Part shown: positions 1-64,000 of the stretch, piece after piece
How positions within the stretch are numbered: the first letter of the stretch is position 1
Layout of the letters: every line of letters starts with the position of its first letter
Source: Verrucomicrobiota bacterium
Lineage (GTDB): Bacteria; Verrucomicrobiota; Verrucomicrobiia; Limisphaerales; UBA11358
Length of the DNA stretch: 64,000 nucleotides
Reading direction: 5' to 3'
Assembly: GCA_036803685.1 (NCBI GenBank)
Contig: DAIRTX010000006.1
Location: 3,797 to 67,796 of the forward strand
Translations under genes and position numbers: made by a program
Notes under the pieces: model-generated
Told to the model about the DNA's origin: nothing
The model's input: the letters and a program-made list of their open reading frames with translations, nothing else
Databases searched by the model: none

Positions 1-139
1 TGGCGGCGAAGCTCCGTCCGCCGCCCGTTGACAGCGCGAGCAAAATCAAAAGCCATTGCCAGCGAAACGCCATGCGCCCGAATCTAAACGACGTGGCGCA
101 GCGACAAAAGCGGGAAATGAAGAACCCGCGAAATGAAAT

Positions 140-599
140 TCAATTCGTTTTGGGGCCGGGTGGGTTTTCCGCTTTTGCCTTTTGCAATTCCAACGCGGTC
201 GCCTCCGACATTTTTTGAATTCTTTGCATCATGGGCGCCAGGCATTGCTGCATGATTGTCATGGTGCGCTTCATCAACTCCGGCTGCTTGCTCACCAACG
301 ACTGGCCGACCGGCGTCCGGTAAAAGGCAATCAGTCCGTCAATCTCCTCCTGGGAAAACATTTCGCGATAGGCCTGGCATACAGGTCCTTCATTTTGTTC
401 CAGCTTAACTCCTCCTTCATGACGCCGGCCATTTTGGCCTGCTGCCGGTCCAGAACCGCCTGTTCATCCGCGCTTAACGGCTTCTCTTTCGTCGCCTGCT
501 GCAGGCTGGCCTTCATCATGCCATCCATCTGGGTGAAGACGGAATCCGCGAGCTTGTCAACTTTTGTCAGTTGCAGCAGCTGGTTGATGGAATTTTCAT
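140..599 (-). pseudogene. DUF2059-family protein, frameshifted
   Basis: ORFs 331-528 and 140-361 join into KDLYA(Q)AYREMFSQEEIDGLIAFYRTPVGQSLVSKQP if one C is restored near 377. The upstream ATG at 599 is also out of frame. Confidence 0.7.
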
Positions 600-689
600 A
601 AGCGCGGTTCTGAATGCATGAAACAGCCCGTCAAGGGTTTTTGGCCGAAGTTCAAACCGGCTGGCGCTACTCCTGAATCCTTGGCGAAC

Positions 690-793
690 GGAGCGCGGCG
701 TTCACGCCGCTTCAACTCACGACCGCCAGCCGTTGCAGGATTTTTCCCTCGTCGCACCACTCGAACCTTGAAGCGGAGTGAACTCCGCGCTCC
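690..793. repeat. MITE/REP with 26-bp terminal inverted repeats
   Basis: GGAGCGCGGCGTTCACGCCGCTTCAA (690-715) and TTGAAGCGGAGTGAACTCCGCGCTCC (768-793) are reverse complements at 24/26 positions. Confidence 0.8.
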
Positions 794-861
794 TGACAAT
801 AATGACCGATCTACACTCACCGGTGCGCGATCTGTTCGCTTCGCCAAGGATTGCGCGGCGC

Positions 862-1559
862 TTACTTGTTGAACCGGAAGTTGGTCAGGTCGTAGTCCTG
901 CATAACGTATGGCTTCGTCTCCAGCCGCATTTTGTTGGCGCGCTTGGCCTGCGTTTCGCCGCCCGCCGCGATGAAATCCTCATAGCTGATGATTTCCGCG
1001 CGGATGAAGCCCTTCTGGATGTCCGTGTGAATGGTGCCGCCGGCTTCCCAGGCCGTCAGGCCCTTCCGAATCGGCCAGGCGCGGTTCTCCTTGCCGCCAA
1101 CGGTCAGGAAGCAGATGTAGCCGCCCTCCCGAAACGCGCGCAGCAGCAGGGCGTCGGGATTTTCCAAATCCGGCGGTTCGGCCACTACGATTGGCTTGGC
1201 GGTGAAAAAGTTGTGGGCGGCGACGGCTTGCAGGTCGTCCGGCGCCAGACCGGAATTGAAAACGAATTTTTCCTGCTCGAGCAGCGCCTTGATTTTTTCC
1301 AGCGCCTGGCGCTCGGCCTCCTGCGGCTCGCGGCCCAGGCGCGTCTCCACAAATTCCAGGTCCTTCAAAATCATGTCCGCCCGGCCCTCCACCGACACCA
1401 GGATGGCGTCGGCGTCAATCAACTGGTCCTCGCCGACCACGTCCACCTGCGCGTAGGTTTTCTTGTCCGCCTCGACCAGCTTGTCGGCCTCGTCGAAGCG
1501 CGGATCCTTGAGGTTGTGTTTGCCGGTTTTTATCCCGGTCAGACCGAATAACGCTATTT

Positions 1560-1563
<4 letters not shown>
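862..1563 (-). CDS. Short YchF/OLA1-like protein (TGS/DUF933 domain) lacking the P-loop
   Basis: C-terminus YICFLTVGGKENRAW..AGGTIHTDIQKGFIRAEIISYEDF..YVMQDYD..FRFN matches YchF. It is 233 aa and has no GxxxxGKS motif. ATGA overlap with uvrA. Confidence 0.85.
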
Positions 1564-4580
<3,017 letters not shown>

Positions 4581-4687
4581 GGCCGCGAATTTCTCGTTCG
4601 AATCAACCGGGAAATATATTCAAAGCCCCGGCGAAAGCAAAGCGGGGAATGTGCGGATAAAATGCAGCAAATCTGGCAACTACAACC

Positions 4688-6745
4688 TTACCATTGCCGA
4701 ACGCGATAAAACCGCTGCGAGTTGGTGGCGGTTGTGTCGGTCAATATTTGTGTGCCTCCGTTGCCGGTGACGAGCGGCAAGGCAGTCCAGTTACTGTCTA
4801 CCAGCGAGTTCTGATATTCCAGTGCATAGACTTTCCCGCTCTGCGTTGGCAGAGAAAGGCTGAAGGAAGAGATGCTTTTTGTCGAATTGGTTAGCGATAC
4901 ATGGAGTGCGGGTGGGGTCGCACTCACAAGGGCTAAACTCTGTCCACCTCCAACTGCGATGGCTATAACATTGCTCAATCCGGCAGGCACATTTGTCAGA
5001 CCCCATGTATTGTCTCCCCACGAAACCACCGTTCCGTCACTTACAAGTGCCATACAGTGATATGGCCCAGCACTGATGGCTATGACGTTTGTAAGACCCG
5101 TCGGAATGACAAATGGAGTAGACCATGAGCCGTTCCAAAAATAGCCTGTTCCGGTCACGGTGCTATCATTTCTGAGCGCCATGCCATAGGTATCTACTGC
5201 TGCAATTGCCGCGATGTTGCTTAACCCCGCAGGCACATTTGTTTGGCCAGCATAACCGCCCCAACCTACGACCGTGCCATCACTTCTGAGCGCAAAACTG
5301 GAATTACCTGTTGCAGCGATAGCAACGACATTGCTTAATCCAACAGGCACATTTGTTTGACCGTAATAGTTGCCGAAGTAGCCACCACCCCAGGCAACCA
5401 CCATGCCGTCATTCTTGAGCGCAAGACCGTGGTGCCCGCCGGCAGCAATAGCCACGACATTGCTCAAACCGGCAGGCACATCGGTTGGAACTGAATTATT
5501 TCGCCCCCAACCCGCTACCGTGCCATCTTCCCTGAGCGCAAGGTTGTAGTCTGGTCCCGCCGCAACAGCGATTACGTTACTCAAACCGGAGGGTACGGTC
5601 ATTTCACCATCGCTATTGTCGTTCGCCCACCCAGTCACCGTGCCATCACCCATAATTATCAGACTATGATCTCCAACTCCTTGTCCGCTCCCTCCTACTG
5701 CAACTGCCAATGCTTGAGTCTGGCTGCCTGGTGCCATCGTTTGGCCATAACCCTGTCCATAGTATTCATCCCCCCATCCAACCACCGTGCCGTCTCGCTT
5801 CAGCGCCAAATTGTGATATGACCCGGCGGCAATCATGACAACATTCGTAAGGCCAGCCGGAACGCTAACAGGAACATGGTTCGTGCTGTGCCAAATGGCT
5901 CCCCATGCCACCACAGTTCCATTGCTTCTAAGCGCGAGACTGTAATCGTTGCCAGCGGCAATGGCCACCACGTTGCTCAACCCCTCCGGCAAATTCGTTT
6001 GTCCACCGCCATTGTAACCCCAAGCGACCAAGGTTCCATCGGATTTCAAGGCGACATTGTGATCTGCCCCGGCGGCAATCGACACTACATTGCTCAATCC
6101 GATCGGGATGTTTGTTTGACCATAGTAGTTGTGGCCCCACGCAACGACTGTCCCGTCATTTCTGAGTATCAGATTGTGTTCCCATCCTGCAGCAATAGCG
6201 GTTACGTTGCTTAAACCTGCCGGGACATTTGTTTCGCCGTCGAAATTGGGTCCCCACGCAGTGACCGTACCGTCACTCTTCAAGGCCAAGTTGTTCCATC
6301 CTCGTGAGGAAATTGCCACGATATTGCTTAATCCGTCTGGCAAGGGAACGTCGAAACTGTACCCCCACTCCGCAATGGTGCCATCCGTTTTAAGAGCCAG
6401 ACTGTAAAGAGCGCCACCTGCAACAGCCATCACATTGCTTAATCCCGTCGGGACGGAGACCTGACCGTAACCATTGAATCCCCAAGCGACCACTGTGCCA
6501 TCATTTTTGACGGCTAAACTGTGGCGCTCCCCCGCAGCAATATTGGTAAACACAGTTCCCGATTCCACGTATGGTAATACCACCGTCCCCCAACCCGTCA
6601 CCTGATTGGCAGGTAAACCGGCGGCGAAGTTCTGACTCAAAGCCAGCATGCCTGCCAGCCAAGTCATGGTCACGGCTGATTTCCATCCATTGGTTCTGAC
6701 CAGTTTAACTTTTGCCTCACTGCCGACGACCTGTCTGGTTTTCAT
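4688..6745 (-). CDS. Secreted RCC1/BLIP-II beta-propeller repeat protein with C-terminal FYRV domain
   Basis: About 14 repeats of GTVVAWG..GQTNVP.GLSNV.AIAAG..H.LAL, a hydrophobic N-terminal segment, ends [10 protein letters not shown]. Confidence 0.88.
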
Positions 6746-6862
6746 TTTACATGCCTTTCATTTTGGACCGTTGCTCCCAATCCAACCGCCGTTTGCATCG
6801 GAGCTTTCAATGTCTTCAGCATCGCATTTCTAAAAAAGCGCGCCAGAGGGTGAAATCACGCA

Positions 6863-7179
6863 GGGGTTTTCCCGCGCGGGTTTTCCAGTAGCATCGCAAA
6901 ATTAGACCCGATTGTCTTTGAGCATAACTTCTGCCAGGTTAATTGTGGGCCTGAAACGCCTGGGGCAGCGAAACCAACGGGGTAAAACGCGTGACCCTCA
7001 CGCATCTTGCGTGAAATTTTTACGCACGAATATTGGTTTGGACTTCCTTACGCGAGGACTTTCCCTTGCGGGTTTTCCCGCAGGGCGGCGAAGATGAAAC
7101 CCGCCGGGCAACGGTTCACCGACCCAGTTTCCGATGGATGGCCCGCCAGTGTCCCTCCAGTGTGCGGGGAGAAACTCCC
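6863..7179. promoter_or_regulatory. Cluster of GGG(G)TTTTCCC-like boxes upstream of the RCC1 gene
   Basis: Boxes at 6863, 6878, 7055 and 7070, plus palindrome GGGAGAAACTCCC at 7167, in an intergenic gap of about 630 bp. Confidence 0.35.
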
Positions 7180-7379
7180 AGCTGGTCGGCAATCAGCTTG
7201 TCCGGCAGGCCAACGCAGGCGGCCTGCAGGATTTCCTCCTGCCGTTTTGACAATACCGTCAAGATCGGAATCGCCAGCATATTCATCGGTCATCAAACTT
7301 CACAACCCACGCGCCTTGTGTCGGCCCGTCCACTTTGGCTCCAAACCGCGTAAACGCGGAACTCCAAACCGAACCCACA

Positions 7380-10300
7380 TCACGGATACTCAACGAGCCG
7401 GTAGAATTTCATGGCCGTCGGCGCGTTCGTGTCCACGAAGGTGAAATTGGTGGTGACGGAAGTGATGTAAGGCGGAGTGGGCGGGATGTAGTTCCACACC
7501 ACCGGCGGCACCAGATTGGTCGTCCAGGCCACCTGGAACTGGTAATTGGTCGGCGCGGACCATTGGAGCTGGAAGAAACCGTTGGTCGTTACCGTGACGC
7601 TGGAAATGAGCACGGGCAGTGGATTGACGGTGACGGTGAAACGATTGGTGGCGCTGTTTGGCGGCAGGCTGTTGTCGGTGACGACGGTGGTAAAGGTGTT
7701 GACGGTGCCGGCCTGGGCCAAAGCGGGTGTCCAGGTGATGATGCCATTGGCGTTAATGCCCGGGGCCGGAAGGCCGGCGACGGTGGTGGTCAGCACATAA
7801 CTGAGCGTCGCGTTGGTGTTCAAATCCGTCGCGGTGTTGGTCACCACCAGCGGGGTCAGCGCCTCAATGGTCAGGTTCGGCTGGAACGGCAGGGTCAGCA
7901 CGTTCGTTGATTGCAGGAGGATCAACCGGTAAAAGCGCATCGGACCGAGCCCGCCACTTTGCGAGCCGTCGTCGAAGAAGCTGAACAGCCCGTTCGTCGG
8001 TGTCACCGGTCCGGTGTAGCCGATGATGTTGGTGAAGGTGTTCCACGCGGGCGGCGCGAGGTTGTCCGTCCATTGCACCTGGAATAAATCGTTGGTGGGC
8101 GCAAACCAAGTGAGCAGGAAGCCGTTCGTCACGCCGATATTGGTGGCCGTGATGCTGGAAATAAAAATGGTGTTGGTCAGCGACGGCACGTTGGTCGAAG
8201 TCAACAAATGAAAATCCACCTCGATTCCGAAAGTGACAGCGAAGCTGTTCGTGTTCTGCACGCCGAGATAATAAGTTGAGCCGGGCACCAGCGGCGGCGT
8301 GGTGCCGGCGCTCAAAACGACGGAACCGTTCGTTCCGGACGGATACGTGATGTCCGGCAACAACAATAGATTGGTCGTCGGAGGAGAGTTGGTGTCGAAC
8401 CACACATTCACCGGCGCCGTGGCGAAGAGCAGGATGTTGGTCGCGAAATCCGCGTTCGTCGGCACATTCACCACGTAATAGGTAATGCCACCGGCGGCGA
8501 CCGAGTTCGTTTGCGGCTGACCGCCCGGCAGGTTTATCAACGTGGTGACAGTGACGGTGAAACTGTTGGTCGCGCTCAACGAGGTGGCGTTGACGGCGGG
8601 GGGATTTGTATCGGTAACAACTGTGGTAAAGATGTTGGTGGTGCCGGCTTGTGCCAGGGTTGGCGTCCAGGTGATGACGCCATTGGTGTCAATCGTGGCA
8701 CCGGCTGGGAAGCTGATCAACTGGTAAGTCAAAGGGTTCACCGGAATGTCGGAATCGGTCGCCGTATTGGTCACGACGAGCGTGCTCAAGTCGTTGATAA
8801 TATAATTTGTCTGTGACGGCAGAACCGGCGGGGTGTTCACTTCATTCACCGTCACGGTGAAACTGTTGGTGGCGCTCAACGGCGGCGCACCGTTGTCCGT
8901 GACGACGGCGGTGATGATGTAAACCCCCGGTCCCTGAGCCTCGCCCGGTGTCCAGGTGATGACGCCGTTGCTGTTGACGACCGGCGGCGGATTCGTTGTC
9001 GCATAATTCAACGGCCAGCCGTTTGTGATCATGGCGTTCGTGTCAACGAGCATCGTCACTGTGTAAGTCAGCGTCTGCGGCGGCAGGTCCGAATCGTTCG
9101 CGGTGTTCGTCACCAACAGCGTCGTCATTTCATCCAGCGTCACTGGCGGCGGATTGGTGGTCAGCCAGAACGGCGGAGTGTTCGTGAGGTTGACGTTGAA
9201 TGACGAGGCGAGCGCCAGATTATGAAAATAACCGCTTGAGATGGCCACCACGTTGCTCAAGCCGGGGGGTATGCTCGTTTGATTGGTGCTATTGTCGCCC
9301 CAGGCCAGCACACTTCCGTCATTCTTCAACACCAGGCTGTGGAACCCTCCGGCGGCGACCGCCACCACATTGCTCAAGCCTGGCGGCACATCCGTTTGAC
9401 CGTCGCTGTTGTCGCCCCAGGCCACCACCGTCCCGTCGTATTTCAACGCCAGACTGTGAAAACCTCCACCCGCGATGGCCACCACATTGCTCAAGCCCGG
9501 CGGCACATCCGCTTGACCGGCGGCGTTGTCGCCCCAGGCAACCATCGTGCCATCATTCTTCACCGCCAAACTGTGGAAACCACCACCGGCAACGGCCACC
9601 ACATTGCTCAAGCCCGCTGGCACATTGGTCAGGCCGGCGATATTGTAGCCCCAAGCCACCACCCGGCCGTTGCTCTTCAACGCCAGACTGGACCATCTGC
9701 CGCCCGCGATATTCACCACACTGTTCAAACCCGCCGGCACATTCGTCTGGCCAGGAATCGTATTGGCGCCCCAAGCCGCCACCGTCCCGTTGTTCTTCAA
9801 CGCCAGACTGTAAAATTCCCCTCCCGCCACAGCCACCACGCCGTTCAAATCCACCGGCACATTCGTCTGACCATGGAACCCATCACCCCAGGCCAGCACC
9901 GTCCCGTCGTTTTTCAAGGCCAGGCTGTGATCATGAGCGGCGGCGACGGCCACCACATTGCTCAAGCCCGGCGGCACATTCGTCTGGCCGAGGTAATCGG
10001 CGCCCCAGGCTACCACGCCCGTTTCATCAAAAATCTGGTCGAAGCCATAGACCACTTCCACCACTTCCACGATATTGCTCACCACCAGGCGGAAATGATA
10101 CGGCTGGTTCATCACCAAACCGTTGATCTGGTTGGTCACATAAACCACATTGAAACTGCCGCCCACGCTGACCGGCGGCGTCTGGTTTCCGTAGCCTGCG
10201 CTGGTTCCCCATTCGAACCAGGCCGTGGTGGGCGGGCCATTGGGCGTGGCCATGCCGTTCAACTGGGCGCTCGTTCCCGTAACGGAAGTGGCCGGCTGCG

Positions 10301-13300
10301 TGAACGCAAACGGCGACAGGGCACCCGTCACGAAGACGGTAAAGTAATTCGTGACGCTCAAGTGCTGGTTGACCGGCGCCCAGGGATTGAAGTCCGTCAC
10401 CACCGTGGTGATCACGTTGGTGGTGAAAGCCTGCGCCAGCGTCGGCGTCCAGGTAATGATGCCCGTGTTGACATCAATGATCGGAACATTGGTGCCAGTC
10501 ACGGTGCTGGTCAGCGTGTACGTCAGCGGATTGGCCGGGATGTCCGAATCGCCGGCCGCGTTGGTCACGATCAGCGTGGAAAAGGCGTTGATGGTCTGAT
10601 TGGACGGTGTGCCCAAAAAGAACGGCGCCGTGTTCACTTCAATCACGATCACATTGAAACTGTTGGTCGTATGCAACGGCGGCACGCCGCTGTCGGTGAT
10701 GATGGTCTGGATGGTATAAAATCCCGGCCCCTGCGCTTCTGTCGGCGTCCAGGTAATGATGCCGCTGGCGCTGATGGCCACGCCGGGCGGACCGGACACC
10801 GAGTAAGTCAACGGCTGGTTTGTGCTGGAGGCGGTGTTCGTCACCGTCAGCAGGGTCAATTCATCAACGATTTGCGTTCCAATGGGCGGCGGGGCGGGCG
10901 GGAATAACAAGTGGAAGTCCACCTCGATTCCGTAGGTAATGTTGGAGGTGCCCGTGTTTTGCACGCCGAGATAATAAGTCCCGCCAGCCGCGAAATTGGT
11001 CGGCGCGCTGATGAGGCTCAAAACGGAGGAGCCTCCCGTCGAGTTGGGTATCAACAGGTAATCCGGCGGGGTGGTGCCGACGGGCAGCGTGGTCTGGTTG
11101 AACCACACATTCAACGGGCCGGTGGCGAAGAGCAGGCGGTTGGTGGCAATGTCCGCATTGATCGGGACGATGACCAGATAATACGCCATGCCGCCTGGGG
11201 GAATGACATTGGTCACCGCCAATCCGTTGGTGAGCACGCCGATTGAACTGACGGTGGTGGGGAAATTGAACCGCAACTGCCAGCTCACGAGCGTGTTCGT
11301 GAGACCGGCACCGGCGCGGTTGTCCCAAATTTCGAGCTGCCACTGGCCCAGCGCGTTCAGCCCCTTATAGGTGTCGAGCGATTGCTCGGGCAGATAATAC
11401 ACGTCACCGCCGTTCAGCACCGAGTTCGTGACATATTGGGTCGTAACCAGAAACTGGGTCAGGGCGAAATTGTCCAGCAACATTCCCGGCTCAAATCCGG
11501 CGACTTGCAGGACCGTGTTGCTCAGCGCGGCAGTGAAGGTGATGTTCGTGGTCTGCCAGTTGGTGTTGTTGCCGAAGAAAAGGAAATTAGTGCCACCCAC
11601 GGTCACCTGGGCCTCGGCCAGGCCTTGCGCGATGGACGGCGCGTTGGTGTCGTATTTGCCCGAGCTGCTGTGATTGCAAATGGCCTTGATTTCCGAGGCT
11701 GAGAGCGGGCGATTGTAAATGGTCGGCTCATCCATCATTCCATTGAAATGATTGGCAAAATTGCCTGCCGGCCTGACCCCCAGGAAGAAATCGACGCTGG
11801 TCCAAGGGGTAAAGCCGGTACCCAAATTCGCGCTTTGAACGACCCCGCCATTCCGGTACAGAACCGCCAATCCCGTTGCTTTGTTGTAAGTCATCGCTAC
11901 ATGTTGGAAAATGTTTCCCGTCATGGTCCCTCCCACCGAACTCAGGTAGTGCGCGGTGAGAGTGGTATCCATAATATTGGCGTAGAGATCACCGTCCCAA
12001 TTCCCCGAAATCCCAAATTGTGCACCAAGGGGCCCTGCGCCACTGCCGGAACCTACATTCCACTCCAACAGCGATTGGAGATTGTTGATTGGGGCGCCCA
12101 CCGGGTTGACCCAGGCATCGATGGTGTAACCGCTGTTGTTGATTCCAACATTGAGACTGGCACTGGCGGGGACCCTTACTTGCGAAGTGGAGCCGTTGAA
12201 GATAAACGCTTTCCCAACCACACCGTTGGTGTTAGTCATGTTGCTCGGGATGCCCGGGTTGTTGCTGATGCTGTCGTTCCCATTATTTTCCCCCCGCCAC
12301 AAGCTGACAGCGCCCGGCCCGCGATAGGCATACGACAGGGTGTAAGTCTGGTCCGGCACCGTGGGCAACAGGCGCGAGATCACGCCGTCGGCCAGCGCCA
12401 GCAGGTTGCTGCCCCGATAGGCCAGATTGGTATCAGTGATCACTGTGACCTGATTGGCGTTGACGGCCCAGCCGTCAAAGTAATGGCCCTGGGTGTAATC
12501 CCCGGCCGCTGCGCCTTCAAAGCCATTGGCCCCGCTCAATGGCGCCAGGTCAACCGCGTCCAAAAGAACCCCGGAAAAATTGCCTGAAGCATCCAGGGAA
12601 TGAAAAGCCAGGGATGTGGACAAAGAAGTTGCGGTGAACATGTAGGACACCGTTTGCCAATTGAGGTTCGCCCAGGTGTTGGTGTAATTCGCAACCACAT
12701 TGGTCACGACTGTGCCATTAATCGAAACGTTGGCTTGGGGGATATGGGGAGGATTCCCCATGGCTCCCAGGATGCTGTCCGGGTTGCGCGCGTAGGCGAA
12801 ACGAAGGATGTAAGTCTGGCCTGGAACAGTGGTGATGTTCGTGGAAATCCCTCCGGCACTGAAGCCATTCAGGTCCAACAACCAACCCCCTTCATAAGCG
12901 GTTTGTCCCCACGTTCCGTTGGTGACGACATCCACATTTTCGAAGTCAACCAGCCAGCCTCCGGCAAAACGGGTCCCGGCTGTGGGATTAATATTTGTAC
13001 TGCTCCCCAACTCGAAGGAATTGTGCCATCCAACGGCCGCATTGGTGACCGGCACCAGATTGGTCACCAGCACCGCATTGGTGACCAGCATGTTGGTCAG
13101 AATGCCGTGAAACGGCGGCACGGCATATTTGATGGGCGTCGTCGTCTTGTTCGTGTTTTCCGTCAGCACCAGATAGGCGTAGCTGGCCTGCAAGGCACGC
13201 ACCGTGTAATCCCAGCGGGTACCGATTTGCCCGCCGCCTGGGTCCATCACAATGGTTAGGTAGGATGAGTTGGTATAGGCAACATTGAATAGTCCACTAC

Positions 13301-16300
13301 CTAAAATAATCCCAGAATCAAAAATTTGATGTCCACTCTGGTCATAAATGACCATCTGATCCGGTTCAATGTTATAGAAATTGTAGAAAATGCTCAGCGT
13401 GCCGGTGGTCGGAGACACATTGATAATGTTGGTACCCCCCTCTGGACCGCCGGTGGACGAGACCGGGATGATGTTGGTGACGGCGAAGGTCGCGCCCATG
13501 CCGTTGGTGGTGGTGCCGCCGCGATTTTCCACGAGCAGACAACGTGTCCCATCCGGGCTGATCAAATGGAACACCAAATCGGACACGCGCTGATGATCCA
13601 CGCGCAAAGCGGCTTCCACCGACGAAATGGTCTGGGCCGCCGTCACAAAAATGGAATTCGTCATCACGGCGTCGTCCAGAATCGGCGTCGGGCCGCTGGA
13701 ACTGAAAATCACCTGCCCCGGCACCGCGCCCATACCGAACTTCGCGATAACATACACCGTCTGCGGAAGTATGCTCTCGTTGTACAAACCGACCCAGTAA
13801 CGGCCCGGCGGCAGCGGCGGGCCGATGGAAATGGAGCCGTCAAAACCCAGAAGCCCGCTGTTGGTCAGCCTCGCCGGCCCGAATTCATTGGTGTCCGTCA
13901 GTGTCGGTATGGCGCCGACTTTGACGAACAGATCCACCTGCCCGGTCCCGGTCAGGTTCGTGGCGTAGATCGTCAAATTGGTCGCGCCGGCGGGCACATC
14001 AATGAAATCGCGGAACCAACCCAGCGGCCCGAGGGTGGTGGTGATTCCCTTGGTCAGGTCCTGGTGCGGCTCAATCAACATTTGGAAGCCGGTCACGCTG
14101 CCGGTCTGGGTCAGCGAATCGTCCACTTCGGTCAAAATCCACGGGCCAATGGCTTGCTGGCCGACGTAATCGTTCAAACTGCCCGGTCCGTCGGACGGTT
14201 GCGAACCGACAATGTCTCCCTGCCCGCTGTTGTCATAAATAATCGTGTAAGGTCCGGGCGGATTGCCGAGTGAATCGTGATTGTTCAATACCGTCGTCCG
14301 CGACAGCCCGTTCTGGCCGCCGTGTGTCAGCGTCCCGAGGAGGTCGCCGAAATTCTGGTGCGTGATCGTGCTGGTCACGGTGCCGCGCTTGATTTCCATT
14401 GGATTTATGGCGAGGGCGAAAACGTATCCCACACCCGGATGCGCCGGACTGCCGTCGGGGATGTTGACCGGCAGCACCAGGCCGTTGACGATCTGGCTGC
14501 CGTTCGGGTTCATCTGGCTGAACGGGATGTCGGTGAAGATGGGAATAAATCCGTATTCCGATGCCTCCTGATCCTCCGAATACACGCCGACGTAATAAAC
14601 CTTGCCGGGCGCGGAATTGGTGTAATAGACGAACTCGATGCCTCCACGACCGACCGATTTATCCGCGTTGGAAATGACGACGGGGTCCAGGTTCATCAGC
14701 CCCGGATTGCTGCTGACGTAAAGGTCAATGTCCGCTTCGGGCCGCGTGGCGTTGGCCACTGTGTCTTCAAACACACCCATGCGCGGAATCGAGAGCGTGT
14801 CGGGAATGAAGGTGATGAACGCGGCGTTGGTGAAATCCGCCGCGCCGGTGTTGGTGATCACGTAGAAATGCCACTGGTTCGTCATGCCGAGCGTGACCAG
14901 CACGTTCGTGCCACCCAGTTGGATGCCGTTCAATTCCGTGCCCCCGGCGGTCAGTTGAATCGTGTTTGTGCCGAGCAGCGGCGTGCTCGCGCCGACGAAT
15001 TGATTCAACAACGGCGCGTTCGTCGTGGTCACAAAAGTCATTTGCTGGTCAGACGTGGGATTGGAAATGATCGGATTGTCCGTCGCCGTGAACGCGTTGG
15101 TGACCTCGCCGTTGCCGATGGAAATCACGAGCGCGAAATCCTGCACCACGTTGTTGGTGTGGGCGGTGACGGCGTTGACGTTGACGCGATAACCCAAAAC
15201 CGTGACGGAGAAGTTCGTGCCGGCACCCGGCGGCAGATAAACATTTTCAACATTGTTGATGGCATCGTAATTCGGCGCGTTCGTGCTGCTCTGCGCCGAA
15301 CTGAAGGTGCTCGATGCCGGGAAGTCGTTGCCGTAATAGACGATGGGATTGGTCGGATTGCTGAGATTGGTGACGACGAGGTTGAGATCGTTCACGAGCT
15401 TGATGGCGGCGGCCGGGTCGCCGGGCGGATCCGTCCATGCCAGCGTGATGCGCAACGGCAATGCCGCCGCCGCACTGGCAATAGTAAGGTGGTAGGTATG
15501 GCTGTCGCCCGTGGCCAGCGCGCTGGCCGGACTCTGGTCGAGAACAAGCATCGCCTCGCCGGTTGCGTTATTCACGTTCGTCGTGATTCCGGGTGGCAGC
15601 GAATTGGGCAGGTTAATCAACCCCCAACCTTGGTAATTGATCGAGTTTTGAGCCTGGAAATCGTAGTTCCCATCGGGCCGCGCACCGTTGATGAGCATTG
15701 CCTTGAGCAACGCCGGGCTGGGCGTAGTGTGCAGCGTGTTGGTGAAGTAATCCTGCATTAACACCAGCACACCGGACACATCCGCCGCCGACATGCTCGT
15801 GCCGGATTCGTAACGGTAGTAATGCGGAGGAACCAGCGAGTCCGGATCTCCGCCCAGCGAATTGTTCAAATTGCTCAACACCGTGTAATAATTTCCAAGG
15901 TCGTTCGTTGTGATGATTTCAGTAATAATATCGTAGTTGACCAGAAAGTTGTTGGTGTTACCCACTGCATACCAGAACCCGACGTTCTGGATATCCAGGA
16001 TGCTCGCGATGGCACCGCCGCTGTCCGGTGGAATGGAAACCTCGTTGTCGCCGGTCACGAAATCGTAAGTGTTGGTGGTCGGCAAATCCGCCTGCTCCAC
16101 ATAGATCGGCATGTTCGGCGGGAATGGCGGTGGCGAAAGAATGTTCGGGACAACTTGAATCATGACACCGACGGCGTTTCCGGGAACGAAAATGTTGTAA
16201 TAATTCAACGTTTGGGGAGCCACGGCCTGCTTGACGAATTCGGCAAAGTGATAATTCGTCGGGTTGTAATACGCCTTTTCGTCCCATTGCTGCGATCTGG

Positions 16301-17930
16301 TAGAGACAACAAATGTCCCTGGCGCGACCACGTCCGGTTTAAAACGGCCGTTGCCACTTTCAACGCCCACACCGACGTTGCCCCGGCTGGAATATCCGGC
16401 CACTTGAAAACTCGTGTCCGTCATCGGTTTCCAGACAGCGGCCGAGTTGCTGTTGCGGTCGGTGACAATGTTCGTGATGCTGCGCAATTGCTCCAGCGCA
16501 CCCACGGTAATCACGTTCTTGGCCGTGGCCGGTGACAGGATGGTATCCGGATTTCCACCGCCGCCGCCATCATTGCCGCCACCGGCGTTGCCCGCCGAAA
16601 ACACAAACAACACCGGCTGCGAACCAGTCATTTCCGGCAACGCATCGCGCACCGCCGCGTCGTAACTTGCCGCCGCCAGGTCGTAGGTGCTGTCGCCGTA
16701 GTTCCAACCGTTGTTGGAAATCAGAGCGTTCGTCCGCGCCGCCGCTTCCTGAAGCTCCCGGTCTGATGCGTTCCAGTCCATGGAGAGCAAATTCGCCAGC
16801 GGCGCCATGCCGCGAAACTGGCCGTTCGTTCCGGGCATGATTGAACCGGACGCGTTGGTCACGGTCTTTGATTCATAACCATCTCCCGCAATGATGCCCG
16901 CCACGTGTGTGCCGTGGCCGTCAGTGTCAACAAGGCTCGCCGGATTCCCGAAAACCCGGACGGGGGAACCCCCGCCGTTGCTGAAATCGGGATGGGTCGC
17001 GTCTATACCCGAATCGTTCACCACCACCAATACGTTGCTGCCGGAAAGATTGAGATAATTCGTCGTCGTTTGCGTGTCAACTGCCACGCCCACGGTCGCG
17101 CGGCTCAAATCATTCGCGTGAACGCGCGGATGATACGGTTCGACGATTTGCACGCCGGGCAGCGTGATCAGCGCCGTCCAATTCTTTGGCGGAATCACGC
17201 GTACGACCGGCCCGAACGGCGAACGGTCCTGCGCCAAAACTTTCCCCCCGAGCTTTTCAATCTCTTGAATCGTTTGCTGTGCGTTGTCGCCGAATAGCCC
17301 GAGATTCAACGCCGCGCCATCCGGCAGAGCCATTTGCCCAACCGCCAAAGTGAGCATTGACGACTGGATTTTGTAATACGGTTCATAGGGAATCACCGCC
17401 TGCGTCAACGGATTGCCCGCCAGCCCATTGGCCACGCCCGCTTGGGCGCGCACGAGATAGGCGTCGTTCGGAATGTAGGAGACAATCTCCGCGCCCGCCG
17501 ACGCGAGCATGGCGCGGAAAGCGTTGTCAATCGGCCCGCGCGCCTGGACGATGTAAGCCCCCGGATCGCCATGCGACCGCAAATGAACCGGAATGGAAAA
17601 ATTCAGCGGGCTGCCCGTGTCAATCAGCGCGTTCTCCAGCAAAATCGCATGGCGGTCGCCCACCAACTGCCCGATGGTCTTGGTCGTGTTGCTGAGGCGA
17701 TAAGCGAATTGGTTTGTTTTAGCTGAAGTTGCACCGTTTGTGGAAACGGTCTGGCCGGTCAAAATGTTCGGCGCGGTGGACGCGGAACGAACCGTCGTGA
17801 CCGTCGGCACGGCAACTTTTGGGAGCGCGGACGGCTTCGTCTGCGTGTTCGCGGCCCGGGGCCAAAGAAGCCACGCACCCGCCAGGCACAGCAGGCACAA
17901 CAAAATCCAGATGAACGGACGCGAACGCAT
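7380..17930 (-). CDS. Giant (3516 aa) S8 subtilase with P-domains, DUF642-like, LamG, Ig-like and RCC1 repeats
   Basis: Catalytic motifs VNDSGID, HGTHVAG, SAGN, GTSMS. N-terminal hydrophobic signal/anchor. Repeated TNTATDSD..LTY..GIITWTP..TNSFTVTV units. Ends KFYRLVEYP. Confidence 0.93.
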   Translation of the reverse strand: MRSRPFIWILLCLLCLAGAWLLWPRAANTQTKPSALPKVAVPTVTTVRSASTAPNILTGQTVSTNGATSAKTNQFAYRLSNTTKTIGQLVGDRHAILLENALIDTGSPLNFSIPVHLRSHGDPGAYIVQARGPIDNAFRAMLASAGAEIVSYIPNDAYLVRAQAGVANGLAGNPLTQAVIPYEPYYKIQSSMLTLAVGQMALPDGAALNLGLFGDNAQQTIQEIEKLGGKVLAQDRSPFGPVVRVIPPKNWTALITLPGVQIVEPYHPRVHANDLSRATVGVAVDTQTTTNYLNLSGSNVLVVVNDSGIDATHPDFSNGGGSPVRVFGNPASLVDTDGHGTHVAGIIAGDGYESKTVTNASGSIMPGTNGQFRGMAPLANLLSMDWNASDRELQEAAARTNALISNNGWNYGDSTYDLAAASYDAAVRDALPEMTGSQPVLFVFSAGNAGGGNDGGGGGNPDTILSPATAKNVITVGALEQLRSITNIVTDRNSNSAAVWKPMTDTSFQVAGYSSRGNVGVGVESGNGRFKPDVVAPGTFVVSTRSQQWDEKAYYNPTNYHFAEFVKQAVAPQTLNYYNIFVPGNAVGVMIQVVPNILSPPPFPPNMPIYVEQADLPTTNTYDFVTGDNEVSIPPDSGGAIASILDIQNVGFWYAVGNTNNFLVNYDIITEIITTNDLGNYYTVLSNLNNSLGGDPDSLVPPHYYRYESGTSMSAADVSGVLVLMQDYFTNTLHTTPSPALLKAMLINGARPDGNYDFQAQNSINYQGWGLINLPNSLPPGITTNVNNATGEAMLVLDQSPASALATGDSHTYHLTIASAAAALPLRITLAWTDPPGDPAAAIKLVNDLNLVVTNLSNPTNPIVYYGNDFPASSTFSSAQSSTNAPNYDAINNVENVYLPPGAGTNFSVTVLGYRVNVNAVTAHTNNVVQDFALVISIGNGEVTNAFTATDNPIISNPTSDQQMTFVTTTNAPLLNQFVGASTPLLGTNTIQLTAGGTELNGIQLGGTNVLVTLGMTNQWHFYVITNTGAADFTNAAFITFIPDTLSIPRMGVFEDTVANATRPEADIDLYVSSNPGLMNLDPVVISNADKSVGRGGIEFVYYTNSAPGKVYYVGVYSEDQEASEYGFIPIFTDIPFSQMNPNGSQIVNGLVLPVNIPDGSPAHPGVGYVFALAINPMEIKRGTVTSTITHQNFGDLLGTLTHGGQNGLSRTTVLNNHDSLGNPPGPYTIIYDNSGQGDIVGSQPSDGPGSLNDYVGQQAIGPWILTEVDDSLTQTGSVTGFQMLIEPHQDLTKGITTTLGPLGWFRDFIDVPAGATNLTIYATNLTGTGQVDLFVKVGAIPTLTDTNEFGPARLTNSGLLGFDGSISIGPPLPPGRYWVGLYNESILPQTVYVIAKFGMGAVPGQVIFSSSGPTPILDDAVMTNSIFVTAAQTISSVEAALRVDHQRVSDLVFHLISPDGTRCLLVENRGGTTTNGMGATFAVTNIIPVSSTGGPEGGTNIINVSPTTGTLSIFYNFYNIEPDQMVIYDQSGHQIFDSGIILGSGLFNVAYTNSSYLTIVMDPGGGQIGTRWDYTVRALQASYAYLVLTENTNKTTTPIKYAVPPFHGILTNMLVTNAVLVTNLVPVTNAAVGWHNSFELGSSTNINPTAGTRFAGGWLVDFENVDVVTNGTWGQTAYEGGWLLDLNGFSAGGISTNITTVPGQTYILRFAYARNPDSILGAMGNPPHIPQANVSINGTVVTNVVANYTNTWANLNWQTVSYMFTATSLSTSLAFHSLDASGNFSGVLLDAVDLAPLSGANGFEGAAAGDYTQGHYFDGWAVNANQVTVITDTNLAYRGSNLLALADGVISRLLPTVPDQTYTLSYAYRGPGAVSLWRGENNGNDSISNNPGIPSNMTNTNGVVGKAFIFNGSTSQVRVPASASLNVGINNSGYTIDAWVNPVGAPINNLQSLLEWNVGSGSGAGPLGAQFGISGNWDGDLYANIMDTTLTAHYLSSVGGTMTGNIFQHVAMTYNKATGLAVLYRNGGVVQSANLGTGFTPWTSVDFFLGVRPAGNFANHFNGMMDEPTIYNRPLSASEIKAICNHSSSGKYDTNAPSIAQGLAEAQVTVGGTNFLFFGNNTNWQTTNITFTAALSNTVLQVAGFEPGMLLDNFALTQFLVTTQYVTNSVLNGGDVYYLPEQSLDTYKGLNALGQWQLEIWDNRAGAGLTNTLVSWQLRFNFPTTVSSIGVLTNGLAVTNVIPPGGMAYYLVIVPINADIATNRLLFATGPLNVWFNQTTLPVGTTPPDYLLIPNSTGGSSVLSLISAPTNFAAGGTYYLGVQNTGTSNITYGIEVDFHLLFPPAPPPIGTQIVDELTLLTVTNTASSTNQPLTYSVSGPPGVAISASGIITWTPTEAQGPGFYTIQTIITDSGVPPLHTTNSFNVIVIEVNTAPFFLGTPSNQTINAFSTLIVTNAAGDSDIPANPLTYTLTSTVTGTNVPIIDVNTGIITWTPTLAQAFTTNVITTVVTDFNPWAPVNQHLSVTNYFTVFVTGALSPFAFTQPATSVTGTSAQLNGMATPNGPPTTAWFEWGTSAGYGNQTPPVSVGGSFNVVYVTNQINGLVMNQPYHFRLVVSNIVEVVEVVYGFDQIFDETGVVAWGADYLGQTNVPPGLSNVVAVAAAHDHSLALKNDGTVLAWGDGFHGQTNVPVDLNGVVAVAGGEFYSLALKNNGTVAAWGANTIPGQTNVPAGLNSVVNIAGGRWSSLALKSNGRVVAWGYNIAGLTNVPAGLSNVVAVAGGGFHSLAVKNDGTMVAWGDNAAGQADVPPGLSNVVAIAGGGFHSLALKYDGTVVAWGDNSDGQTDVPPGLSNVVAVAAGGFHSLVLKNDGSVLAWGDNSTNQTSIPPGLSNVVAISSGYFHNLALASSFNVNLTNTPPFWLTTNPPPVTLDEMTTLLVTNTANDSDLPPQTLTYTVTMLVDTNAMITNGWPLNYATTNPPPVVNSNGVITWTPGEAQGPGVYIITAVVTDNGAPPLSATNSFTVTVNEVNTPPVLPSQTNYIINDLSTLVVTNTATDSDIPVNPLTYQLISFPAGATIDTNGVITWTPTLAQAGTTNIFTTVVTDTNPPAVNATSLSATNSFTVTVTTLINLPGGQPQTNSVAAGGITYYVVNVPTNADFATNILLFATAPVNVWFDTNSPPTTNLLLLPDITYPSGTNGSVVLSAGTTPPLVPGSTYYLGVQNTNSFAVTFGIEVDFHLLTSTNVPSLTNTIFISSITATNIGVTNGFLLTWFAPTNDLFQVQWTDNLAPPAWNTFTNIIGYTGPVTPTNGLFSFFDDGSQSGGLGPMRFYRLILLQSTNVLTLPFQPNLTIEALTPLVVTNTATDLNTNATLSYVLTTTVAGLPAPGINANGIITWTPALAQAGTVNTFTTVVTDNSLPPNSATNRFTVTVNPLPVLISSVTVTTNGFFQLQWSAPTNYQFQVAWTTNLVPPVVWNYIPPTPPYITSVTTNFTFVDTNAPTAMKFYRLVEYP

Positions 17931-17985
17931 AACAATTGGTCAAACAACTATCTCACACAATTTTCGCCAAAGCGAGGATGGCTTC

Positions 17986-18265
17986 GGTAGGGCCGCGTTG
18001 CCGCGCGGCCACGGACGACCGGCAGGTCGTCCCCACCACCATTCTCAATCCTCTATTTTCCATCTTTGCTTTCATTTCAGCTTGGCTGACTGCGGTAGGG
18101 CCGCGTTGCCGCGCGGCCACGGACGACCGGCAGGTCGTCCCTACCAATGACTGCCAATTTGCATTCTCAATCCTCTATTTTCCATCTTTGCTTTCATTTC
18201 AGTTTGGCGGCTGCGGTAGGGCCGCGCTGCTGCGCGGCCAGGCGGTGCGGCAGCACCGCCCTACC
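17986..18265. repeat. Three tandem GGTAGGG...CCCTACC REPs with duplicated linker (BIME-like)
   Basis: Copies at 17986-18037, 18094-18145 and 18215-18265. Linkers share CATTCTCAATCCTCTATTTTCCATCTTTGCTTTCATTTCAG. Confidence 0.9.
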
Positions 18266-18290
18266 ATTGATTCAACGATCATTTTCATAA

Positions 18291-21200
18291 TCAATCCGGC
18301 GGCAAAATGTTAAAGCTCTCGATGACGGCGTTGTTGTTCGTCACGACCGGAACACTGAACCAATGTGTGCCAAAAACATCGCTGGTGCTGCTAACGACAT
18401 TGGTCAAACTGCTGCCAAAGCGCACGACGGCGCGGGTAGCGATTTCCGACACAACCTGATAATTCGTGACCATGCCGAAAAACTGCCCACCGCCGGTGTA
18501 AATTGAATTCGGCGCGGGTTTGAGCGCCTGGCCGTAACAATAAATCACATAGCGCGGCGAACCGCTCACGCGCAGCAGCGACATCACCTGCTGCGGCAGC
18601 CATTCCATCAGCTCGTCGCTGATTTGCGCATTCGGGTCAAGCCCGGCGAGGAACGGCGATTGTTCCGTCAGCGCCGGCACGGCCAGAATGTCGCCCACAT
18701 GCGTGAAGCTCTGTAGTGGAAACAATTTGGTGTTCGCGCGAATATCGTTGATGCCGTTGGTGCCGTTCTGCACCAGATAACCCAAACACAGCGGCGAATT
18801 TGGACTTGGTGGAGGACCGACAGGCACAGGCGCACCGGCGGGACCGGCCGGATTGATGACCGTGTAAGTATTGGTGAGGCTCGTCGGCACGATAATGCCG
18901 CTGAACAAGGCCGACCAAGCGGCGAGGTTGGCGTTGGTCGGACCCACATTGACCGAAAGCTGGCCGCGCGTGGCATTGTCATTGAACGCGGTGGTGAATA
19001 GGTCGAACAACAGCCGGTCCTGCACCGGAGCGGAGTTCGTAGCATCAATTGAATTTCCGTTGCCAGTCCAAGTCGTCCAAGTGGCGGTGTAATTGGTCAA
19101 AGTCAAAATGTTCGTCGCTTTGAGGAAGACGGTTTGCCACGGCGTGCCGCGATGGACGCGGCCCAGCCAGCCGACGGTCGGGAATTTGTTGGTCGGGAAA
19201 TCCCAATTGTCCGATTGCCACATCAGCGGATCTTTGAACGCGAAATTGTAGGGATTCGGGTCAAAGTTCGTGGACATGAGAGTTCTTCCCCACGGTTGGT
19301 AACGATTATTCAAAATACCAAAGGTGGGCCTGGGCAAATTCGCGGACTTGTTCCACTGGCTTGTTCCGGTTGGCGGCTTGGTATCCTGCCCGGAATAATT
19401 CAAGTCGCTCGCCAAATAATGAACCAAGGGGTCGTTTGCCTGCCATGAAATAAATTCAAAAATAATCCGCATTGGCGTGAAGGGAACCTGCTGGCTCAGG
19501 TTGGTGTTGACCACGGAACTTTTGCCATTTATCGGCGGGCTTAACTGTTTGGGGTTCCCCTTATAAAAAAATGCATCAAAAAACGGCTTCTCAAGCGCTC
19601 CGTACGTATTGTCCCATGTGCCTCCCGCATTCGACGGCAAATCAGCCAACCCCCTTGAAACATTAATTTGATTCACAACTCCATACGGTTTTGAGCTGTT
19701 TAAATAAGCATTCGTGCTCCACATATACGCCGGATCACCAACCGAGTAAGGATCCTGAAGTTCATTATTTAGATCACGGCTGCTGTCCGGACCGGCGAAA
19801 TGGGCATAATCAATGACGTGATTGCCATCAATGATAATCACCTGCAAGCGATTCGTTGTCCGCAAACCAAAGTGCGGCAGTTGCAAAATGCCGGTGTCTA
19901 AAAAGTTGGAGGGATCCAGAGACTGGGGAATGAAACAAGGCGGAGTATACCCCGGCACAGCGCTGGAACTATAATCATAGACGGAGTTGGTGAGCAAAAC
20001 GACCGTCGAAACCGTCGGGTTCAATGGAATGAAAAACGAGTCCGTCTGTGGCTGGCCATTGGGCTGAGGATAACTGCTGCTCCATGCAGAACCCGGCCAC
20101 AAGTTGGTTGAGAAGGTGTTGGTGAAACCACCGTTGATGATCCGCGGCGTTGAAAAGCCCGGAGCATCATTCATCAACACCATCGAGATGTTGTCGCGGA
20201 CCAACCCCTGAATCGAAGTCAACCTGACATAATCGGAGTTATACGAGTTCCAAAGTTCGGCACCGAGGGAGTTGCTGACGCTGAAAATATACATTTGGTT
20301 GGTTGTAATGGCCCCCGCGATGGTCTGGCGCGTCACCTGCAGTTTACGCTCCACCTGCACAACGTTTTGCATCGTAAACTCGTTGAAGTTCGGGAAACCC
20401 TTCTTTGCACCAATAATCCACGGGACACCATAAATGTTCACGGCTAAATTGGTGACCACACCGCTCATCGCCGCCAAAACGGAGGCGTCAATCGGTTGCG
20501 CGAGTTGCCAGTCGCTCAATCCCGAAACCAACAGTACGACATTCGTATAGCCGCTGATAAAAACATTCGTGCCCCGGCCGTCGGCGTCCCGCGAAAAGAC
20601 CGGGCGGAACACAGACGGATAATTGTTGCCCAGCGCAAATGTGTTATTCGTCGTCGCATCGTAAATGTTGGCGGCGAGCTGGAGCACGCGGTTCACAGCG
20701 GGTGAATAAACGAACTGGTTGCTCACCAAAACCGGAATGTTCCCGATGCCAAAGGCGGGGTAGTTGGCCCATAGGGACGGATTAAAAAACATCGGACTGA
20801 AATCGGTCACGCTGTAAAACGTGGTGGCGAAGTTGGTGGGATTGCTGTTGCGCCACTGGGTGGTGTAGGCGCGCAGCATCCGGTCGGCGGCGTTGGTGAA
20901 AAACGCCAGCGGCTGCCACATGAAGAAATTCGTGGAGGAGGCGACGCCGTTGGTGTTCAAAAATCCATTCAAAACCGGATCAAGATTGTCGTAATTGAGG
21001 TTCATCTTGCCCGAGTCCGGCGTGGTGTCCGTGCCGAGTTGCGAGAGCAGCCGGTAAAACGTGTAGCGGTCGTAGGTGGAGACGTTCGTGCCAGCCTGTT
21101 TCAAATGGTCAATAAAGCCGGGCGGTGTCACGTTCAGTTCCGTCTTGTTCGGGTCGAACAAATCTGATGGCGTGAAATAATGGTTGGTATTGTCCGCGCC

Positions 21201-22394
21201 GGCCCACAGCAAAGTGGGATTGTCGGCCACGAAATCCGCATTCGTATTAAATGTGGTCTGCAACGGTCCATCGCTGTAACCGTCGATGTTATCGTTTCGG
21301 AAGGCAATGTCACCGGGACCGCCGAGGCCGCCAAATAATGTGTCCACGTTGGCCAGCGTGTTGTAGTTGAAATTATAACGGTAGTTCAGGATCGAGAAGG
21401 CGTCGTTAAAAGCCGCTCCGCCATTCGCAAAACCGATGGGCCGTTTATATTGGTATGCGCCACCAAGCAACGGGTTGTCCCACTCATTCGTATTCAAATC
21501 GGCCAGGAACGCAGCCAAGTTGATTTCCCAAGAGCCGACGCCTTGGTTACGGAAATAGCCATCGTTTACAAGATTCAAAGGCAGATTATTCTCCTGCAAT
21601 GTTTGATTGTGAATGGCGTTCAAGTCGAGCGTGTTGCCGACGGGCACGGTAATGAAGGCATAGCGCGCAATGAATTTGTTGTTCGGACCGTAAGGCGCGT
21701 CGGGTCGCTCCAACACCCCAATCCATTCCGGGTCGCCGACCATCACATTGCTCCGCGTGTTTCCGGGAATGATATTCGGCATGGTGTTGCCGTTGTTATC
21801 GTAATATGGATTGAGTGGATCCGGACTAATGACCGGCAGCAGGCCGTTGGCGTCAAACTTTGCGTTGCGATTGAGATCGAGGTAAAAGCGGAAATCGTTT
21901 GAGCCGACGGAGTTGGTGACGATGAAAACCGGCGGACGCGGGCTGACATACAAATTGGTCAAGTCGCCCGGCAGGTTGGTAAAATTCAACGGCCAGCCAT
22001 TCGTCGAGACGAGCAGGCTGAAGTTGTAGGGATTGGTGGTGGAAAGGACGTTGGCGATGACCTGGGCCTCGGCGTTGGCCAGCGCGGCGTCGGCGGCCAG
22101 CCGCGCGCTGGCGGTGTCGGTGACGGTGGTGACGGCGCTGCGTTCACGGCGGCTCAAGGCCAGAAAGGTGATGGCCATGAACGTCACCACGGACAGCAAA
22201 ATCAGCGTGATGATGAGGGCGACGCCGCGGCGGGAAGGCTGAAGGCCGCGTTGCGAGGGACGAGAAGAACGGAAACATCGAACATCGAACTCCGAACTTC
22301 CAACATCGAATATGAAATTTAAGCCATCGTGACGGCGTTCGATGTTCGGCGTTCGGCGTTCAGCGTTCGATGTTCGTTTGGTTCTCATTCTCAT
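18291..22394 (-). CDS. Large PilX/GspK-class minor pilin (Verru_Chthon cassette A-like)
   Basis: RRG|VALIITLILLSVVTFMAITFLAL without Glu5, last pilin of the series, 1367 aa, ATGA-coupled to the upstream gene. Confidence 0.8.
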   Translation of the reverse strand: MRMRTKRTSNAERRTPNIERRHDGLNFIFDVGSSEFDVRCFRSSRPSQRGLQPSRRGVALIITLILLSVVTFMAITFLALSRRERSAVTTVTDTASARLAADAALANAEAQVIANVLSTTNPYNFSLLVSTNGWPLNFTNLPGDLTNLYVSPRPPVFIVTNSVGSNDFRFYLDLNRNAKFDANGLLPVISPDPLNPYYDNNGNTMPNIIPGNTRSNVMVGDPEWIGVLERPDAPYGPNNKFIARYAFITVPVGNTLDLNAIHNQTLQENNLPLNLVNDGYFRNQGVGSWEINLAAFLADLNTNEWDNPLLGGAYQYKRPIGFANGGAAFNDAFSILNYRYNFNYNTLANVDTLFGGLGGPGDIAFRNDNIDGYSDGPLQTTFNTNADFVADNPTLLWAGADNTNHYFTPSDLFDPNKTELNVTPPGFIDHLKQAGTNVSTYDRYTFYRLLSQLGTDTTPDSGKMNLNYDNLDPVLNGFLNTNGVASSTNFFMWQPLAFFTNAADRMLRAYTTQWRNSNPTNFATTFYSVTDFSPMFFNPSLWANYPAFGIGNIPVLVSNQFVYSPAVNRVLQLAANIYDATTNNTFALGNNYPSVFRPVFSRDADGRGTNVFISGYTNVVLLVSGLSDWQLAQPIDASVLAAMSGVVTNLAVNIYGVPWIIGAKKGFPNFNEFTMQNVVQVERKLQVTRQTIAGAITTNQMYIFSVSNSLGAELWNSYNSDYVRLTSIQGLVRDNISMVLMNDAPGFSTPRIINGGFTNTFSTNLWPGSAWSSSYPQPNGQPQTDSFFIPLNPTVSTVVLLTNSVYDYSSSAVPGYTPPCFIPQSLDPSNFLDTGILQLPHFGLRTTNRLQVIIIDGNHVIDYAHFAGPDSSRDLNNELQDPYSVGDPAYMWSTNAYLNSSKPYGVVNQINVSRGLADLPSNAGGTWDNTYGALEKPFFDAFFYKGNPKQLSPPINGKSSVVNTNLSQQVPFTPMRIIFEFISWQANDPLVHYLASDLNYSGQDTKPPTGTSQWNKSANLPRPTFGILNNRYQPWGRTLMSTNFDPNPYNFAFKDPLMWQSDNWDFPTNKFPTVGWLGRVHRGTPWQTVFLKATNILTLTNYTATWTTWTGNGNSIDATNSAPVQDRLLFDLFTTAFNDNATRGQLSVNVGPTNANLAAWSALFSGIIVPTSLTNTYTVINPAGPAGAPVPVGPPPSPNSPLCLGYLVQNGTNGINDIRANTKLFPLQSFTHVGDILAVPALTEQSPFLAGLDPNAQISDELMEWLPQQVMSLLRVSGSPRYVIYCYGQALKPAPNSIYTGGGQFFGMVTNYQVVSEIATRAVVRFGSSLTNVVSSTSDVFGTHWFSVPVVTNNNAVIESFNILPPD
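22274..22376. repeat. Inverted blocks of heptamer repeats in the PilX-like leader
   Basis: AACATCG-type x5 (22274-22310) and CG(G/A)(C/T)GTT-type x6 (22333-22376), encoding NAERRTPNIERR and FDVGSSEFDVRC. Confidence 0.8.
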
Positions 22395-23389
22395 TGATAG
22401 GCCGAGGGGTCAACGTTGCGAATCCAGACGCGCTGCCGGAACAGGTGAACCTGGCCGACGTGATTCGACAAGTAAGCCATTTGCGCCGTTGGATTATTAG
22501 CGAGCGATTCGGCGCGCTGGAGCGTGCGGTCTTCGAGCAAACCCAATTGGATTTCCACGGACGCGGGCAGCGTGTTGCTGAACATGTAAAATCCAACCTC
22601 GCCCAGCACCGGCGACGAATACCAGACGTTTCTGGCTGTGTTTGTGTATCCGAACGGGTAGCCATTAGTCATCCAATAGCCATTGTTGTCGTAAGCGCGC
22701 ACCGTCAAATGCACCACGCCGTCCATCAAATGGCTCATGATGCTGGTGTTGGTCCAGGCGGCAAAGAAGACGGCGTTCGTAAAAGCCTTGTAAAGCGCTG
22801 CGGGACCGGCGGCGGCCAGCACATTGGTCGTCATGGAAAAACGGTAAAGCGGGTTGATGGAGTTTGCATTGGTCGTGTCCACCACGTAACCGGTGCCCGT
22901 CCATGTCGTGTTCTGGCGCGTGAGGATGAAGAAATTTTCCAGCACGTTGGTCCGCGTTTGCGCGCTGCCGGCCAACGATTGCCCCAGCGGCCCGATTTGG
23001 GATTGATACTGGAATTGATTGGGATTGGCGTAAAAATTCACCGCGACATTGCTGACGCCAAACGACGGGGCCATTGGTTCCAAATCGCTTTTGATCAGCC
23101 CCATCACGCTGCGGCCGCCTTCCAGCACGTCGGTCTGCGTGATGCTCGCGCGAAACGCGGCCTGCGTGCTGCTGAACACCGCCATCAACGCCAGCACGAT
23201 GAGCGCCATCAACACCACCACCACGAGAATTTCGACCAGGGTGAAGGCATTTGTGCCGGAGGGACGAGCTATGCGAGTCCCTGATCTCCGCAAAGGAAAA
23301 GAGGTCCATTGGGGACTCGTGTAACTCGTCCCTCCGAACGGGGACTCGTGTAACTCGTCCCTCCGAACGGTCAGGCCAAAATGTTGCAT
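22391..23389 (-). CDS. PilW/GspJ-like prepilin
   Basis: TNA|FTLVEILVVVVLMALIVLALMAVF. Start placed at ATG 23389, preceded by AGGA just after the upstream stop. Confidence 0.85.
   Translation of the reverse strand: MQHFGLTVRRDELHESPFGGTSYTSPQWTSFPLRRSGTRIARPSGTNAFTLVEILVVVVLMALIVLALMAVFSSTQAAFRASITQTDVLEGGRSVMGLIKSDLEPMAPSFGVSNVAVNFYANPNQFQYQSQIGPLGQSLAGSAQTRTNVLENFFILTRQNTTWTGTGYVVDTTNANSINPLYRFSMTTNVLAAAGPAALYKAFTNAVFFAAWTNTSIMSHLMDGVVHLTVRAYDNNGYWMTNGYPFGYTNTARNVWYSSPVLGEVGFYMFSNTLPASVEIQLGLLEDRTLQRAESLANNPTAQMAYLSNHVGQVHLFRQRVWIRNVDPSAYQ
23258..23367. repeat. GGAGGGACGAGTTACACGAGTCCC inverted-repeat element in pilin leader
   Basis: Left arm 23258-23281; right arm tandemly duplicated 23311-23367. 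Confidence 0.85.
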
Positions 23390-23397
23390 TCCTGTTT

Positions 23398-24498
23398 TCA
23401 CGGCGTGTTGACGAAGGATTGGGACGCGTAAAAATAAAAATTGTTGTAGATGGGGTCCGGGGCCAGTTGTCCGGCGACCATGGTGCGAAAGGTCTGGCGG
23501 CCGGGGCCTACTTTGCCGTTGGGCAGTTGCGGCCAGAGAAACGTCAGCCGCAACTCGTGCAGGTTGGCGGCGAGTTCCTGGGGGTAAAGAATCCGTGCCC
23601 ACCTAACTGAACTATCGGGAACATCGCTCGATTGTGGCGGCAGAGGCGGTTGCCCTGCGACGATTGCCTGCCAATAAGAATAAGTTGTCTGTCCGGGCAA
23701 GATGTAAGAAACATAGTCGCCCCCGTTGTATGACTTAGGCAGCCAGAGTGGAGGAGTATTCATTGTGATCGGCGTTGTGATCGGCGCGTTGACGCACAGG
23801 ATGCGGTAGCCGAAAGAATCTTCCCGAATGATGCTGTCGTTGGGTTGCGGCGGCTTTTCCACCGCCGGCCCACTGATGGAACGGACATAGGCGACGACGT
23901 GGTTGCTGATGCCGCCGTTAATCAAAGTCGGAATCGGCAAGCCGTTGACATCCAGATATTCCGGTGTGCTCAAAAGCCCCACGATGCGGAAGCCGTTGGT
24001 GATGGGAAAAAAGGGAGCGGACGATGGCCATGTTACCTGCGAAGCAGAGTAAGTGTAACCATTGGCGCCCGAAACATGGGTGGTGATATTTGTCCAGTAA
24101 TTCGTGATGGCATAGACGTAATTGGTCAGGTCGTCCAGGCCGCGCGCGCCGCCACGGATGGCCTCCATCAAAACGGTTGCGTCCTGATTGATGATGGTTT
24201 CCTCGCGGTTGTCCCGCTGCGTGTTCATGCCAATGGGCAGGACGCCGATGATGGCGACGAGCGCGATGCCGATGACCGCCAAGCTGATGGCAATCTCGAC
24301 CATGGTGAAGCCGCTGACATCGGAGGGGCGAGTTACACGAGTCCCTAATTCGGAAGGACGAGTTACACAAGTCCCTAATCTTGGATGATAAAAAGAACCT
24401 GATTGGGGACTCGTGTAACTTGTCCCTCCGAAAATCGTCCCTCCGAAAGCGCCATTCGGGCGACACGCCTTGTGAAAATATGTCTGGCAAATTTTCAT
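23398..24498 (-). CDS. PilV/GspI-like prepilin
   Basis: VSG|FTMVEIAISLAVIGIALVAIIGVL after a 63-aa leader. ATGA overlap with the upstream gene. Confidence 0.85.
   Translation of the reverse strand: MKICQTYFHKACRPNGAFGGTIFGGTSYTSPQSGSFYHPRLGTCVTRPSELGTRVTRPSDVSGFTMVEIAISLAVIGIALVAIIGVLPIGMNTQRDNREETIINQDATVLMEAIRGGARGLDDLTNYVYAITNYWTNITTHVSGANGYTYSASQVTWPSSAPFFPITNGFRIVGLLSTPEYLDVNGLPIPTLINGGISNHVVAYVRSISGPAVEKPPQPNDSIIREDSFGYRILCVNAPITTPITMNTPPLWLPKSYNGGDYVSYILPGQTTYSYWQAIVAGQPPLPPQSSDVPDSSVRWARILYPQELAANLHELRLTFLWPQLPNGKVGPGRQTFRTMVAGQLAPDPIYNNFYFYASQSFVNTP
24320..24448. repeat. Same inverted-repeat element in pilin leader (left arm duplicated)
   Basis: TCGGAGGGGCGAGTTACACGAGTCCCTAAT-like arms at 24320 and 24350; opposite arm at 24405-24430. 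Confidence 0.85.
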
Positions 24499-25385
24499 GG
24501 CGCCATCTTTTGATATTCCAAAACGGCGCGGCCCGTCAGCCGGTCAATGTGAACGATGTTGTAGGAGGAATTGGTGCTGTTGCCGGGCGGATTTTCCGCC
24601 ACGTCGGGCGAGCCTGGATCGGGCGGTATGGGCAGTAAAAAAGCCTTGGTCACCGGGTCTTTCACGACCAACACGCTACCCTTCGCAATCGGGATGTATT
24701 CGTCCCGGCCGGCAACCGTCTGCCCATCAACCGTCAGTTGACCGAGATAATTGAACGCGAGGCAGGGAAAGATCAACGATGTGTTGGTGGCGGTGGGAAA
24801 GGGTATGGCATTGGTGGCAAAGCCGTAGATGTCGTACGATTTAACGGAGTTTATCAAATCGGTGATGATGTAAGGTGGACCAGCCAGCGAATTGGTGAAC
24901 TTCGTCCAAGCGATGAACGTGCCGTCGGGCAGACTTTGCCACGGAGCAAGATAATGCCAGGCGTGTTGTCCCGGCTGGTCGCCCATCGCACCACGAGCGA
25001 TGAAAGTGTAGCCGGTCAATTGCTTGTCGCACAAGTTGGTGACGGCGGTTTGCTGGGCGGGAGCCAGGGTGCTCCACCAAGCGCTGTTGTTCCAGAAATT
25101 CGCCGGCATAAAAACCATATAGACCGTCGTGTGCTGGCTGATGGCCAGTTGGCGCGCGCGGGCGACACCGTCGAGCAACTGGCGCGAGGCGCCGAGGGTG
25201 GCGTCCGACTTGGCGAAATTTTTGAGCACCGGCACGGTCAACGCCGCCATAATGCCGAGGATGGCAATCACCACCAACATCTCGATGAGCGTGAAGGCGG
25301 ACCAGGCAAAGGCTGAAGGCTGAAGGCTGAAGGCTGAAACCTTCTTCCGCGCCGGGCGCGCAAACTTTATTTTAGACTTTAGCAT
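24495..25385 (-). CDS. FimT/GspH-like prepilin
   Basis: WSA|FTLIEMLVVIAILGIMAALTVPVL..ARQLAISQHTTVYMVF, and a C-terminal IDRLTGR motif. Leader has AAGGCTG x4 (25309-25338). Confidence 0.85.
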   Translation of the reverse strand: MLKSKIKFARPARKKVSAFSLQPSAFAWSAFTLIEMLVVIAILGIMAALTVPVLKNFAKSDATLGASRQLLDGVARARQLAISQHTTVYMVFMPANFWNNSAWWSTLAPAQQTAVTNLCDKQLTGYTFIARGAMGDQPGQHAWHYLAPWQSLPDGTFIAWTKFTNSLAGPPYIITDLINSVKSYDIYGFATNAIPFPTATNTSLIFPCLAFNYLGQLTVDGQTVAGRDEYIPIAKGSVLVVKDPVTKAFLLPIPPDPGSPDVAENPPGNSTNSSYNIVHIDRLTGRAVLEYQKMAP

Positions 25386-25406
25386 TTAGCCTTTAGCTTT
25401 TTTTTA

Positions 25407-26336
25407 TTATTGCCAGCTCAGGACGTTGTCCCTGTTTTCACGGTCATCAGCGGGTTCGACGGGATCAATCTTCCGGTTTGGCCCGGCGGACCAGACCATG
25501 ACCTTGCCGTGATATAAGTAATTATCGGCGGTATTATTTGGATTAACCAAACCGTTTAGGCCGGGATTTGAATTCTGGGCGGCGGGAGCAGGAGGAGAAG
25601 ATACCAGGGTCTGACTGTAAAACGCATCCTTGCACTGCTCGTCGTAGCTTAAATCCATGCTGATGACGTAGGGACTGCCCCAGGGGTCCCGATAAACGCC
25701 GGTGATATCCACGCCTCCCGGCGGCTGCGGGTCGGGATTCGACGGGTCATAGCCCGACATTTTGGCATTCAGGAAAATGGTCTGCTGCGGATTTTTGACA
25801 TGGTTAAAATTCACGTTTTGGTGGGTGACGGCATTTGTCGTAACGTCCATCAAAATGGCGATCACTTCGGCGTTGTTGGTCTGATAGTTGTAGGTGGCAG
25901 GATTTTGGACGGTATAAGGGACCGTGGGAGTTTGAAACACGCCGCCATAGGTAAAATCGCCATTAGCCGTCGAGGCCGCGCTTTGCGCCGCGGTGGAAAC
26001 CGGAAAGCGGCCATAGACGGAATCATATTGTTGGATGGCGCCGACAATCTGGCTCATCTCCACCACGGCCTGCTTTTTCTGCGCGCTGATTTTGGCTCTC
26101 GACAACACCGGCAGGAGCAGCGCCGCCAGGATGCCGATGATGGCGATGACCACGAGCAATTCGACGATGGTGAAGGCGGAAGCGTGAAACGTGAAACGTG
26201 AAACGTGACGAGAACGCAGATCGCACGGCGCAGCGTTCGGTTTGCTCTCGACTCCTTGGCGCGGCGAAGCGCAGCGAAGACGGCTCGACGCTCGACTTTC
26301 GTCTGTCTGATAATTTTTCATAGCAATGGTTTTCAT
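25407..26336 (-). CDS. GspG-like prepilin/pseudopilin
   Basis: ASA|[29 protein letters not shown] motif. Leader has CGTGAAA x3.7 (26183-26208). Confidence 0.88.
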   Translation of the reverse strand: MKTIAMKNYQTDESRASSRLRCASPRQGVESKPNAAPCDLRSRHVSRFTFHASAFTIVELLVVIAIIGILAALLLPVLSRAKISAQKKQAVVEMSQIVGAIQQYDSVYGRFPVSTAAQSAASTANGDFTYGGVFQTPTVPYTVQNPATYNYQTNNAEVIAILMDVTTNAVTHQNVNFNHVKNPQQTIFLNAKMSGYDPSNPDPQPPGGVDITGVYRDPWGSPYVISMDLSYDEQCKDAFYSQTLVSSPPAPAAQNSNPGLNGLVNPNNTADNYLYHGKVMVWSAGPNRKIDPVEPADDRENRDNVLSWQ

Positions 26337-26417
26337 GGATTTAAAAAAACAGGGTTGAGGCGGGTGATCGTTTTGTTGCCAGTGGCCGGAACGCGGGCGC
26401 AGCTTGATACTGCCCCT

Positions 26418-26488
26418 GTTCGGAGTTCCGCCTTCAGGCGGTTTGGCTGGACATCCGCATTTGGCCGCCTAAAGGCGGAACTCCAAAC
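26418..26488. repeat. REP-like inverted repeat
   Basis: GGAGTTCCGCCTTCAGGCGG ... CCGCCTAAAGGCGGAACTCC. A related half-copy lies near 58020-58048. Confidence 0.7.
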
Positions 26489-26621
26489 GAAATTGCACGT
26501 TTGCGTGGGGGCAGTACCGGATTGCACCACGATGCGCGGAGACCACGCGCAATCGCGCCAGTCAACGGCGATGGAATATTCGCGGCCGGGTCCAGATTTT
26601 CGCGCAACGCACATAAAAAGT

Positions 26622-27446
26622 TCAGGGCAACGGGCTGTTAATCTGCACTTGTTTGGTCCAGTTGCAGATGAGATTGAGTTTATTGGTCGAGCCAATCGAA
26701 AGCTGGATCCACAACTCATACGAGCCGGGATTGTTGGTCGGGTTCGATGAATTGTAGCGCCAGGGATTTACGTCCGGCTGGCCCAACAACGGCTGGTAGA
26801 TGGCGTCCGGCCCGCCGACGGCGGTGATCAGCAGGTTTACCCCGTTTACCCCAGTGTCGCTGTTTGTAAAATTGTAAACCTGGTTCGGCTTCAAATCCGG
26901 GAGAAAATTCCTGGCCACGGAAGCGTCCTCACCACCAGCAGACTTGCTGCAATTCATAAAGCCATCCACGCCAAACGTCTTGTCCACGACGCTGCTAGCA
27001 GTGCCGCCAGTCAAGGTGGGCAGGCTGCCATCCAAAGATTGATAGACTGGACTGGCTGAGGGGTTAATGTTGGTCGTTCCAGTCAGCTCATAATAAAGCT
27101 GATTTATCAGGGGATTGATGGGATTTTTCTGATTGTCCGGCGGATAAAAGCCATAGGCGGCCTTGTAGCGGTCAATGGCCGTCTCCAACTTCGCCATTTC
27201 CGCCTGGGTGTTGAAAATGTACTGGCGCTTTTTTACCGCGCCCACCACCGGGAAAAGCAGCGCGGCCAAAACACCCATGATGGCGATGACGACGAGCAGT
27301 TCGATCAAAGTGAAAGCGCTGGCATCGGAGGGACGAGTTACACGAGTCCCTAATTTGAAATGATAAAAAGAGCAAGGTTGGGGGCTCGTGTAACTCGCCC
27401 CTCCGAAAATCGACTCTCGACTCTTGACTGTCTGATTAGTTTTCAT
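26622..27446 (-). CDS. GspG-like prepilin/pseudopilin
   Basis: ASA|[43 protein letters not shown] 27446 overlaps the antitoxin stop (ATGA). Confidence 0.88.
   Translation of the reverse strand: MKTNQTVKSRESIFGGASYTSPQPCSFYHFKLGTRVTRPSDASAFTLIELLVVIAIMGVLAALLFPVVGAVKKRQYIFNTQAEMAKLETAIDRYKAAYGFYPPDNQKNPINPLINQLYYELTGTTNINPSASPVYQSLDGSLPTLTGGTASSVVDKTFGVDGFMNCSKSAGGEDASVARNFLPDLKPNQVYNFTNSDTGVNGVNLLITAVGGPDAIYQPLLGQPDVNPWRYNSSNPTNNPGSYELWIQLSIGSTNKLNLICNWTKQVQINSPLP
27325..27406. repeat. Third copy of the GGAGGGACGAGTTACACGAGTCCC inverted-repeat element in a pilin leader
   Basis: Arms at about 27325-27350 and 27380-27406. Internal spacer resembles that of the 24320 copy. Confidence 0.85.
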
Positions 27447-27730
27447 TTTTCGCGCAATTCGTCTTCCATTCTTTCGCTGAGCCATTGCTTGATCATGCTC
27501 TGATAATTCAAATACCGCGACCGGGCGAGCCGCTTGATCCGCGCCAGCATCCGCGGGTCAATCCGCAGCGTGATGGTCACGGACTCGGCGGCTTCCGCGT
27601 TGCCGGCCGTGGCCGCCTCCATCAGGCGCAAGTCCGGCCGGTTCTCCACCCAAAATTCCGCCTCGGCCTCTTCGCTGTCGAAGAGCGGCACCTCTTCCCA
27701 ATTGGCAAAAGTTCGCACAACAAAAATCAC
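27443..27730 (-). CDS. CopG/BrnA-like ribbon-helix-helix antitoxin
   Basis: VPLFDSEEAEAEFW..SVTITLRIDPRMLARIKRLARSRYLNYQSMIKQWLSE. Confidence 0.75.
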   Translation of the reverse strand: MIFVVRTFANWEEVPLFDSEEAEAEFWVENRPDLRLMEAATAGNAEAAESVTITLRIDPRMLARIKRLARSRYLNYQSMIKQWLSERMEDELREK

Positions 27731-27780
27731 GTTTCACGTTTCACGCACCTGTCCTCCATGGCGCGCAGCGCGACGGAGGA

Positions 27781-28077
27781 TCACTTCTCACCGGCATTCA
27801 AAGTCCGGTCCAGTTTCCGCTGATAAAAGAACCGTTCTTCCGGTTCAAAAACGCGGGCGCGCAACACCCGCGCCACCCGGCCGTTGGTCCGATACACGCT
27901 GAAAATTCCGATCCCGCCCGCCGACATTCCCAGGCTGAAAAAGCGCGCCTGCACGCCAAATCGCGGCGAGTCCGGCAACAGCCGAATGGCAAACGGGTCC
28001 TCAAAGGACTCTTCAATTTCCCGCTGAGTCAAAGAACCATCCAACTCAAAGGGCGGATTGTTCCAATCGAACTCCAT
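27781..28077 (-). CDS. BrnT/DUF497-like toxin (divergent)
   Basis: MEFDW..EESFEDP..RFFSLG..RVLRAR..EERFFY pattern, directly upstream of the RHH antitoxin. Confidence 0.65.
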   Translation of the reverse strand: MEFDWNNPPFELDGSLTQREIEESFEDPFAIRLLPDSPRFGVQARFFSLGMSAGGIGIFSVYRTNGRVARVLRARVFEPEERFFYQRKLDRTLNAGEK

Positions 28078-28111
28078 AACGAGTTAGCTGTAAATAAAAC
28101 GCCCATGCACA

Positions 28112-28159
28112 TGCAATGTCTTTACATTGTATTTACGCACAGGCATCACATTTTGTCAA
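28112..28159 (-). promoter_or_regulatory. Putative promoter and operator for the TA-pilin transcript
   Basis: TTGACA on the minus strand (28154-28159). Inverted repeat CAATGT-N4-ACATTG at 28114-28129. Confidence 0.45.
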
Positions 28160-28208
28160 GTTTTTTGCGTCTTTTCCAGAGACAAACGGCCTTTGAGGCG
28201 GTCGCCGG

Positions 28209-29519
28209 TCAGTCACCGCCAGCACCACCACCTTCACCGCTCAGGCTGGTGATCATCTGAATCAGGGGCAGGAACATCGCAATGACGATGCTGCCAACAA
28301 CGACGGCCAGGAAAACAATCATAATGGGTTCCAAAAGCGAGGTCATGGAGGCCACGGCATTGTCCACTTCCTCGTCGTAATTGTCGGAAATTTTCAGAAG
28401 CATTTCCGGCAAGGCGCCGGTTTGTTCGCCGACGTCCACCATGCTGACCACCATGGGCGGGAAAACACCGGAGGCCTCCAGCGGCGCGGTGATGGTTTCG
28501 CCTTCTTTCACGCTTTCATGCACGCCGGCGATGGCGTTGCTGATGATGACGTTGCCGGCGGTTTCCTTGACAATGGTCAGCGCCTGCAAAATGGGAACAC
28601 CGCTGCTGACGAGTGTGCCCAGTGTGCGGGTGAAACGGGCGATGGACACCCGGCTGATGACCGGCCCCAAAACCGGCATTTTGAGTTTGACCTTGTCCCA
28701 GACATAACGCCCGATTTTTGTTTTGATGGCCAACATGAACAAAACCACCACCACCGTCACCGCTCCAACTGTTTGCAGCATGTGGAGTCTGATGGCGTCA
28801 CTGATCGCCAGCACAAACAGGGTGAACCACGGCATCTTGATCTGCATGCCGGCGAAAACCTCCTTGAACTTGGGAACCACCATGACCATCAACAAAATCA
28901 GAATGCCCGCCGCCACGATGAGCACCGCCACCGGATAAAACAGCGCGGCCTTGACCTTGCCTTTGATCTTCTGCGCCTTTTCGGAAAATTCCGCCAGGCG
29001 TTTCAACACCACTTCCAATACGCCGCCCAATTCGCCCGCCTTGATCATGTTCACGAACAAGCGGTTGAAAACTTTTGGATGCTGCGCCAGCGCCTCGGAA
29101 AACGTGCTGCCGCCTTCAATGGACAGCGCCAGTTCGCCGAGAACTTTTTTGAGCACGCCGCTGCGTTCCTGCTTTTCGAGCACGCGCAGTCCGCGCAAGA
29201 GCGGCAGACCCGCGTCCACCAGCGTCGCCAATTGCCGCGTGAACGCGGTCAGAACCTTCGGTTTGACCCTTCCGCCCAACCCCGGGATGGTGATGTTGAG
29301 GTTGAGGGCGCCGCCTTTTTTGCCGCCGGCCCGGGCTGCGGACCGGGTTTTCTTTTGAGATGACTTTTTATACTGACCTTTTTCGGTTTCCACGATTTTG
29401 GTCGGGAACAAGCCCATTTCCTTGACCCGGCCAATGGCCTCGTTCTGGCTGGCGACTTCAACCGTGCCTTTCGTTTCCTTGCCACGGTTGTCCAAAGCGA
29501 CGTAATCGTATTTCGGCAT
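28209..29519 (-). CDS. pilC: Type IV pilus/T2SS platform protein (PilC/GspF)
   Basis: FTRQLATLVDAGLPLLRGL, GELGGVLE, GEQTGALPEML, LLEPIMIVFL motifs. Confidence 0.95.
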   Translation of the reverse strand: MPKYDYVALDNRGKETKGTVEVASQNEAIGRVKEMGLFPTKIVETEKGQYKKSSQKKTRSAARAGGKKGGALNLNITIPGLGGRVKPKVLTAFTRQLATLVDAGLPLLRGLRVLEKQERSGVLKKVLGELALSIEGGSTFSEALAQHPKVFNRLFVNMIKAGELGGVLEVVLKRLAEFSEKAQKIKGKVKAALFYPVAVLIVAAGILILLMVMVVPKFKEVFAGMQIKMPWFTLFVLAISDAIRLHMLQTVGAVTVVVVLFMLAIKTKIGRYVWDKVKLKMPVLGPVISRVSIARFTRTLGTLVSSGVPILQALTIVKETAGNVIISNAIAGVHESVKEGETITAPLEASGVFPPMVVSMVDVGEQTGALPEMLLKISDNYDEEVDNAVASMTSLLEPIMIVFLAVVVGSIVIAMFLPLIQMITSLSGEGGGAGGD

Positions 29520-29552
29520 AACAAATTGGTTCAGCCCCGAACGCGTTCGGGG

Positions 29553-31262
29553 TTACGTGTATTTGACGACTTCCTCGATAGTAGTATCACCTTCAAAGAT
29601 GCTGCGCAAGCCGTCCTCGCGCAGCGGCACCATGCCCAGCTCGATCGCCTTTTGCCGCAACACGATCGTCGGCGCGCGCTCGTTGATCAACACCCGGATC
29701 GCCTCGCTGATGATGAGCAGTTCAAAAATGCCTTTCCGCCCCTTGTAGCCGGTGTCGTTGCACACCGAGCAGCCGCGGCCGTAATGAAAGACCTTGTCGC
29801 CCAAATCGTGCGCCGAAAGATTCAACAGGGCCAGTTGATCATCCGTCGGCTCGAACGGCGTCCGGCAATTCTTGCAAATGGTCCGCACCAGCCGCTGCGC
29901 CAGTACGGCCATCAGCGTCGAAGAAATCAAAAACGGCTCAATGCCCATGTCAATCAGGCGCGTCACCGCGCCCGTCGCGTCATTGGTGTGGAGCGTGCTC
30001 AGGACCAGGTGGCCGGTCAGCGACGCCTGAATGGAAATTTGCGCGGTTTCCAAATCGCGCATTTCACCCACCATGATGATGTCCGGGTCCTGGCGCAAAA
30101 ACGACCGCAACGCCTTGCCAAAGGTCATCCCCACCGCTTCGTTGATGGCGACCTGCATGATGCCTTCGATGTCGTATTCGACCGGGTCCTCGGCGGTGAG
30201 CAATTTGGAATCAATCGTATTGACCCGCCGCATGCAGGAATAAAGCGTCGTCGTTTTGCCCGAGCCGGTGGGCCCCGTCACGATAAGAATTCCATTGGGC
30301 CGCTGAACCGCCTCGGACACATAATCATGCAGGTATTTGGGAAATCCCAGCGTGTCGAGGTCGAGATTGACCGAAGCGCGGTCGAGCACGCGCAACACGA
30401 CGGATTCGCCGAAGAGCGTCGGCAGCGTGGACACGCGAAGGTCAACCTGGCGGTTGGCCACGGTATAACTGATGCGACCGTCCTGCGGCAGCCGCCGCTC
30501 GGAAATGTTCAGGTTCGACATGACTTTCAGGCGCGAAATCACCGGCAAGGCCAGGTGCTTCGGCGGCGGCGCCATTTCATAAAGCGCGCCGTCCACGCGA
30601 TAACGGATGCGAAATTCGGTTTCAAACGGTTCGAAATGAATGTCGCTCGCGCGGTCCTGGATGGCCTGAAACAAGACCAGGTTCACGAACTTCACGATGG
30701 GCGCCTCGTTAGCCAGGCTCTCGACCAGTTTCACATCATCCGACGCACCCGCTTCGCTGACTTCGCGCTCCATTTCCTTGTCGGAACCGAGTTCCTTGAG
30801 GATTTGCGAAAAATCCTCGGTTTCCTCCTGGCCGTAATGACGGTCAACCGCTTTTTCAATTTCGGCGGGATCGGCCACGACCACTTGCACGTCGCGTTTG
30901 CTGGCAAAACCGATTTCATCCGCGTGCGCCGGATCGAGCGGATCGACCAGCGCGACCTGCAAGATCCCATTGTTCAACGCCACCGGCACGCAATGATACA
31001 TCCGCGCGACATTGGCTGGAATCGTTTTCAAAAGGTCGGGCGAAAATTCATGGTCGCGCAGCGAAACGACCTCCGTGCCCAGATTGCTGGCCATCACCTG
31101 CAGGATGTCGTCGAGCTTCATGATCCCGAAATCCTGCAGGAGCTGGAACACCGGCGCGCCGCTGCGCTTGAGTTCGGTGGCGACTTCCTCGTATTGCAGG
31201 TCGTCGATCAGCCCCTGTCCTTTAACGAGGGACAGCAACGGGTTTGAAATCTCTTCCGCCAT
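29553..31262 (-). CDS. pilB: PilB/GspE extension ATPase
   Basis: [41 protein letters not shown], tetra-Cys motif. Confidence 0.93.
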
Positions 31263-31271
31263 GTTACAAAA

Positions 31272-32366
31272 TCATCCTTTGGACCCGGCCTGGGCCAGTT
31301 CCAATTCCTGCAATTTCTGCAGCACCGTCGTCGGGTCTTGCGCCTTGGTGATCACTTCTTCGCGCGCAATTATGCCCTGCTGGTATTTGTCGATCAGAAA
31401 ACTGTCGAGGGTCACCATGCCGAATTTCGCGCCGGTTTGAATGTCCGAATTGAGGCGGAACGTTTTGTTGTCGCGAATCAACGCGGCAATGGACGGGGTG
31501 TTGACCATGATTTCAAAGACCGCCACGCGGCCCGGCTTGTCAATGCGCGGAATCAGCAGTTGCGAAATCACGGCTTGCAGCACGGTGGAAAGCTGGATGC
31601 GAATTTGCTCCTGCTGATTGTTCGGAAAGGCGTTGACAATACGGTCAACCGTCTTGGCCGCGCCCGTCGTGTGCAGCGTGCCGAAGACCAGGTGACCCGT
31701 TTCCGCCGCGGTGATCGCCGCGTCAATCGTTTCCAGGTCGCGCATTTCACCCACGAGAACCACGTCCGGGTCCATGCGCAGCGCGCGGCGCAATCCTTCG
31801 GCAAAATTCGGCACATCCACGCCGATTTCGCGCTGCGTGACCAGCGCTTTTTTGTGTTTGTGGTAATACTCAATCGGGTCTTCGATGGTGATGATGTGCG
31901 CCTCTTCGCGTTCCTCGTTGATGATGTTGATCATCGAAGCGAGCGTGGTCGTCTTGCCGCAACCGGTGGGTCCCGTTACCAGCACCAACCCGCGCGGTTT
32001 ATAGAGCAGTTCCTTTGCGCTCGGCGGAATGCCGATTTCCTCCATCGTCAGCATTTTGGTCGGAATCTGCCGGAGCACGATGCCGAAGTCGCCCTTGGCC
32101 TTGAAGACGCTCACGCGGAACCGCGCCGCGTCGCCAAAGGCAAAACCGAAGTCCGCCCCGCCGCGTTCGCGCACGCTTTGAATGTGTTCCTCCGACGTGA
32201 TGCTGCGCATCAACTCCTCGGAATCCTCCGGTTTGATCACCGGGCCTTCCACGCGGTGCAAAATGCCATGCACGCGAATGGTCGGCGACACGCCCACGCG
32301 AATATGCAGGTCGGACGCTCCTTCGGCCACGACCAACTGCAACAAATCAGACATCGAGTATGACAT
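31272..32366 (-). CDS. pilT: PilT retraction ATPase
   Basis: [55 protein letters not shown]. Confidence 0.95.
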
Positions 32367-32375
32367 AAAAATTCA

Positions 32376-32462
32376 AATGCAGATTGCCGAATGCCGAATG
32401 CAGAAACTTGCTCCACCAGTTGAATCTGGTTTTATTTCTTCATTCTTCATTTTTCATTCTTC
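32376..32462. repeat. Heptamer tandem repeats between pilB paralogue and pilT
   Basis: AATGC(A/C)G x4 and TT(C/T)TTCA x4. Confidence 0.65.
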
Positions 32463-32469
32463 CGTTCCA

Positions 32470-34185
32470 TTACGACTCATCGCCGAGCGTCGAGCGGATG
32501 ACCTCCTCAGCCGTCGTGAGCCCGGCGAGCACCTTGCGGATGCCGTCCTCGCGCAGGGTGCGCATGCCCATTTCGCGGGCGCGTGCGCGCAAAACCGAGG
32601 CGGTCGCCTTGTCGTAAATCAACTTCCGCGTTTCATCGTCAATGACGAATATTTCAAAGATGCCAAAGCGGCTGCGGTAACCCGTGTTCGAGCAATCGTT
32701 GCAGCCGCGGCCCTTCCGGAGCGTGGCGCCCTGCAACTGGTCCGGGGTCAGGCTCAAGGCGCGCATTTCCGCGTCCGTGGGCTGATACGGCTGCGCGCAC
32801 TTTTTGCAGATTCTGCGCACCAGCCGCTGCGCCATGAGGCAGCGCGTGGAAGATGCGACCAGGAAGGGCTTCACGCCAATGTCCATGAGACGCGTGACGG
32901 CGCTCGGCGCGTCATTCGTGTGCAGCGTGGAGAAAACCAGATGACCGGTAAGCGACGCGTTGATGGCGATGGTCGCGGTTTCCAGGTCGCGAATTTCACC
33001 GATCATCACGATGTTCGGCGCCTGGCGGAGAATCGCGCGCAAGGCCGCAGAAAACGTCAGCCCGACGGCCTCGCTCACCTGCACCTGGTTGATGCCGGCC
33101 AGAATGTATTCCACCGGGTCTTCCACCGTGATGATCTTCCGGTCGGGCCGGTTGATGAAGTGCAGGCAGGAATACAGCGTCGTCGTCTTGCCGGAACCGG
33201 TCGGCCCGGTCACCAGCAGGATCCCGTCCGGCAAACCGATGATCCGCTCGAACGTCTGCTGGTCGTCCGTGAAAAACCCGAGTTCCGGCAGCCCCAGCTT
33301 CAACCCTTCCTTGTCCAAAATACGCATCACGATGCTTTCGCCATGATACGTCGGCAGGCAGGACACGCGGAGATCAATCAACTTGGTGCCCACCTTCGAC
33401 TGGATGCGTCCGTCCTGCGGGATGCGGTGCTCGGAGATGGACATGTTCGACTGGATTTTCAGCCGGGTGATGATGGACGCCTGCAACCGCTTCGGCGGCG
33501 CCTTCATCTCCTGCATGACGCCGTCAATGCGGTAACGCAAACGAAACCGCTTGGCCAGCGGCTCCAGATGAATGTCCGACGCCCGCACCTTGAAGGCGTC
33601 CACGATGATCTGGTTCACCAGGCGGATCAGCGGCGCGTCCGCGTCCACCGCCCCACCGTCATCCGCGCCGGGCAGTGTGGCTTCAACGTTATCCTCCGTG
33701 AGTTCCTGGATGACGTCCTTGAAGCGGCTGTCCTCGGCAATGCCCTTTTTTTCCCCACCGTAATATTTGTTGAGCGCGGTTTCGATGTCCGGCTCCGACG
33801 CCACGCGCAGCTCGATTTCCGCGTTGAGCAGATGCGTCAGCGTGTCAATGGTGTTCAGGTCGGACGGGTCGGCAATGGCGACGGCGACCTTGCCCTCGGT
33901 TTTGAAGACGGGCACGACGCGGTATTTTTTGGCGATGTGGCGCGGAATGATGGCGATGACGTCGTCGGGAATCTGTATTCCGGCCAGTTGAACCACTTCC
34001 GCGCCGAATTGCGCGGCCTTGGCCTGGGTCACGTCCTCCGGACGGATGAGCTGGTTGGCCAGCATCAAATCCACCACGCCCACGCCCGAAGCCTGGGCCT
34101 CCGCGCGCGTCTTGGCGACCTGCTCGGCGTTCACCAAGCCAAGGTCCACCAACGAATCCACCAGATAATCGTCTTGTTCAGCCAC
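32470..34185 (-). CDS. pilB: Second PilB/GspE ATPase
   Basis: N-terminal MshEN/T2SSE_N-like region, [33 protein letters not shown], tetra-Cys motif. GTG start. Confidence 0.92.
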   Translation of the reverse strand: MAEQDDYLVDSLVDLGLVNAEQVAKTRAEAQASGVGVVDLMLANQLIRPEDVTQAKAAQFGAEVVQLAGIQIPDDVIAIIPRHIAKKYRVVPVFKTEGKVAVAIADPSDLNTIDTLTHLLNAEIELRVASEPDIETALNKYYGGEKKGIAEDSRFKDVIQELTEDNVEATLPGADDGGAVDADAPLIRLVNQIIVDAFKVRASDIHLEPLAKRFRLRYRIDGVMQEMKAPPKRLQASIITRLKIQSNMSISEHRIPQDGRIQSKVGTKLIDLRVSCLPTYHGESIVMRILDKEGLKLGLPELGFFTDDQQTFERIIGLPDGILLVTGPTGSGKTTTLYSCLHFINRPDRKIITVEDPVEYILAGINQVQVSEAVGLTFSAALRAILRQAPNIVMIGEIRDLETATIAINASLTGHLVFSTLHTNDAPSAVTRLMDIGVKPFLVASSTRCLMAQRLVRRICKKCAQPYQPTDAEMRALSLTPDQLQGATLRKGRGCNDCSNTGYRSRFGIFEIFVIDDETRKLIYDKATASVLRARAREMGMRTLREDGIRKVLAGLTTAEEVIRSTLGDES

Positions 34186-34352
34186 AATACTTTTGCATCA
34201 CACGGTATCACAACGTCCTGCAGAATGCGCGGAGAAGTTACCCATCTAAAACCCCCCATGTCAATGCGGACTGATGATTCCCGGTCTGAATTTTAGTTTT
34301 GCTCCGCCATTTGGGATTGCCATTTCGAGTTGCGTTGACTAGCTCTGTGTTT

Positions 34353-37262
34353 GTGAAAACTGGATTTTCCATCAACTGTCTTTTGGTCGCCACATTTTTT
34401 ACCATTGCCAGTTCGAATTTGTCCGCCGCCGGCACCCACAGCCCGCGCGAACGGTTGCTGCTCGACTCCGGCTGGAAATTTCATCTCGGCAATGAATGGG
34501 GCTTCGCCCAAAACCGCGCCAAGGCCGGCACCGGCAGCGGCCCCGCCAGCCAGTCCTTCAGCGACGCAAGCTGGCGCACGATCAACCTTCCGCACGATTG
34601 GGCGGTCGAACTGCCGTTTAACCAGGGCGCCGATGCCGCGCATGGATTCAAACCGGTCGGACCGGGCTTCGCAACCAATAACGTCGCCTGGTATCGTCGC
34701 ACCTTTGAATTGCCGGAAGCCGACGCCAGCAAACGCATCGGGCTGGAATTCGACGGCGTGTTCCGCGACGCCCAGGTTTTTGTGAACGGCTGGTTCGTCG
34801 GCCACCACGAAAGCGGCTATAGCAGCTTCCGCTATGACATCACCGACCTCGTCGTTCCCGGCGGCAAAAACGTCATTGCCGTGAAAGTGGACGCGTCACA
34901 GTTCGAAGGCTGGTTCTACGAAGGCGCGGGCATCTACCGCCACGTCTGGCTCGTGAAGACCGGGCCGCTCGCCATCGCGCCGGATGGAATTTTCGTTTGG
35001 AGCAAATTTAAGAACAACGTGCCGGAAGGTGATGCGGAAATTCACGTTCAAACAACCGTTCTGAACAAACTTGCGAACAGAGCCAGTGCGACTGTTGTTG
35101 CCGAAGTCGTTGGGCCGGATGGAAAAATTATTGGAAGCGCCCAAAGCCAAGATGGCGTAGGCCCTGACGCACAGTCCGAGTTTGAACAAACCATTTCAGT
35201 TTCAAAGCCAGTGCTTTGGTCACCAGAAACGCCCAAACTTTACAAAGTCGTCGTCAAAGTTTTCGGTGCCGATTCGACTGACCATTCTGCGAATCCGAAA
35301 GAGACAGTTGATTTGAAAGAAACCGAGTTCGGCATCCGCACCGTCGCGTTCGATGTCGAAAAGGGATTTTTACTAAACGGCAGGCCCTATGAACTCAAAG
35401 GCACGTGCAATCACCAGGACCACGCGGGGGTCGGCGCGGCGTTGCCGGACGGCTTGCAGTATTTCCGCATCACGAAATTGAAGGAGATGGGTGACAACGC
35501 CTATCGCACGTCGCACAACCCGCCCACGCCGGAATTGCTCGAAGCGTGCGACCGCCTCGGCCTGCTGGTCATGGACGAAAGCCGGCTGCTCGGCAGTGAC
35601 GAGGCAAATCTGCGGCGCTGGGAAGGCCAGATCCAGCGCGACCGGAACCATCCGAGTGTCGCCATCTGGTCCATTGCCAATGAGGAATTCCGCGTGCAAG
35701 GCACGCCCACCGGCAGACAGGTCGCCCTGACGATGCAGAATTTTGTCAAGCAACTCGATCCGACGCGGCCCGTGACGTACAACGCACCCGTCGGCAACGA
35801 GTTTCCGGGCATCAACTCCATCATCGAGGTCCGCGGCTGGAGTTATCACATCGGCACGAACAACATGGACGCCTATCACGCGGCGCATCCGAATCAGCCG
35901 AACGTCGGCAGCGAACAAGGCAGCACCGTCAGCACGCGGGGCATTTACACGAATGACGCGGCGCGCGGTTACGTGAGCGCCTACGATATCGGCGCAACGG
36001 TATGGTCCAACACCGCCGAACAGTGGTGGAGTTTCTTCGCCGTGCGACCGTGGCTTTCCGGCGGGTTCATCTGGACGGGGTTTGATTATCGCGGCGAACC
36101 GACGCCTTACGGCTGGCCGTGCATCAATTCGCATTTCGGCGTGATGGACATGTGCGGTTTCCCGAAGGACAACTTTTATTATTATCAATCGTGGTGGACG
36201 GACAAACCCGTTTTGCACCTGCTGCCGCATTGGAACTGGCCGGGCAAGGAAGGCGTGGAAATCGAGGTGCACGCCCTGAGCAATTGCGAAGAGGTCGAGT
36301 TGTTCCTCAACGGTCAGAGCCTCGGCCGGAAAATGATGGAAAGAAATTCACACCTGGCCTGGATGGTGCCATACGCGCCCGGCACGTTGAGCGCAAAAGG
36401 TTACAACGGCGGCAAGGCCATTGCCGAAACGAAAGTCGAAACGACCGGCGAACCCGCCGCCGTCCAGCTCGCGCCCGACCGCGCCACCCTCAACGCCGAC
36501 GGCGAGGACGTGAGCGTGTTCACGGTTTCCGCGACCGATGCACAAGGCCGCGTCGTGCCGGTGGCGGCGAATTTGATTCATTTTGAATTGAGCGGCCCCG
36601 GAAAAATTCTGGGCGTGGGCAATGGCGACCCGAGTTGTCACGAACCGGATGTTTTTCTCCCGCAATTTTCAGTGCGATCGGTCCCTTTGAACGACGGCTG
36701 GCGCTGGAAAAAATTGCCGAATGTTTACGACCCGAAGCTCGCCGAATTCAAAACGAATTTTGACGATTCGACCTGGGAGACGGCGGATCCGCAATCCGAC
36801 GGCGGCCCGCTGGGAGAGCGTGCCCAGGCGGTTTACCGCGTAAAAATCCAGGTGACCGGACCGGACCTCGCCGCCCGGGCGGTGGAGTTGCGCTGCGGCA
36901 TGATTGACGAGGACGGCTGGGTTTATGTGAACGGCAGGCAGATCGGCGAATCGCACGACTGGCAGGTCCCCGCCGTCTTTGATTTGAAACCGTTTCTGCA
37001 TCCGGGTGAAAACACCATTGCTGTGGCAGTGGCGAACTGGGGCGAACAGGGCGGACTTAACAAGGGCGTGCTGCTGGAATTTCAGAAAAAATCCGTCGCG
37101 CCCGAATGGCAGCGCAGCGTGTTCAACGGCCTGGCGCAAATCATCATCCAATCCACCAGGGAACCCGGCGAAATCAAGCTGACCGCCCGTGCGGCAGGTT
37201 TGTCCCCGGCCACCGTGTCCGTATCATCACAACCCGGCACTCCGCGTCCGGCGGCGCCTTAA
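34353..37262 (+). CDS. GH2 beta-galactosidase-like glycoside hydrolase
   Basis: LEFDGVF, GIYRHVWL, KGTCNHQD, RTSHNPP, WSIANEE, WTGFDYRGEPTP. Start placed at GTG 34353 with a signal peptide. Confidence 0.93.
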   Translation: MKTGFSINCLLVATFFTIASSNLSAAGTHSPRERLLLDSGWKFHLGNEWGFAQNRAKAGTGSGPASQSFSDASWRTINLPHDWAVELPFNQGADAAHGFKPVGPGFATNNVAWYRRTFELPEADASKRIGLEFDGVFRDAQVFVNGWFVGHHESGYSSFRYDITDLVVPGGKNVIAVKVDASQFEGWFYEGAGIYRHVWLVKTGPLAIAPDGIFVWSKFKNNVPEGDAEIHVQTTVLNKLANRASATVVAEVVGPDGKIIGSAQSQDGVGPDAQSEFEQTISVSKPVLWSPETPKLYKVVVKVFGADSTDHSANPKETVDLKETEFGIRTVAFDVEKGFLLNGRPYELKGTCNHQDHAGVGAALPDGLQYFRITKLKEMGDNAYRTSHNPPTPELLEACDRLGLLVMDESRLLGSDEANLRRWEGQIQRDRNHPSVAIWSIANEEFRVQGTPTGRQVALTMQNFVKQLDPTRPVTYNAPVGNEFPGINSIIEVRGWSYHIGTNNMDAYHAAHPNQPNVGSEQGSTVSTRGIYTNDAARGYVSAYDIGATVWSNTAEQWWSFFAVRPWLSGGFIWTGFDYRGEPTPYGWPCINSHFGVMDMCGFPKDNFYYYQSWWTDKPVLHLLPHWNWPGKEGVEIEVHALSNCEEVELFLNGQSLGRKMMERNSHLAWMVPYAPGTLSAKGYNGGKAIAETKVETTGEPAAVQLAPDRATLNADGEDVSVFTVSATDAQGRVVPVAANLIHFELSGPGKILGVGNGDPSCHEPDVFLPQFSVRSVPLNDGWRWKKLPNVYDPKLAEFKTNFDDSTWETADPQSDGGPLGERAQAVYRVKIQVTGPDLAARAVELRCGMIDEDGWVYVNGRQIGESHDWQVPAVFDLKPFLHPGENTIAVAVANWGEQGGLNKGVLLEFQKKSVAPEWQRSVFNGLAQIIIQSTREPGEIKLTARAAGLSPATVSVSSQPGTPRPAAP

Positions 37263-37309
37263 AAAATACCAGCGCGCTGAAAACCCGCGCATATTTCTTT
37301 ACGGGTTAT

Positions 37310-37343
37310 ACAAAACTTTGTCGCATATGCGACAAAGTTTTGT
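37310..37343. repeat. 34-bp perfect palindrome, copy 1
   Basis: ACAAAACTTTGTCGCATATGCGACAAAGTTTTGT, abutting the paaX stop codon. Confidence 0.95.
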
Positions 37344-38134
37344 CATGACGTGAATGGATTAAAGGTGCGCAATTGTCGCCCGGCTTCCCGAAGCACCTTG
37401 ATCCGCCGGCGCCACACCTGTTGCCCCAAGTAACCAGGCGGCAGAATTCTTTCCGGCAGGAGCGGATCATGTGTCACCGCGTCCAGCCACGCTTCGCGCT
37501 CCGCTGCGGCCCAACACCGTAACGCCTTGGCCGCTGCTTCGTTTCCAAGCGCCCCGCCTGGTCGTTCGCCAAGGATTTTCAAATGCCGGGCATAACGCTG
37601 ATTGATGCGTTCGAAGTCCCAGGCACCCGAGACGATTTCAGCGTCGGATTCCCCCGCGCATGGTCGCGCCTCCAGCAGGATGAGCGATTCCACATTGATC
37701 TTACCGCCAACGAGGATGCGTTTTTCCTCCTCAAGCGAATCAGGTGTAATCCAGACGCTGTTTTGCAAATAGCCGAAGCCTTTATCGTGGAGATAGCGTC
37801 GTAATTGCGCGCGCTGTGAATTCTGCGTGGTTGGAACATCGAACAGCACGAGCCGCCAGCGACCGTCCCATTCGCGCGCCCATCTAGCCTGTGGGTCACG
37901 TCCGCCCATCGCGCGCAGGCGACCCTGCCAGGTGAGCCGATACGTGCGGTCATCAAGCACAGTGGAGCCACGTTCGACCAGGTGCTGCTCCTCCAGCGCG
38001 GCCACCTGACGCAGCAGGTTGTTGCGATAGGCCCAACTCTCGTAAGAGTCCGTGAGGTTGCGGAACGTGGGCCGGGCCAACATTTCGGCGGACCAGAGGA
38101 GGAAATTCAGAAATTCTTCCGTTTGAGGTTTCAT
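37343..38134 (-). CDS. PaaX-family transcriptional regulator
   Basis: YRLT..G wing, WDGRWRLVLFDVP..RAQLRRYL..GFGYLQNSVWITP central domain, AWDFERINQRY, DPLLPERILPPGYLG. Start placed at ATG 38134. Confidence 0.88.
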   Translation of the reverse strand: MKPQTEEFLNFLLWSAEMLARPTFRNLTDSYESWAYRNNLLRQVAALEEQHLVERGSTVLDDRTYRLTWQGRLRAMGGRDPQARWAREWDGRWRLVLFDVPTTQNSQRAQLRRYLHDKGFGYLQNSVWITPDSLEEEKRILVGGKINVESLILLEARPCAGESDAEIVSGAWDFERINQRYARHLKILGERPGGALGNEAAAKALRCWAAAEREAWLDAVTHDPLLPERILPPGYLGQQVWRRRIKVLREAGRQLRTFNPFTS

Positions 38135-38169
38135 GACCGGATATTGGCAAGAGCAGGCAAGTAATGCCA

Positions 38170-38205
38170 TACAAAACTTTGTCGCATATGCGACAAAGTT
38201 TTGTA
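38170..38205. repeat. Perfect palindrome, copy 2 (36 bp including flanking T/A)
   Basis: Identical 34-bp core at 38171-38204, about 36 nt upstream of the paaX ATG. Confidence 0.95.
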
Positions 38206-38274
38206 ATGGCTGACACACCATCGTATGACAAAAACATGTTGGCGCGCATCATTCCTGCCGTGTAATTTGGGCTC

Positions 38275-40995
38275 ATGCAACGGACGATTCTTTGCGCGCT
38301 GGCAGGTTTCACCGTCTGCCTTTCAACCAGCATCGCCTTCGCCGACGAGGAAACCTGCGTGGCCTGTGACCGGAAGGTCCTGGTCAGCGGCCAGTTCGAA
38401 CACGGCCGGGGACATGAAAGCCTGGCGATCCAGGGCGCGCCGAAACGCGGCGAGGAAGCGTTCCGCAAGGAAATTTATGGATCCAATTTCACTGTGTCCG
38501 CCCCCAATCTTCCCGCCGGCAAATACACCGTCCTGATCGGGCTGACGGAAATCGTTTTCACCAACGCCGGCCAGCGCGCGTTCGACATCACCTGCGGCAA
38601 CCAGACGCTCGCGCGCAATCTCGACGTTTTCACCGCCGCCGGCGGCGCGGGCCGGGTCCTCCTGCTCACCAACCGGATTGATTTTCCCGGTGACGCGGCA
38701 CACGGGCCGTTCACCCTCGCCTTCACCGGGCGCACCAACACGGCGAAGCTGAACACGTTCGAACTCAAGGATGCCTCCGGCCAGTCGCTCATTTCGATGC
38801 AGGCGGCGGATTTGATTGACGCCGAGGACACCAACGCGTTGCAAGCGCCCGTCGTCGCCGGGCTGGAAATCTGGAAGGACGCCGCGCAACCCACCGCCGC
38901 ACGGGTGGACGACCTCGTGCAACGCTTGTCGCTCGCCGAAAAGGTGCAGCAGATGCGCAACGCCGCCCCGGCCATTCCGCGACTTGGCATTCCCGCCTAC
39001 GATTATTGGAGTGAATGTCTTCACGGTGTCGCGCGCGCCGGCACGGCCACGGTTTTTCCCCAGGCCATCGGCATGGCCGCGGCGTGGGACGTGCCGCTCC
39101 TGCATCAGGCCGCCGACGTCATCGCCACCGAGGCCCGCGCCAAACACAACGACTACGCCGTCAAGCACAACGGCGACAGCGCGCGCTATTTCGGCCTCAC
39201 GTTCTGGACGCCGAACATCAACCTCTTCCGCGATCCGCGCTGGGGCCGCGGCCAGGAAACCTATGGCGAAGACCCGTTCCTCACGGCCCGGCTCGGCGTG
39301 GCGTTCATTCGCGGATTGCAGGGTGACGACCCGAAATATGTGAAGGCCATGGCGTGCGCGAAACATTATGCCGTCCACAGCGGACCGGAATTGGAGCGGC
39401 ACCGTTTTGACGTTGCGCCGTCCGAACGCGATTTTTACGAAACGTATCTGCCGCAATTCGAGGCCGCCGTCCGCGAAGGCCGCGTCGGCGCAGTCATGGG
39501 CGCCTACAATTCCGTCCATGGCCAGCCGGCCTGTGCCAGCCCGCTCCTGCTCACGGACCTTTTGCGGAAGCAGTGGGGCTTTGACGGTCACGTGGTTTCC
39601 GATTGCGGCGCGATTTATGACATTTACGCGAATCACAAATTCACGGCCACGCCGGCGGAGGCCGCGGCCGCGGCGGTGAAGGCCGGCGACGATCTCTGTT
39701 GCGGCACGGATTACAACTCACTGGTGCGCGCGGGCAAAAAAGGTCTGATTTCGGAAAAGGAAATTAACACCGCGGTCGGCCGCGTGCTCGAAGCGCGGTT
39801 CCGGCTGGGGCTGTTTGATCCGCCGGGAAAAGTGCCGGGCGCGCAAATTCCCATTTCGCAAAACGACACGCCCGCCCATGAGGCGCTGGCGCTGAAAATG
39901 GCGCGCGAATCCATCGTGCTGTTGAAAAACGACAGCCGGTTGCCGCTCGACCGCGCCAAAATCAAACGCATTGCCGTCATCGGCACCAACGCCAGTTCCG
40001 TGGCGGTGCTGCTCGGCAATTACAACGGCACGCCGGCCCGGCCGGTGACCATTCTTGACGGCATCAAAAGTGTGGCCGGCACAAACATCCGGGTGATTTA
40101 TGAACCGGCTTGTCCGCTGGCGCTGCGCAAGGACGGGACGGACAAGCCCAACGCCCAAATGTGGACCAGGGCCATCGCCGCCGCGTGGATGTCGGACGTG
40201 ATTATTTACGTCGGCGGTATCAGCCCGCGGCTGGAGGGCGAGGAAATGAAAGTGGACTATGACGGCTTCAGCGGCGGCGACCGCACGGAGATCGAATTGC
40301 CATCGGTGCAAAACGAATTGCTCAAAGCGTTGCAGGCGACCGGCAAGCCGGTCGTATTCGTCAATTGCAGCGGCAGCGCCATTGCCATGCCGTGGGCCGC
40401 CACCAATCTGCCAGCGATTTTGCAGGCGTGGTATCCGGGCGAACAGGGCGGGCGCGCCGTGGCCGACATTCTATTCGGCGATGTAAACCCCTCCGGACGG
40501 CTGCCGGTCACTTTTTACCGCGCCACCGCCGACCTGCCGGCGTTTGACAATTATTCGATGTCCAACCGCACCTACCGTTACTTCAACGGCCGGGCGGACT
40601 TCGCCTTCGGCCACGGTTTGAGCTACACCAAGTTTGATTACAACAGCCCGAAGCTCAACGGGACAAATTTCACGGCAAACGACACGATCAAACTCACGTT
40701 TTCGCTGCTGAACGCCGGCGCCCGGGACGGTGATGAAGTGGCGCAGGTTTATTTCCGGCAGGTGAACTCCGCCCGGCCCCAGGCCAAGCTCGCGCTGTGC
40801 GGCTTTGTGCGGATTCATTTGCAGGCCAGCCAGGGGGCCAGATTCACCATGAACATTCCGACGGAACGATTCCGCTGTTGGGACGCGGCCAAAAAGCAGT
40901 ACACCGTCGAGCCCGGCAATTACGAACTGCTGGTGGGCGCGGCGTCCGACGACATCCGCCTGCGTGTGCCGCTGAAAATTGCCGCCGCGAAATAA
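38275..40995 (+). CDS. GH3 beta-glucosidase/xylosidase with N-terminal malectin-like module
   Basis: FWTPNINLFRDPRWGRGQETYGEDP, CAKHYAVH, VVSDCGAI, LEGEEM, Fn3-like C-terminus. N-terminal GKYTVLIGLTEI..GQRAFDI. Confidence 0.93.
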   Translation: MQRTILCALAGFTVCLSTSIAFADEETCVACDRKVLVSGQFEHGRGHESLAIQGAPKRGEEAFRKEIYGSNFTVSAPNLPAGKYTVLIGLTEIVFTNAGQRAFDITCGNQTLARNLDVFTAAGGAGRVLLLTNRIDFPGDAAHGPFTLAFTGRTNTAKLNTFELKDASGQSLISMQAADLIDAEDTNALQAPVVAGLEIWKDAAQPTAARVDDLVQRLSLAEKVQQMRNAAPAIPRLGIPAYDYWSECLHGVARAGTATVFPQAIGMAAAWDVPLLHQAADVIATEARAKHNDYAVKHNGDSARYFGLTFWTPNINLFRDPRWGRGQETYGEDPFLTARLGVAFIRGLQGDDPKYVKAMACAKHYAVHSGPELERHRFDVAPSERDFYETYLPQFEAAVREGRVGAVMGAYNSVHGQPACASPLLLTDLLRKQWGFDGHVVSDCGAIYDIYANHKFTATPAEAAAAAVKAGDDLCCGTDYNSLVRAGKKGLISEKEINTAVGRVLEARFRLGLFDPPGKVPGAQIPISQNDTPAHEALALKMARESIVLLKNDSRLPLDRAKIKRIAVIGTNASSVAVLLGNYNGTPARPVTILDGIKSVAGTNIRVIYEPACPLALRKDGTDKPNAQMWTRAIAAAWMSDVIIYVGGISPRLEGEEMKVDYDGFSGGDRTEIELPSVQNELLKALQATGKPVVFVNCSGSAIAMPWAATNLPAILQAWYPGEQGGRAVADILFGDVNPSGRLPVTFYRATADLPAFDNYSMSNRTYRYFNGRADFAFGHGLSYTKFDYNSPKLNGTNFTANDTIKLTFSLLNAGARDGDEVAQVYFRQVNSARPQAKLALCGFVRIHLQASQGARFTMNIPTERFRCWDAAKKQYTVEPGNYELLVGAASDDIRLRVPLKIAAAK

Positions 40996-41206
40996 CGGGC
41001 GCCACCGGGCAGCACCACCACCGAACGGGGTGAGCCGGCTTGGTGCCCCGTCCCGCCCTGCGAGACGGTAAAATCATGATGAGCCACAAGGACCGTCCCG
41101 CAAAGCGGGGCGGGACACCGAACGGTGGCAGAGCCAAATGCCCCCGCCATGACCCGACGTTGCAAAAAATCTCGCAACTGAAAACAAAACTGAGAGGATG
41201 CTTTGC

Positions 41207-43549
41207 ATGAGCCGCACATTTAAAAAATTCACAACTACCGCCGCCGCGCTGGTCTTTCTGGGAGCAGGAGCGGCGGCATTCGCCGGCGATCTTGTCCTGT
41301 GGTACCAGCAGCCGGTGGGAGTCGCAACGAACGAGCCGCCGACAACCACCAAGGGTACGCCGCCCCTCGGCCTGGCCGGCGGCACGGTGCCGCCTTTCAT
41401 CAATGAAGCGCTGCCCATCGGCAACGGGCGCCTCGGCGGGCTGATTGCCGGCGGAACGGCGCGCGAACGGATCGTGCTCAACGAGGACAGCCTGTGGACC
41501 GGCGATGAAAATCCCTCGGGCAATGACAAAATGATGGGTGCCTACCAGTGCCTGGGCAATCTGTTCATCAATCTGCCGGGACATGAAAACCTCGCGGATT
41601 ACCGGCGCGAACTCGACATCGGGAACGCGCTGGCGCACGTCAGCTACCAGTCGGACGGCGTGAATTACCGGCGGGAATATTTTTGCAGCCATCCCGACGG
41701 GGTGCTGGTCGTGCGGCTCACCGCCGACCGGCCCGGCAGTTATACCGGCAGCATTGAATTGAACGATGCCCACGCCGCGCAAACTGTCGCAGCCAAAAAT
41801 CGCCTGGCTTTTGCGGGTGCGCTCACCAACGGCCTGAAATACGAGGTACAATTGCGCGTGCTCTCCGAGGGCGGTTCGTTGCAAACCAACGGCGCGACGC
41901 TCGAATTCAAAAATTGCAACGGCCTCACGCTCATTGTCGCGGTGGGCACGGACTACGCGATGGATTATGCCGTGAAATATCGCGGTGAAGACCCGCATGC
42001 ACGCGCGACCAAACAGGTCGAAAAGGCCGCCGCCAAAAAATACGATGACCTCAAGGCCCGGCACGAAAAGGATTTTCATGCGTTGTTCGACCGCGTCGCA
42101 CTCGACCTGGGCCAATCCTCCGCCGGACAGCTTGAGCTGCCCACCGACGTGCGCAAGGCCATGGCCGTCGGCACGGTGGACCCCGGGCTCGAGGAACTGC
42201 TGTTTCAATACGGCCGCTACCTGCTCATCTCCTGTTCGCGTCCCGGCGGATTGCCGGCAAATCTGCAGGGCCTCTGGAACGACAACAACAATCCGCCGTG
42301 GCATTCCGATTATCACGCGAACATCAACGTGGAGATGAATTACTGGCCCGCCGAGGTGGCCAACCTGTCCGTGTGCCATCAGCCGTTCTTTGACCTCGTG
42401 TTGACCCAGCTCCCGGCCTGGCGCAAGGCCACCGCCGCCTCGCCCGACCTCAAGACACCTTCCGGCGCGATGACCACGCGGGGTTGGGCCATCCGCACTT
42501 CACACAACATTTATGGCGGCATGGGCTGGAAGTGGGACAAGACGGCGAACGCCTGGTATGCTCACGGGTTCTGGGAACATTACGCCTTCACCGGCGACAA
42601 AAAATACTTGAAGAAGACGGCCTGGCCGGTGATGAAGGAAACCTGCGAATTCTGGATGGACCATTTGAAGGAATTGCCGGATGGCAAACTGGTCGTGCCC
42701 AACGGCTGGTCGCCCGAACACGGGCCGGTCCTGGACGGCGTGAGTTACAATCAGGAAATCGTCTGGGACCTGTTCAACAACACTATCGCCGCGGCGGACG
42801 CGCTCGGCGCGGACAAGACGTTTCGCGATAAAATCGCCGCGATGCGCGACAAGCTGGTCACGCCAGGGATCGGCAGTTGGGGCCAGTTGCTCGAATGGAT
42901 GACCGAATTGCACGACCCGAAATATCCGGAACTTGACACGCGCAACGACCATCACCGCCACACGTCGCATCTGTTCGCGGTGTATCCTGGCCAACAGATC
43001 AGCATCGTCAAAACGCCCAAGCTGGCGGTGGCGGCGAAGGTCTCGCTCGACGCGCGGGGCATTGATCCGACCAGCGACGTGCGCGAATGGTCGTTCGCCT
43101 GGCGCACCGCCCTGCACGCGCGCCTGCACGACGGCGAAGGCGCGCACCAAATGCTCCAGCAGTTGTTTTCCGCGCGCAACACCTGCCCGAATCTTTTCGG
43201 TTTGCATCCGCCGATGCAGATGGACGGCAACTTCGGCATCACCGGCGGCATCTGCGAAATGCTGCTGCAAAGCGATCAACTCGAACTCCGAACTCCCAAC
43301 TCCGAACTCCGAATTCTGGATTTGCTGCCTGCGTTGCCGAAGGCATGGCCCGACGGCAGCGTGAAGGGGCTGCGCGCGCGCGGCGGCTTTGAGGTGGACA
43401 TCACCTGGAAGGACGGCAAGCTGGTTTCCGCCACCGTGCATTCGCTGCTGGGCAATCTCTGCCGCCTGCGCTACGGCGACGTGACCCGCGACGTGAAAAT
43501 CAAGAAGGGCAAAACGTTTCAGTGGGACGGACAATCTGCGCCGAAATAA
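41207..43549 (+). CDS. GH95 alpha-L-fucosidase-like hydrolase
   Basis: [69 protein letters not shown]. In-frame heptamer insert at 43282-43316. Confidence 0.93.
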
Positions 43550-43582
43550 AATTCAAATTGCCGCAGTCCGCCATCGTCAAAT

Positions 43583-44857
43583 CTACTTTTCGCTGCTGCC
43601 GAGATTGCCCAAGGCATGGTCCGCCGGAAGATTTTGGCCGGACCAGATTTTACGGGCCGTCCAGTCCGCCGCCGGCCCGCTCCAAAACGCGTGGCGGGCG
43701 GGCAACCCCAGCGGCAAAAAGACAAAAGTGCAGAGATACAGGCTGCCGGTGCTGATGTAGGGTTCCGCCAGGCCCGGTTGATGGCCGGCCAGGCCGACCC
43801 GCAACCAGCCATCGGCGTCAAAGGTGTCCGCCGCTCCCAAGGTGCGCCGGATCACCGCCGTCAACGCCGCCCGCACTTGCGGGGGTTTGACGCCCTCCGA
43901 CAACTCATCGCGCAACGCCATTTGCGCCAGCAATTGGAACGCGCCACACCGGTAGGTGATGGAACGGCCAATCGCCGGATAGCTGCCGTCCGGTGCAATC
44001 AAGTGTTCCTGCACGGCCGCATAACGTCGCGCCCGTTGCCGCACCGCGCCGAGCGGCTCCGCCCATCGGTTTGAAACCTTGCCGATGTGTTCCAACACGT
44101 CCAGCAGGAACGGCTGGATGACGAAACTGTTGTAATAGTCCCAGTGGAATTCCGTGCCGTCGCCATACGTGCCGTCGCCTTTATACCATTGTGCGAAGGC
44201 ACGAATGGCGGTTTCGATGGGCTGTGGCCGCCATTCTTCGCCGATGCTGGCGAGAAAGGTTTCAATCATCGCGGGAAAAAGCAGCCAGTTGCTCTGGCCG
44301 GGCTTGAGGTCGCGGGTTGATTTCAATGCCGTCACCAGCCGCTCCTGCGTCGGCTGCTCCAATTTTCCCCAAAGCCCACTCGGCGACCGCAACAAGGCAT
44401 GGGACAGGAACGCCGCGTCCACCAGACACTGCCCGCCCACAGTGAAGTTGATGAAGTCCGGCGATTCCGGATTCGTCGCCTGGGCCAGTCCCCGGCAGGC
44501 GAAGTCGGCGAAACGGCGCCCCAGCTCCGCTTCCTCGGCGGTTTTATCCGCCAACTCCAGCCACGGCGCAAGGCCGGACAAGGTGCGTGCAACCGCTTCG
44601 AGATGCGTCACCGGCCGCCGCCCGGCGACATTACCGGTCGGACATTCCACCGGCATCCGCTCGCGAAGTTTGCCGGCCGCCAGATTGCTCAACACCGGCC
44701 CGGCGACCCGCTCGAGCATTTTCAGCCAATAGGCCCGGTCGCTTTTGGCGCTGGAAAAATCATCTTCCGCCACGGCTGGACCGGCGTTCAGTTTGGGCAA
44801 AACGAGAAAAGTCCCCGCTATCCCCAAATCACGAAAAAACCGGCGGCGCGAGTTCAT
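43583..44857 (-). CDS. DUF2264-family protein with twin-arginine-like signal
   Basis: SRRRFF signal; HLEAVARTLSGLAPWLEL, LVDAAFL, WYKGDG.YGDG, FHWDYYNSFVI, GRSITYR, YISTGSLYLC. Confidence 0.8.
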   Translation of the reverse strand: MNSRRRFFRDLGIAGTFLVLPKLNAGPAVAEDDFSSAKSDRAYWLKMLERVAGPVLSNLAAGKLRERMPVECPTGNVAGRRPVTHLEAVARTLSGLAPWLELADKTAEEAELGRRFADFACRGLAQATNPESPDFINFTVGGQCLVDAAFLSHALLRSPSGLWGKLEQPTQERLVTALKSTRDLKPGQSNWLLFPAMIETFLASIGEEWRPQPIETAIRAFAQWYKGDGTYGDGTEFHWDYYNSFVIQPFLLDVLEHIGKVSNRWAEPLGAVRQRARRYAAVQEHLIAPDGSYPAIGRSITYRCGAFQLLAQMALRDELSEGVKPPQVRAALTAVIRRTLGAADTFDADGWLRVGLAGHQPGLAEPYISTGSLYLCTFVFLPLGLPARHAFWSGPAADWTARKIWSGQNLPADHALGNLGSSEK

Positions 44858-44965
44858 AAATAAAAACAGACCCGTTCAGTTTTCAGGCGCAGGAGTCAGG
44901 TTGTCCAGAATGAAATTGCCCGGCGTGTCCTGCGGGATGCAACCGGGCACTGCCCGTAAATCCCA

Positions 44966-45060
44966 GCCGCCTACGCTACGGCGACGTGACCCGTGACGTG
45001 AAAATTAAAAAAGGCAAATTGTTTCAGTGGGATGGACAGTCGGAGTTGAAGTCCAATTGA
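44966..45060 (+). pseudogene. Orphan duplicate of the GH95 3' end
   Basis: [25 protein letters not shown], homologous to 43461-43536, ending in TGA at 45058-45060. Confidence 0.8.
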
Positions 45061-45080
45061 CCCGGGAGCTTGATTGCAAA

Positions 45081-45154
45081 GGCAGGGCGGCCAGTCTCCC
45101 GCCCGCCGTTCGTTTGAATAAATTTTCGGCGCGCACGGAGTGACGCGCCCTACC
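45081..45154. repeat. GG(C/T)AGGG...CCCTACC REP variant
   Basis: Termini match the REP family. Lies at the 3' end of xylB. Confidence 0.6.
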
Positions 45155-45157
45155 ACA

Positions 45158-46771
45158 TTAGCCAATTTGTTTCAGCGCTTCGCGTTCGCACGCGGCGTAT
45201 TTCTTGATGAGCTGGTCGTAAACGCGGGCGGCCTTCGGGTCCGGACGGATTTCGCTGTTGGGAACCGGGTCGGTGAAACCGGCCACGACTTTTTCCCATT
45301 TCGGTTTTTCCCCGGCCTGGACCAGCCAGCCATGCGCGGCTCGCAACGCGGCGCCCAGCGCGGCACTTTTGGAAATTTCGATGCGCTCGACACGGCAATT
45401 CATCACGTCGGCCATTACCTGCAGCAGGGGGACGTCGTTCGAAGCGCCGCCGGTGGCGTAAATGCAGCCGGGCGCGACCTTCATCCATTGTGAATGCAGC
45501 CGCATCGTCATCATCTGCGCCTCGACGATGGCGCGGCAGTTCGCCGCGGCGTCCTTTTCGTCGAGATCGAAACGGTGAATGCCCGGCTGGTTCACGCGCG
45601 GAACAATTTCGGCCTCAAACCACGGTAACAGGATGCCACCGTTGTTGCCCGGTGGTGTGGCGGCCAGCGCTTCGCCGAATTTTTTCCAGTCCCTGATGCC
45701 GTAGGCGTCGCGGATTTTTTCCCGGGCGAGCGACCCGTTCTTGAAACAAATCAACGTCATGTAATCGCCGGTCGGTGAACCGAACACGTGGCCTTCGCCG
45801 TGTTCGTCGGTCCGGCATTTTTTCATCGAGCCGAAATACGTGTCGCTGGTGCCCAGGCTGATGGCGACCATGCCTTCGCGAATCAAACCGAGACCAACCA
45901 CGCTGCACGGATTGTCGCCCGACCAGACCAAGGTCTGCGCTTCCGGGTTCAGGCCGAATTTTTTGACGAAATACGGACTGACCGCGCCGACGACTTCCCA
46001 GGATTCGGCCAGCAGTGGCAGTTTCTTTTTCAAATCCGGCGCGGTGGCCGCCAGCGCATCCGGATGCCAGGCTTTTTTGTGAATGTCCATCAGGTTCATG
46101 CCTGCGCCGTCGCCGTGGTCAATCGGCGCAATCTTCCCCGCCAGCAATGACGCCATGAACGAACTGACAAGCGCGATGCTCGCGGTTTGGGCGTAGGCTT
46201 CCGGTTCGGTCTTGTAAAACTTGCGGATTTGCGGACCGGTGAACCGTTCGAATGTGTCCGACCCTGTGGCCTCGGCCGTGGCCTTGATACCGCCAAGCTT
46301 TTTGCGGATTTCGGCGCATTCCGCGGCGGTTGAGGAATCCATCCAAATCGGCGAGGTCGGACGCGAAAAAATGCCGTCCGCCTTCGTTTCACTTCGGCGC
46401 GACAAGCGCAGATTTTCGACCAAGGGTTTTTGGGGATTCAACTTCGCCAGCACATCGGCGGCGCGGTCGTTGAGATAAACCGAGCCGTGCTGCTGGCCGC
46501 TGCCGCTGATGGCCAGGATTTCGCCCAATGCGACGCCGTCCTTTTTCATTTCGGCAAAGAGCAAATCCAGCGCCTCGGCCCACAGCAGGGGCGAGCTGTG
46601 TTTCACCAGCGGGTCGGGATTGGGCAGGACGCCGTTTTGCGTTCCGTACTGCGGCAGCACGCGGTCGAAGTTCAGCGATTTTCCATACACGAGCTTGCGG
46701 CGGTCGTAGTCAATGATCACCGCGCTCAGGCTTTGCGTGCTGGAATCGAGTCCGAGAAATAATTTGGCCAT
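45158..46771 (-). CDS. xylB: Xylulokinase (FGGY family)
   Basis: LGLDSSTQS, ISGSGQQHGSVY, SPIWMDSST, ERFTGPQIRK, ISLGTSDT, ATGGAS. Confidence 0.85.
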   Translation of the reverse strand: MAKLFLGLDSSTQSLSAVIIDYDRRKLVYGKSLNFDRVLPQYGTQNGVLPNPDPLVKHSSPLLWAEALDLLFAEMKKDGVALGEILAISGSGQQHGSVYLNDRAADVLAKLNPQKPLVENLRLSRRSETKADGIFSRPTSPIWMDSSTAAECAEIRKKLGGIKATAEATGSDTFERFTGPQIRKFYKTEPEAYAQTASIALVSSFMASLLAGKIAPIDHGDGAGMNLMDIHKKAWHPDALAATAPDLKKKLPLLAESWEVVGAVSPYFVKKFGLNPEAQTLVWSGDNPCSVVGLGLIREGMVAISLGTSDTYFGSMKKCRTDEHGEGHVFGSPTGDYMTLICFKNGSLAREKIRDAYGIRDWKKFGEALAATPPGNNGGILLPWFEAEIVPRVNQPGIHRFDLDEKDAAANCRAIVEAQMMTMRLHSQWMKVAPGCIYATGGASNDVPLLQVMADVMNCRVERIEISKSAALGAALRAAHGWLVQAGEKPKWEKVVAGFTDPVPNSEIRPDPKAARVYDQLIKKYAACEREALKQIG

Positions 46772-46823
46772 GGAAATTTAAATGTGTCGTTTGCGTCTTA
46801 TTTGGTAACAATAAATTTGAACC

Positions 46824-48959
46824 ATGCAATCGAAAACCGCACTTAGGCTTCATTTTCATAGTATTGTCCTGCTCTGCGCCATCGCGGCCCACGCCGCGCC
46901 GATCGACCGGCACGCGCTCGTGATGCGGCATAATGTCGTGCTGCATCAGTTCGACGCGGACAATCCGCTGACCATCGGGAACGGTGAATTCGCCTTCACC
47001 GTTGACGCGACCGGCCTGCAAACCTTTTCGGAAGCGTTCGAGCACACGACACCGCTCGGCACGTTGTCGGACTGGGGCTGGCACACGAATCCGAACACGA
47101 ACGGCTGGAGTATTGACTCTTTTCAGTTCAAGGAATTCGCGGACCTGAACGGGCGCAAAGTTCCCTACGCCGACGTGCCCGGCAACAATCAAACGCCCGA
47201 AATCAAATGGCTGCGCGCCAATCCGCATCGGTTGCACCTCGGCCAGATCGGTTTCCGGCTCACCCACGCCGACGGTTCGCCGGCGCGAACGAATGATTTG
47301 ATCGACGTTGAGCAGACGCTGGATTTGTGGGATGGCCTGCTCACCAGTCATTTCAAATTCGACGGCCAACCGGTTACGGTAAAAACCGTTTGCGATCCGA
47401 AACTCGATGCGATTGCAGTGCGCGTCGAGTCGCCACTAGTGAAACAAGGCCGGTTGACGATCCAAATTCATTTTCCCTATGGCACGGGCGAAACCATCAC
47501 GGCGGATTGGAGCCAACCGGACGCGCATGAAACCATTTTCTCGCAAGATAAAATCAATGTTGGACATTTTGAACGCAAGCTCGACAACGACACCTACGTC
47601 GTGGACGCCAAATGGTCGCAAGGTGCAACCATTACAAACACGGCCAAGCATCAATTTGAAATCCGGCCAAACAAAAAATTGGAATCGCTGGAGCTGGTCT
47701 GTGAGTTCGCCCCGAAATCAAACAGCCGGCTGACAAGTTTTGACCAATCCCGCCAGGATGCTGAAAAAAATTGGAACGCATTCTGGAGCACCGGCGGCGC
47801 GATTGATTTGTCCGGCAGCAAGGATCCGCGCTGGTTTGAGCTCGAACGCCGCATTGTCCTGTCGCAATACCTCACGGCGATCCAGGACGCCGGGGAATAT
47901 CCACCCCAAGAGACCGGGCTGACGTACAACACCTGGGAAGGCAAGTTTCACCTGGAGATGCACTGGTGGCACGAGGCGCACTTCGCGTTGTGGAACCGGT
48001 TACCGCTGCTGGAAAAGAGCCTCGGTTACTACCAGAAAATTTTGCCACGCGCGGAAGCCACGGCGCGAAAACAGGGCTACGCCGGCGCGCGCTGGCCGAA
48101 AATGACCGGTCCCGGCGGCGCGGAATCACCGTCGCCCGTCGGGCCGTTCCTGGTCTGGCAGCAGCCGCATCCGATTTTCTATGCCGAGCTTTGCTATCGC
48201 AGCCACGGCGACCGCAAAACGCTGGAAAAATACAGCAACATTGTTTTTGCGACGGCGGATTTCATGGCCAGCTACGCGACGTGGGACGACGCAACCAAAC
48301 GTTACGTGCTCGGCCCGACGTTGCAAAGCGCGCAGGAAATTTTTCCAAAGGACAAAACCTTCAATCCGACGTTTGAATTGACCTATTGGCGCTGGGGCCT
48401 GGGAACGGCGCAACTTTGGCGCGAACGGCTCGGTTTTCCGCGCGATGAAAAGTGGGACGCGGTCTTGAAAGGCCTCGCCCAAGCGCCGGTGGCCGACGGC
48501 AAATATCTCTTTACCGAAACCGCGCCGGATTCCTACACGAATCCGCGTTGGAACAAAGACCATCCCGCTGTGCTCGGTGCGTTGAGCTTCGTGCCCGGAC
48601 CGGGCATGGACACGACCACGATGCGGAACACGTTTGATTGGGTCTGGAAAAATTGGAACTGGCCGGACACGTGGGGTTGGGATTATCCGATGATGGCGAT
48701 GTGCGCCGCGCGGCTCGGCGAACCGGAACGCGCCGTGGATGCACTGCTGCTCGACACGCCGAAAAATCATTACGCGCTCAACGGCCAGGTTTACCAGCGG
48801 CCCGGCCTGACGATTTATCTGCCCGCCAACGGCGGCCTGCTTTACGCCGCGGCGATGATGGCCGCCGGCTGGGATGGTGCGCCGAAAAAGAACGCGCCCG
48901 GTTTTCCAGACAATGGCCAATGGAATGTGCGCTGGGAAAATCTGCGGCCGGCGCCGTGA
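46824..48959 (+). CDS. Secreted six-hairpin glycosidase-like protein (GH65/GH95-related, family unassigned)
   Basis: Signal peptide; PIDRHALV.RHN, IGNGEFAFTVDATGLQTF, ELERRIVLSQY, WEGKFHLEMHWWH, WGWDYPM, YLPANGGLL. Confidence 0.65.
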   Translation: MQSKTALRLHFHSIVLLCAIAAHAAPIDRHALVMRHNVVLHQFDADNPLTIGNGEFAFTVDATGLQTFSEAFEHTTPLGTLSDWGWHTNPNTNGWSIDSFQFKEFADLNGRKVPYADVPGNNQTPEIKWLRANPHRLHLGQIGFRLTHADGSPARTNDLIDVEQTLDLWDGLLTSHFKFDGQPVTVKTVCDPKLDAIAVRVESPLVKQGRLTIQIHFPYGTGETITADWSQPDAHETIFSQDKINVGHFERKLDNDTYVVDAKWSQGATITNTAKHQFEIRPNKKLESLELVCEFAPKSNSRLTSFDQSRQDAEKNWNAFWSTGGAIDLSGSKDPRWFELERRIVLSQYLTAIQDAGEYPPQETGLTYNTWEGKFHLEMHWWHEAHFALWNRLPLLEKSLGYYQKILPRAEATARKQGYAGARWPKMTGPGGAESPSPVGPFLVWQQPHPIFYAELCYRSHGDRKTLEKYSNIVFATADFMASYATWDDATKRYVLGPTLQSAQEIFPKDKTFNPTFELTYWRWGLGTAQLWRERLGFPRDEKWDAVLKGLAQAPVADGKYLFTETAPDSYTNPRWNKDHPAVLGALSFVPGPGMDTTTMRNTFDWVWKNWNWPDTWGWDYPMMAMCAARLGEPERAVDALLLDTPKNHYALNGQVYQRPGLTIYLPANGGLLYAAAMMAAGWDGAPKKNAPGFPDNGQWNVRWENLRPAP

Positions 48960-48986
48960 TTATTGAGGCTCGCGAAAATGAGCAGC

Positions 48987-49099
48987 GGGGCGCGGGCTTC
49001 AGCCCGCTTCACCCTCCGCAGTAATGAGACGCTGGAAATGCCTGGCCTGCTTTCGCTTCGCACGTCGAAGCGGTCCCGCAACGGGCGGGACCGCGCTCC
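48987..49099. repeat. MITE/REP of the 690-793 family, between convergent genes
   Basis: GGGGCGCGGGCTTCAGCCCGCTTC ... GAAGCGG...CCGCGCTCC. An (CTCGTC)n/(GACGAG)n inverted tract follows at about 49154-49228. Confidence 0.65.
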
Positions 49100-49247
49100 C
49101 AGTCCGGCACAGATTCGTTACCCACTGGTGCGAGATTCAATAGTGCTCCCGATTCGTTCTCGTCCTCCTCCTCGTCCTCGACCCATTGAAAAAATCGCGG
49201 ACGAGAACGATTACGACGACGAGGACGAATATCGGATGAACGAAAAT

Positions 49248-50435
49248 TTATTTCCCCGCGATCTTCACCGGCAGGGTCAATTGCGCCGGGCGCATCGTCG
49301 CATGGGCTTCCGAAGCGATGATGGCCCCGCCGTTCAAATCCACCGAAGCAACTTTGTTTGCCGCATCTTTGGGGAGATTGAAAACAAGCGTACCCGTGCC
49401 GCTGCCGGAGTCGTAATGGGCGAAAGTGCCGTCGCTCAATTTTAACTGTGGCTTGCCTTTCACCGTGACGTTCTCGCTGAACCCGACGCCAATTTGACCG
49501 GCGCCCACTTTGACCTGCCGGATGGCCGGCCCGGCGGTCCGTTCCGGGTCCCACTTGCCGGCAAACGTCCACGCGGCGGTGATTTGTGCGGGCTTGGGCG
49601 CACCGGGCGCGGCAGAAAGATTGTTGGTGAGCCAGCCATAATCGCCACCCTCGCGATGGCAATTGTAAAAATACGAGCGCTCGCCCCAGACATTCGATTT
49701 GTCCAACTCCTTGTTTTTCTGGATGTCACTCGCGCTGGGTGTTTTGTTGTCGAGCGGGTAGATGACGCGAAACGGCGGCTGGTCAATCATCGTCTTGGAA
49801 AACGTGCAATCGAGGAAATAGAATTGCGCGTCGTGGTGATGACGCGCGAGGTTCCATCCGTTGGTGCCATCAAACCGGCAGTCGCGCAGGACAAATTTCA
49901 TGTCCTTGTTCTTGGAGCCGTCGTGCCAGACGGCGGCGGTGTCCTTCATTTCGTAAAACGTGCAATTGGTCACGTAACACCAGCCGCGCGGGCAGACAAA
50001 ATCCACCGAGCCTTCAAACCGGCAGTTGGCGTGATAACACCGTCCGTGGTCGCCCCGCCAGAACGAAACCGTGTCCGCGCCATGGCTCAGCACGTCGCAA
50101 TCCACCACCACCGCGCGGTCGCCGGTGCCGAGAATGGTGAACGCGTGCGGCCCGATGACGCCGGCGGTGTTCTCCGCAGTGAGGTTCTCCAGGACAAAAT
50201 CGTCGGCGCGGTTCAGGTTGATGACCGCCCGGCCGATGGCGTCGGGGTTTTTGGTGAAGTCCTCGTCCAACTGCGGGAACTCGATGCGGGTGCCCTTGCG
50301 GCTCTGGCCGCACAACGTCACAAACGATGCGTCCACGCGGATTTTCTCATGGTAAGTTCCATCCTTGATGAACACCACCATGCGCTCGGTGTTCGTTTTC
50401 GGGATGGACGCGACGGCGGCTTGAATCGTTTGGAA
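49248..50435 (-). pseudogene. Pectin methylesterase (CE8), 5'-truncated
   Basis: FQTIQAAVASIP, IKDGTYHEKI, GADTV, FEGSVDFV. No signal peptide or N-terminus; it runs directly into the CHAT fragment. Confidence 0.75.
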
Positions 50436-50442
50436 AGCCGAA

Positions 50443-51021
50443 TTGAAGGCCGTCGTTTCCCCGCGCGTGCTGCATCTGGCCACGCATGGATTCTTTCTCC
50501 CGGATCAGGAAGTTCAGCGCACCAACTTCGGTAGGGCCGACCTGCTGGTCGGCTTGGACGCGCGGCAGCGCGTCCCTACCACGAAGAACGACTGGGAAAA
50601 CCCGCTGGTGCGTTGCGGCATTGCGCTGGCCGGGGCGAATCACGCGCTGCAAATCACCAACGCCATCGCGGAAGACGGATTACTCACGGGCTTGGAAGCG
50701 TCATTGTTGAATTTGCAGGGAACGGAACTGGTCATCCTGAGCGCGTGCGACAGCGGCTCGGGCGAGGTGAAGATTGGCGAGGGCGTGATGTCGTTGCGGC
50801 GGGCGTTCCGCATCGCGGGCGCGGAGAGCGTGCTGGCGAGTCATTGGCCAGTGAACGACAAAGCCACCAGCCGGTTGATGACGGAATTCATGCGCCGCTG
50901 GCGCGCAGGCGAGCCGGGAGCGCAGGCATGGCGTGAAGCACAATTGGAATTGCTGCGCTCAAAAGATTTTTCCAATCCTTACTTCTGGGCGGCGTTCACC
51001 CTGACAGGACAATGGAATTGA
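50443..51021 (+). pseudogene. CHAT-domain (caspase-like) C-terminal fragment
   Basis: VLHLATHGFF, LVILSACDSGSG, GEGVMSLRRAFRIAGA, PYFWAAFTLTG. Lacks the N-terminal TPR and most of the domain. In-frame REP at 50530-50580. Confidence 0.8.
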
Positions 51022-51257
51022 ACCTGAAAGCGGGCCTCGTCATCTCGGCTTCTATATTTTATTCGCCCTGCAATTGCCTTGATTTCAATAATTTCCCGTC
51101 CCAGTTTTGCGCCCATCTTGCGCCGTGAACAATTTGCATACGCAGGCAACTGGAAACTGTCGCGTGCGACATAACCAGAAATGGTGATTGCCTTGGCCGG
51201 CGGATTTTTCGGATAGTTTCCGGCAACACAAAAAATCCCGTTTAACTTTCATTTGCG

Positions 51258-52526
51258 ATGAGCTCACCAAACAACATTGAAAAGTCTTTTTCACTGGCCA
51301 AAGAACGTTACGCCGGATTGGGCGTGGATATGCACCGCGCACTGAAGATCCTGGAGAAAATTCCAATCTCGCTCCACTGCTGGCAGGGCGACGACGTCGG
51401 CGGCTTTGAAAATTTCGGCGGGACGTTGGGCGGCGGACTTGTCGTCACGGGAAATTATCCGGGCAAGGCGCGGACGCCGGATGAACTCCGCGCCGACCTG
51501 GAGAAAACCTTTTCGCTCGTCCCGGGCAAGCACCGCCTCAATCTCCACGCCTTCTATGGCGAGTTCGGCAGCCGGAAAGTGGACCGCGATCAAATCACGC
51601 CGGCGCACTTCAAAAACTGGATTGCGTGGGCCAAACAAAACGGCATCGGCATGGACTTCAATCCGACCTGCTTCTCGCATCCGAAAGCGGCCGACGGCTT
51701 CACGCTGGCACACGCGGACAAAAACATCCGCCGGTTCTGGATCGAGCACTGCATCCGCTGCCGCGAAATCGGCGCGGCCATCGGCCAGGCGCTCGAAAAA
51801 ACCTGCATCACGAACGTCTGGATTCCCGACGGCATGAAGGACACGCCCGCCGACCGCAACGCGCCGCGCGCGCGGCTCGCCGAATCGCTGGATGCCATTT
51901 TTAAGAAACCGATTTCACAGGAGCTGAACCTTGACGCCGTCGAACCGAAACTGTTTGGCATCGGCAGCGAGAGCTACGTCGTCGGTTCGCACGAATTTTA
52001 TCTCGGTTATGCCGTCAGCCGGAAGAAATTACTGACGCTGGACGCCGGCCATTATCATCCGACCGAGGGCATCGCGGACAAAATCTCCAGTGTGCTGCAA
52101 TTTTTGCCGGAGATTTTGCTGCACGTCAGCCGCGGCGTCCGCTGGGACAGCGACCACGTGGTGATTTTGAACGACGATTTGCAGGCCATCGCCCGCGAAA
52201 TCGTGGCGAACGGTTTCGTTGACCGCGTCCACATCGGACTCGATTACTTCGACGCCAGCATCAATCGGGTTGCCGCCTGGATCATCGGCACGCGCAACAT
52301 GCTTCGCGCCCTGCTCTTCGCGCTGCTGGAACCGACGGCGAAACTTCGCGCCGCCGAAAGCGCCGGTGATTACACGACGCGCCTGGCGTTGCAGGAGGAA
52401 ATCAAGTCGCTGCCGTTCGGCGCGGTGTGGGATTTTTATTGTGAGAGCAAAGGCGTTCCGGTCGGCGAGGCGTGGCTGGCGGAAGTGAAGCGTTACGAAA
52501 AGAATGTCTTGAGCAAACGGCAGTAA
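51258..52526 (+). CDS. rhaA: L-rhamnose isomerase
   Basis: [78 protein letters not shown]. Confidence 0.96.
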
Positions 52527-52562
52527 GCAAACAACTTAATCCGCAAATCAAATTAATACACC

Positions 52563-53699
52563 ATGGGCAATCCATTCTTAGGCGTTTTCTTTCACTGGCT
52601 CGGCGGTCTCGCTTCCGGAAGTTTTTACGTGCCTTACCGCGGCGTGAAAAAGTGGTCGTGGGAAACCTACTGGCTCGTCGGCGGATTTTTCTCGTGAATC
52701 ATCTGCCCGTGACTGCTGGCGTCCCTCATGACCAACGATTTGTTGGGCGTGCTGAAGCAACAATCGGCGAGCACGCTGTGGTGGACGTATTTCTTCGGCG
52801 CCATGTGGGGCTTCGGCGGGCTGACGTTTGGTCTGACCATGCGTTACCTCGGCATGTCGCTGGGCATGGGTGTGGCGTTGGGCTACTGCGCGGCGTTTGG
52901 AACACTGGTGCCGCCGATTTTCAAACAGTTCATGCCGAACCTCCCGGTGGGAGCAAGCATCAAGGAAATCGCCACTTCCACACCCGGACAGATCACGCTG
53001 GCGGGGGTGGCGGTTTGTTTGCTGGGCATCGGCATCGCCGCGCTGGCGGGTTTCACCAAGGAAAGGGAAATGCCGGAAGAGCAAAAAAAGAAGGTCATCA
53101 AGGAATTCAATTTCAAGAAGGGCATTTTGGTGGCAACCTTTTCCGGCATCATGAGCGCGTGCTTTGCTTTTGCGCTCACGGCGGGCAATCCGATCGGCGA
53201 CGCCTCCCTGACGGCGGGCACCAACAAAATCTGGACCGGCCTCCCCAAGCTCATCGTGGTGCTGCTCGGCGGCTTCACGACGAACTGCATCTGGTGCGTG
53301 CTGCTGAATTTGAAAAACCGCAGCGGCTACCAATACTTTTCTTCCCATATCCGCGCCGAACACGCTTCCACGCCGGGCGCGGCTGTTGCCGTGTCGCAAA
53401 CCGATCTCAAGGTGCCAGTGCTGGCCAACTATCTTTTCTCCGCCCTGGCCGGCACCTGCTGGTATTTTCAATTCTTCTTCTACACGATGGGCGAGACGCA
53501 GATGGGCAAATACAGCTTCGCAAGCTGGACGCTGCACATGGCGAGCATCATCATTTTCAGCACGATGTGGGGCTGGATTTTGCACGAGTGGAAAGGCTCC
53601 AGCAAGAAGGCGCACCTGCTCATTGGCGGTGGCATCGCCACACTCGTGCTCTCGACCATCATCATCGGTTTCGGCACCTATTTGAAGAGCAAGCAATAG
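52563..53699 (+). pseudogene. rhaT: L-rhamnose/H+ symporter with two in-frame TGA codons at Trp positions
   Basis: MGNPFLGVFFHWLGGLASGSFYVPY..KKWSWETYWLVGGFFS*IICP*LLA continues in frame into ORF 52728-53699. TGA at 52695 and 52710. Confidence 0.85.
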
Positions 53700-53705
53700 T
53701 CGGCC

Positions 53706-54020
53706 ATGAAACGCCACGCCTTCAAAATGAAGTTGAAGCCCGGCGTGGCGGCGGAATACAAAAAGCGTCACGACGAAATCTGGCCGGAGCTGGCGGCGGA
53801 ACTGCGGGCGGCGGGCGTTTCGGATTACTCGATTTTCCTCGATGAAGAGACGCTCACGCTGTTCGCCGTTCAAAAGTTGAGCAAAAAAAATTCCGCCGCT
53901 GATTTGCCCAATTCCCCCATCGTCCGCAAATGGTGGGATTACATGGCCCCGTTGATGGAAGTGCATCCCGACAACGCACCCGTCGCGAAACCGCTCAAGG
54001 AAGTCTTTCACCTCGACTGA
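53706..54020 (+). CDS. rhaM: L-rhamnose mutarotase
   Basis: AFKMKLKPG..EYKKRHDEIWPEL..YSIFLD..RKWWDYMA..EVFHLD. Confidence 0.95.
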   Translation: MKRHAFKMKLKPGVAAEYKKRHDEIWPELAAELRAAGVSDYSIFLDEETLTLFAVQKLSKKNSAADLPNSPIVRKWWDYMAPLMEVHPDNAPVAKPLKEVFHLD

Positions 54021-54023
54021 AAC

Positions 54024-54066
54024 TGGCGCACCCATCAGGAGTTGAACCTGAAACCTTCTGGTCCGG
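54024..54066 (-). mobile_element. 3' half of a tRNA-Arg (probable att site)
   Basis: Minus strand reads CCGGACCAGAAGGTTTCAGGTTCAACTCCTGATGGGTGCGCCA (anticodon 3' side, T-arm, acceptor strand, CCA). No matching 5' half is present. Confidence 0.7.
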
Positions 54067-54157
54067 GGTAAACCCATGGCAGTCTGCGTGTCTTCGCGGG
54101 TTCATCCTGTGATACCAATTCTCCGTAACAACCGGAACTTTGGTTGATTGTGTGGAA

Positions 54158-54235
54158 CCCCTCACCCGGTCCCGCAATGCGCACTCCGGGACCACCTCTC
54201 CCCGCTTGGGCGGGGAGAGGGACGGGGGTGAGGGG
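54158..54235. repeat. CCCCTCACCC...GGGGAGAGGG...GGGTGAGGGG REP-type nested hairpin
   Basis: Nested inverted repeats downstream of the sigma gene; may also act as a terminator. Confidence 0.75.
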
Positions 54236-54301
54236 CGTTTAGTTTTGATCCGATTAACGTTGAGAAAGGTATGACTGCTCCACCGACAGATAACGCCATC
54301 T

Positions 54302-55336
54302 TCACGCCGCCACCGCAAACGCTTCATCGGTGGCAGGACGGTCGCGCTCCTCCATTCCGGCCCGCAATTTCTTGAGCGCCTCCTCCTGGATCTGCCGGAT
54401 GCGTTCGCGGGTCACACCAAAATGCTCACCAACCTCTTCCAGGGTTTTCGGCCGGCCGTCATTCAGCCCAAAACGCAGGGCGAGGATCGCGCTTTCGCGC
54501 CTGGTGAGGGTGGCCAGAACTTCCCGCACCAGGTTCCGGTCGGTTTCCCGGATGAGCCGGTCAAAGGGCAATGCCGCATTCGGGTCGGCCACCACTTCCG
54601 AGACGCGACTCGACTCGTCGTCACCCAGCGGCGCGTCCAGTGAAACCGGCGCCCGGGACGCCTGGCGATATTGCCGCACGCGCCGCGGATTGAGTCCCAA
54701 AGCGTCCGCCACCTCTTCATCGGTCGGGTCCCGGTCGAGGACTTCGCGGAGCTTCCGTTCCGCGCGACGGATATGGGTCATCTTGTCGACCACATGGACC
54801 GGCAGGCGGATGGTCTTCGACTGGTTCGCCAATGCCCGCAGGATGCTCTGCTTGATCCACCACGAGGCGTAAGTGGAGAGCTTCGCTCCCTTCCTGGGAT
54901 CAAACCGTTCCACTCCCTTCATCAAGCCGATGTTGCCCTCATTGATGAGGTCGAGCAGCGGCAGGCCCAGCCCGTCATAGTCGCGGGCGATTTTCACCAC
55001 CAACCGCAGGTTAGCCTTGATCATCTGTTCGCGCGCCGCTTTGTCACCCCGCTTGATTCGCCGGGCGAGCGCGATTTCCTCCTTGGGCGTCAGCAATTGC
55101 ACCTGGCCGATCTCGCGGAGATAGAGTTGCAAGGCGTCGCCGCGGGGCAAATCTGCCCGCACTGGTTCCGCCGGCTCGCTTTCCGTCGCCACCGGCGGGG
55201 TCGGCAGTACCCCGGCGGTGGGTGACGCCGACAAAGCACGACTTCGCTTCGGCAGACGCGACGGGGCCAAATGGATGCGAGACGGTGTGAGGCTGGTCGC
55301 CCTCGACCGGTAAGTCCGCTGAAATATGGTTTTCAT
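54302..55336 (-). CDS. RpoD/RpoS-like sigma70 factor paralogue (no region 1.1)
   Basis: LQLYLREIG, ANLRLVVKIA, DLINEGNIGLMKGVERFD, STYASWWIKQ, TLEEVG..FGVTRERIRQI. Confidence 0.95.
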   Translation of the reverse strand: MKTIFQRTYRSRATSLTPSRIHLAPSRLPKRSRALSASPTAGVLPTPPVATESEPAEPVRADLPRGDALQLYLREIGQVQLLTPKEEIALARRIKRGDKAAREQMIKANLRLVVKIARDYDGLGLPLLDLINEGNIGLMKGVERFDPRKGAKLSTYASWWIKQSILRALANQSKTIRLPVHVVDKMTHIRRAERKLREVLDRDPTDEEVADALGLNPRRVRQYRQASRAPVSLDAPLGDDESSRVSEVVADPNAALPFDRLIRETDRNLVREVLATLTRRESAILALRFGLNDGRPKTLEEVGEHFGVTRERIRQIQEEALKKLRAGMEERDRPATDEAFAVAA

Positions 55337-55375
55337 TTGTTTCCCTCAGTTCTTTTGGATAAGTGAGTGTGGGCC

Positions 55376-55708
55376 TCAGGCAGCCACGGCCAGCGCTTCC
55401 AGTTTGGAAATAATTACCTTCTTACCCACGACCCCCGCGATTTGATGACGCACTTCGCCGCCGGCGAAATAGAGCAACGTCGGAATCGCCTGGATGCCGA
55501 AGCGCTCCGCCAGCACAGGATGGTTGTCCACGTTGACCTTGGCGACTTTCACGCGACCGGATTGTTCCGTGGCGATTTCGTCGAGCACGGGCGCGAGCAT
55601 TTTGCACGGCCCGCACCACCCGGCCCAAAAGTCCACGCGGACGGGTTGCGCTGATTTCAGGACTTCGGTTTCAAAATTCGCTTCGTTGATTTCAATGGTC
55701 GCTTTCAT
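55376..55708 (-). CDS. trxA: Thioredoxin
   Basis: DFWAGWCGPCK, KVNVD, IQAIPTLLYF. Confidence 0.95.
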   Translation of the reverse strand: MKATIEINEANFETEVLKSAQPVRVDFWAGWCGPCKMLAPVLDEIATEQSGRVKVAKVNVDNHPVLAERFGIQAIPTLLYFAGGEVRHQIAGVVGKKVIISKLEALAVAA

Positions 55709-55756
55709 ATTTCAGTTCCTGGTTGTTTCAGTTGTCGGAATGCGCCGACGCCCCCG

Positions 55757-56095
55757 TCAGGCCGCCAGCACCAAAACCGGGTTTGCACGCCGCACGGATT
55801 GCTGCTGCCGGTCCCAAGCGATGACCGCCTGGACCTTCTCCGTGGCGAGCGTCGGGAAGACGAGGTGGGGATACCTCGTCTGCCGGGCCGCCGCCTCGGC
55901 TTCATTCAAGGCCAGCCGGAGCAGGCGTTCCTGCGATTGGAGCGCGTGGGATGATTCGGCGAAGATCGCCTCTTTGACCCTTGCAACCTGCGCGAGAATC
56001 TTCTGGCACGAGGCCAGGCAGGCGCCTTTGAAAGTGGTTCCGGCTTCCGCGTTCCCGCGGTTCCGGTTCGTATCATTCAGTTTCATATTCTGCAT
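55757..56095 (-). CDS. Small helical hypothetical protein
   Basis: 112 aa, co-oriented in the operon, CLASC motif, LALNEAEA..YPHLVFP segment. Confidence 0.65.
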   Translation of the reverse strand: MQNMKLNDTNRNRGNAEAGTTFKGACLASCQKILAQVARVKEAIFAESSHALQSQERLLRLALNEAEAAARQTRYPHLVFPTLATEKVQAVIAWDRQQQSVRRANPVLVLAA

Positions 56096-56105
56096 CTTTC
56101 ACTTT

Positions 56106-56128
56106 TATGTAACATTTATAGTTACATA
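56106..56128. promoter_or_regulatory. Putative Rrf2 operator 1
   Basis: Perfect inverted repeat TATGTAAC-N7-GTTACATA, just downstream of minus-strand TTGACG-N16-TAATAT. Confidence 0.7.
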
Positions 56129-56149
56129 TTAATCCAAAAAAAGAGAACG

Positions 56150-56596
56150 TCAATCAACTTTTTCCCGACCGCAGTTGCCCGAGGCTTTCACCGCGCCGAT
56201 CACAGTGGCCAGGGTGGTCTTCTCCAGGTCCCGTTCCAGGGCGGCTTCTGCCGACGCAAAAACCTTGTCCAATGTCGCCCGGATGCAATGGCCCACCGGG
56301 CACGCCGCGTTGGGTTTTCGCGAAGGCGTGGCAAAAGGTTCAACATCCTCGACTGCCCGATAAACTTGGGCCAGATTGATATGCCCGGGCGAACGGCTCA
56401 AACGGGAACCCGACCCGGCCCCTTTGCCGGTCTCCACCAGTTTGGCCCGTTGCAAGGCCAGCAGGAGCCGCCGGACAATGACCGGGTTGGTGTTGACGCT
56501 GGCCGCCAGCAAGACCGACGTGACCCGGTCGCCCTCCTTGTAAGCGAGGACGGCCAGCACGTGAACCGCCATGGCAAAGCGACAACTGGTTCTCAT
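56150..56596 (-). CDS. Rrf2-family transcriptional regulator (YwnA/SaiR/HypR-like)
   Basis: FAMAVHVL, LAASVNTNPVIVRRLL, G.GSG.RL.R....I.L..VY.AV, CPVG motif. Confidence 0.92.
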   Translation of the reverse strand: MRTSCRFAMAVHVLAVLAYKEGDRVTSVLLAASVNTNPVIVRRLLLALQRAKLVETGKGAGSGSRLSRSPGHINLAQVYRAVEDVEPFATPSRKPNAACPVGHCIRATLDKVFASAEAALERDLEKTTLATVIGAVKASGNCGREKVD

Positions 56597-56608
56597 AACC
56601 TGCAAATT

Positions 56609-56629
56609 AAGTAACTTCAGTGATTACAT
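56609..56629. promoter_or_regulatory. Putative Rrf2 operator 2 (autoregulatory)
   Basis: AAGTAAC-N7-ATTACAT, adjacent to minus-strand TTGACA (56631-56636). Confidence 0.6.
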
Positions 56630-56732
56630 TTGTCAACTGGAAATTGAAAGGGAAAGGGATTCGCGTCACGCACCCTGGAGTTGATGCTGAAAATCCGGCT
56701 CTTCCCGCCCCAGTCAGGCCGGGGAGTTGAAT

Positions 56733-57803
56733 TCAGTTCCCGGCTTTCCGGTGCATGGCCTGTTTGAAAAACTCGCCGGACCCGGTGAGATCATAATCCC
56801 ATGAGGCCAACAGGCTCGGTCCCCACTCGGGATCAAAACACCAGACCATCCAACTGATCCCCTTCCCTTCCAGATAATTGATGATGAGATTTCCGTAATC
56901 GTCATCCTTCAGTGCGGTTCCCTTGGGCACGGTAAAACCAAACTCGGTCGCGATGACCGGGTAACGGCCGGCGGCGAACCCAAAATCCTCCTCCCACTTC
57001 GGTTCCCAGGGCTTCGACCGCTTGTTCGCATAGGGATGCGTCACATATCCGACGCCTTCCGCTTCGAGGGGCTCGAGGTTGAGCGGAGTCAGGTCGTACG
57101 CCCAATCGAGACCGGCCACGAGGGGAATCTTTTCGGTGTCAAACGCCCGAATCAGCCGGATCATGTCCTCGTTCAACTTTTTCCATTCACTCCACGACAT
57201 GCTGCCCAACTGGCCCCGGTAGAGGGTCGGTTCATTGAACAGTTCATAAAAGGCAATGGTGTGGGTCCCCTTGAAATGTTGCGCCATCGTCCGCCAGAAT
57301 TCGAACGTCTCCGGTTGCGTGGTGTCGTACATGGGGTCCTGGAACAGCTCCATCTGCAAGTTGCCGATGCTGTGCCAGTCGATTATGATGCGCAGGTTCA
57401 GTTCCGTGCACCAATCCACCGCCTGGTCGAGCAGTTTGAGATACTCGCGCGGCGTGCGCTCGCGCCAGGCCGCCGGATGAACCGGGATGCGGACGAGGGT
57501 GGCGCCCATTTCCTTCACCTTCTCAAAATGGTTTTTGTTCCAGTGTCCCTGGTGTTCGAGCTTGTCGGGATCGGAAATTGACAGGCCCCGGAACAGGACG
57601 GCTTTGCCGTCCGGATCGACAAATTTGTTCCCTTGCACCCGGATCAGGGGAAGTTGGTTCGTCTGGGAACTGGTGAAAGGCGGGCCGAAGGGCCGGTCCT
57701 GCCACCAGCGATGGTAGTCATTGGTCCGGGCGGTTGGCTGGGCGTTGGCGTGTTGGAGACAGAGCAAGACTGTGCCGAGAATGGTAAAGACGGTTTTTTT
57801 CAT
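56733..57803 (-). CDS. GH5 endoglucanase/cellulase-family hydrolase
   Basis: Signal peptide; VRIPVHP, IIDWHSIG, YELFNEP (acid/base), IATEFG (nucleophile). Confidence 0.9.
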   Translation of the reverse strand: MKKTVFTILGTVLLCLQHANAQPTARTNDYHRWWQDRPFGPPFTSSQTNQLPLIRVQGNKFVDPDGKAVLFRGLSISDPDKLEHQGHWNKNHFEKVKEMGATLVRIPVHPAAWRERTPREYLKLLDQAVDWCTELNLRIIIDWHSIGNLQMELFQDPMYDTTQPETFEFWRTMAQHFKGTHTIAFYELFNEPTLYRGQLGSMSWSEWKKLNEDMIRLIRAFDTEKIPLVAGLDWAYDLTPLNLEPLEAEGVGYVTHPYANKRSKPWEPKWEEDFGFAAGRYPVIATEFGFTVPKGTALKDDDYGNLIINYLEGKGISWMVWCFDPEWGPSLLASWDYDLTGSGEFFKQAMHRKAGN

Positions 57804-58192
57804 TTTTTGCCACCCAGTCAATACCGCCATCGCCGTCCGCTTGGCAAGCACGGGATGAATTGACCCCTTTCTCCCCTGCCCGGTTTAATTTTGCCGGAAC
57901 GTCCCAGCCAGCCGGGACCGCCGCGCAAGGATTGATGTCGCTCAAGGCTTGTCCCGCCGGCTTTTTTCTCTGAAATTCGATGCGGCTTTCAGCCGCCGTC
58001 CCGTGTTCTTCGGGATTCAGCGTTCGGTGTCCCGCCTTCAGGCGGCCCATTCGACGTTGGATGTTGCAGCGGTCACTGCCTGCGACACTTTGATGCTTCG
58101 ATGCCGGTTTTGAACGATTTCAACAACTACGGCCTTTCCGCAAAGAAAGGCCGTAGTCACCGGAACACAAATATAATCTTAGTCTTGGATCA

Positions 58193-59638
58193 TCAAGGAT
58201 TAGACAAGCGGAAGAACACCGCCGGATTGGCCGGGTTTATCGCGATAGTAAACGGACTGTTCGTGCCGCTGCCTGTTGGGAGCCATGAGTGGGAGAGATT
58301 GGTTATAACACCCGCACTGTTCGTCAGAGCCAGAACGCTATAACCCGGGAAAGTGGTGCTGTCCCAAGACAAGGTCAGCAGCCCGCCGCTTTGGGACAAA
58401 GTAATGATTGGGGAACCAGCGCCACCGTTGGCAACGGCAATTGATCCACTCGAAAGCAGATTATCAACCCAGATGAGGCCGGGAGAAAGGCTCGGAAAAC
58501 TAGTGGAAGCGAACGCGCCGCCATAATTCGTAGCACTAAAAAATTTATAGCTGTTGCCCAACACCGGCGCAGGACCAGAGTTGATAACATTCAATATTCC
58601 GCTATAGAATAACCAATTCGTCCCGGCCTTGAGAACAATCTGGTTGGTTTTGGCAAGGTCGAATACCAGTGTTCCATGTAGTGTCGGCGTGTTGGTGGTG
58701 AGGGTTATCGTGGTGCCGATGGTATAGGTTCCATTGACCGTTATGGTCGGGATCGTCAGCGAATTGCTGCCGGTGATGATGCCCGTGCCGTCAAAAGAGA
58801 TGCTGCCATATCCCGCGCCAAATATAGATCCATTATTTGTAAGACTCCCGCCGATACCCCACGTCGTTACGTCTGACACATACCAACCATTCGTATAGAC
58901 GCCGCCAGACCAAGTCTTTACACTGGTGCTGGGGCCGGCGACGATTACGTTGCCGTCAATGTGGTTGGTACCCAGCGCGCTGTTCAAGTCCTCCAGCAAA
59001 CCATAAACATAAACGTTACCCCCCACTGTTAAAACGTCCCCAGAGCAATCCCAGGCGCAGCCTGAGCCAATGATCAGATTGCCATTGATGGTAATCGGCG
59101 CTCCTCCGTTTCCTTGTTGAACTTTGACAGCTCCCATCAAAGTCATGTTGCCGGCAATAGTCATGGGCGTAGGCCCAGCGGCACTGGAGAAGTTGTTAAA
59201 GTCTGCCCATGGGGAGCCATACGGCGCTAATGGGTTAACATAATTGGTTTGGACAAACACGAGATTGTAATAATTGCATTGCTTGGCACCGAAAGGGTTG
59301 GCTGAATAAATGACGGTGTTGTCGGGGGCCGTGGTAACTAAGGTTGTATGCGTATCAATCGCTGCATCTTCGGTCAAGTTTAGAGAGGAATTTGCCGCCA
59401 TGGTTACCGTTCCAGAGTCGTAAATAAATTGAACCGTCACATTTGTATCCACAGTAACGTTGATGCCAAACGGGACATCCACATCGTCGGTTGCTCCCGG
59501 CACGGTTCCGCTGTCCCAAATAGTAACGTCGGACCAGTTACCGCTGTTGGTAGCAGTGATATCTGCCGCGCGGCTCATCGAAGCGAAAAGCACGATGGAC
59601 AGGATGGTTAAAATCGCAAAGATTTGTTTTGTTTTCAT
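58193..59638 (-). CDS. Secreted G8/beta-helix-like protein with C-terminal FFRL domain
   Basis: Signal peptide MKTKQIFAIL; SGNWSD..IWDSGTVPGATDDV start; autotransporter-passenger-like tail; ends PAVFFRLSNP. Confidence 0.7.
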   Translation of the reverse strand: MKTKQIFAILTILSIVLFASMSRAADITATNSGNWSDVTIWDSGTVPGATDDVDVPFGINVTVDTNVTVQFIYDSGTVTMAANSSLNLTEDAAIDTHTTLVTTAPDNTVIYSANPFGAKQCNYYNLVFVQTNYVNPLAPYGSPWADFNNFSSAAGPTPMTIAGNMTLMGAVKVQQGNGGAPITINGNLIIGSGCAWDCSGDVLTVGGNVYVYGLLEDLNSALGTNHIDGNVIVAGPSTSVKTWSGGVYTNGWYVSDVTTWGIGGSLTNNGSIFGAGYGSISFDGTGIITGSNSLTIPTITVNGTYTIGTTITLTTNTPTLHGTLVFDLAKTNQIVLKAGTNWLFYSGILNVINSGPAPVLGNSYKFFSATNYGGAFASTSFPSLSPGLIWVDNLLSSGSIAVANGGAGSPIITLSQSGGLLTLSWDSTTFPGYSVLALTNSAGVITNLSHSWLPTGSGTNSPFTIAINPANPAVFFRLSNP

Positions 59639-59944
59639 TGGTTGGGTTGGTTGGGTTTGTCTGGTTGAAATTATTGAATTGAGCAATGGAAATGGGGAGC
59701 AAGTGGAATTAGGCATCAGACGGAATCAAATTATTAAATGTTGTTGCAGTGTTTGATTATAGGCATTGATGTAAAAACCAAGCGGTCAATCCCTGATAAA
59801 TTTGTTTTACGCTGTGTCGCGATAATTTTGTCACTTTAACCGGCAACTAGCAAGCAACGCAACTGACCTTGCCGCTCCATTTCAAGTCCCGGTTGATTTA
59901 CGGATGTGAACATGCATGAATTTACTCTGATTTACCGGTCCAGA

Positions 59945-59974
59945 GTAGTCGCATGAAATGGTGACAGGGCAAAA
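59945..59974 (-). promoter_or_regulatory. 30-bp conserved upstream motif, copy 1
   Basis: Sense strand TTTTGCCCTGTCACCATTTCATGCGACTAC. Confidence 0.7.
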
Positions 59975-60137
59975 ACAGGTGTTTCCCTGCCGACAGGCAT
60001 CCTGACGAGGACGCTTGGTTCCGGCATCAGTTGCTCGTTGAGCTGGCCGACTTCCAGCGGGACCTGGAAAATCGGAGATTGCCTCTTGGCTGCCGCGTAT
60101 GAACACTTCAGATCTCCTGCGGAAGAATATAATAAAC

Positions 60138-60163
60138 AAAAAAGCCGCCCCGAAAGGCGGCTT
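60138..60163 (-). terminator. Rho-independent terminator of the PEP-CTERM gene
   Basis: AAGCCGCC-N6-GGCGGCTT stem with a minus-strand T run. Confidence 0.65.
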
Positions 60164-60192
60164 GAAAAACCAATTGGAAACTTTTCCGTTGT

Positions 60193-60825
60193 TTATTTAC
60201 GACGACGGAAGGCCAGAAGGCCAGCGGCACCCAAGCCAACCAACGCCAGCGTAGCCGGTTCAGGGACAGGCGACAGGACGAGACTGTTAAACGTAATATC
60301 ATAATTCCCCGAAACATTAGCTGGATCTATTTGAAAGTTCATGCCGTTTATTATAGCGCCAGCTGCAACATTGGCTTGATTAGGGGCTTGAAGAGCGAAG
60401 GTATAACTATTTAAACCTGGGGTCGGAACGACATACCCAGTTCCATAGTAATCTACACCGCCCAGGCTATCACCAAGTGCAAACAAAACATTTACCCCAC
60501 CAACTGCAATACCGGAGTTCCAAGTAAAGTCAAACGTGACCTGTGTATCGAGGAGGTTGAGTAGTGTCTGGTCGCCCAAAGGAATGGGGTAATACATTTG
60601 GCTAAACGAGCCGGTGCCGCCGGGTGCATTAAACTCCAAGCCGGTTGCGGTTGACGTAATCGTCGCAAGAGGAGTGGCCCATAAGCCGCCATATGACGGG
60701 CCAACAGCAGGAATATTTGACAAATAGGGGGTACCGGTGATGGGTTGCGCCTGCGCCGAGTTGACCATGACCAGACCACTTGCCACTGCAAGCACGGCCG
60801 CAAACCATTTTGAATGTTGTTTCAT
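60193..60825 (-). CDS. PEP-CTERM sorting domain protein
   Basis: Signal peptide; ends VPEPATLALVGLGAAGLLAFRRRK. Confidence 0.95.
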   Translation of the reverse strand: MKQHSKWFAAVLAVASGLVMVNSAQAQPITGTPYLSNIPAVGPSYGGLWATPLATITSTATGLEFNAPGGTGSFSQMYYPIPLGDQTLLNLLDTQVTFDFTWNSGIAVGGVNVLFALGDSLGGVDYYGTGYVVPTPGLNSYTFALQAPNQANVAAGAIINGMNFQIDPANVSGNYDITFNSLVLSPVPEPATLALVGLGAAGLLAFRRRK

Positions 60826-61022
60826 AAGTTTATTTTTTTGATTTTATTGATTTTATTGATGTTTAAGGTTCCGCCGATGAAAATCAAGGTCTGACGAACA
60901 TTCCGACTTGGCACCCGAGATCTTTCCCAAGCGCAAACATATCTGATGAGCTTCTGAACAAGTTTTTCATTGGTCGTTTCAATGGGTTTCGCAATGACTT
61001 TAGCGCTGATGAACCTTTCACG

Positions 61023-61052
61023 GTAGTCGCATGAAGTGGTGACATGGCAAAT
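61023..61052 (-). promoter_or_regulatory. 30-bp conserved upstream motif, copy 2
   Basis: Sense strand ATTTGCCATGTCACCACTTCATGCGACTAC. Confidence 0.7.
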
Positions 61053-61159
61053 TGGACGTAATTTCACGTAATTCACGTGATTCCGGTGTGGCGGATGGGT
61101 GAATCGCCTCCGACATCGCATTCTTTTCTTGGAAGCCGGGAACATTGATTGGGAGACGT

Positions 61160-61172
61160 GGGGGGGGGGGGG
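61160..61172. repeat. G13 homopolymer in the divergent intergenic region
   Basis: 13 consecutive G. Confidence 0.8.
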
Positions 61173-61346
61173 ATTTCGTTCGCGCAAAAGAAGACCGGCT
61201 CGATTGCCATCATGCGATTCGACAAAGGAACTGCCGCCGTGCTGCGCCCGCTGCCTGCTTTCGGCCTGCTGTTTCCCTATCTTTGTTCATTTTCTCCATG
61301 TTTAGACGATAGCGAATTGCTTTGTTTTCGCAAGGATTGCAGGCCA

Positions 61347-61376
61347 TTTTGGCCTGTCACCGTTTCATGCGACTAT
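61347..61376 (+). promoter_or_regulatory. 30-bp conserved upstream motif, copy 3
   Basis: Sense strand TTTTGGCCTGTCACCGTTTCATGCGACTAT. Confidence 0.7.
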
Positions 61377-61492
61377 TGAGGTTTGGAACAAAGATGTTAA
61401 GTTAAAAGAGTCACCAGTTCCTATGTGCGCAGGCGTCGGATTTGGGCGCCGAAGAGCCATCAACTGGAAATGACATTGCAAAGAGAAATATT

Positions 61493-62476
61493 ATGAATAT
61501 TCTTAAAATGACGGCCGGGGTGGAACAGCTTGAAAGAGAAGAGTTGCCCAGCCAGCCCTTGGAGTTTCCCCAAAGCGGCGTCAAAGCCCGATCTTTGAAA
61601 TCGGCTTTTACTTTGATCGAATTGCTGGTCGTCATTGCGATTATTGCCATTCTGGCGGCCCTGTTGCTTCCGGCTTTGAGCAAAGCAAAGGACCGCGCGT
61701 TGGCGATAGCCTGTTTGAGCAACACCAAACAAATCGGCCTTGGTTTTACCATGTATGCGGGTGATAACGGAGATTATTTTCCGGCGCCACCGCTATGGCG
61801 GACGGATGGTGCGACTTACAAAAATTCACATGGAAAGCTCGCTGGAACAGAATGGTTTTATGGCACTAGTTCAAGCACTTGGGTTCCAAATTCACCGGCT
61901 CCCATGATGGTGAATTATCTACAAAACAACCTGGTTTGGGTATGCCCCAAACGGCACCGAGGGCTGACTTATCCTAATGAACCCGGGGATTGGGATCCGA
62001 GCATAACTGGTTTTCTTTCCTATGGATTCAATGACCTTGGTGTTTTTGGTGCCGTAGATGCCAGCAGTGGTGCTATGCAGAATGCTAAACGATTCAAAGC
62101 CTCTTCAGTTTTGAGAGCATCAGACTTGGTAGCTCTTACTGATACCAGCGGCTCAATTAGCCCCGTCACCTCGGCATCTGCTGCCGCCTGGTTGGATTCT
62201 GTATGGTCGGGAATGTCTGGTTCTGGACAGCCGATAGCAAACGGCTACAACGACCGCCTTCAGACCGCTTACGCGAAACATAATAATCGTGTGAATGTCG
62301 TTTATGTGGATAATCATGCCGCACCCTCGTTACCAAGTGCTCTCACTTGGGGACAGTTTTATGGTGTTTTTGGCAAAGCCACTCTCCCAACTTCTTACTC
62401 CACTACAGTGCAAGCAGACGATTCTATCAGCAGTCCGGATCGTGATAGCCAGGAATGGTCCAGCGCGCCGGAATAA
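61493..62476 (+). CDS. Prepilin N-methylation protein of the DUF1559/H-X9-DG type
   Basis: KSA|[40 protein letters not shown]; C-terminal H-X9-DN ([13 protein letters not shown]). Confidence 0.88.
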
Positions 62477-62608
62477 CGCTGTGGCGTTTGCCGCAAATAT
62501 GCCACACCAAACCATTTATTGGAGCCGGCTCAGTGTTTACGCCTGCCCGTCAATGCGGCGACTGTCGAATTGGGAACTTATATAACCCATAACCAGGGTG
62601 TTCACTTT

Positions 62609-64000
62609 ATGAAAAATCGTTTCTCCCATCTCGTTGCTGTTGTTGTTGTTGCGCTCTCTTTTTCGATTGGCGTCCCCTGGCTGTCAGCAGCCCCGGCTGG
62701 GGAAAAGGCGCAAATCGAGAAAGTTGTTACTTCGCCCAATGATAAAATTTCACTGGTTTTTAGCCTGACCGACGGAATGCCCTCCTATGCGGTGAACTTC
62801 AAGGAACGGCCCGTTATTCTTTCCTCGGCGCTCGGGTTCGAGCTGAAGGGCGGTGCGATGAAGACGGGTTTCACGTTGCTCGATGCCCAGAGGTCGTCCA
62901 AGGATGAAACCTGGACCCAGCCCTGGGGTGAACAACGAGAGGTGCGCAACCACTATAATGAACTGGCGGTCACCTTGCAGCAGGCAGGCGATCAGGGGCG
63001 TAAATTGCGGGTTATATTTCGCGCGTTTGATGACGCCATCGCCTTCCGTTACGAATGGCCGGAACAGGCTGCGCTCAAGAATTTCGACATCATGGATGAA
63101 CTGACGGAATTCGTCTTTCCTGCCGATCCCATGGCCTTGTGGCAGCCGACCTTTCGCCCGCAACATACCGAACAACTTTATGCCAAAACCCGGTTGAGCG
63201 AGTTGCTGCGGCAGACGCGACTTGAACACGGCGATGCAGTCGCGGGTGATAACCCGAAAAGGGACCCCGTGAAGGCGGTGACCACCCCGCTGATCATGCA
63301 GACCGACGATGGTGTGTTTCTGGTCATCCATGAGGCCGACCTGACTGACTACGCAGCCATGGAACTTCAACCCAGGGATAACAACACATTGAAATGCTAT
63401 CTGGCACCGTGGTCGGACGGAGTCAGAGTCAAAGCCTCCGCGCCCTCGGCTTCTCCCTGGCGGTTCGTGATGATCAGCGACAAGCTGTCGGACATCGTCG
63501 AAGCGACGTCGGCGACCGCCCTCAATCTTAATCCTCCTTCGCGCATTGCCGACACTTCGTGGATCAAACCAGGCAAGTATGTGGGTATCTGGTGGGGGAT
63601 GCACTTGGGCAAATATACCTGGCATCCGAGCAAGCCGGGGCAGGACAGTTCCGATGGCCTTGGCGCCACGACCAAAAACACCCGTGAATACATTGATTTC
63701 GCCGGCAAATATGGTTTCAGCGGAGTTTTGGTGGAAGGTTGGAATAAAGGTTGGGCCAAGGATTGGGTCGCGCATGCAGCAGAATTCAACTTTACCGAGC
63801 CGACCCCGGCGTTTGATCTGCCGGGGCTTGCCGCCTACGCCCATGAAAAAGGGGTGGACCTCATTTCCCATCACGAAACCGGATCGGTCATCACCAATTA
63901 CGAGGCGCAGGTGGAAGCCGCTTTTGCCCAGTGCGAGCGCTTGGGCATTCACCATGTAAAATCCGGCTACGTCGGCATGGAGCCCCGCGTAAACCGCTAT
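62609..64000 (+). CDS. GH97 alpha-glucosidase/galactosidase (runs off the window end)
   Basis: Translated by hand from ATG 62609: signal peptide, TWTQPWGEQREVRNHYNEL, SWIKPGKYVGIWWGMH, YIDFA..VLVEGWNKGW, HHET. Confidence 0.88.
   Translation, partial: MKNRFSHLVAVVVVALSFSIGVPWLSAAPAGEKAQIEKVVTSPNDKISLVFSLTDGMPSYAVNFKERPVILSSALGFELKGGAMKTGFTLLDAQRSSKDETWTQPWGEQREVRNHYNELAVTLQQAGDQGRKLRVIFRAFDDAIAFRYEWPEQAALKNFDIMDELTEFVFPADPMALWQPTFRPQHTEQLYAKTRLSELLRQTRLEHGDAVAGDNPKRDPVKAVTTPLIMQTDDGVFLVIHEADLTDYAAMELQPRDNNTLKCYLAPWSDGVRVKASAPSASPWRFVMISDKLSDIVEATSATALNLNPPSRIADTSWIKPGKYVGIWWGMHLGKYTWHPSKPGQDSSDGLGATTKNTREYIDFAGKYGFSGVLVEGWNKGWAKDWVAHAAEFNFTEPTPAFDLPGLAAYAHEKGVDLISHHETGSVITNYEAQVEAAFAQCERLGIHHVKSGYVGMEPRVNRY

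What the first reader, a model, noticed from the sequence alone, without database searches (positions are those of the whole stretch)
7380..17930. 3516-aa modular subtilase directly downstream of the minor pilin series
In type IVa systems the fimT-pilV-pilW-pilX series is typically followed by the tip adhesin pilY1 (established). Here a giant protease with an intact D/H/S triad and lectin-like, Ig and RCC1 modules occupies that slot on the same strand, 360 bp away (seen). Inference: a pilus-associated or dedicated secreted protease/adhesin for attacking proteinaceous substrates or cells.
Basis: partly seen in the sequence, partly recalled or inferred. Interest (0 to 1): 0.65.

Follow-up and report, generated by a model that had tools for sequence, protein, structure and literature searches.

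The report
Giant protease ending a pilus operon
A 3516-residue secreted serine protease with many binding modules is the conserved last gene of the type IV pilus-like operon of a whole order of soil and bog Verrucomicrobiota, in the position where other bacteria encode the pilus-tip adhesin, which suggests but does not prove a pilus that carries or exports an enzyme.

Summary
Window 7380-17930 (-) is one 3516-codon ORF for a signal-peptide-bearing S8 subtilase. Its D306/H339/N448/S712 catalytic set is intact and is kept in about 120 homologues.

It carries a P-domain, DUF642/choice-of-anchor-C, LamG, cadherin/Ig-like and RCC1 (BLIP-II-like) modules. It ends in a ~75-aa beta-sandwich finishing ...KFYRLVEYP.

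The string PilB2-PilT-PilB-PilC-98aa-CopG-like-G-G-H-I-J-K(giant)-S8 is conserved. K lies directly upstream of the S8 gene in 67 of 72 informative species genomes (Limisphaerales). From the K side, S8 follows in 6 of 6 loci.

The N-terminal 1600 aa are 45-74 % identical across the family, the middle modules vary, and the C-terminal domain is kept. So the refutation criterion (no conserved linkage) fails, and functional coupling to the type IV filament machine is well supported.

Physical tip display (a PilY1/MshQ-like role) is my best guess, about 0.4. Export as cargo is the main rival. No PilY1 propeller is present. Both AlphaFold2 models were poor, and transcription could not be tested. I found no literature on this cassette.

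The parts
7380..17930 (-). Gene for the 3516-aa multidomain S8 serine protease (stop codon included)
   Evidence: ORF list; Pfam/NCBIfam domains; more than 1500 homologues
17859..17930 (-). N-terminal Sec-type signal peptide or signal anchor, aa 1-24 (MRSRPFIWILLCLLCLAGAWLLWP). It is conserved in the family and is followed by a variable S/T/A/P-rich linker.
   Evidence: Sequence; consensus MRxRxxxWILLCLLCxAGAWLFW in alignment A3; predicted helix aa 5-22. Whether it is cleaved was not tested.
17136..17648 (-). Two tandem alpha/beta propeptide-like domains (about aa 95-265) ahead of the catalytic domain
   Evidence: AF2 secondary structure beta-alpha-beta-beta-alpha-beta twice, pLDDT 70-85 in an otherwise poor model. 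Foldseek hits to the propeptide-bearing subtilases ProN-Tk-SP (3afg) and pro-subtilisin. No Pfam hit.
15561..17042 (-). S8 catalytic domain, about aa 297-790. Catalytic codons: D306 (17013-17015), H339 (16914-16916), N448 (16587-16589), S712 (15795-15797). A beta-rich insert of about 120 aa (aa 559-674) lies between His and Ser.
   Evidence: Pfam PF00082; motif positions; conservation in 121 sequences; nearest solved structures KP-43 1wmd, SubHal 5fax, Tk-SP 3afg; insert in the AF2 model
13449..13625 (-). Proprotein-convertase P-domain (aa 1436-1494), part of the conserved 1600-aa N-terminal core
   Evidence: PF01483, 40.4 bits against a cut-off of 21; present in most homologues
12549..12989 (-). 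DUF642 / choice-of-anchor C domain (aa 1648-1794), a variable module
   Evidence: PF04862 at 27.6 bits; TIGR04362 at 86 bits, below its cut-off
11685..12194 (-). LamG / concanavalin-like lectin domain (aa 1913-2082), a variable module
   Evidence: PF13385, E 2e-19; NF052521 TafC partial hit
10383..10886 (-). Two cadherin/He_PIG-like Ig domains (aa 2349-2516)
   Evidence: PDB cadherin-23 hits; He_PIG weak hit
9243..10022 (-). RCC1-repeat beta-propeller resembling BLIP-II (aa 2637-2896), a variable module present in only some family members
   Evidence: PF13540 six repeats; 1jtd_B at E 1.8e-50; domain lists of the homologues
8544..8822 (-). He_PIG Ig-like domain (aa 3037-3129)
   Evidence: Pfam PF05345, below cut-off
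7911..8162 (-). Internal copy of the 'FYRL' beta-sandwich domain (aa 3257-3340, ends MRFYRLILLQ)
7383..7622 (-). C-terminal 'FYRL' beta-sandwich domain (aa 3437-3516, ends MKFYRLVEYP-COOH). Nearly every complete family member keeps it at the extreme C-terminus.
   Evidence: C-termini of 120 homologues and of locus ORFs; no Pfam model; profile search finds 1784 representative proteins
17931..18290 (-). 360-bp K-to-S8 intergenic gap. It holds three GC-rich double-hairpin REP-like elements and, next to the start codon, the motif CTCGCTTTGGCGAAAATTGTGTGAGATAGT, which is shared with other species.
   Evidence: fold -155.7 kcal/mol, z -4.9; no Rfam family; no terminator or promoter called there; motif comparison
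18291..22394 (-). 1367-aa giant K-position protein. It has a GspK-like hydrophobic N-terminus and no other known domain, and its C-terminus ...NNAVIESFNILPPD is conserved.
   Evidence: NCBIfam N-terminal hits only; no Pfam; no PDB hit by sequence or profile; 1794 homologues, all unnamed; invariant C-terminal columns
22391..23602 (-). GspJ/PilW-like minor pilin (pJ); the annotated start is doubtful
   Evidence: N_methyl, gspJ and Verru_Chthon C N-terminal hits
23398..24498 (-). PilV/GspI-like minor pilin (pI); the annotated start is doubtful
24495..25385 (-). GspH/FimU-like minor pilin (pH)
25407..26336 (-). GspG-like pilin 2 (pG2)
26622..27485 (-). GspG-like pilin 1 (pG1). The annotated start overlaps the CopG-like gene, so the real start is probably further downstream.
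27443..27730 (-). CopG/BrnA-like ribbon-helix-helix protein (95 aa), conserved between pilC and pG1
   Evidence: PF12441, 42 bits against a cut-off of 28; 75-100 % identity in relatives
27781..28077 (-). Conserved 98-aa protein with no family match, upstream partner of the CopG-like gene
28209..29519 (-). PilC/GspF platform protein
29553..31262 (-). PilB/GspE-type assembly ATPase with an MshEN domain
31272..32366 (-). PilT/PilU retraction ATPase
   Evidence: TIGR01420, 435.8 bits against a cut-off of 319
32470..34185 (-). Second PilB/GspE-type ATPase
4688..6745 (-). 685-aa RCC1-repeat protein directly downstream, ending in the same FYRL domain (...QRFYRVRQW). It is lineage-specific and absent in the close relative L084.

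Best explanation
Shown: the gene encodes an intact, multidomain S8 serine endopeptidase with a Sec-type signal sequence. It is the conserved final gene of the Limisphaerales type IV pilus-like gene string PilB2-PilT-PilB-PilC-98aa-CopG-like-G-G-H-I-J-K(giant)-S8.

Inferred: it is the dedicated non-pilin partner of this filament, in the position held by PilY1 (T4aP) or MshQ (MSHA). After export and removal of its twin propeptide, it is most likely held on the I-J-K tip complex and presented on a PilT-retractable filament.

In this model the conserved N-terminal 1600 aa (protease plus P-domain) are the effector. The lineage-variable lectin, Ig and propeller modules choose the target. The conserved C-terminal beta-sandwich is the end that docks to the filament or to the cell surface. 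The cell would use it to bind and cut proteinaceous or glycoprotein material at a distance.

I put functional coupling to the machine, whether by display or by export, at about 0.75. Tip display in particular is about 0.4.
For: - The ORF and domains are intact, and the catalytic D/H/N/S set is kept in about 120 homologues.
- The K gene lies directly upstream on the same strand in 67 of 72 informative species genomes. In 50 of 54 loci with at least 8.9 kb upstream, pG2-pH-pI-pJ-K are colinear.
- The reciprocal test holds: S8 follows K in 6 of 6 K-centred loci.
- Wherever the DNA reaches far enough, PilT-PilB-PilC-98aa-CopG-like precede the pilins. PilT passes its curated cut-off.
- The gap falls to 7-80 bp in 13 species.
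- The gene order G-G-H-I-J-K followed by a large non-pilin protein matches mshBACDOPQ and fimU-pilVWXY1 (PMC13533445, together with my own knowledge of those operons).
- Both protein ends are conserved while the middle modules vary.
- No PilY1 homologue was found elsewhere in the string.
Against: - There is no PilY1/PilC propeller domain.
- The giant K protein has three conserved C-terminal beta-strand-like segments (low-confidence strands in the model). It may complete its own pilin fold in cis, as GspK and CpaL do, and so leave no docking site.
- The FYRL domain also occurs internally, in tandem copies, and in proteins away from pilin genes. It is therefore not a unique docking tag.
- Five genomes have the S8 gene unlinked.
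- A conserved promoter-like motif and variable gaps allow separate transcription.
- There is no structural or expression evidence. Both AF2 models were poor, and run-mapping was not available.
Confidence: 0.4

Rival explanations
1. Cargo model. The filament works as a T2SS-like or T4P-dependent export device, and the S8 protein is its dedicated secreted substrate. It folds in the periplasm and is pushed or escorted through an outer-membrane secretin by the G-H-I-J-K pseudopilus, then acts free or bound to the surface.
For: - The pilin N-termini score best as GspG/H/I/J/K.
- Cargo genes often sit next to T2SS operons (my own knowledge; for example pulA).
- In Dichelobacter nodosus, subtilases with pre-pro regions and P-domain-like extensions need type IV fimbriae for optimal secretion (PMC3480457).
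- The same conserved linkage data apply here.
- A possible own promoter fits a cargo gene.
Against: - PilT, a retraction ATPase that T2SS lack, is in the same conserved string.
- No GspC/L/M/D was seen in the window.
- A folded protein of about 370-470 kDa would be far larger than known T2SS substrates (my own knowledge).
- A conserved extreme C-terminal domain is not a known T2SS signal.
Confidence: 0.3
2. Maturase model. The protease acts on the filament itself. It would process or trim the unusually large pilins or the giant K protein, or release or shed pili, in the manner of a proprotein convertase.
For: - A P-domain is conserved in the core.
- Co-occurrence with K is strict.
- The pilins are large (about 230-310 aa mature), with odd long leader regions.
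Against: - A dedicated maturase would not need 2000-2900 aa of lineage-variable lectin, Ig and propeller modules.
- Prepilin leaders are normally cut at the cytoplasmic face by PilD-type aspartic peptidases (PMC8179133), which a Sec-exported subtilase cannot reach.
- Five genomes have the gene unlinked.
Confidence: 0.1
3. Neighbour-only model. S8 is an ordinary secreted or surface nutritional protease of a polymer-degrading bacterium. It lies next to the pilus operon through inherited gene order or shared regulation, with no physical or export link.
For: - The window is rich in glycoside hydrolases and other degradative genes.
- The gap is usually more than 200 bp (median 234) and carries a promoter-like motif.
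- The gene can live elsewhere: next to recA in L046, L051 and L053.
- The FYRL domain is shared with unrelated secreted proteins.
Against: - Adjacency and orientation hold at 93 % while the flanking genes change: aminotransferase, uvrA, LamG protein, RCC1 protein. Protein identity meanwhile falls to 45 % (S8) and 30 % (K). That is hard to explain without selection for linkage.
- From the K side there is no counter-example.
Confidence: 0.15

Closest known systems
PilY1/PilC tip adhesins of type IVa pili, and MshQ of the MSHA pilus
   Same: A large Sec-exported non-pilin protein encoded immediately after the I-J-K-type minor pilins. One end is conserved and the rest varies with lineage. The proposed role is tip-located adhesion. 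The seven-gene order G-G-H-I-J-K-large protein parallels mshB-A-C-D-O-P-Q (PMC13533445; operon order from my own knowledge).
   Different: There is no PilY1/PilC beta-propeller. Here the conserved part is N-terminal and enzymatic (S8). The protein is about three times larger. The K-position partner is a 1367-aa giant. Beta-strand addition was not tested.
T2SS pseudopilus GspG-H-I-J-K with an adjacent cargo gene
   Same: The pilin N-termini score best as GspG/H/I/J/K and stand in the same order. The exoenzyme gene is adjacent.
   Different: PilT is in the operon. No GspC/L/M/D was seen. The pilins are about twice the usual size, K is four to five times the size of GspK, and the cargo would be unprecedentedly large.
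Dichelobacter nodosus subtilases AprV2/AprV5/BprV, secreted with the help of type IV fimbriae
   Same: S8 proteases with a signal peptide, a propeptide and a P-domain-like C-terminal extension, whose optimal secretion needs the type IV fimbrial system (PMC3480457).
   Different: Those enzymes are small (about 50-60 kDa precursors) and, as far as I know, are not encoded inside the pilin operon. No conserved synteny has been reported for them.
KP-43, SubHal and Tk-SP subtilases (PDB 1wmd, 5fax, 3afg)
   Same: They are the nearest solved structures to the catalytic domain and the following beta-jelly-roll domain, by sequence (E 2.5e-26) and by Foldseek.
   Different: Those are proteins of 430-540 aa. 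They lack the insert of about 120 aa between His and Ser, the P-domain and the roughly 2700-aa tail.
Verru_Chthon cassette proteins A-D (TIGR02600, TIGR02598, TIGR02599, TIGR02596)
   Same: A Verrucomicrobia-type pilin cassette with a protein A of about 1300 aa that carries a GspK-like N-terminus, plus three smaller N-methyl proteins.
   Different: Only the first 35-62 residues match, and every score is far below its cut-off (for example 22.6 against 332 bits for A). This is a different cassette. I know of no subtilase described as part of the Verru_Chthon set.
Modular or giant pilins (S. sanguinis PilB, GspK, CpaL/TadG)
   Same: This comparison concerns the K neighbour. It has a pilin-type N-terminus with a very large extra body and is probably tip-located (PMC8179133; PMC13533445).
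   Different: At 1367 aa it exceeds the 860-aa extreme noted in PMC8179133. It has no recognisable module, and its fold was not resolved.

Membership tests
Peptidase S8 (subtilase) | Asp-His-Ser triad in that order, with an oxyanion Asn, inside a domain that passes the Pfam threshold | tested here: met
   PF00082 at 109.9 bits against a cut-off of 21.8. D306, H339, N448 and S712 sit in the canonical motifs and are conserved in 116-121 of 121 sequences. Nearest structures are subtilases.
Peptidase S8 (subtilase) | Secretory pre-pro organisation | tested here: inconclusive
   The hydrophobic N-terminus is conserved. Two alpha/beta domains precede the catalytic domain in a low-confidence model. 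There is no Inhibitor_I9 Pfam hit, and the cleavage sites are unknown.
PilY1/PilC tip adhesin | C-terminal PilC/PilY1 beta-propeller domain | tested here: not met
   No such Pfam or NCBIfam hit in the S8 protein or in the K protein. The only propeller is the RCC1/BLIP-II type; it lies internally and is missing from many family members.
PilY1/PilC tip adhesin | Gene immediately downstream of the PilX/GspK-family minor pilin, same strand | tested here: met
   conserved in 67 of 72 genomes.
PilY1/PilC/MshQ functional class | The last ~10 residues add a beta-strand in trans to the K-family pilin (PMC13533445) | not testable with these tools
   No multimer prediction is available. The S8 C-terminus is conserved (...[KR]F[YF][RQ][LV]xxxP), but the same ending occurs in internal domain copies.
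Type II secretion system (as the machine for a cargo model) | GspC/L/M and the GspD secretin present, with no retraction ATPase | tested here: inconclusive
   None was seen in the 64-kb window, but they could lie elsewhere in the genome. PilT is in the string, which argues against a classical T2SS.
Type IVa pilus machine | PilB, PilT and PilC together with major and minor pilins | tested here: met
   PilT is above its cut-off. PilB and PilC are just below their equivalog cut-offs and are ambiguous against GspE/GspF. Five N_methyl proteins are present. PilMNOPQ and PilD were not in the window.
Verru_Chthon cassette (TIGR02596/98/99/600) | Full-length match above the curated cut-offs | tested here: not met
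   Only N-terminal stretches of 35-62 aa match. Scores are 21-37 bits against cut-offs of 51-332.
Kexin/furin-type proprotein convertase | P-domain directly following, and packed on, the catalytic domain | tested here: inconclusive
   PF01483 passes its threshold (40.4 against 21) but lies about 720 aa after the catalytic Ser. The catalytic domain is closest to the KP-43 type, not kexin.

The most novel reading that the evidence does not exclude
A type IV pilus with an enzymatic tip. In Limisphaerales the PilY1/MshQ-type tip adhesin would be replaced by a 2000-4500-aa active subtilase. It would dock through its conserved C-terminal domain onto a giant K-type pilin. A PilT-retractable filament would then extend a protease-plus-lectin head, cut or grip proteinaceous prey or polymers at a distance, and reel them in.
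Probability: 0.3. Interest if true: 0.85.

Novelty: new variant of a known kind. Interest (0 to 1): 0.62.

Why it matters
Type IV filament tips are known as adhesins, DNA binders and assembly primers. An enzyme as the conserved tip-slot protein would add a new functional class.

It would also give a concrete, widespread test case for the recent beta-strand-addition model of tip licensing. The case covers more than 1500 proteins from abundant but barely cultured bog and soil Verrucomicrobiota.

If the cargo model is right instead, this would be the clearest genomic case of a dedicated protease substrate hard-wired to a PilT-containing type IV machine.

Either way it points to how these polymer-degrading bacteria deploy their largest exoenzyme. 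It also defines two large orphan families worth structural work: the 1367-aa K protein and the FYRL domain.

Tried and rejected
- The full-length homologue search timed out. I repeated it with aa 1-1600.
- The AlphaFold2 model of K aa 168-1367 had mean pLDDT 48, and Foldseek gave nothing with E <= 0.001. There is therefore no evidence for or against a PilY1-like propeller or cis strand completion in K.
- A profile of K against the PDB found nothing.
- The AlphaFold2 model of S8 aa 1-1200 had mean pLDDT 57. Only subtilase hits were credible.
- Rfam found nothing in 17000-28500.
- The promoter/terminator scan called nothing in the gap and gave counts equal to the shuffles.
- The metagenome scan with K gave only 6 loci.
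- I considered the FYRL domain as a unique C-terminal sorting tag and dropped the idea. It occurs internally and in tandem copies. Apparent 'split' downstream carriers were assembly artefacts: the scaffold gap in L084 and probable frameshifts in L003/L036.
- I considered the RCC1 propeller as a PilY1 analogue and rejected it, because it is a variable module.
- Literature searches for Verru_Chthon, for Limisphaerales with pilus, and for Verrucomicrobia with minor pilins and subtilisin returned nothing.
Full report
**1. Observation**

Window 7380-17930 (minus strand) is a single ATG-started ORF of 3516 codons. The start is the third codon after the preceding in-frame stop.

Pfam and NCBIfam place these domains:
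- a Peptidase_S8 domain from aa 297 (109.9 bits against a cut-off of 21.8)
- a proprotein-convertase P-domain (aa 1436-1494)
- DUF642 / choice-of-anchor C (aa 1648-1794)
- Laminin_G_3 (aa 1913-2082)
- cadherin/He_PIG-type Ig domains
- six RCC1 repeats (aa 2657-2886)

The RCC1 block matches the beta-lactamase inhibitor protein BLIP-II at E 1.8e-50. The catalytic domain plus the following jelly-roll is closest to KP-43, SubHal and Tk-SP.

The catalytic residues D306, H339, N448 and S712 sit in canonical motifs. They are kept in 116-121 of 121 aligned family members, so the protease activity is under selection.

The N-terminus (MRSRPFIWILLCLLCLAGAWLLWP) is a conserved Sec-type signal or signal anchor.

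**2.

The gene that ends 360 bp upstream (18291-22394) is a 1367-aa protein, not a small PilX. Only its first ~56 residues resemble GspK / Verru_Chthon cassette protein A. It has:
- no Pfam domain
- no PDB relative by sequence or profile
- 1794 database relatives, all unnamed

Before it lie five N-methyl pilin-like genes. Their N-termini score as GspG, GspG, GspH, PilV/GspI and GspJ. Further upstream come:
- a CopG/BrnA-like gene
- a 98-aa gene with no family match
- PilC, PilB, PilT (above its curated cut-off) and a second PilB

No secretin, PilMNOP or PilD gene is in the window.

The 360-bp gap holds three REP-like double hairpins. No terminator was called there.

**3. Conserved linkage**

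I searched one genome per species with the first 1600 aa of the protease. This gave 80 loci, almost all Limisphaerales / Verrucomicrobiia MAGs (taxonomy).

| Test | Result |
|---|---|
| K gene directly upstream, same strand | 67 of 80 loci |
| Loci with <= 203 bp upstream (uninformative) | 8 |
| True exceptions | 5, so 67 of 72 informative |
| Loci with >= 8.9 kb upstream that show colinear pG2-pH-pI-pJ-K | 50 of 54 |
| S8 next after K, seen from the K side | 6 of 6 |

The five exceptions come from about two or three relocation events. L046, L051 and L053 lie next to recA, and L062 and L035 make up the rest.

Wherever the DNA reaches far enough, PilT-PilB-PilC-98aa-CopG-like precede pG1.

Flanking genes downstream differ between loci: uvrA, an aminotransferase, a LamG protein or an RCC1 protein. 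Identity falls to 45 % for S8 and 30 % for K. The adjacency is therefore maintained rather than merely inherited.

The K-to-S8 gap ranges from 7 to 1692 bp with a median of 234, and 13 species have less than 80 bp. Several species share a motif...CTCGCTTTGGCG-AAAATT-TGTGAGATAAT..., 20-45 nt before the S8 start. By my own reading it resembles an extended -10 promoter. Read-through and separate transcription are both possible. Expression data could not be obtained.

**4. Family anatomy**

The first ~1600 aa (propeptide-like domains, S8 with a ~120-aa insert, beta domains, P-domain) are 45-74 % identical across the family.

The following 400-2900 aa are a changing set of modules: LamG, DUF642, C-type lectin, NHL/SMP-30 propellers, RCC1, cadherin-like and sialidase-lectin.

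Nearly every complete member ends in a ~75-aa beta-sandwich that finishes [KR]F[YF][RQ][LV]xxx(P)-COOH. This domain has no Pfam model. A profile of four window copies finds 1784 representative proteins in 1.84 billion, often with 2-8 copies and often with the last copy at the very C-terminus.

In the window it also occurs:
- inside the protease (aa 3257-3340)
- at the end of the RCC1 protein directly downstream (4688-6745)
- at the end of a 507-aa protein at 58193-59716

It is thus a clade-restricted repeat domain. Its terminal position in the protease is conserved, but it is not a unique tag.

**5. Mechanism**

Ellison et al. (PMC13533445) show that the large proteins encoded after the I-J-K minor pilins (PilC/PilY1, and by prediction MshQ) anchor to the tip. 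They do so by donating their last ~10 residues as a beta-strand to the K-family pilin. GspK and CpaL/TadG supply that strand in cis instead.

The Limisphaerales string has the order of the MSHA and fimU-pilVWXY1 operons, with PilT alongside and the protease in the PilY1/MshQ slot. My best explanation is therefore a protease-adhesin carried by, or handed over by, a retractile type IV filament. The conserved N-terminus would be the effector, the variable modules the binders, and the conserved C-terminus the docking end.

What is shown is the gene, its intact active site, its domain set and its conserved linkage. What is inferred is export, activation, docking and the use of retraction.

The weak points are:
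- no PilY1 propeller is present
- K has a conserved C-terminus...RYVIYCYGQAL...YQVVSEIATRAVVRF...NNAVIESFNILPPD, that may complete its own fold in cis
- both AlphaFold2 models were too poor to decide

**6. Rivals**

- **Cargo of a T2SS-like or T4P-dependent export route.** The precedent is the D. nodosus subtilases that need type IV fimbriae (PMC3480457). This is the main alternative (0.3). PilT in the string, the absence of T2SS-specific genes in the window and the size of the protein count against it.
- **A maturase acting on the pilins or K (0.1).** This does not explain the huge variable binding region.
- **Mere neighbourhood (0.15).** This is hard to square with 93 % conserved adjacency across deep divergence and changing flanks.

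**7. Comparison and novelty**

The protein is a true S8 subtilase. It is not a PilY1 family member, because a defining domain was tested and is absent. The cassette is not the TIGRFAM Verru_Chthon cassette, because only the N-termini match.

It may work like PilY1/MshQ or like a T2SS/T4P cargo. I found no paper on this cassette. I rate it a new variant of a known kind, with interest 0.62. The conserved architecture is solid and unusual, but the claim that would make it striking, an enzymatic pilus tip, rests on gene order alone.

Noticed in passing
window 27443-27730 and 27781-28077 (minus strand); the same position in L002-L093: A CopG/BrnA-like ribbon-helix-helix gene (PF12441, above cut-off) and a 98-aa gene with no family match sit between pilC and the first pilin gene. 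They are 74-100 % identical across the whole clade, more conserved than the pilins themselves. They look like a toxin-antitoxin-style pair fixed inside a pilus operon, possibly co-opted as its regulator.
   Followed up: partly
window 17986-18265 (minus strand), plus 50556-50580: Three copies of a ~52-nt GC-rich double-hairpin element (GGTAGGG-hairpin-hairpin-CCCTACC), separated by a repeated 47-nt AT-rich spacer, fill the K-to-S8 gap. A related copy lies at 50.5 kb, and copies occur in the same gap in L011 and L014. The element is REP/MITE-like, has no Rfam match, and folds at z -4.9.
   Followed up: partly
window 23257-23366, 24320-24431, 27325-27406: Inverted pairs of a 26-30-nt element (TCGGAGGGACGAGTTACACGAGTCCC) lie just upstream of the N-methylation motif of three pilin genes. 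They fall inside the longest ORFs, where they translate as ..FGGTSYTSP.. and ..GTRVTRPS... Either the real starts are non-canonical, or the leaders are unusually long and carry a hairpin.
   Followed up: no
window 17931-17975; 20-45 nt upstream of the S8 start in L004, L008, L009, L011, L013, L014, L026, L029, L084: The motif CTCGCTTTGGCG-AAAATT-TGTGAGATAAT is conserved while the rest of the gap varies. It may be an extended -10 promoter for the protease gene. Another subclade (L005, L007, L020, L049, L072) instead has TTGGCGTCCTTGGCGCCTTGGCGGTT.
   Followed up: partly
window 4688-6745 (minus strand): A separate 685-aa RCC1-repeat protein with a signal-like N-terminus and the same FYRL C-terminal domain lies between the protease and uvrA. 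The close relative L084 goes straight from the protease to uvrA, so this gene is a recent addition that duplicates a module type also found inside the protease.
   Followed up: partly
window 58193-59716 (minus strand), 60193-60825 (minus strand), 61442-62476 (plus strand): A 507-aa secreted repeat protein ending in the FYRL domain (...AVFFRLSNP) sits near a PEP-CTERM protein and an orphan GspG-like pilin gene. This is a second spot where the domain and pilin-like genes occur close together.
   Followed up: no
L023 2264-3619 and L048 2279-3763: In two species an extra gene of 450-494 aa ending ...FFRL(A/V)N is inserted inside the cassette, between the GspH-like and GspI-like pilin genes.
   Followed up: no
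window 29553-31262 and 32470-34185: Two PilB/GspE-type ATPases with MshEN domains flank PilT (about 45 % identical to each other). The arrangement is conserved in L092 and L093.
   Followed up: partly
L012, L015, L030, L038, L048, L052, L054, L068; L029, L033, L035, L050, L062, L066: Many contigs carrying this Verrucomicrobia-type cassette are filed in public MAGs labelled Bifidobacteriaceae, Acidobacteriaceae, Methylomirabilota, Limnocylindrales and similar. This is probably mis-binning or mislabelling.
   Followed up: no
L092 15076-19527: In one genome the protease gene after K is broken into fragments of 544, 416 and 324 aa and is followed by an ISL3 transposase. This is possible decay of the gene, or assembly error.
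   Followed up: no

Follow-up and report, generated by a model that had tools for sequence, protein, structure and literature searches.

Long, repeat-filled predicted leaders of pilin-like genes in a soil verrucomicrobium and its relatives

Introduction

Di Nocera et al. (2013) reported intragenic REPs from several species, one of them the verrucomicrobium Opitutus terrae; replication and repair genes host many of these REPs, and many are close to the N-terminus (PMC3733652). Like the Rickettsia palindromic elements (RPEs; reviewed in PMC10969869), they are short, GC-rich, imperfect palindromes that occur in many copies, often as dimers, and are translated in frame at tolerant protein positions, replication and repair genes included. 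The element described here shares these features (its hosts include LigA, Mfd and an ImuB-like protein). It resembles the RAYT-mobilised REP doublets (REPINs) as a 21-nt imperfect palindrome with a conserved 4-nt tag, in its inverted pairs with the tags outward, in compensatory changes within the arms and in its hundreds of copies scattered across a clade. Unlike in REPINs, about half of the copies are apparently intragenic and the spacers are highly variable. In contrast to the GTAG and CGTC REP superfamilies, it carries the tag CGGA.

The TAACTGA heptamers of Beggiatoaceae, Cyanobacteria and Bacteroidetes form short arrays (2-6 units) of period 7 at the 5' ends of genes (PMC4679880). The arrays considered here are alike in these respects, and those in the 5' untranslated region of a PilT-like gene also lie just upstream of the start codon. 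They differ in involving many heptamers rather than a single one. Those of the pilin genes follow the start codon and form part of the translated sequence, contain no stop triplets, and border on the peptidase site rather than on the start codon.

Class III signal peptides of type IV pilins and pseudopilins comprise a hydrophilic leader with a small residue at -1, then Phe at +1, Glu at +5 and a hydrophobic helix. Such leaders are 6-26 aa long, and under 10 aa in type IVa pilins, and bacterial -1 Gly is called invariant in reviews (PMC4471445). The genes analysed here share this organisation and adjoin GspE/PilT/GspF-type genes, but their leaders span 30-63 aa.

Results

The pilin-like gene cluster

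Six adjacent pilin-like genes, g1-g6, occupy 18291-27446 on the minus strand of the window (the whole 64-kb stretch of DNA that was analysed) from this soil member of the Limisphaerales, with GspE/PilT/GspF-type genes upstream (Table 1). The motif F-[TS]-[LM]-[IV]-E follows G or A in g1-g5. Pfam N_methyl is matched above the cut-off by g1-g3 and slightly below it by g4 and g5, and g6 is GspK-like, with the junction ...SRRG/VALIITL (a slash marks the predicted cleavage site). The genes probably encode two G-like major and H/I/J/K-like minor subunits of a type IV filament or type II secretion-like system. Orthologues of g1-g6 in 25 genomes show 48-82% amino-acid identity, and the orthologous loci (denoted by L numbers) keep the 3' end of the antitoxin-like pair upstream of g1.

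Table 1. Features of the window discussed in the text.
Feature	Position	Strand	Details
Second GspE-like ATPase	32470-34185	-	machinery, same operon as pilin-like genes
Two 7-nt arrays	32376-32462	-	5' untranslated region of PilT-like gene; last ends ~10 nt before ATG
PilT-like ATPase	31272-32366	-	machinery, same operon
GspE/PilB-like ATPase	29553-31262	-	machinery, same operon
GspF/PilC-like	28209-29519	-	machinery, same operon
Machinery genes, whole block	28209-34185	-	
Two-gene pair between GspF-like gene and g1	27443-28077	-	
Upstream member of pair	27781-28077	-	no Pfam match; putative toxin, by position alone
Antitoxin-like gene, downstream member	27443-27730	-	matches CopG/BrnA antitoxin families
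g1 leader	27315-27446	-	44 codons, MKTNQTVKSRESIFGGASYTSPQPCSFYHFKLGTRVTRPSDASA/F; ATG 27446, ATGA overlap with antitoxin-like gene's stop
g1 array AGTCGAG x2.9	27410-27429	-	directly upstream of REP-like doublet
g1 REP-like doublet	27326-27405	-	CGGA + 5' arm 27401-27381, 30-nt spacer, 3' arm 27350-27330 + TCCG
g1 mature coding part	26622-27314	-	
Second palindromic repeat family	26422-26484	-	GGAGTTCCGCCTTTAGGCGG...CCGCCTGAAGGCGGAACTCC, g1-g2 intergenic spacer
g2 leader	26175-26336	-	54 codons (or 49 aa); ATG 26336
g2 array TCACGTT x4.3	26179-26208	-	ends 4 nt before Phe codon (TRF coordinates)
g2 mature coding part	25407-26174	-	
g3 second array CTAAAGN	25378-25401	-	contains start ATG
g3 leader	25296-25385	-	30 codons; ATG 25385
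g3 array TTCAGCC x4.3	25309-25338	-	perfect; TRF
g3 mature coding part	24495-25295	-	
g4 leader	24310-24498	-	63 codons; ATG 24498, ATGA overlap with g3
g4 REP-like triple	24321-24430	-	5' arm 24426-24406; 3' arms 24375-24355, 24345-24325
g4 mature coding part	23398-24309	-	
g5 leader	23246-23401	-	52 codons (GTG 23401) or 48 (ATG 23389); GTGA overlap with g4
g5 REP-like triple	23257-23365	-	5' arms 23361-23341, 23332-23312; 3' arm 23281-23261
g5 mature coding part	22391-23245	-	
g6 leader	22224-22394	-	57 codons; ATG 22394, ATGA overlap with g5
g6 array GAACGCC-type	22333-22376	-	complementary to TTCGATG-type array
g6 array TTCGATG-type	22274-22310	-	complementary to GAACGCC-type array
g6 mature coding part	18291-22223	-	

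Leader length and translation

A preliminary description of this DNA had proposed six long leaders, and lengths of 30-63 aa were confirmed from the sole usable start codons. Of the overlaps cited there in favour of the long starts, the three ATGA overlaps stand (g1, g4, g6), and g5 adds one GTGA. In g1-g4 and g6, the stretch from the repeats to the cleavage site contains no in-frame ATG, GTG or TTG. A single in-frame TTG occurs in g5, 16 codons before Phe in the spacer of its element; the g5 orthologue of L073 has one at the same distance, inside the element, and the related leaders of L102 g4 and L117 g5 have one 14-15 codons before Phe. If used, these would yield leaders of ordinary length.

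In 92% of 115 pilin genes from 26 clusters, frame 0 runs open over the last 30 codons or more before Phe; the other two frames are open that far in 38% and 47%, and the nearest in-frame ATG lies a median of 33 codons away. The start context is conserved in orthologues (ATGA/GTGA overlap, then MK..., in g1 MK(T/N)), and the leader arrays are devoid of stop triplets. Together these observations support the long starts, although both start sites and leader cleavage are predictions from sequence. Distant orthologues have leaders of 8-16 aa (e.g., MKKIEKRKAESGNVRA/F), and prepilin-like genes outside the cluster (n = 8) have mostly 12-27 aa leaders lacking repeats. The -1 residue is Ala in 81/116 cluster genes (70%) as opposed to the canonical Gly, and thus processing may be atypical.

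A REP-like element in leaders and elsewhere

Eight matches to the 21-mer GGGACTCGTGTAACTCGTCCC (up to 3 mismatches allowed) are present in the window, where none is expected by chance, and all 8 are within the g1, g4 and g5 leaders. An inverted-repeat element shared by these three leaders had been noted before; it is a REP-like palindrome pair or triple, not one long inverted repeat. Its reported fixed spacing also holds, as in each of the three 15 nt separate the end of the last arm from the TTC codon of the +1 Phe, but the conserved tail TCCG(R) places the real end 10 nt from that codon. The 15-nt distance recurs in all 8 leader copies identified (three in the window, one each in L136, L073 and L102, and two in L117), which belong to two or more of the element's spacer lineages. 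A constraint can explain this common spacing, without being proved by it. The second palindromic family lies inside the leader in L125 (g1) and L141 (g3), where it reads ...GGRLKAELQTA/F.

Genome-wide, the element is a REP-like, 21-nt imperfect palindrome with the tag CGGA, mostly in inverted pairs. The exact 21-mer was found at more than 118 loci in many Limisphaerales genomes. Pairing within arms covaries (pair 9:13, TA in 26 sequences and CG in 21; pair 4:18, AT, GC or CG), with 32 double changes against 11.4 ± 3.9 in shuffles. Spacers of generic arms are 9-60 nt long and mutually unrelated. By a crude open-frame test, 59/114 elements lie deep inside long open frames, and seven proteins were confirmed to have Pfam domains on both sides of the copy in the same frame: LigA, ArgS, Mfd, peptidase U32, a PSCyt/PSD1 protein, a STAND NTPase and an ImuB-like protein. 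The element is therefore not pilin-specific. Its presence in frame in many ordinary proteins agrees with the suggestion that a cleaved leader is a safe haven for repeats, whereas insertion aimed at prepilins is contradicted by the genome-wide sample, in which 3/132 exact arms adjoin a prepilin motif. We did not find a RAYT gene flanked by this repeat.

Copying of leaders between neighbouring genes

In the 25 orthologous clusters the leaders are likewise long and filled with repeats, the content of which changes and is wholly replaced from one close relative to another. The g1 spacer is 80% identical to that of g4, a value reached by only 0.08% of generic spacer pairs, and those of L102 g4 and L117 g5 are 83% identical (0.04% of generic pairs). 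In L119, g3, g4 and g5 carry one and the same leader cassette of ~115 nt, which brings with it an ATG and the TAATAA stops of g2; the reading frames of the former ATGA/GTGA starts are now closed by stop codons. The g3 cassette is conserved in L119, L120, L123, L136 and L138, and g3 leader length is kept at exactly 30 codons in six species. The earlier idea of gene conversion thus holds to the extent that leaders are copied between neighbours, but shuffling of pilins or antigenic variation is not indicated, as exchange is confined to leader cassettes and the mature parts stay orthologous.

Period-7 arrays

Heptamer arrays had been described in the other three leaders. Tandem Repeats Finder (TRF) recovers these in g2, g3 and g6, and g1 has one too. 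In the orthologous loci, the density of period-7 arrays ahead of the Phe codon is ~30 times that of other positions (2.82/kb in the preceding 150 nt, 0.09/kb in the rest of the same loci), and other loci have 0.064/kb (837 kb). Among the periods checked (5-11 nt), none except 7 forms arrays in leaders. The arrays tend to end 3-19 nt before Phe (mode 9 nt). No consensus unit of 49 leader arrays contains a stop triplet; ~25% of random heptamers would be expected to, and ~18% of generic arrays do per strand. All 8 arms and 6/10 period-7 arrays of the window are packed into ~0.9 kb of leaders. This density exceeds what tolerance alone predicts, so a positive force, whether function or a local mutational bias, may also be at work.

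Predicted RNA structure

Strong folding relative to shuffles is predicted for four of the six window leaders (-56 to -72 kcal/mol, z -5.8 to -7.6): g1 (-56 kcal/mol, z -7.2), g4 (-72 kcal/mol, z -7.6), g5 (-66 kcal/mol) and g6 (-59 kcal/mol, z -6.4). Those of g2 (z +2.5) and g3 are unstructured. Among 116 orthologous leaders, z is below -3 in 20% and below -2 in 33%, and leaders as a class show more structure than the mature coding sequence does (Mann-Whitney p = 8e-5).

Discussion

We consider it probable, though well short of certain, that these are translated long leaders, removed by the peptidase, that were filled with the genome's repeats and then copied between pilin genes. The leader would be translated and later cut off by prepilin peptidase, with constraint only on its initial few codons and on about three just ahead of the cleavage site. 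As most genes overlap and leave little intergenic room, the leader would be filled with the genome's two common small repeats, (i) the REP-like 21-nt palindrome tagged CGGA and (ii) tandem 7-nt arrays. Whole cassettes would then pass to a neighbouring pilin gene by non-allelic gene conversion or segmental copying. The fixed distance from element to Phe would arise because copies descend from each other, junction included, and because every repeat class stops where selection on the peptidase site begins; that the repeats give out some three codons short of this site probably accounts for the spacing. The sequences themselves show the anatomy, the element's distribution across genomes, the translational constraint, the copying of cassettes and the in-frame copies in seven further proteins; leader cleavage, insert neutrality and the mode of recombination we infer.

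A role at the RNA level seems rather unlikely to us, but has several points in its favour. Hairpins or arrays of protein-binding sites in the polycistronic mRNA would set relative subunit amounts through stability, processing or translational coupling, and the leader would be the only place for an intercistronic signal in an overlapping operon. The strong folds of four window leaders, the structure of leaders as a class and a repeat density far above that of other non-essential sequence are consistent with this, and REPs have been proposed as mRNA stabilisers and RNA elements (PMC3733652). The arrays just upstream of the PilT-like start and the TAACTGA heptamers of Beggiatoaceae, which adjoin start codons (PMC4679880), point the same way. 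However, only a minority of orthologous leaders fold strongly, g2 and g3 do not, and covariation keeps the small within-arm hairpin rather than long arm-to-arm pairing. The same heptamer also occurs both ways round (TCACGTT in g2, GTGAAAC upstream of the antitoxin-like gene), and the repeats of close relatives differ wholesale. Slippage is very improbable as the purpose of the 7-nt arrays. As contingency loci, they would shift the frame by one-unit changes and switch subunits on or off (phase variation), of which we found no sign; their unit is not a multiple of three, they lie between start codon and mature protein, and some are perfect (g3, 4.3 copies, 100% match). Yet array lengths are unchanged in four independent contigs of the same species (99.4-100% identical), a gapped metagenome search allowing ±3 units returned arrays at the same length only, the arrays are short (3-5 units), and the g3 leader has a constant length in six species.

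The identical spacing could instead record independent insertions by transposition targeted beside the prepilin cleavage site, which we regard as improbable. All eight leader copies and at least two unrelated spacer lineages share the spacing, and a Y1 (IS200-like) transposase gene (Pfam Y1_Tnp) is present in the related genome L098. This transposase, the sole one found, is flanked by a different repeat, though, and few sampled arms adjoin a prepilin motif. The 12 nt between element and Phe have no common motif across lineages, the similarity of spacers indicates that copies in one genome's leaders derive from each other, and other repeat families and 7-nt arrays abut the same boundary with their own spacings of 1-5 codons. 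It is also very improbable that the long leaders are open-frame artefacts, with translation starting near the cleavage site (a non-canonical codon or re-initiation) and the repeats as untranslated spacers. The TTG codons of g5-type genes would suit this, a public gene call shortens g4 to a start at the Met of FTMVE, and the open frames that cross the arms are in part to be expected, as most reading frames of the arms lack stops. Against it, five of the six genes offer no such start codon, frame 0 is selectively open, stop triplets are avoided in the arrays, and in L102 and L117 ATCGTAA has become ATCGCAA, i.e., a would-be in-frame TAA was substituted. A start inside FTMVE would also remove the conserved cleavage motif.

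In-frame REPs were already known; what differs here is the host site, a prepilin leader predicted to be cleaved, and the insert would consequently be absent from the mature protein. Also unlike intragenic REPs and RPEs, several neighbouring genes share one fixed junction and the element spreads between genes within a leader cassette. That the leaders of relatives are also long and repeat-filled probably follows from the leader's tolerance of such DNA and from the copying of leader pieces between neighbouring genes.

Long leaders on six pilin-like genes

All six pilin-like genes of the block (g1–g6) carry long, repeat-bearing leaders, as the preliminary description had claimed. Reading the DNA and listing every in-frame ATG, GTG and TTG upstream of the cleavage site gives leaders of 30–63 aa. 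Only g5 has a nearer start candidate, a TTG 16 codons upstream of the first mature residue (the +1 Phe) and within a palindromic element. Prepilin leaders are reported to be 6–26 aa long, <10 aa for type IVa, and always Gly-terminated in bacteria (PMC4471445); all six leaders exceed this range. Whereas Gly is described as invariant in bacterial class III signal peptides (PMC4471445), four of the six genes (g1, g2, g3 and g5) have Ala immediately before the cleavage site (-1), and the remaining two, g4 and g6, have Gly. Across the cluster genes (the window plus the orthologous loci L119–L143) this residue is Ala in 81 of 116 and Gly in 35 of 116. Cleavage of these long leaders, most with Ala at -1, by prepilin peptidase is predicted. 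Outside the cluster, prepilin-like genes mostly have Gly at -1.

Features of the window and of related loci (L numbers)
Feature	Location	Strand	Remarks
Operon-like block	18291-34185	minus	Machinery genes, then a two-gene pair, then g1–g6 (Pfam)
g1 leader			44 aa; start in ATGA overlap
g2 leader			54 or 49 aa
g3 leader			30 aa
g4 leader			63 aa; start in ATGA overlap
g5 leader			52 aa from GTGA overlap, or 48 aa from next ATG
g6 leader			57 aa; start in ATGA overlap
Antitoxin-like/toxin-like small gene pair	27443-28077		Between platform gene and g1; downstream member matches CopG/BrnA antitoxin families (Pfam)
3516-aa protein	7380-17930	minus	Subtilase, P-domain, DUF642, RCC1-repeat and Ig-like domains; directly downstream of GspK-like g6
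Seventh prepilin-like gene	61442-62476	plus	Outside the cluster; N_methyl match
AACTCCG array	43278-43313		About 5 units, translated in frame in GH95 glycoside hydrolase (gene 41198-43549, plus)
Two 7-nt arrays	32376-32462		GAAGAAT-type and TCTGCAT/TCGGCAT-type; fill spacer between GspE-like and PilT-like ATPase genes
Public gene call for g4	L144, 2304-3209		Starts at Met of F-T-M-V-E
IS200-like Y1 transposase	L098, from ~4610	plus	Pfam Y1_Tnp, E = 4.7e-7; RAYT-like motifs
In-frame element, NAD-dependent DNA ligase (LigA)	L023, L054, L083		Zinc-finger region, same site in three species
In-frame element, arginyl-tRNA synthetase (ArgS)	L034		Pfam domains on both sides
In-frame element, Mfd	L078		Pfam domains on both sides
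In-frame element, U32 peptidase, PSCyt/PSD1 protein, STAND NTPase, ImuB-like polymerase subunit			Pfam domains on both sides
Other loci listed for in-frame housekeeping copies	L081, L038, L010, L050

The upstream part of the block encodes two GspE/PilB-type ATPases with MshEN domains, a PilT-like ATPase and a GspF/PilC-type platform protein (Pfam); in terms of Pfam families, these are the three T2SSE genes and the T2SSF gene that adjoin g1–g6. The scanned window ORFs yielded no prepilin peptidase gene. The pilin-like genes have the N-terminal methylation motif of type IV pilins and pseudopilins: g1–g5 share the pattern (G/A)↓F-T-(L/M)-(I/V)-E (arrow, cleavage site), followed by a hydrophobic helix. 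The Pfam N_methyl model scores g1–g3 above its cut-off of 21.2 bits, and g4 (18.6 bits) and g5 (17.1 bits), though just under it, have F-T-[LM]-V-E. The sixth gene is GspK-like (SRRG↓VALIITL), without the Phe and Glu of the motif. The operon is not decaying into pseudogenes, as the mature pilin parts are intact and conserved in 25 genomes, and an assembly artefact is ruled out by the identity of independent assemblies.

Several neighbouring features were also identified. The 3' end of the antitoxin-like/toxin-like pair is kept upstream of g1 in many species (L120–L143), an odd fixed position for such a module. For the filament system, the 3516-aa subtilase/RCC1-repeat protein is a possible substrate or tip-associated component. 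The seventh prepilin-like gene possibly has a leader of 33–38 aa with no detectable repeats, and shorter GTG/TTG starts exist.

Conservation and translation of the leaders

We fetched 25 orthologous clusters (g5 identity 48–82%), and nearly all of their pilin genes are also long-leadered. Leader content differs from genome to genome, and includes SCHVSRVTCH, IRNPQSAIRN, SRPSTLGPRP, (TVDCGPR)n and other palindrome families (e.g., ...RLKAELQTA↓F). Distant orthologues have ordinary leaders of 8–16 aa after the same MK... start, and prepilin-like genes outside the cluster (n = 8) mostly have leaders of 12–27 aa without repeats.

Upstream of the Phe, 92% of 115 genes keep frame 0 open over at least 30 codons, compared with 38% and 47% for the two alternative frames, and the nearest in-frame ATG lies at a median of 33 codons from the Phe. 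Stop triplets occur in none of the 49 consensus units of leader arrays, where about 25% would be expected for random heptamers, and units that would yield an in-frame TAA bear a substitution. These measures indicate that the long leaders are translated. It is unlikely that they are artefacts of annotation, with the possible exception of g5. Automatic annotation of the cluster pilin genes is itself unreliable, since the public call for the g4 gene in L144 loses the cleavage motif and the entire leader.

Period-7 arrays

Tandem Repeats Finder located arrays of period 7 in four of the window leaders, those of g1, g2, g3 and g6. Across the orthologous loci, the 150 nt before the Phe contain 2.82 period-7 arrays per kb; the remainder of these loci has 0.09 per kb, and a further 837 kb from other loci has 0.064 per kb. 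Among periods of 5 to 11 nt, 7 is the only one that forms arrays in the leaders. Array ends cluster 3–19 nt before the Phe (mode 9 nt), with a second group near the start codon. Six of the ten period-7 arrays of the window, together with all eight arms of the palindromic element, fall within about 0.9 kb. The proposal that cleaved leaders serve as a refuge for repeats is supported. The repeat excess is greater than tolerance alone predicts; copying among the six neighbouring genes explains part of it, and the leader repeats may also have a positive role.

Period-7 arrays also occur in other settings. By a measure too crude to support a conclusion, 33% of generic 7-nt arrays lie within 30 nt of the next long-ORF ATG, versus 22% for random positions. 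In the GH95 glycoside hydrolase, whose Pfam catalytic domain ends at residue 689 and whose C-terminal domain begins at residue 702, the array lies between the two. The second of the two arrays between the ATPase genes ends about 10 nt before the PilT-like ATG, and resembles the start-codon heptamer repeats of Beggiatoaceae.

The palindromic element

The 64 kb contain eight copies of the 21-mer GGGACTCGTGTAACTCGTCCC (≤3 mismatches), every one within the g1, g4 and g5 leaders, where chance would give none. In a scan with one genome per species, exact matches to the 21-mer came from more than 118 loci (a lower bound), and among the matches listed almost all are Limisphaerales/Pedosphaera-type Verrucomicrobiota. 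Each arm is an imperfect palindrome, GGGAC-GA-G(T/C)-NNN-(A/G)C-GA-GTCCC, with a nearly invariant CGGA tag in front. Compensatory changes are evident among 54 distinct arms: pair 9:13 is T-A (26) or C-G (21), and pair 4:18 is A-T, G-C or C-G. Double changes number 32, compared with 11.4 ± 3.9 in shuffles (0 of 500 shuffles as high), and 93% of cells are paired. The two arms of one pair often differ in variant; thus the conserved structure is a small hairpin within the arm and not a long one. Spacers of the 86 arm pairs in the loci examined measure 9–60 nt and are unrelated (mean identity 0.50 among generic copies).

By its sequence anatomy the element is a REP, often present as an inverted doublet. 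Like REPs and REPINs, it is a short, tagged, imperfect palindrome with compensatory changes, many dispersed copies and common inverted doublets. A MITE is ruled out, as the internal sequence between the arms is unconserved and no duplication was seen at the flanks. An Rfam scan of the whole window at gathering thresholds matched no family. A RAYT motif search of about 1 Mb of locus fragments identified one Y1 transposase (in L098). Both its flanks bear a different repeat, translated ...LAGGPPALR, so it is not linked to the element; it could serve to mobilise some other REP family in these genomes.

Whereas REPs and REPINs are predominantly extragenic, a crude open-frame test places 59 of 114 generic-locus copies of the element well within a long open frame, a result we did not expect. 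Seven of them were confirmed as in-frame, Pfam recognising domains before and after the element without a change of frame. In essential and housekeeping genes the arms are near-identical while flanking codons diverge. Arms are read in several frames (GGTSYTSP, SEGRVTRVP, GTRVTRPSE, DSCNSSLR), and in the single frame in which the canonical arm would give TAA a stop-free variant is used instead (GLAELVPP). The element belongs to a known kind, the in-frame REPs. Such REPs have been described from a number of species, among them the verrucomicrobium Opitutus terrae, frequently within replication or repair genes and frequently near N-termini (Di Nocera et al., PMC3733652); the Rickettsia palindromic elements are the classic case of in-frame palindromes (PMC10969869).

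Spacing and cassette copying

The last arm ends 15 nt before the TTC (Phe) codon in each of the g1, g4 and g5 leaders. If the conserved TCCG(R) tail is counted, the distance from palindrome to Phe is 10 nt, close to the 9-nt mode of the arrays, and each repeat class ends one to five codons before the Phe. Identity between the g1 and g4 spacers is 80%, and just 0.08% of generic pairs are as similar; the 12 nt after the element are also similar in both. In another lineage, the spacers of g4 in L102 and g5 in L117 are 83% identical. The closest relative (L119) has one cassette of about 115 nt on g3, g4 and g5. It begins with the TAATAA stops of g2, continues with a CTAAAGN array holding its own ATG and then a TTCAGCC x4 array, and extends to the Phe codon; former overlapping starts of g4 and g5 now run directly into stop codons. 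Thus, leader cassettes have been copied among neighbouring pilin genes, junction included. The suggestion of gene conversion between leaders is supported, and that of pilin shuffling found no support. The fixed spacing probably has two causes: copying of cassettes together with the junction, and selection on the residues just ahead of the cleavage site, which would halt every repeat class there.

Alternative explanations

Insertion targeted next to the cleavage site, as suggested in the preliminary description, would also give a fixed spacing, but is unlikely: the element is genome-wide, and its targets have no motif in common. Only 3 of 132 exact arms sampled adjoin a prepilin motif and in-frame copies occur in other proteins, so the element has no special tie to prepilins. 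Phase variation, with the 7-nt arrays as contingency loci, could be envisaged because the unit is not a multiple of 3 and the arrays sit between the start codon and the mature part. It is not supported, however, as four same-species contigs (a small sample) contain no array indels, a gapped metagenome search allowing ±3 units returned one match with the same array length, and in six species the g3 leader has the same length of exactly 30 codons.

Some leaders may act at the RNA level, by affecting mRNA stability or coupling. Folds of four of the six in the window reach -56 to -72 kcal/mol, and taken together the leaders have more structure than the mature coding sequence does (p = 8e-5). Structure is not a common denominator, however, with z < -3 in only 20% of leaders and with g2 and g3 unstructured. 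The roughly 30-fold excess of heptamer arrays and the exact junctions would also be accounted for if the leader were a modular and exchangeable 5' cassette, composed of a start region, an array of repeats or a hairpin, and the peptidase site, actively swapped between subunit genes and with its repeats read by an RNA- or DNA-binding factor that coordinates subunit synthesis or processing. We consider this improbable.

Implications

The recurrent use of cleaved prepilin leaders by repeats, the heptamer enrichment there and the copying of cassettes are, as far as we found, undescribed in the literature. Several consequences would follow from production and cleavage of the long precursors. The longest prepilin leaders cited in reviews would be exceeded more than twofold, and prepilin peptidase would accept nearly any sequence upstream of about three residues. 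Gene callers would be mis-starting the cluster pilin genes, in one public call cutting g4 back into the mature helix, and repeat-derived peptides (GGTSYTSP, GTRVTRPS, SAFSLQPSAF and others) would contaminate clusters built from Verrucomicrobiota proteins. The leaders would then represent a natural case of a removable segment of a protein taking up selfish or slippage-prone DNA, and one in which neighbouring genes homogenise such a segment by copying.

Follow-up and report, generated by a model that had tools for sequence, protein, structure and literature searches.

A PaaX-family gene and a candidate cognate family of dispersed palindromes in soil and peat Verrucomicrobiota

A gene for a PaaX-family protein lies between two copies of a perfect 34-bp palindrome in Verrucomicrobiota of soil and peat, and further copies of the palindrome are dispersed through genomes of the phylum. 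The explanation given a little better than even credence is a composite one, in which the protein would be a DNA-binding member of the PaaX family and the palindromes a REP-like family of its cognate sites. The two flanking palindromes would be bound by the protein encoded between them, and site, promoter, gene and second site would make up one compact unit, kept throughout the Verrucomicrobiota of soil and peat. Autoregulation would be served by the upstream site, placed against the -35 element of a probable leaderless sigma-70-type promoter, and the downstream site at the stop codon would mark the other boundary of the unit. The dispersed copies would be REP-like, lying mostly at convergent 3' ends, occasionally in frame within a gene and sometimes inside larger repeats, in variants whose two arms change together and of which one or another predominates genome by genome. 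The anatomy of the unit, its conservation, its distribution, the covariation of its symmetric positions and the presence/absence polymorphism of the cassette were observed directly; the protein may in addition have a role in spreading or maintaining the copies.

Anatomy of the cassette, its protein and its predicted promoter

The palindrome, ACAAAACTTTGTCGCATATGCGACAAAGTTTTGT, occurs exactly twice in the window, which is the whole 64-kb stretch of DNA that was analysed, and the two identical copies are 827 bp apart on either side of the PaaX-like gene (Table 1). They belong to an exact direct repeat of 36 bp (37308-37343 and 38169-38204), which when extended to 40 nt is identical at 39 of 40 positions; the bracketing pair and the direct repeat had both been described from the sequence alone, and both are confirmed. 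The proximal edge of the upstream copy lies 36 nt before the ATG and its arms have an imperfect extension (about 38166-38210, GCCAT...AATGGC), while the downstream copy has one base in common with the TGA stop (37345-37343). Neither a third copy with up to three mismatches (none is expected from 100 shuffles) nor, with profiles of the full site and of the half-site, any additional full site or half-site was found in the 64 kb. No MITE-like larger element surrounds the window palindromes, whose flanks are unrelated to those of other copies except at orthologous loci and in a few MAGs, and neither the palindromes nor the larger repeats described below have a match in Rfam.

Table 1. Features of the palindrome-flanked cassette and its neighbours, in window coordinates
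Feature	Position	Strand	Remarks
GH2 gene	34299..37262	+	
Whole cassette	37310..38221	.	Segment missing from the GH2-GH3 junction of a close relative; right end about ±5 nt
Downstream palindrome, 34 bp, perfect	37310..37343	.	Last base is the first base of the minus-strand TGA stop
PaaX-like gene, 263 aa + stop	37343..38134	-	PaaX_M domain, weak PaaX_C, N-terminal ~86 aa without significant family match
-10-like hexamer CAATAT	38141..38146	-	-12..-7 from the A of the ATG
-35-like hexamer TGGCAT (TTGCAT in most lineages)	38164..38169	-	17 nt upstream of the -10-like hexamer, abuts the palindrome
Upstream palindrome, 34 bp, perfect	38171..38204	.	-70..-37 relative to the ATG
GH3 gene	38275..40995	+	

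The cassette lies antisense between the co-directional GH2 and GH3 genes, as the sequence-only reading had it. On one side of it are GH2, GH3, GH95, DUF2264 and FGGY kinase genes; type II secretion/pilus genes occupy the other. The reported lack of phenylacetate genes nearby also holds, with none among the 15 ORFs scanned (23-49 kb), and no paa genes were found in the neighbourhoods of the homologues either.

The PaaX-like gene most likely starts at the ATG at 38134, a codon conserved among relatives, and encodes a protein of 263 aa. A mechanically called ORF start at 38221 was rejected, since the frame there merely runs through the palindrome. The Cas2-like central fold that had been noted for PaaX is matched in the protein by the PaaX_M domain (PF20803, described in Pfam as 'central Cas2-like domain'), which is covered over its full profile with E=4.3e-20 and 72 bits against a cut-off of 24. 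PaaX_C (PF08223) falls just below its cut-off (21.8 bits against 22), and the N-terminal winged-helix domain of PaaX (PF07848) has no sequence match in the protein, residues 36-74 giving sub-threshold matches to other winged-helix-type families (E about 0.01). The family profile aligns with residues 105-270 of E. coli PaaX (PDB 8a39; E=4e-7), and both this structure and 3kfw are weak sequence matches. The score against the PaaX equivalog TIGR02277 is 64 bits, far under the cut-off of 264.55, and a structure model built from a 20-sequence alignment has a pLDDT of 39.7, too low for fold comparison. Residues 93-129 locally resemble Cas2 models (TIGR01573, 22.2 bits against 24.5; PADLOC, E=6e-6). 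A stand-alone Cas2 accompanied by Cas1 and a repeat-spacer array, as in CRISPR-Cas, is not supported, the similarity being local only, with two repeats and no cas genes among the scanned neighbours. Residue D99 of the protein is invariant in the family alignments. PaaX_M and PaaX_C were the only domains detected in the cassette, with no recombinase, transposase or integrase domain among them.

A total of 1686 database proteins are related to the PaaX-like protein at E<=0.001. The best 120 of these 1686 are all at least 75% identical to it, and their named sources are Verrucomicrobia with one exception, labelled Haliangiales. The branch is kept at 70% identity or more across many Verrucomicrobiota lineages, with more than 500 metagenomic instances, and its carriers are Verrucomicrobiota of soil and peat.

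The 36-nt interval between palindrome and ATG was compared in 65 distinct leaders. T stands at -35 in 88% of them, A at -11 in 74% and T at -7 in 75%, while G at -33, C at -32 and T at -30 are each in the majority, and an ATTGC/ATGGC block adjoining the upstream palindrome is conserved. Across these leaders there is no Shine-Dalgarno-like purine run. The conserved bases thus occupy the canonical -35 and -10 positions of a sigma-70 promoter and no ribosome-binding run precedes the gene, from which it may be inferred that the PaaX-like transcript is leaderless and starts at the start codon; a generic promoter scan did not call this promoter. Since the upstream palindrome abuts the -35-like element, autoregulation by the protein at this site is the likeliest reading. 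A repressor whose own gene has an operator on either side, one of two possibilities raised in the sequence-only reading, is also plausible. E. coli PaaX has been reported to bind a 39-bp inverted repeat, TGATTC-N27-GAATCA (PMC9493321). Taken together, the near-universal and position-fixed linkage between gene and palindrome described below, the precedent of a long PaaX operator and the promoter geometry make it reasonably likely that the palindrome is the binding site of the protein and that its upstream copy serves autoregulation.

Conservation of the cassette and its presence or absence between relatives

Homologous loci were fetched by way of the protein and not of the palindrome. They comprised 11 genomic loci, 80 metagenomic loci drawn from 525 confirmed relatives, and three further contexts from long contigs, and palindromes were then sought in them by a positional search for dyad symmetry. 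Nearly every locus with enough flank, about 95 of about 100 in genomes and metagenomes of Verrucomicrobiota, has a palindrome on both sides of the PaaX-like gene. The proximal edge of the upstream copy is 36±1 nt away from the start codon in nearly all of these loci, and in most of them the downstream copy is found between -1 and +10 nt of the stop. The neighbouring genes are unrelated between lineages and the arrangement of the palindromes is independent of them. In one lineage the cassette separates a PSCyt2/PSD1 gene from a DUF1501 gene, two genes that are usually side by side; elsewhere it lies beside DarT-Macro and integrase genes or beside ThuA-like genes. Compared column by column (74 distinct upstream and 67 distinct downstream segments), the loci are conserved right up to the outer edges of the two palindromes and no further, and one MAG carries a second, degenerate copy of the cassette, the upstream palindrome and leader of which are near-identical. 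These comparisons support the view that palindrome, gene and palindrome form a discrete, self-contained cassette.

In one MAG, CAVYLE, a GH3 gene that is 89% identical to that of the window stands adjacent to GH2 without a PaaX-like gene or a palindrome. There 94 nt separate the GH2 stop codon from the position homologous to the start codon of GH3 in the window; the GH3 called in CAVYLE has 926 aa and starts 35 nt past the stop of GH2. The flanks of this locus (L329) align with window positions 37262-37309 and 38222-38275, and the missing segment is therefore about 37310-38221, comprising both palindromes and everything between them. A stretch at the CAVYLE junction, ATGCGACAAAATCATGTTGTCGCA, was considered as a remnant with swapped half-sites and rejected, as it equals the native 5' region of GH3 with or without the cassette. 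Elsewhere CAVYLE carries solitary palindromes (L013, L014). Judged by distances in the RACo region, one of the MAGs that carry the cassette is nearer to CAVYLE than to a second such MAG, so that loss of the cassette in CAVYLE is more likely than gain elsewhere, as far as one region can tell. GH3 orthologues at 75-82% identity have different upstream neighbours and lack the cassette.

The behaviour of the cassette as a unit that is present or absent between close relatives, its differing neighbourhoods, the second copy in one MAG and the arrest of conservation at the palindrome edges would all suit the proposal, made from the sequence alone, of a mobile or invertible cassette whose palindromes act as lox- or FRT-like sites of site-specific recombination or as hairpin sites. 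The palindromes resemble loxP (with Cre) and FRT (with Flp) in being 34 bp long and in bracketing a segment as two identical copies. However, loxP and FRT consist of 13-bp arms around an asymmetric 8-bp spacer and require a tyrosine recombinase, whereas the palindrome is symmetric through its centre and confers no directionality, and the unit contains no recombinase, transposase or integrase. A symmetric core had been expected to allow inversion, but the orientation of the cassette is constant in every examined locus with the GH3 context, at PaaX identities of 77-100%. Excision would leave one palindrome behind, and an empty GH2-GH3 site with one copy had been foreseen, yet the CAVYLE junction holds zero copies. 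Most copies of the palindrome are moreover solitary and far from any PaaX-like gene, and collections of plasmids and phages contain no close relative of the protein. The comparison with lox and FRT therefore fails on the symmetric centre, the lack of a recombinase, the lack of inversion and the empty site without a copy, and recombination or hairpin sites of this kind are highly unlikely. What stands of the proposal is the discrete unit that is present or absent between relatives; its recombination and inversion sites do not.

Dispersed copies and the symmetry of the palindrome

The exact 34-mer was found at 17 loci in nine Verrucomicrobiota MAGs, 12 of which loci lack a PaaX-like gene. Searches with the 18-nt core TTGTCGCATATGCGACAA gave at least 110 loci and those with the variant core TTGTTGCATATGCAACAA at least 120 more, and the core sites found include more than 90 of C-type and more than 100 of the T-type variant GTTGC/GCAAC, both figures being lower bounds. 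Many MAGs carry at least 5-10 palindrome loci each and the best-sampled MAGs at least 9-10. About 20 matches per core scan fall in other phyla, and these resemble chance matches or ordinary terminators. Outward from the core the motif reads T, C/T, A, A, A, N, C. Its final C, at position 16, is 99% conserved though it lies outside the search pattern; position 17 marks the end of conservation, and the information in the site extends to ±16. The palindrome is thus scattered independently of PaaX-like genes (12 of the 17 exact loci, and more than 170 solitary sites), which counts against the sequence-only reading, where scatter of this kind had been named as refuting it.

The placement of 178 solitary sites was examined with crude, GC3-based gene calls, control gaps being taken from the same loci and the same calls; 116 sites fell in called intergenic gaps and 29 inside called ORFs. 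Convergent gaps hold 48 sites (85 control gaps), divergent gaps 13 (105) and co-directional gaps 55 (252). Solitary sites are thereby enriched in convergent relative to divergent gaps (Fisher OR 4.6, p=3.5e-6), which is the placement of REP-like elements or terminators and not of operators. The genes beside them include those for a rhomboid protein, an epimerase, AlgH, alanine dehydrogenase, QueG/RNase R, HsdR, an aminotransferase and BrkB-Rrf2, and a Pfam survey found no functional theme among them. In the CAMAUZ MAG all nine of nine sites are situated mid-way in a dispersed repeat of about 340 bp, and in other MAGs the sites have shared flanks or lie in tandem units of 121-221 bp. Solitary sites also occur at orthologous positions in different species, where the site is identical at 34 of 34 positions and the flanks are 74-89% identical (e.g. 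L004/L013/L017), which speaks for a host function and for stability rather than for active mobility.

A RACo (DUF4445) gene contains one solitary copy in frame, translated as TKLCRICDKV (type A). Among 120 RACo orthologues, those that are at least 82% identical have either TKLCRICDKV or AKLCPTWDKV in the same loop; the latter corresponds to the type B palindrome GCAAAACTTTGTCCCAC/GTGGGACAAAGTTT, which was confirmed in the DNA of three contigs. Orthologues at 78% identity or less have a loop that is 11 codons shorter or that contains unrelated repeat-like inserts. The loop is hypervariable, too much so for exact insertion boundaries or a target-site duplication to be assigned. As an in-frame palindrome in a tolerant surface loop that is kept through speciation, this copy is reminiscent of the Rickettsia palindromic elements (RPEs); these differ in being 100-150 bp long and in having no dedicated flanked partner gene, and the comparison here concerns one characterised intragenic site.

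Symmetry was tested on 119 distinct gene-flanking 44-mers picked by position and not by sequence. Symmetric cells make up 91.8% of the total as against 78.3% after shuffling, cells changed on both sides number 282 as against 100, and the covariation score of 0.371 (0.137 when shuffled) was reached by none of 500 shuffles and by no slid control (0.10 at most), figures that are inflated by shared descent. Double-sided changes affect 12 of the 17 position pairs of the palindrome. At the central pair, where no hairpin pairing would be possible, 94.5% of cells are symmetric, and 12 sequences have changed from TA to CG or GC on both sides, which is modest evidence. Wobble intermediates are no commoner than C:A mismatches among the variants, so that selection at the level of RNA is unsupported. 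The symmetric centre and the lack of a wobble preference favour recognition of a dyad-symmetric duplex, or a copy mechanism, over an RNA stem.

Between close relatives a single site can differ by four mirrored substitutions (GTCGCAT/ATGCGAC against GTCCCAC/GTGGGAC), and the same switch has occurred at the RACo site. Most genomes have one core type: among the matches listed, six genomes have 9, 10, 6, 6, 6 and 5 C-type sites with no T-type site, and others have T-type sites in numbers of 6, 5 and 5 and no more than one C-type site. A few genomes are mixed, with both types, and in the CAZIFU bin the gene-flanking cores (GTCC..GGAC) are unlike its six canonical solitary sites.

Stable hairpins are predicted (-23 to -30 kcal/mol, z -6 to -8) whichever strand is folded, which together with the bias towards 3' ends, the covariation of stem positions and a layout like that of A-tract, stem and T-tract would be consistent with RNA or DNA hairpins, acting as bidirectional terminators or 3'-end stabilisers, that are functionally unrelated to the PaaX-like protein. 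A terminator scan of 37100-38400 nevertheless called 0, no T-run follows either copy, and a separate GC hairpin with a T-run is already present between the GH2 stop and the downstream palindrome. A terminator would need neither the primary sequence that is kept to ±16 nor the symmetric changes in what would be its loop, and the lack of any preference for wobble intermediates over C:A mismatches is likewise at odds with it. The upstream copy moreover lies at a promoter and not at a 3' end, and the near-universal linkage to one particular gene is left unexplained, making hairpins of this sort the least probable of the explanations weighed.

A closer competitor is an ordinary regulon, in which the protein would be an autoregulated repressor, possibly looping the 861-bp interval, and all other palindromes would be operators devoid of repeat-element behaviour. 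The PaaX-family central domain, the long inverted-repeat operator reported for E. coli PaaX, the upstream site fixed in position beside the promoter and the solitary sites conserved at orthologous positions across species are all in its favour, as is the predominance of one core type per genome, as if the sites tracked the specificity of one protein. However, solitary sites are scarce in divergent promoter gaps and over-represented where gene 3' ends converge, and their neighbour genes share no theme. The sites are also all-or-none, with no weaker sites or half-sites in the 64 kb. The in-frame copy, the copies within larger dispersed or tandem repeats and the four mirrored substitutions at a single site between close genomes, which operator drift does not predict, add to the case against it. 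On account of the 3'-end placement, the in-frame copy, the larger repeats, the all-or-none quality of the sites and their mirrored switching, a plain regulon is inadequate and is considered unlikely.

The preferred composite of a PaaX-family DNA-binding protein with cognate, REP-like palindromes can be extended by supposing that the PaaX/Cas2-fold protein itself copies, homogenises or maintains the palindromes, as a REP-like system with a non-HUH partner. Such an agent would explain the mirrored multi-base switches, the switch from type A to type B at both kinds of site and the insertion in RACo. To our knowledge no mobilising chemistry has been described for the PaaX or the Cas2 fold, and the extension is regarded as improbable.

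Relation to known systems

PaaX is known as a pathway-specific repressor that is tied to phenylacetate genes and whose binding is released by phenylacetyl-CoA. A 2026 survey found paaX only rarely outside a phenylacetate context (PMC13186573). The protein described here shares with PaaX of E. coli and Pseudomonas the PaaX_M (Cas2-like) central domain and a weak C-terminal match, and its palindrome is comparable to the PaaX operator in being a long dyad-symmetric site (34-46 bp as against a reported 39 bp) situated at the gene's own promoter, as at Px. In contrast to PaaX, it has no paa genes nearby, scores 64 bits where the equivalog requires 264.55 and lacks a detectable N-terminal domain. 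Furthermore, the whole palindrome is conserved, whereas conservation in the PaaX operator is confined to two distal hexamers, and the palindrome recurs at the stop codon and in dispersed copies at 3' ends. This orphan branch of PaaX is thus tied to a palindromic repeat family and not to phenylacetate genes, and the annotation 'PaaX / phenylacetic acid degradation operon negative regulatory protein' is misleading for it.

With its gene flanked by its own repeats and with dispersed copies elsewhere, the architecture parallels that of REP/RAYT systems. In both, the gene has its palindromic repeat on either side (about 95 of about 100 loci here), dispersed extragenic copies favour convergent gene ends and the variants are lineage-specific. 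The partner here is a PaaX/Cas2-fold protein and not an HUH/Y1 transposase, and the repeats are perfect 34-bp palindromes without a GTAG-type 5' tetranucleotide. REP families typically reach tens to hundreds of copies per genome, whereas at least about ten copies per genome were found here, which is low for REPs, and many of these copies are stable at orthologous positions.

An association between the palindrome and a PaaX-like gene was not found described in the papers searched. Should the protein bind the sites, the pair would represent a DNA-protein system that spans a phylum of bacteria abundant in soil, and a second, independent instance of a gene flanked by its own dispersed repeats, a design that has so far been associated with RAYTs. 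The 263-aa protein and the 34-bp site are a testable pair with which the uniformity of the repeats and their action at gene ends can be approached. A classical REP/RAYT example was also encountered on a related contig (L326), in which a Y1_Tnp gene is flanked by its own, different REPs.

A dispersed repeat carrying the palindrome

All nine canonical 34-bp palindromes of the metagenome-assembled genome (MAG) CAMAUZ are embedded at an identical position within a dispersed repeat of ~340 bp, which extends from ~110 nt to the left to ~190 nt to the right of each palindrome. The repeat contains conserved blocks and has ends of 13-16 nt that match roughly (AGCCTGCCAACGT / ACGTCGGCGGCT). Its copies occur in either orientation and have unrelated genes as neighbours, and a search of Rfam returned no family matching it. 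Closely spaced pairs of palindromes are also present at four loci (Table).

Table. Coordinates of palindromes, cassette surroundings and neighbouring features
Feature	Location	Remarks
CAMAUZ repeat-borne palindromes	L002, L009, L010, L032, L037, L076, L083, L084, L087	both orientations
Palindrome pair	L079 5239/5460	tandem unit 221 bp, similar flanks
Palindrome pair	L039 25/214	tandem unit 189 bp, similar flanks
Palindrome pair	L223 3907/4028	spacing 121 bp
Palindrome pair	L207 1330/2771	1441 bp apart, enclosing another ORF (251 aa), not the PaaX-like gene
Cassette surroundings, L020/L021 lineage	6001-12897	DarT-Macro gene pair, AAA_14/DUF4143 gene, phage-type integrase
5-bp GC stem	window 37272-37276 with 37286-37290	between GH2 stop and downstream palindrome
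Conserved GH3-upstream segment	window 38222-38270	also 5' of GH3 in L329 and L331
Y1_Tnp (IS200/RAYT-like) gene, 150 aa	L326 18480-19350	own REP-like repeat on both sides

Cassette copies in relatives

The MAG JAHCLO carries the cassette twice, at L123 and L125. In one copy the PaaX-like reading frame apparently shifts near residue 149. The second has decayed to a remnant (59% over residues 2-83, with a further fragment), yet its palindrome on the upstream side and its leader almost match those of the frameshifted copy. The genes beside the cassette in the L020/L021 lineage suggest a mobile element or a defence island. The Verrucomicrobia-type cassette or its palindromes also occur in MAGs that bear the labels Akkermansia muciniphila (CAMAUZ, L002), Bifidobacterium (CAZLOH, L121), Haliangiales (DASPXS, L053/L222) and Bifidobacteriaceae (CAZNOE, L067/L246); these labels probably reflect mis-binning or mislabelling.

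Flanks of the window cassette

From the GH2 stop toward the downstream palindrome (window 37261-37300) an A-run is followed by the GC stem and a T-rich stretch, and on the minus strand TGGTATTTTTT comes after the stem (37272-37290). This stretch resembles a bidirectional terminator common to GH2 and the PaaX-like gene; a terminator scan called none there. On the opposite side, the conserved segment upstream of GH3, gaYcaaaaWcaKgttggcgcgc…gccgtgtaattt, is found regardless of whether the cassette is present or absent. Its version in CAVYLE, a relative without the cassette at the GH2-GH3 junction, is ATGCGACAAAATCATGTTGTCGCA, which taken alone is similar to the palindrome half-sites with their order swapped.

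Other repeats: the RACo loop and REP/RAYT

RACo orthologues of other lineages (P0144-P0164) carry many unrelated in-frame inserts, such as RGNEAHSS…SEPPHVGCY, in one and the same surface loop, equivalent to L014 ~3840-3910. These inserts resemble dispersed repeats that have been translated, which suggests that the loop is a hot spot tolerant of repeat insertion. The REP-like repeat of L326 (…GTAGCCCACNGNGCNNNCNGTGGGAA…) differs from the PaaX-associated palindrome, and since it brackets a Y1_Tnp gene of its own, classical REP/RAYT coexists within the same genome group.

Follow-up and report, generated by a model that had tools for sequence, protein, structure and literature searches.

In the Spx-YjbH-ClpXP circuit of Firmicutes and the sigmaR/sigmaR'-RsrA-TrxBA circuit of Streptomyces, the regulator of thiol stress switches on thioredoxin, which in turn acts on the sensor, and Clp proteolysis keeps the regulator short-lived. 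Spx itself is a substrate of ClpXP. Natural C-terminal degrons that resemble the ssrA tag are known as ClpX C-motif 1 in E. coli and from ClgR/PopR of Streptomyces. Anti-sigma factors of M. tuberculosis were reported to carry an ssrA-like degron that is read by ClpX (bioRxiv 10.1101/491043). The Streptomyces orphan ECF factor sigma-AntA ends in Ala-Ala, which is conserved in 67 of 71 orthologues; the protein is a ClpXP substrate in vitro, and an exchange of AA to DD makes it stable (PMC7142297). On the side of the sensors, HypR, SaiR and YwnA are cluster-free, thiol-based redox repressors of the Rrf2 family, and SaiR of B. anthracis controls spxA2, the master regulator of disulfide stress (PMC6067689). 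The operator of HypR in S. aureus was experimentally defined as TAATTGTAACTA-N3-CAGTTACAATTA (PMC6067689).

Here, we describe a locus that was found in a 64-kb window, i.e. the whole stretch of DNA that was analysed, which comprises positions 3,797 to 67,796 of contig DAIRTX010000006.1 (GCA_036803685.1) of a Verrucomicrobiota bacterium from soil. Translation of the window gives, on the minus strand and in this order, rrf2, hyp, the gene for a thioredoxin and a sigma-70 paralogue; all features described below lie on this strand. The order Rrf2-hyp-trx-sigma is kept in dozens of species-level genomes of the Limisphaerales (Verrucomicrobiota). Limisphaerales are an abundant and almost uncultured order of soil and peat. 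We lean slightly towards the interpretation that the locus is an oxidant- or electrophile-derepressed operon of Limisphaerales, the sigma factor of which carries a built-in degron of the ClpXP type. The tails of sigma and hyp resemble a bacterial degradation tag, which suggests that the response probably ends itself by proteolysis.

The first gene (56150..56596) encodes an Rrf2-family repressor of the YwnA/HypR/SaiR type (PF02082, E=1e-27), and the winged-helix domain is present with 97 bits compared to a cut-off of 30. Counted from the ATG at 56596, the protein has 148 amino acids. The mechanical open reading frame (56150-56605) opens at a TTG at 56605, but the ATG is probably the real start, in agreement with orthologues that begin with MRTSCRF. 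Cys8, Cys102 (CPVG) and Cys107, the latter two within the sequence ..AACPVGHC.., are invariant in 64 orthologues. The protein is closest to YwnA (PDB 1xd7, E=1e-23), and Cys102 in AACPVG aligns with NPKCPVG of YwnA. Cys102 hence corresponds to the CP[VI]G cysteine that marks the N-terminal end of the dimerisation helix (Cys99 in HypR, Cys97 in YwnA). HypR is also the best specific NCBIfam model, although below its cut-off (NF041852, 48 bits compared to 180), which indicates that the repressor is of the same type as HypR but not a HypR orthologue. The region of the Fe-S ligands contains only Cys102 and Cys107 (C-x4-C), in addition to the invariant Cys8 near the N-terminus, and this pattern differs from the three-cysteine ligand set C-x5-C-x5/6-C of NsrR/IscR. 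These sequence features place the repressor with the thiol sensors YwnA, HypR and SaiR; a mixed ligand set as in RsrR, with an Fe-S cluster, may be present. Its C-terminus is always charged (K-K-x-x).

The promoter of rrf2 shows the -35 hexamer TTGACA (56631..56636), as read from the sequence, and its spacer/-10 region contains candidate operator 1, TGTAATCACTGAAGTTACT (TGTAAY-N7-RTTAC; 56610..56628). This position would imply autoregulation. Of 59 distinct orthologous loci, nearly all show TTGACA followed by the operator ahead of rrf2. A consensus scan located the promoter of hyp-trx-sigma at 56126..56153, with the -35 box TTGACG, which overlaps the rrf2 stop codon, a T-rich spacer of 16 nt and the -10 box TAATAT. 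Candidate operator 2, the perfect palindrome TGTAACTATAAATGTTACA (56108..56126), abuts this -10 box, and the layout of TTGAC, T-run and operator is retained ahead of hyp in orthologous loci. Within the window, TGTAAYN7RTTACW occurs at 56610-56628 and 56108-56126 only, with 0.5 matches expected by chance; the four strand-matches were reached by none of 100 shuffles. Both promoters carry the operator in about 55 of the 59 distinct loci, and its half-sites and spacing are identical to those of the S. aureus HypR operator. The original prediction of an Rrf2 repressor with a CPVG motif and matching operators ahead of the genes was thereby borne out, and both the four-gene module and the two operators are conserved.

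The last gene of the operon (54302..55336) encodes an alternative factor of the sigma-70 family with 344 amino acids, which comprises regions 1.2, 2, 3 and 4 and ends with ..RPATDEAFAVAA. PF00140, PF04542, PF04539 and PF04545 all exceed their cut-offs. Region 1.1 is missing, and the N-terminal 66 amino acids are basic and disordered. Since the protein scores below the equivalog cut-offs of RpoD (NF004208, 327 compared to 555) and RpoS (TIGR02394, 314 compared to 379), it looks like a group-2-type paralogue. Each genome also has sigma paralogues that are closer to consensus and lack the tail. Downstream of the gene, GC-rich nested hairpins (54150..54240; RNA fold -73.5 kcal/mol, z=-5.3), which include a perfect 11-bp stem at 54195-54220, likely represent the 3' end of the operon or its terminator. 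A canonical T-tailed terminator was not detected in the consensus scan.

Non-polar x-A-A C-termini were found in the window for sigma (..FAVAA), thioredoxin (..LAVAA) and hyp (..LVLAA). As originally predicted, minus-strand translation confirmed three consecutive genes with an AA ending, and no other protein in the window ends this way, based on a greedy set of 45 open reading frames of at least 80 amino acids. Among 940 other proxy genes in some 1.5 Mb of DNA from related Limisphaerales, only five (0.5%) encode an AA ending, from which a chance of roughly 1e-7 per triplet results for three such genes in a row. By comparison, 52-72% of the members of the sigma, hyp and TetR families have an AA ending. 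About 11% of all residues in the related genomes are alanine, and one might thus ascribe the endings to chance or base composition in a GC-rich genome. This explanation is refuted by the AA counts compared to the background, and the endings are moreover retained, with synonymous codon variation, across orthologues that are 60-97% identical; its probability is in our view close to nil.

The tail of the sigma factor (A-T-D-E-A-F-A-V-A-A; 54305..54334), an ssrA-like candidate degron, forms a conserved C-terminus with the family consensus ERDRPxx(D/E)Exx-A-(L/F)-A-V-A-(A/V). Within the 120 nearest homologues, 62 end with AA and 41 with AV, and a few end with ..AE or ..TE or are tailless. Andersen et al. 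are said to have found in 1998 that tags ending with ..AAV and ..ASV are still degraded in E. coli, albeit more slowly. An A[AV] ending is present in 40 of 46 Rrf2-linked sigma factors (87%) compared to five of 64 paralogues. Conservation climbs toward the C-terminus, with an information content of 3.2-3.7 bits at positions -4 to -2 versus 1.2-2.6 bits in the linker. All four alanine codons are in use at the last two positions, and this synonymous variation points to selection at the level of the protein. On the same grounds, we rejected the alternative that the 3' ends preserve a nucleotide element rather than a peptide. The AF2 model of residues 334-344 has pLDDT values below 50 and predicts no secondary structure.

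A different function of this tail would be transcriptional, as an acidic-hydrophobic autoinhibitory segment or as a segment after region 4.2 that contacts an activator or RNA polymerase; the Ala-rich ends of hyp, thioredoxin and TetR would then be unrelated helix ends. RpoD and RpoS likewise carry 14-16 residues beyond the last helix of region 4.2, the acidic stretch together with the hydrophobic end could fold back onto the basic region 4, and the thioredoxin, the tail of which is weakly conserved, has a C-terminus that is no longer than that of E. coli TrxA (ending with ..NLA). Nevertheless, four unrelated families that are linked by context (sigma, hyp, TetR and in part thioredoxin) share an ending that is rare at 0.5%, the strongest conservation falls on the final residues, as it should if a free C-terminus is recognised, and no structure is predicted for the tail. 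A transcriptional role hence appears unlikely to us.

The interpretation as a degron was originally based on the similarity to the E. coli tmRNA tag, and this similarity could be verified, as ATDEAFAVAA and ANDENYALAA are identical in six of ten positions with two conservative changes. The tail is near-identical to the real tmRNA tags ADDYAFAVAA and ANDNSFAVAA, the first of which, a deltaproteobacterial tag (L226), shares eight of ten residues. We scanned the genome collection with two generic tmRNA patterns, one for tags ending with V-A-A/V and one for tags ending with A-L-A-A. The matches listed for the first scan contained 91 true tmRNAs, none of which came from Verrucomicrobiota, and the single listed match from Limisphaerales (L174) is not a tmRNA. 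The second scan revealed at least nine tags of Verrucomicrobiota, all ending with ..ALAA. Seven of nine end with ..(E/D)LALAA (ANEELALAA twice, ANSNELALAA, ANHELALAA, ADHQDLALAA twice and ADHEDLALAA); the other two are DNTEYALAA from Opitutales and a match to the ELALAA coding pattern from Akkermansiaceae, for which ARAGORN called no gene. None of the listed Verrucomicrobiota tmRNAs was placed in Limisphaerales by flanking-gene similarity or cluster names, and the comparison of LALAA with the sigma endings ..LAVAA or ..FAVAA is therefore one at the level of the phylum. The difference between these endings counts against the degron interpretation. No tmRNA was found in the 64-kb window or in 160 related loci, and the latter did not contain smpB either. 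We assume the presence of clpX and clpP in the host genome, since ClpXP is to our knowledge near-universal.

The hyp gene (55757..56095) encodes a protein of 112 amino acids from an undescribed family, which ends with ..ANPVLVLAA; the second ATG (56086) is the start codon in most orthologues. Searches against Pfam and NCBIfam revealed no family match, nor did a Pfam search with 26 family members, a profile search of PDB sequences or a Foldseek comparison of the AF2 model with the PDB (best E=4). The family has 788 representatives at 50% clustering, a conserved core (LALNEAEAxAWQTxYPHLVFPxLAxEK) and, in close relatives, a CxxxC motif. AF2 predicts a helical hairpin with a pLDDT of 81, while the last five residues (108-112) are below 50. 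We detected 638 homologues, and 79 of the best 120 (about 66%) end with AA. The tail L-V-L-A-A (55760..55774) is a candidate degron based on its terminal conservation: among 112 homologues, Leu is found at -3 in 74%, Ala at -2 in 79% and Ala at -1 in 77%, the linker is variable and the terminal alanine codons vary synonymously. The tails end with ..LVLAA, ..FALAA or ..LALAA, and 13 of 120 distant homologues end with ..AE, which would not be a ClpX motif.

Furthermore, hyp occurs downstream of AA-tailed TetR repressors and ahead of RND efflux genes. A role of hyp as a general anti-sigma factor was rejected, because the gene is equally present in these TetR-RND operons without a sigma gene. It may be speculated that Limisphaerales stress operons contain a lineage-specific "timer", in which hyp is a dedicated modulator of the proteolysis of those AA-tailed regulators that are tied to it. 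Hyp would always be the first gene after the repressor, its partners would be the sigma factor in Rrf2 operons and TetR in RND operons, and it could compete for ClpXP, or for a cytoplasmic HtrA-PDZ protease encoded in the operon, or serve either of them as an adaptor or anti-adaptor. Once induced, hyp would thereby determine the half-life of its own controlling regulator. We regard this as a rather remote scenario.

The thioredoxin (WCGPC, 110 amino acids; 55376..55708) was assigned by PF00085 (E=2e-29) and TIGR01068 (114 bits compared to a cut-off of 96.8) and ends with ..KLEALAVAA. Its tail is weakly conserved, with A as the last residue in 28 of 36 and AA in nine of 36 sequences (about 25%), and most end with ..VKA or ..VPA. 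Going by these sequences, the window genome and some others have the AA ending, but it does not characterise the module. Terminus-anchored conservation was observed for sigma and hyp and only partly for thioredoxin. The original claim that three products are hard-coded for proteolysis consequently applies to the genome of the window, where all three end with AA, but fails for the module because of the poorly conserved thioredoxin tail: all three AA endings coincide in only three of 26 complete operons. In orthologous operons, 87% of the Rrf2-linked sigma factors and about two thirds of the hyp proteins keep the tail, and the original refuting condition, tails that are not conserved in orthologues, does not apply to these two proteins.

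In some genomes, the operon contains extra genes for a nitroreductase, an SDR, a DUF5069 protein or an HtrA-like protease. The nitroreductase, SDR and HtrA-like protease genes fit a response to oxidants or electrophiles. The protease gene encodes Trypsin_2 and PDZ domains without a hydrophobic N-terminus and is located between trx and sigma in the loci L001/L104, L100, L103, L114 and L159. PDZ domains bind hydrophobic C-terminal peptides, as known from DegS and Tsp. It is thus conceivable that the conserved hydrophobic C-termini serve for docking to the PDZ domain of this cytoplasmic-looking protease or to hyp instead of being AAA+ degrons, and that the tail recruits the proteins to a partner or a different protease. 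The variants ..VKA, ..VPA and ..AV would suit a loose rule for a hydrophobic C-terminus better than a strict LAA. However, only about six of 46 operons encode the protease, independently of the tail type, and the resemblance of the sigma tail to complete tmRNA tags extends beyond the hydrophobic end to the acidic stretch. We therefore consider docking improbable.

Based on the preferred degron interpretation, we propose the following sequence of events. Dimeric Rrf2 would bind the two TGTAAY-N7-RTTACA operators at the promoters of rrf2 and of hyp-trx-(variable detoxification genes)-sigma. By analogy to HypR and SaiR, oxidation or alkylation of Cys102 (CPVG), together with Cys8 and/or Cys107, would free the operators and permit transcription. 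The four-region group-2-like sigma factor could then steer RNA polymerase to a wider regulon, while thioredoxin would restore thiols and probably re-reduce the repressor. The disordered tail (D/E)E-x-x-A-(L/F)-A-V-A-(A/V)-COOH would most likely be a built-in degron for an AAA+ protease, with ClpXP as the first candidate and ClpAP or FtsH as possible others. After re-repression, the sigma factor would vanish fast and the response would be a pulse. Hyp is probably short-lived too, given its similar conserved ..LAA tail.

Provided that the tail functions as a degron, the protein would be the first four-region (RpoD/RpoS-like) sigma factor with a level set by a hard-wired mimic of the tmRNA tag, and Limisphaerales would have their first proposed regulatory circuit of any kind. 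The principle of sigma-AntA would reach beyond one Streptomyces ECF sigma factor into another phylum and another class of sigma factors, and self-limiting thiol-stress logic would have been built independently a third time, beside Spx-ClpXP and sigmaR-RsrA. The analysis also provides a clearly defined pair of candidate operator and repressor, the hyp family with about 800 sequence clusters and a very consistent genomic position, and natural tail variants (..VAA, ..VAV, ..MAA, ..VKA), potentially a graded series of degrons for tuning protein half-life.

With respect to the known systems, the expectation of a thiol or oxidative-stress circuit agrees with the Rrf2 type, the HypR-like operator and the accessory genes. 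Its designation as "undescribed" was overstated, since the degron of sigma-AntA is published (PMC7142297) and the control of ClpXP-degraded Spx by SaiR is known; sigma-AntA, SaiR-Spx and ClgR/PopR are precedents. The Limisphaerales module shares with HypR, SaiR and YwnA the Rrf2 wHTH fold, a CP[VI]G cysteine that opens the dimerisation helix, TGTAAC..GTTACA half-sites that are 7 nt apart and overlap the -10 box, and, by prediction, an autoregulated repressor that controls an adjacent detoxification operon. It differs in the partner cysteines (Cys8 and Cys107 compared to Cys33 in HypR), in the target, which is an alternative sigma factor and thioredoxin instead of MerA or Spx, and in the phylum. 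As for sigma-AntA, no cognate anti-sigma factor is encoded nearby and the C-terminus is conserved (A[AV], 87%). Sigma-AntA, however, is a two-domain ECF (group 4) factor of an antibiotic gene cluster, whereas the Limisphaerales sigma is four-region and RpoD/RpoS-like, has a longer, tmRNA-tag-like tail as a candidate degron predicted from sequence, and belongs to a presumably redox-repressed operon beside other tail-bearing proteins. Like other natural ssrA-like degrons, the candidates are non-polar x-A-A-COOH ends of regulatory proteins, but here the motif is common to several families that lie together (sigma, hyp, TetR) within one order and extends in sigma to the tag-like acidic segment. 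The self-limiting logic would, by analogy, be the same as in the Spx and sigmaR circuits. The regulators are different, as Spx is an ArsC-fold RNAP binder and sigmaR an ECF factor with a ZAS anti-sigma factor, while the sensor in Limisphaerales would be an Rrf2 transcriptional repressor. The degrons differ as well: Spx has ..LAN and the adaptor YjbH, sigmaR' an N-terminal extension and the Limisphaerales sigma factor a candidate C-terminal tail.

The module comprises four co-oriented genes on the minus strand, namely an Rrf2-type regulator gene (rrf2, 56150-56596), a gene for a 112-aa protein without family assignment (hyp, 55757-56095), a thioredoxin gene (trx, 55376-55708) and a sigma-70-family gene (54302-55336). 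For rrf2, the start codon ATG 56596 fits the orthologue N-termini (MRTSCRF), while the mechanical ORF begins upstream at TTG 56605. Pfam and NCBIfam models identified the Rrf2 domain, the thioredoxin (with WCGPC, scoring over the equivalog cut-off) and regions 1.2, 2, 3 and 4 of the sigma factor. Terminator-like sites were sought in the hyp-trx (48 nt) and trx-sigma (39 nt) gaps and none was found. Very stable GC-rich nested hairpins lie at 54150-54240, 60-150 nt past the sigma stop codon (RNA fold -73.5 kcal/mol, z=-5.3). They contain a perfect 11-bp stem at 54195-54220 and a 26-nt core occurring only once in the window, and are not followed by a T-tail. Just downstream of the module, plus-strand ORFs at 51258-54020 resemble a rhamnose-utilisation set, as judged by eye from their translations: an L-rhamnose-isomerase-like ORF (51258-52526), a RhaT-like permease (52728-53699) and a mutarotase-like ORF (53706-54020). 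Elsewhere, the minus strand holds a single 3516-aa ORF (7380-17930) with a high GC3 of 0.75.

The translations end in ..PVLVLAA (hyp), ..EALAVAA (thioredoxin) and ..ATDEAFAVAA (sigma), which are exactly the three Ala-Ala (AA) endings named in the original prediction. Its statement that no other protein in the window ends in this way agrees with 45 long ORFs chosen greedily over the whole window, in which no further AA ending occurred. Alanine makes up ~11% of residues, and among other proxy genes of related genomes (~1.5 Mb) 5 of 940 end in AA (1 of 527 in the first 80 loci alone). Three adjacent AA enders would arise by chance at a rate on the order of 1e-7 per triplet. Chance is excluded as the origin of these endings.

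Gene-by-gene BLAST of 160 loci fetched from related genomes (L001-L160) revealed that the order Rrf2-hyp-trx-sigma recurs repeatedly. A complete Limisphaerales genome, OY969416.1, also carries the operon, near 5.29 Mb. The closest relatives of the sigma factor are all encoded by MAGs from peat, bog and soil that belong to the Pedosphaera group of the order Limisphaerales (Verrucomicrobiota). Some contigs with the operon or a sigma paralogue are titled Bifidobacterium, Acidobacteriaceae, Limnocylindrales, Pseudomonadales, Dongiaceae or Acidobacteria (L013, L030, L039, L053, L021, L023, L026, L052, L106, L145, L157); these MAGs are evidently mislabelled or contaminated.

Among the best 120 sigma homologues from a collection of 5.8 billion proteins, 62 end in AA and 41 in Ala-Val (AV), with the family consensus ..KMEERDRPxx(D/E)ExxA(L/F)AVA(A/V). 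In right-aligned tails the information peaks at positions -4 to -2 (3.2-3.7 bits; 1.2-2.6 bits at -12 to -7), indicating that the motif is anchored on the free C-terminus. All four GCN codons are used at the last two alanines. Selection thus acts on the peptide, which rules out a DNA or RNA element at the 3' end as the selected unit. The ending also follows genomic context: among the 46 distinct sigma genes that follow an Rrf2 gene, 29 end in AA and 11 in AV, and AA was found in five of 64 paralogues not adjoining Rrf2, two of these five being orthologues with a differing upstream region. An AlphaFold2 model (35 orthologues) is confident for regions 1.2-4, and residues 334-344 are without secondary structure (pLDDT <50). 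At the other end, residues 1-66 (55139-55336) are strongly basic and predicted to be disordered, yet contain conserved positions (MKTxFKRxxRSR..L..P.RVRL). Region 1.1 of primary sigmas is acidic and hence the opposite; the basic N-terminus might serve as an additional degron or contact nucleic acid.

Of the best 120 hyp homologues, 79 have terminal AA, mostly as ..LAA, and 120 more distant representatives include 41 with AA and 13 with Ala-Glu. Terminal AA, expected across orthologous operons, is therefore kept in sigma and hyp but only weakly in the thioredoxin: of 36 operon-linked thioredoxins 28 have a final alanine and nine AA, ..VKA and ..VPA being commoner, and only 3 of 26 complete operons have AA on all three proteins. 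The thioredoxin C-terminus does not exceed that of E. coli TrxA in length, and the proposal that this protein is programmed for rapid turnover finds no support at the family level. A charged residue lies within the last four positions in 62 of 63 Rrf2 proteins, none of which has an AA-type tail.

The nearest counterpart of the regulator is YwnA of B. subtilis (PDB 1xd7, E=1e-23), and the alignment covers the NPxCPVG segment. Of the specific NCBIfam models, the one for the redox sensor HypR fits it best, at a score far under the cut-off of that model. Across 64 orthologues Cys8, Cys102 and Cys107 show no variation or almost none, Cys102 being the CPVG cysteine and equivalent to HypR Cys99. The pattern TGTAAY-N7-RTTACW occurs at only two sites in the 64-kb window. 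One candidate operator (56610-56628) directly follows a TTGACA -35 hexamer upstream of rrf2, and the other (56108-56126) abuts the -10 of the hyp promoter (TTGACG-16-TAATAT), whose -35 overlaps the rrf2 stop codon. Both sites recur at equivalent positions in ~55 of 59 distinct orthologous loci, in line with the predicted combination of a CPVG-type Rrf2 repressor with matching operators. The experimentally defined HypR operator, TAATTGTAACTA-N3-CAGTTACAATTA, has identical half-sites and spacing and likewise overlaps the -10 (PMC6067689). HypR is an Rrf2 repressor without a cluster, as are SaiR and probably YwnA; these repressors are inactivated via intersubunit disulfides under NaOCl or diamide stress, and SaiR targets spxA2 (PMC6067689). 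The sequence data thus give good support to a HypR/SaiR-type repressor, a putative thiol sensor, that would autoregulate its own gene and repress hyp-trx-sigma via the two conserved candidate operators. Some orthologous operons carry a nitroreductase, a short-chain dehydrogenase, a DUF5069 protein or an HtrA-like Trypsin_2+PDZ protease between trx and sigma, and the gene content is as expected of an oxidant or electrophile regulon.

The hyp family (788 clusters at 50% identity) is predicted to form a helical hairpin; Pfam, a search of PDB sequences and Foldseek gave no match. A second setting of hyp is just as regular: in at least 16 loci it comes first behind a TetR-family repressor gene (TetR_N + TetR_C_13) and ahead of an RND efflux pair consisting of an HlyD-type adaptor and an AcrB-like pump (L112, L131, L138, L140, L143, L146-L149, L152-L157, L159, L160; hyp at ~5000-5330 within most). 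This rules out hyp as a sigma-specific partner. Of the hyp-linked TetR proteins, 13 of 18 end in AA. Upstream of tetR there is a palindromic operator, TAGTTGACTAxxTAGTC, which recurs in inverted form in the tetR-hyp spacer. Both settings share one layout, in which the regulator stop codon is followed by a T-run, a promoter with the regulator's own palindromic operator, and hyp. The region of the hyp promoter thus resembles a cassette that can be moved between settings. The run comprises 7-9 T right after the stop codon of either regulator (56127-56147 in the window, with equivalents in L001-L160). Position and tail invite the idea that hyp takes part in the turnover of AA-tailed regulators.

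Two pattern scans returned at least about 200 genuine tmRNAs among the matches listed, with tags including ADDYAFAVAA, ANDNSFAVAA and GNNEDNLAVAA. The sigma tail is identical to the first of these at 8 of 10 residues and, residue for residue, reads as a plausible tmRNA tag. All nine Verrucomicrobiota tags among the matches listed end in ..ALAA, seven of them in ..(E/D)LALAA: ANEELALAA (two genomes), ANSNELALAA and ANHELALAA, and, in genomes of Chthoniobacterales type, ADHQDLALAA (two) and ADHEDLALAA. The other two are an Akkermansiaceae locus matching the ELALAA coding pattern (no gene called by ARAGORN) and DNTEYALAA from Opitutales. No verrucomicrobial tmRNA was among the 91 ..VAA-type tags listed. 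As none of the nine could be placed in Limisphaerales, the likeness, an acidic stretch followed by L-A-(L/V)-A-A, holds at the phylum level.

The conserved, disordered and tag-like C-terminus of sigma is likely a built-in ClpXP degron, which would make the response self-terminating, and the hyp tail is probably a degron as well. Non-polar C-termini are also read by ClpAP and FtsH. The AV endings are compatible with a weaker degron; in work by Andersen and colleagues in 1998, tags ending in ..AAV or ..ASV reportedly gave longer but still short GFP half-lives. Alternatively, the tails could serve as docking peptides for a PDZ domain or another partner. Hydrophobic C-termini are ligands of PDZ domains, and the HtrA-like protease encoded in a minority of operons, without a signal-peptide-like N-terminus (L100:5913-6986; L159:1856-2926; L001:4873-5991; L103:6533-7597; L114:5759-6859), is therefore a candidate alternative tail reader, suggestive of PDZ-ligand tails. 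The sigma tail could also have a transcriptional role unrelated to the other tailed proteins.

The degron reading has a direct precedent in Streptomyces sigma-AntA. There, 67 of 71 orthologues have a C-terminal Ala-Ala, ClpXP degrades the protein in vitro, and replacing Ala-Ala with Asp-Asp stabilises it (PMC7142297), whereas for the sigma factor described here we infer degradation. Another case is that of M. tuberculosis anti-sigma factors, which are reported to carry ssrA-like degrons (bioRxiv 10.1101/491043). Each ingredient has been described before: thiol-switch Rrf2 repressors, a sigma factor whose degron is Ala-Ala, and disulfide-stress circuits that limit themselves. New are the way in which these come together in Verrucomicrobiota, the full tag-like tail on a four-region sigma factor, the spread of this tail over several context-linked families, and the hyp family itself.
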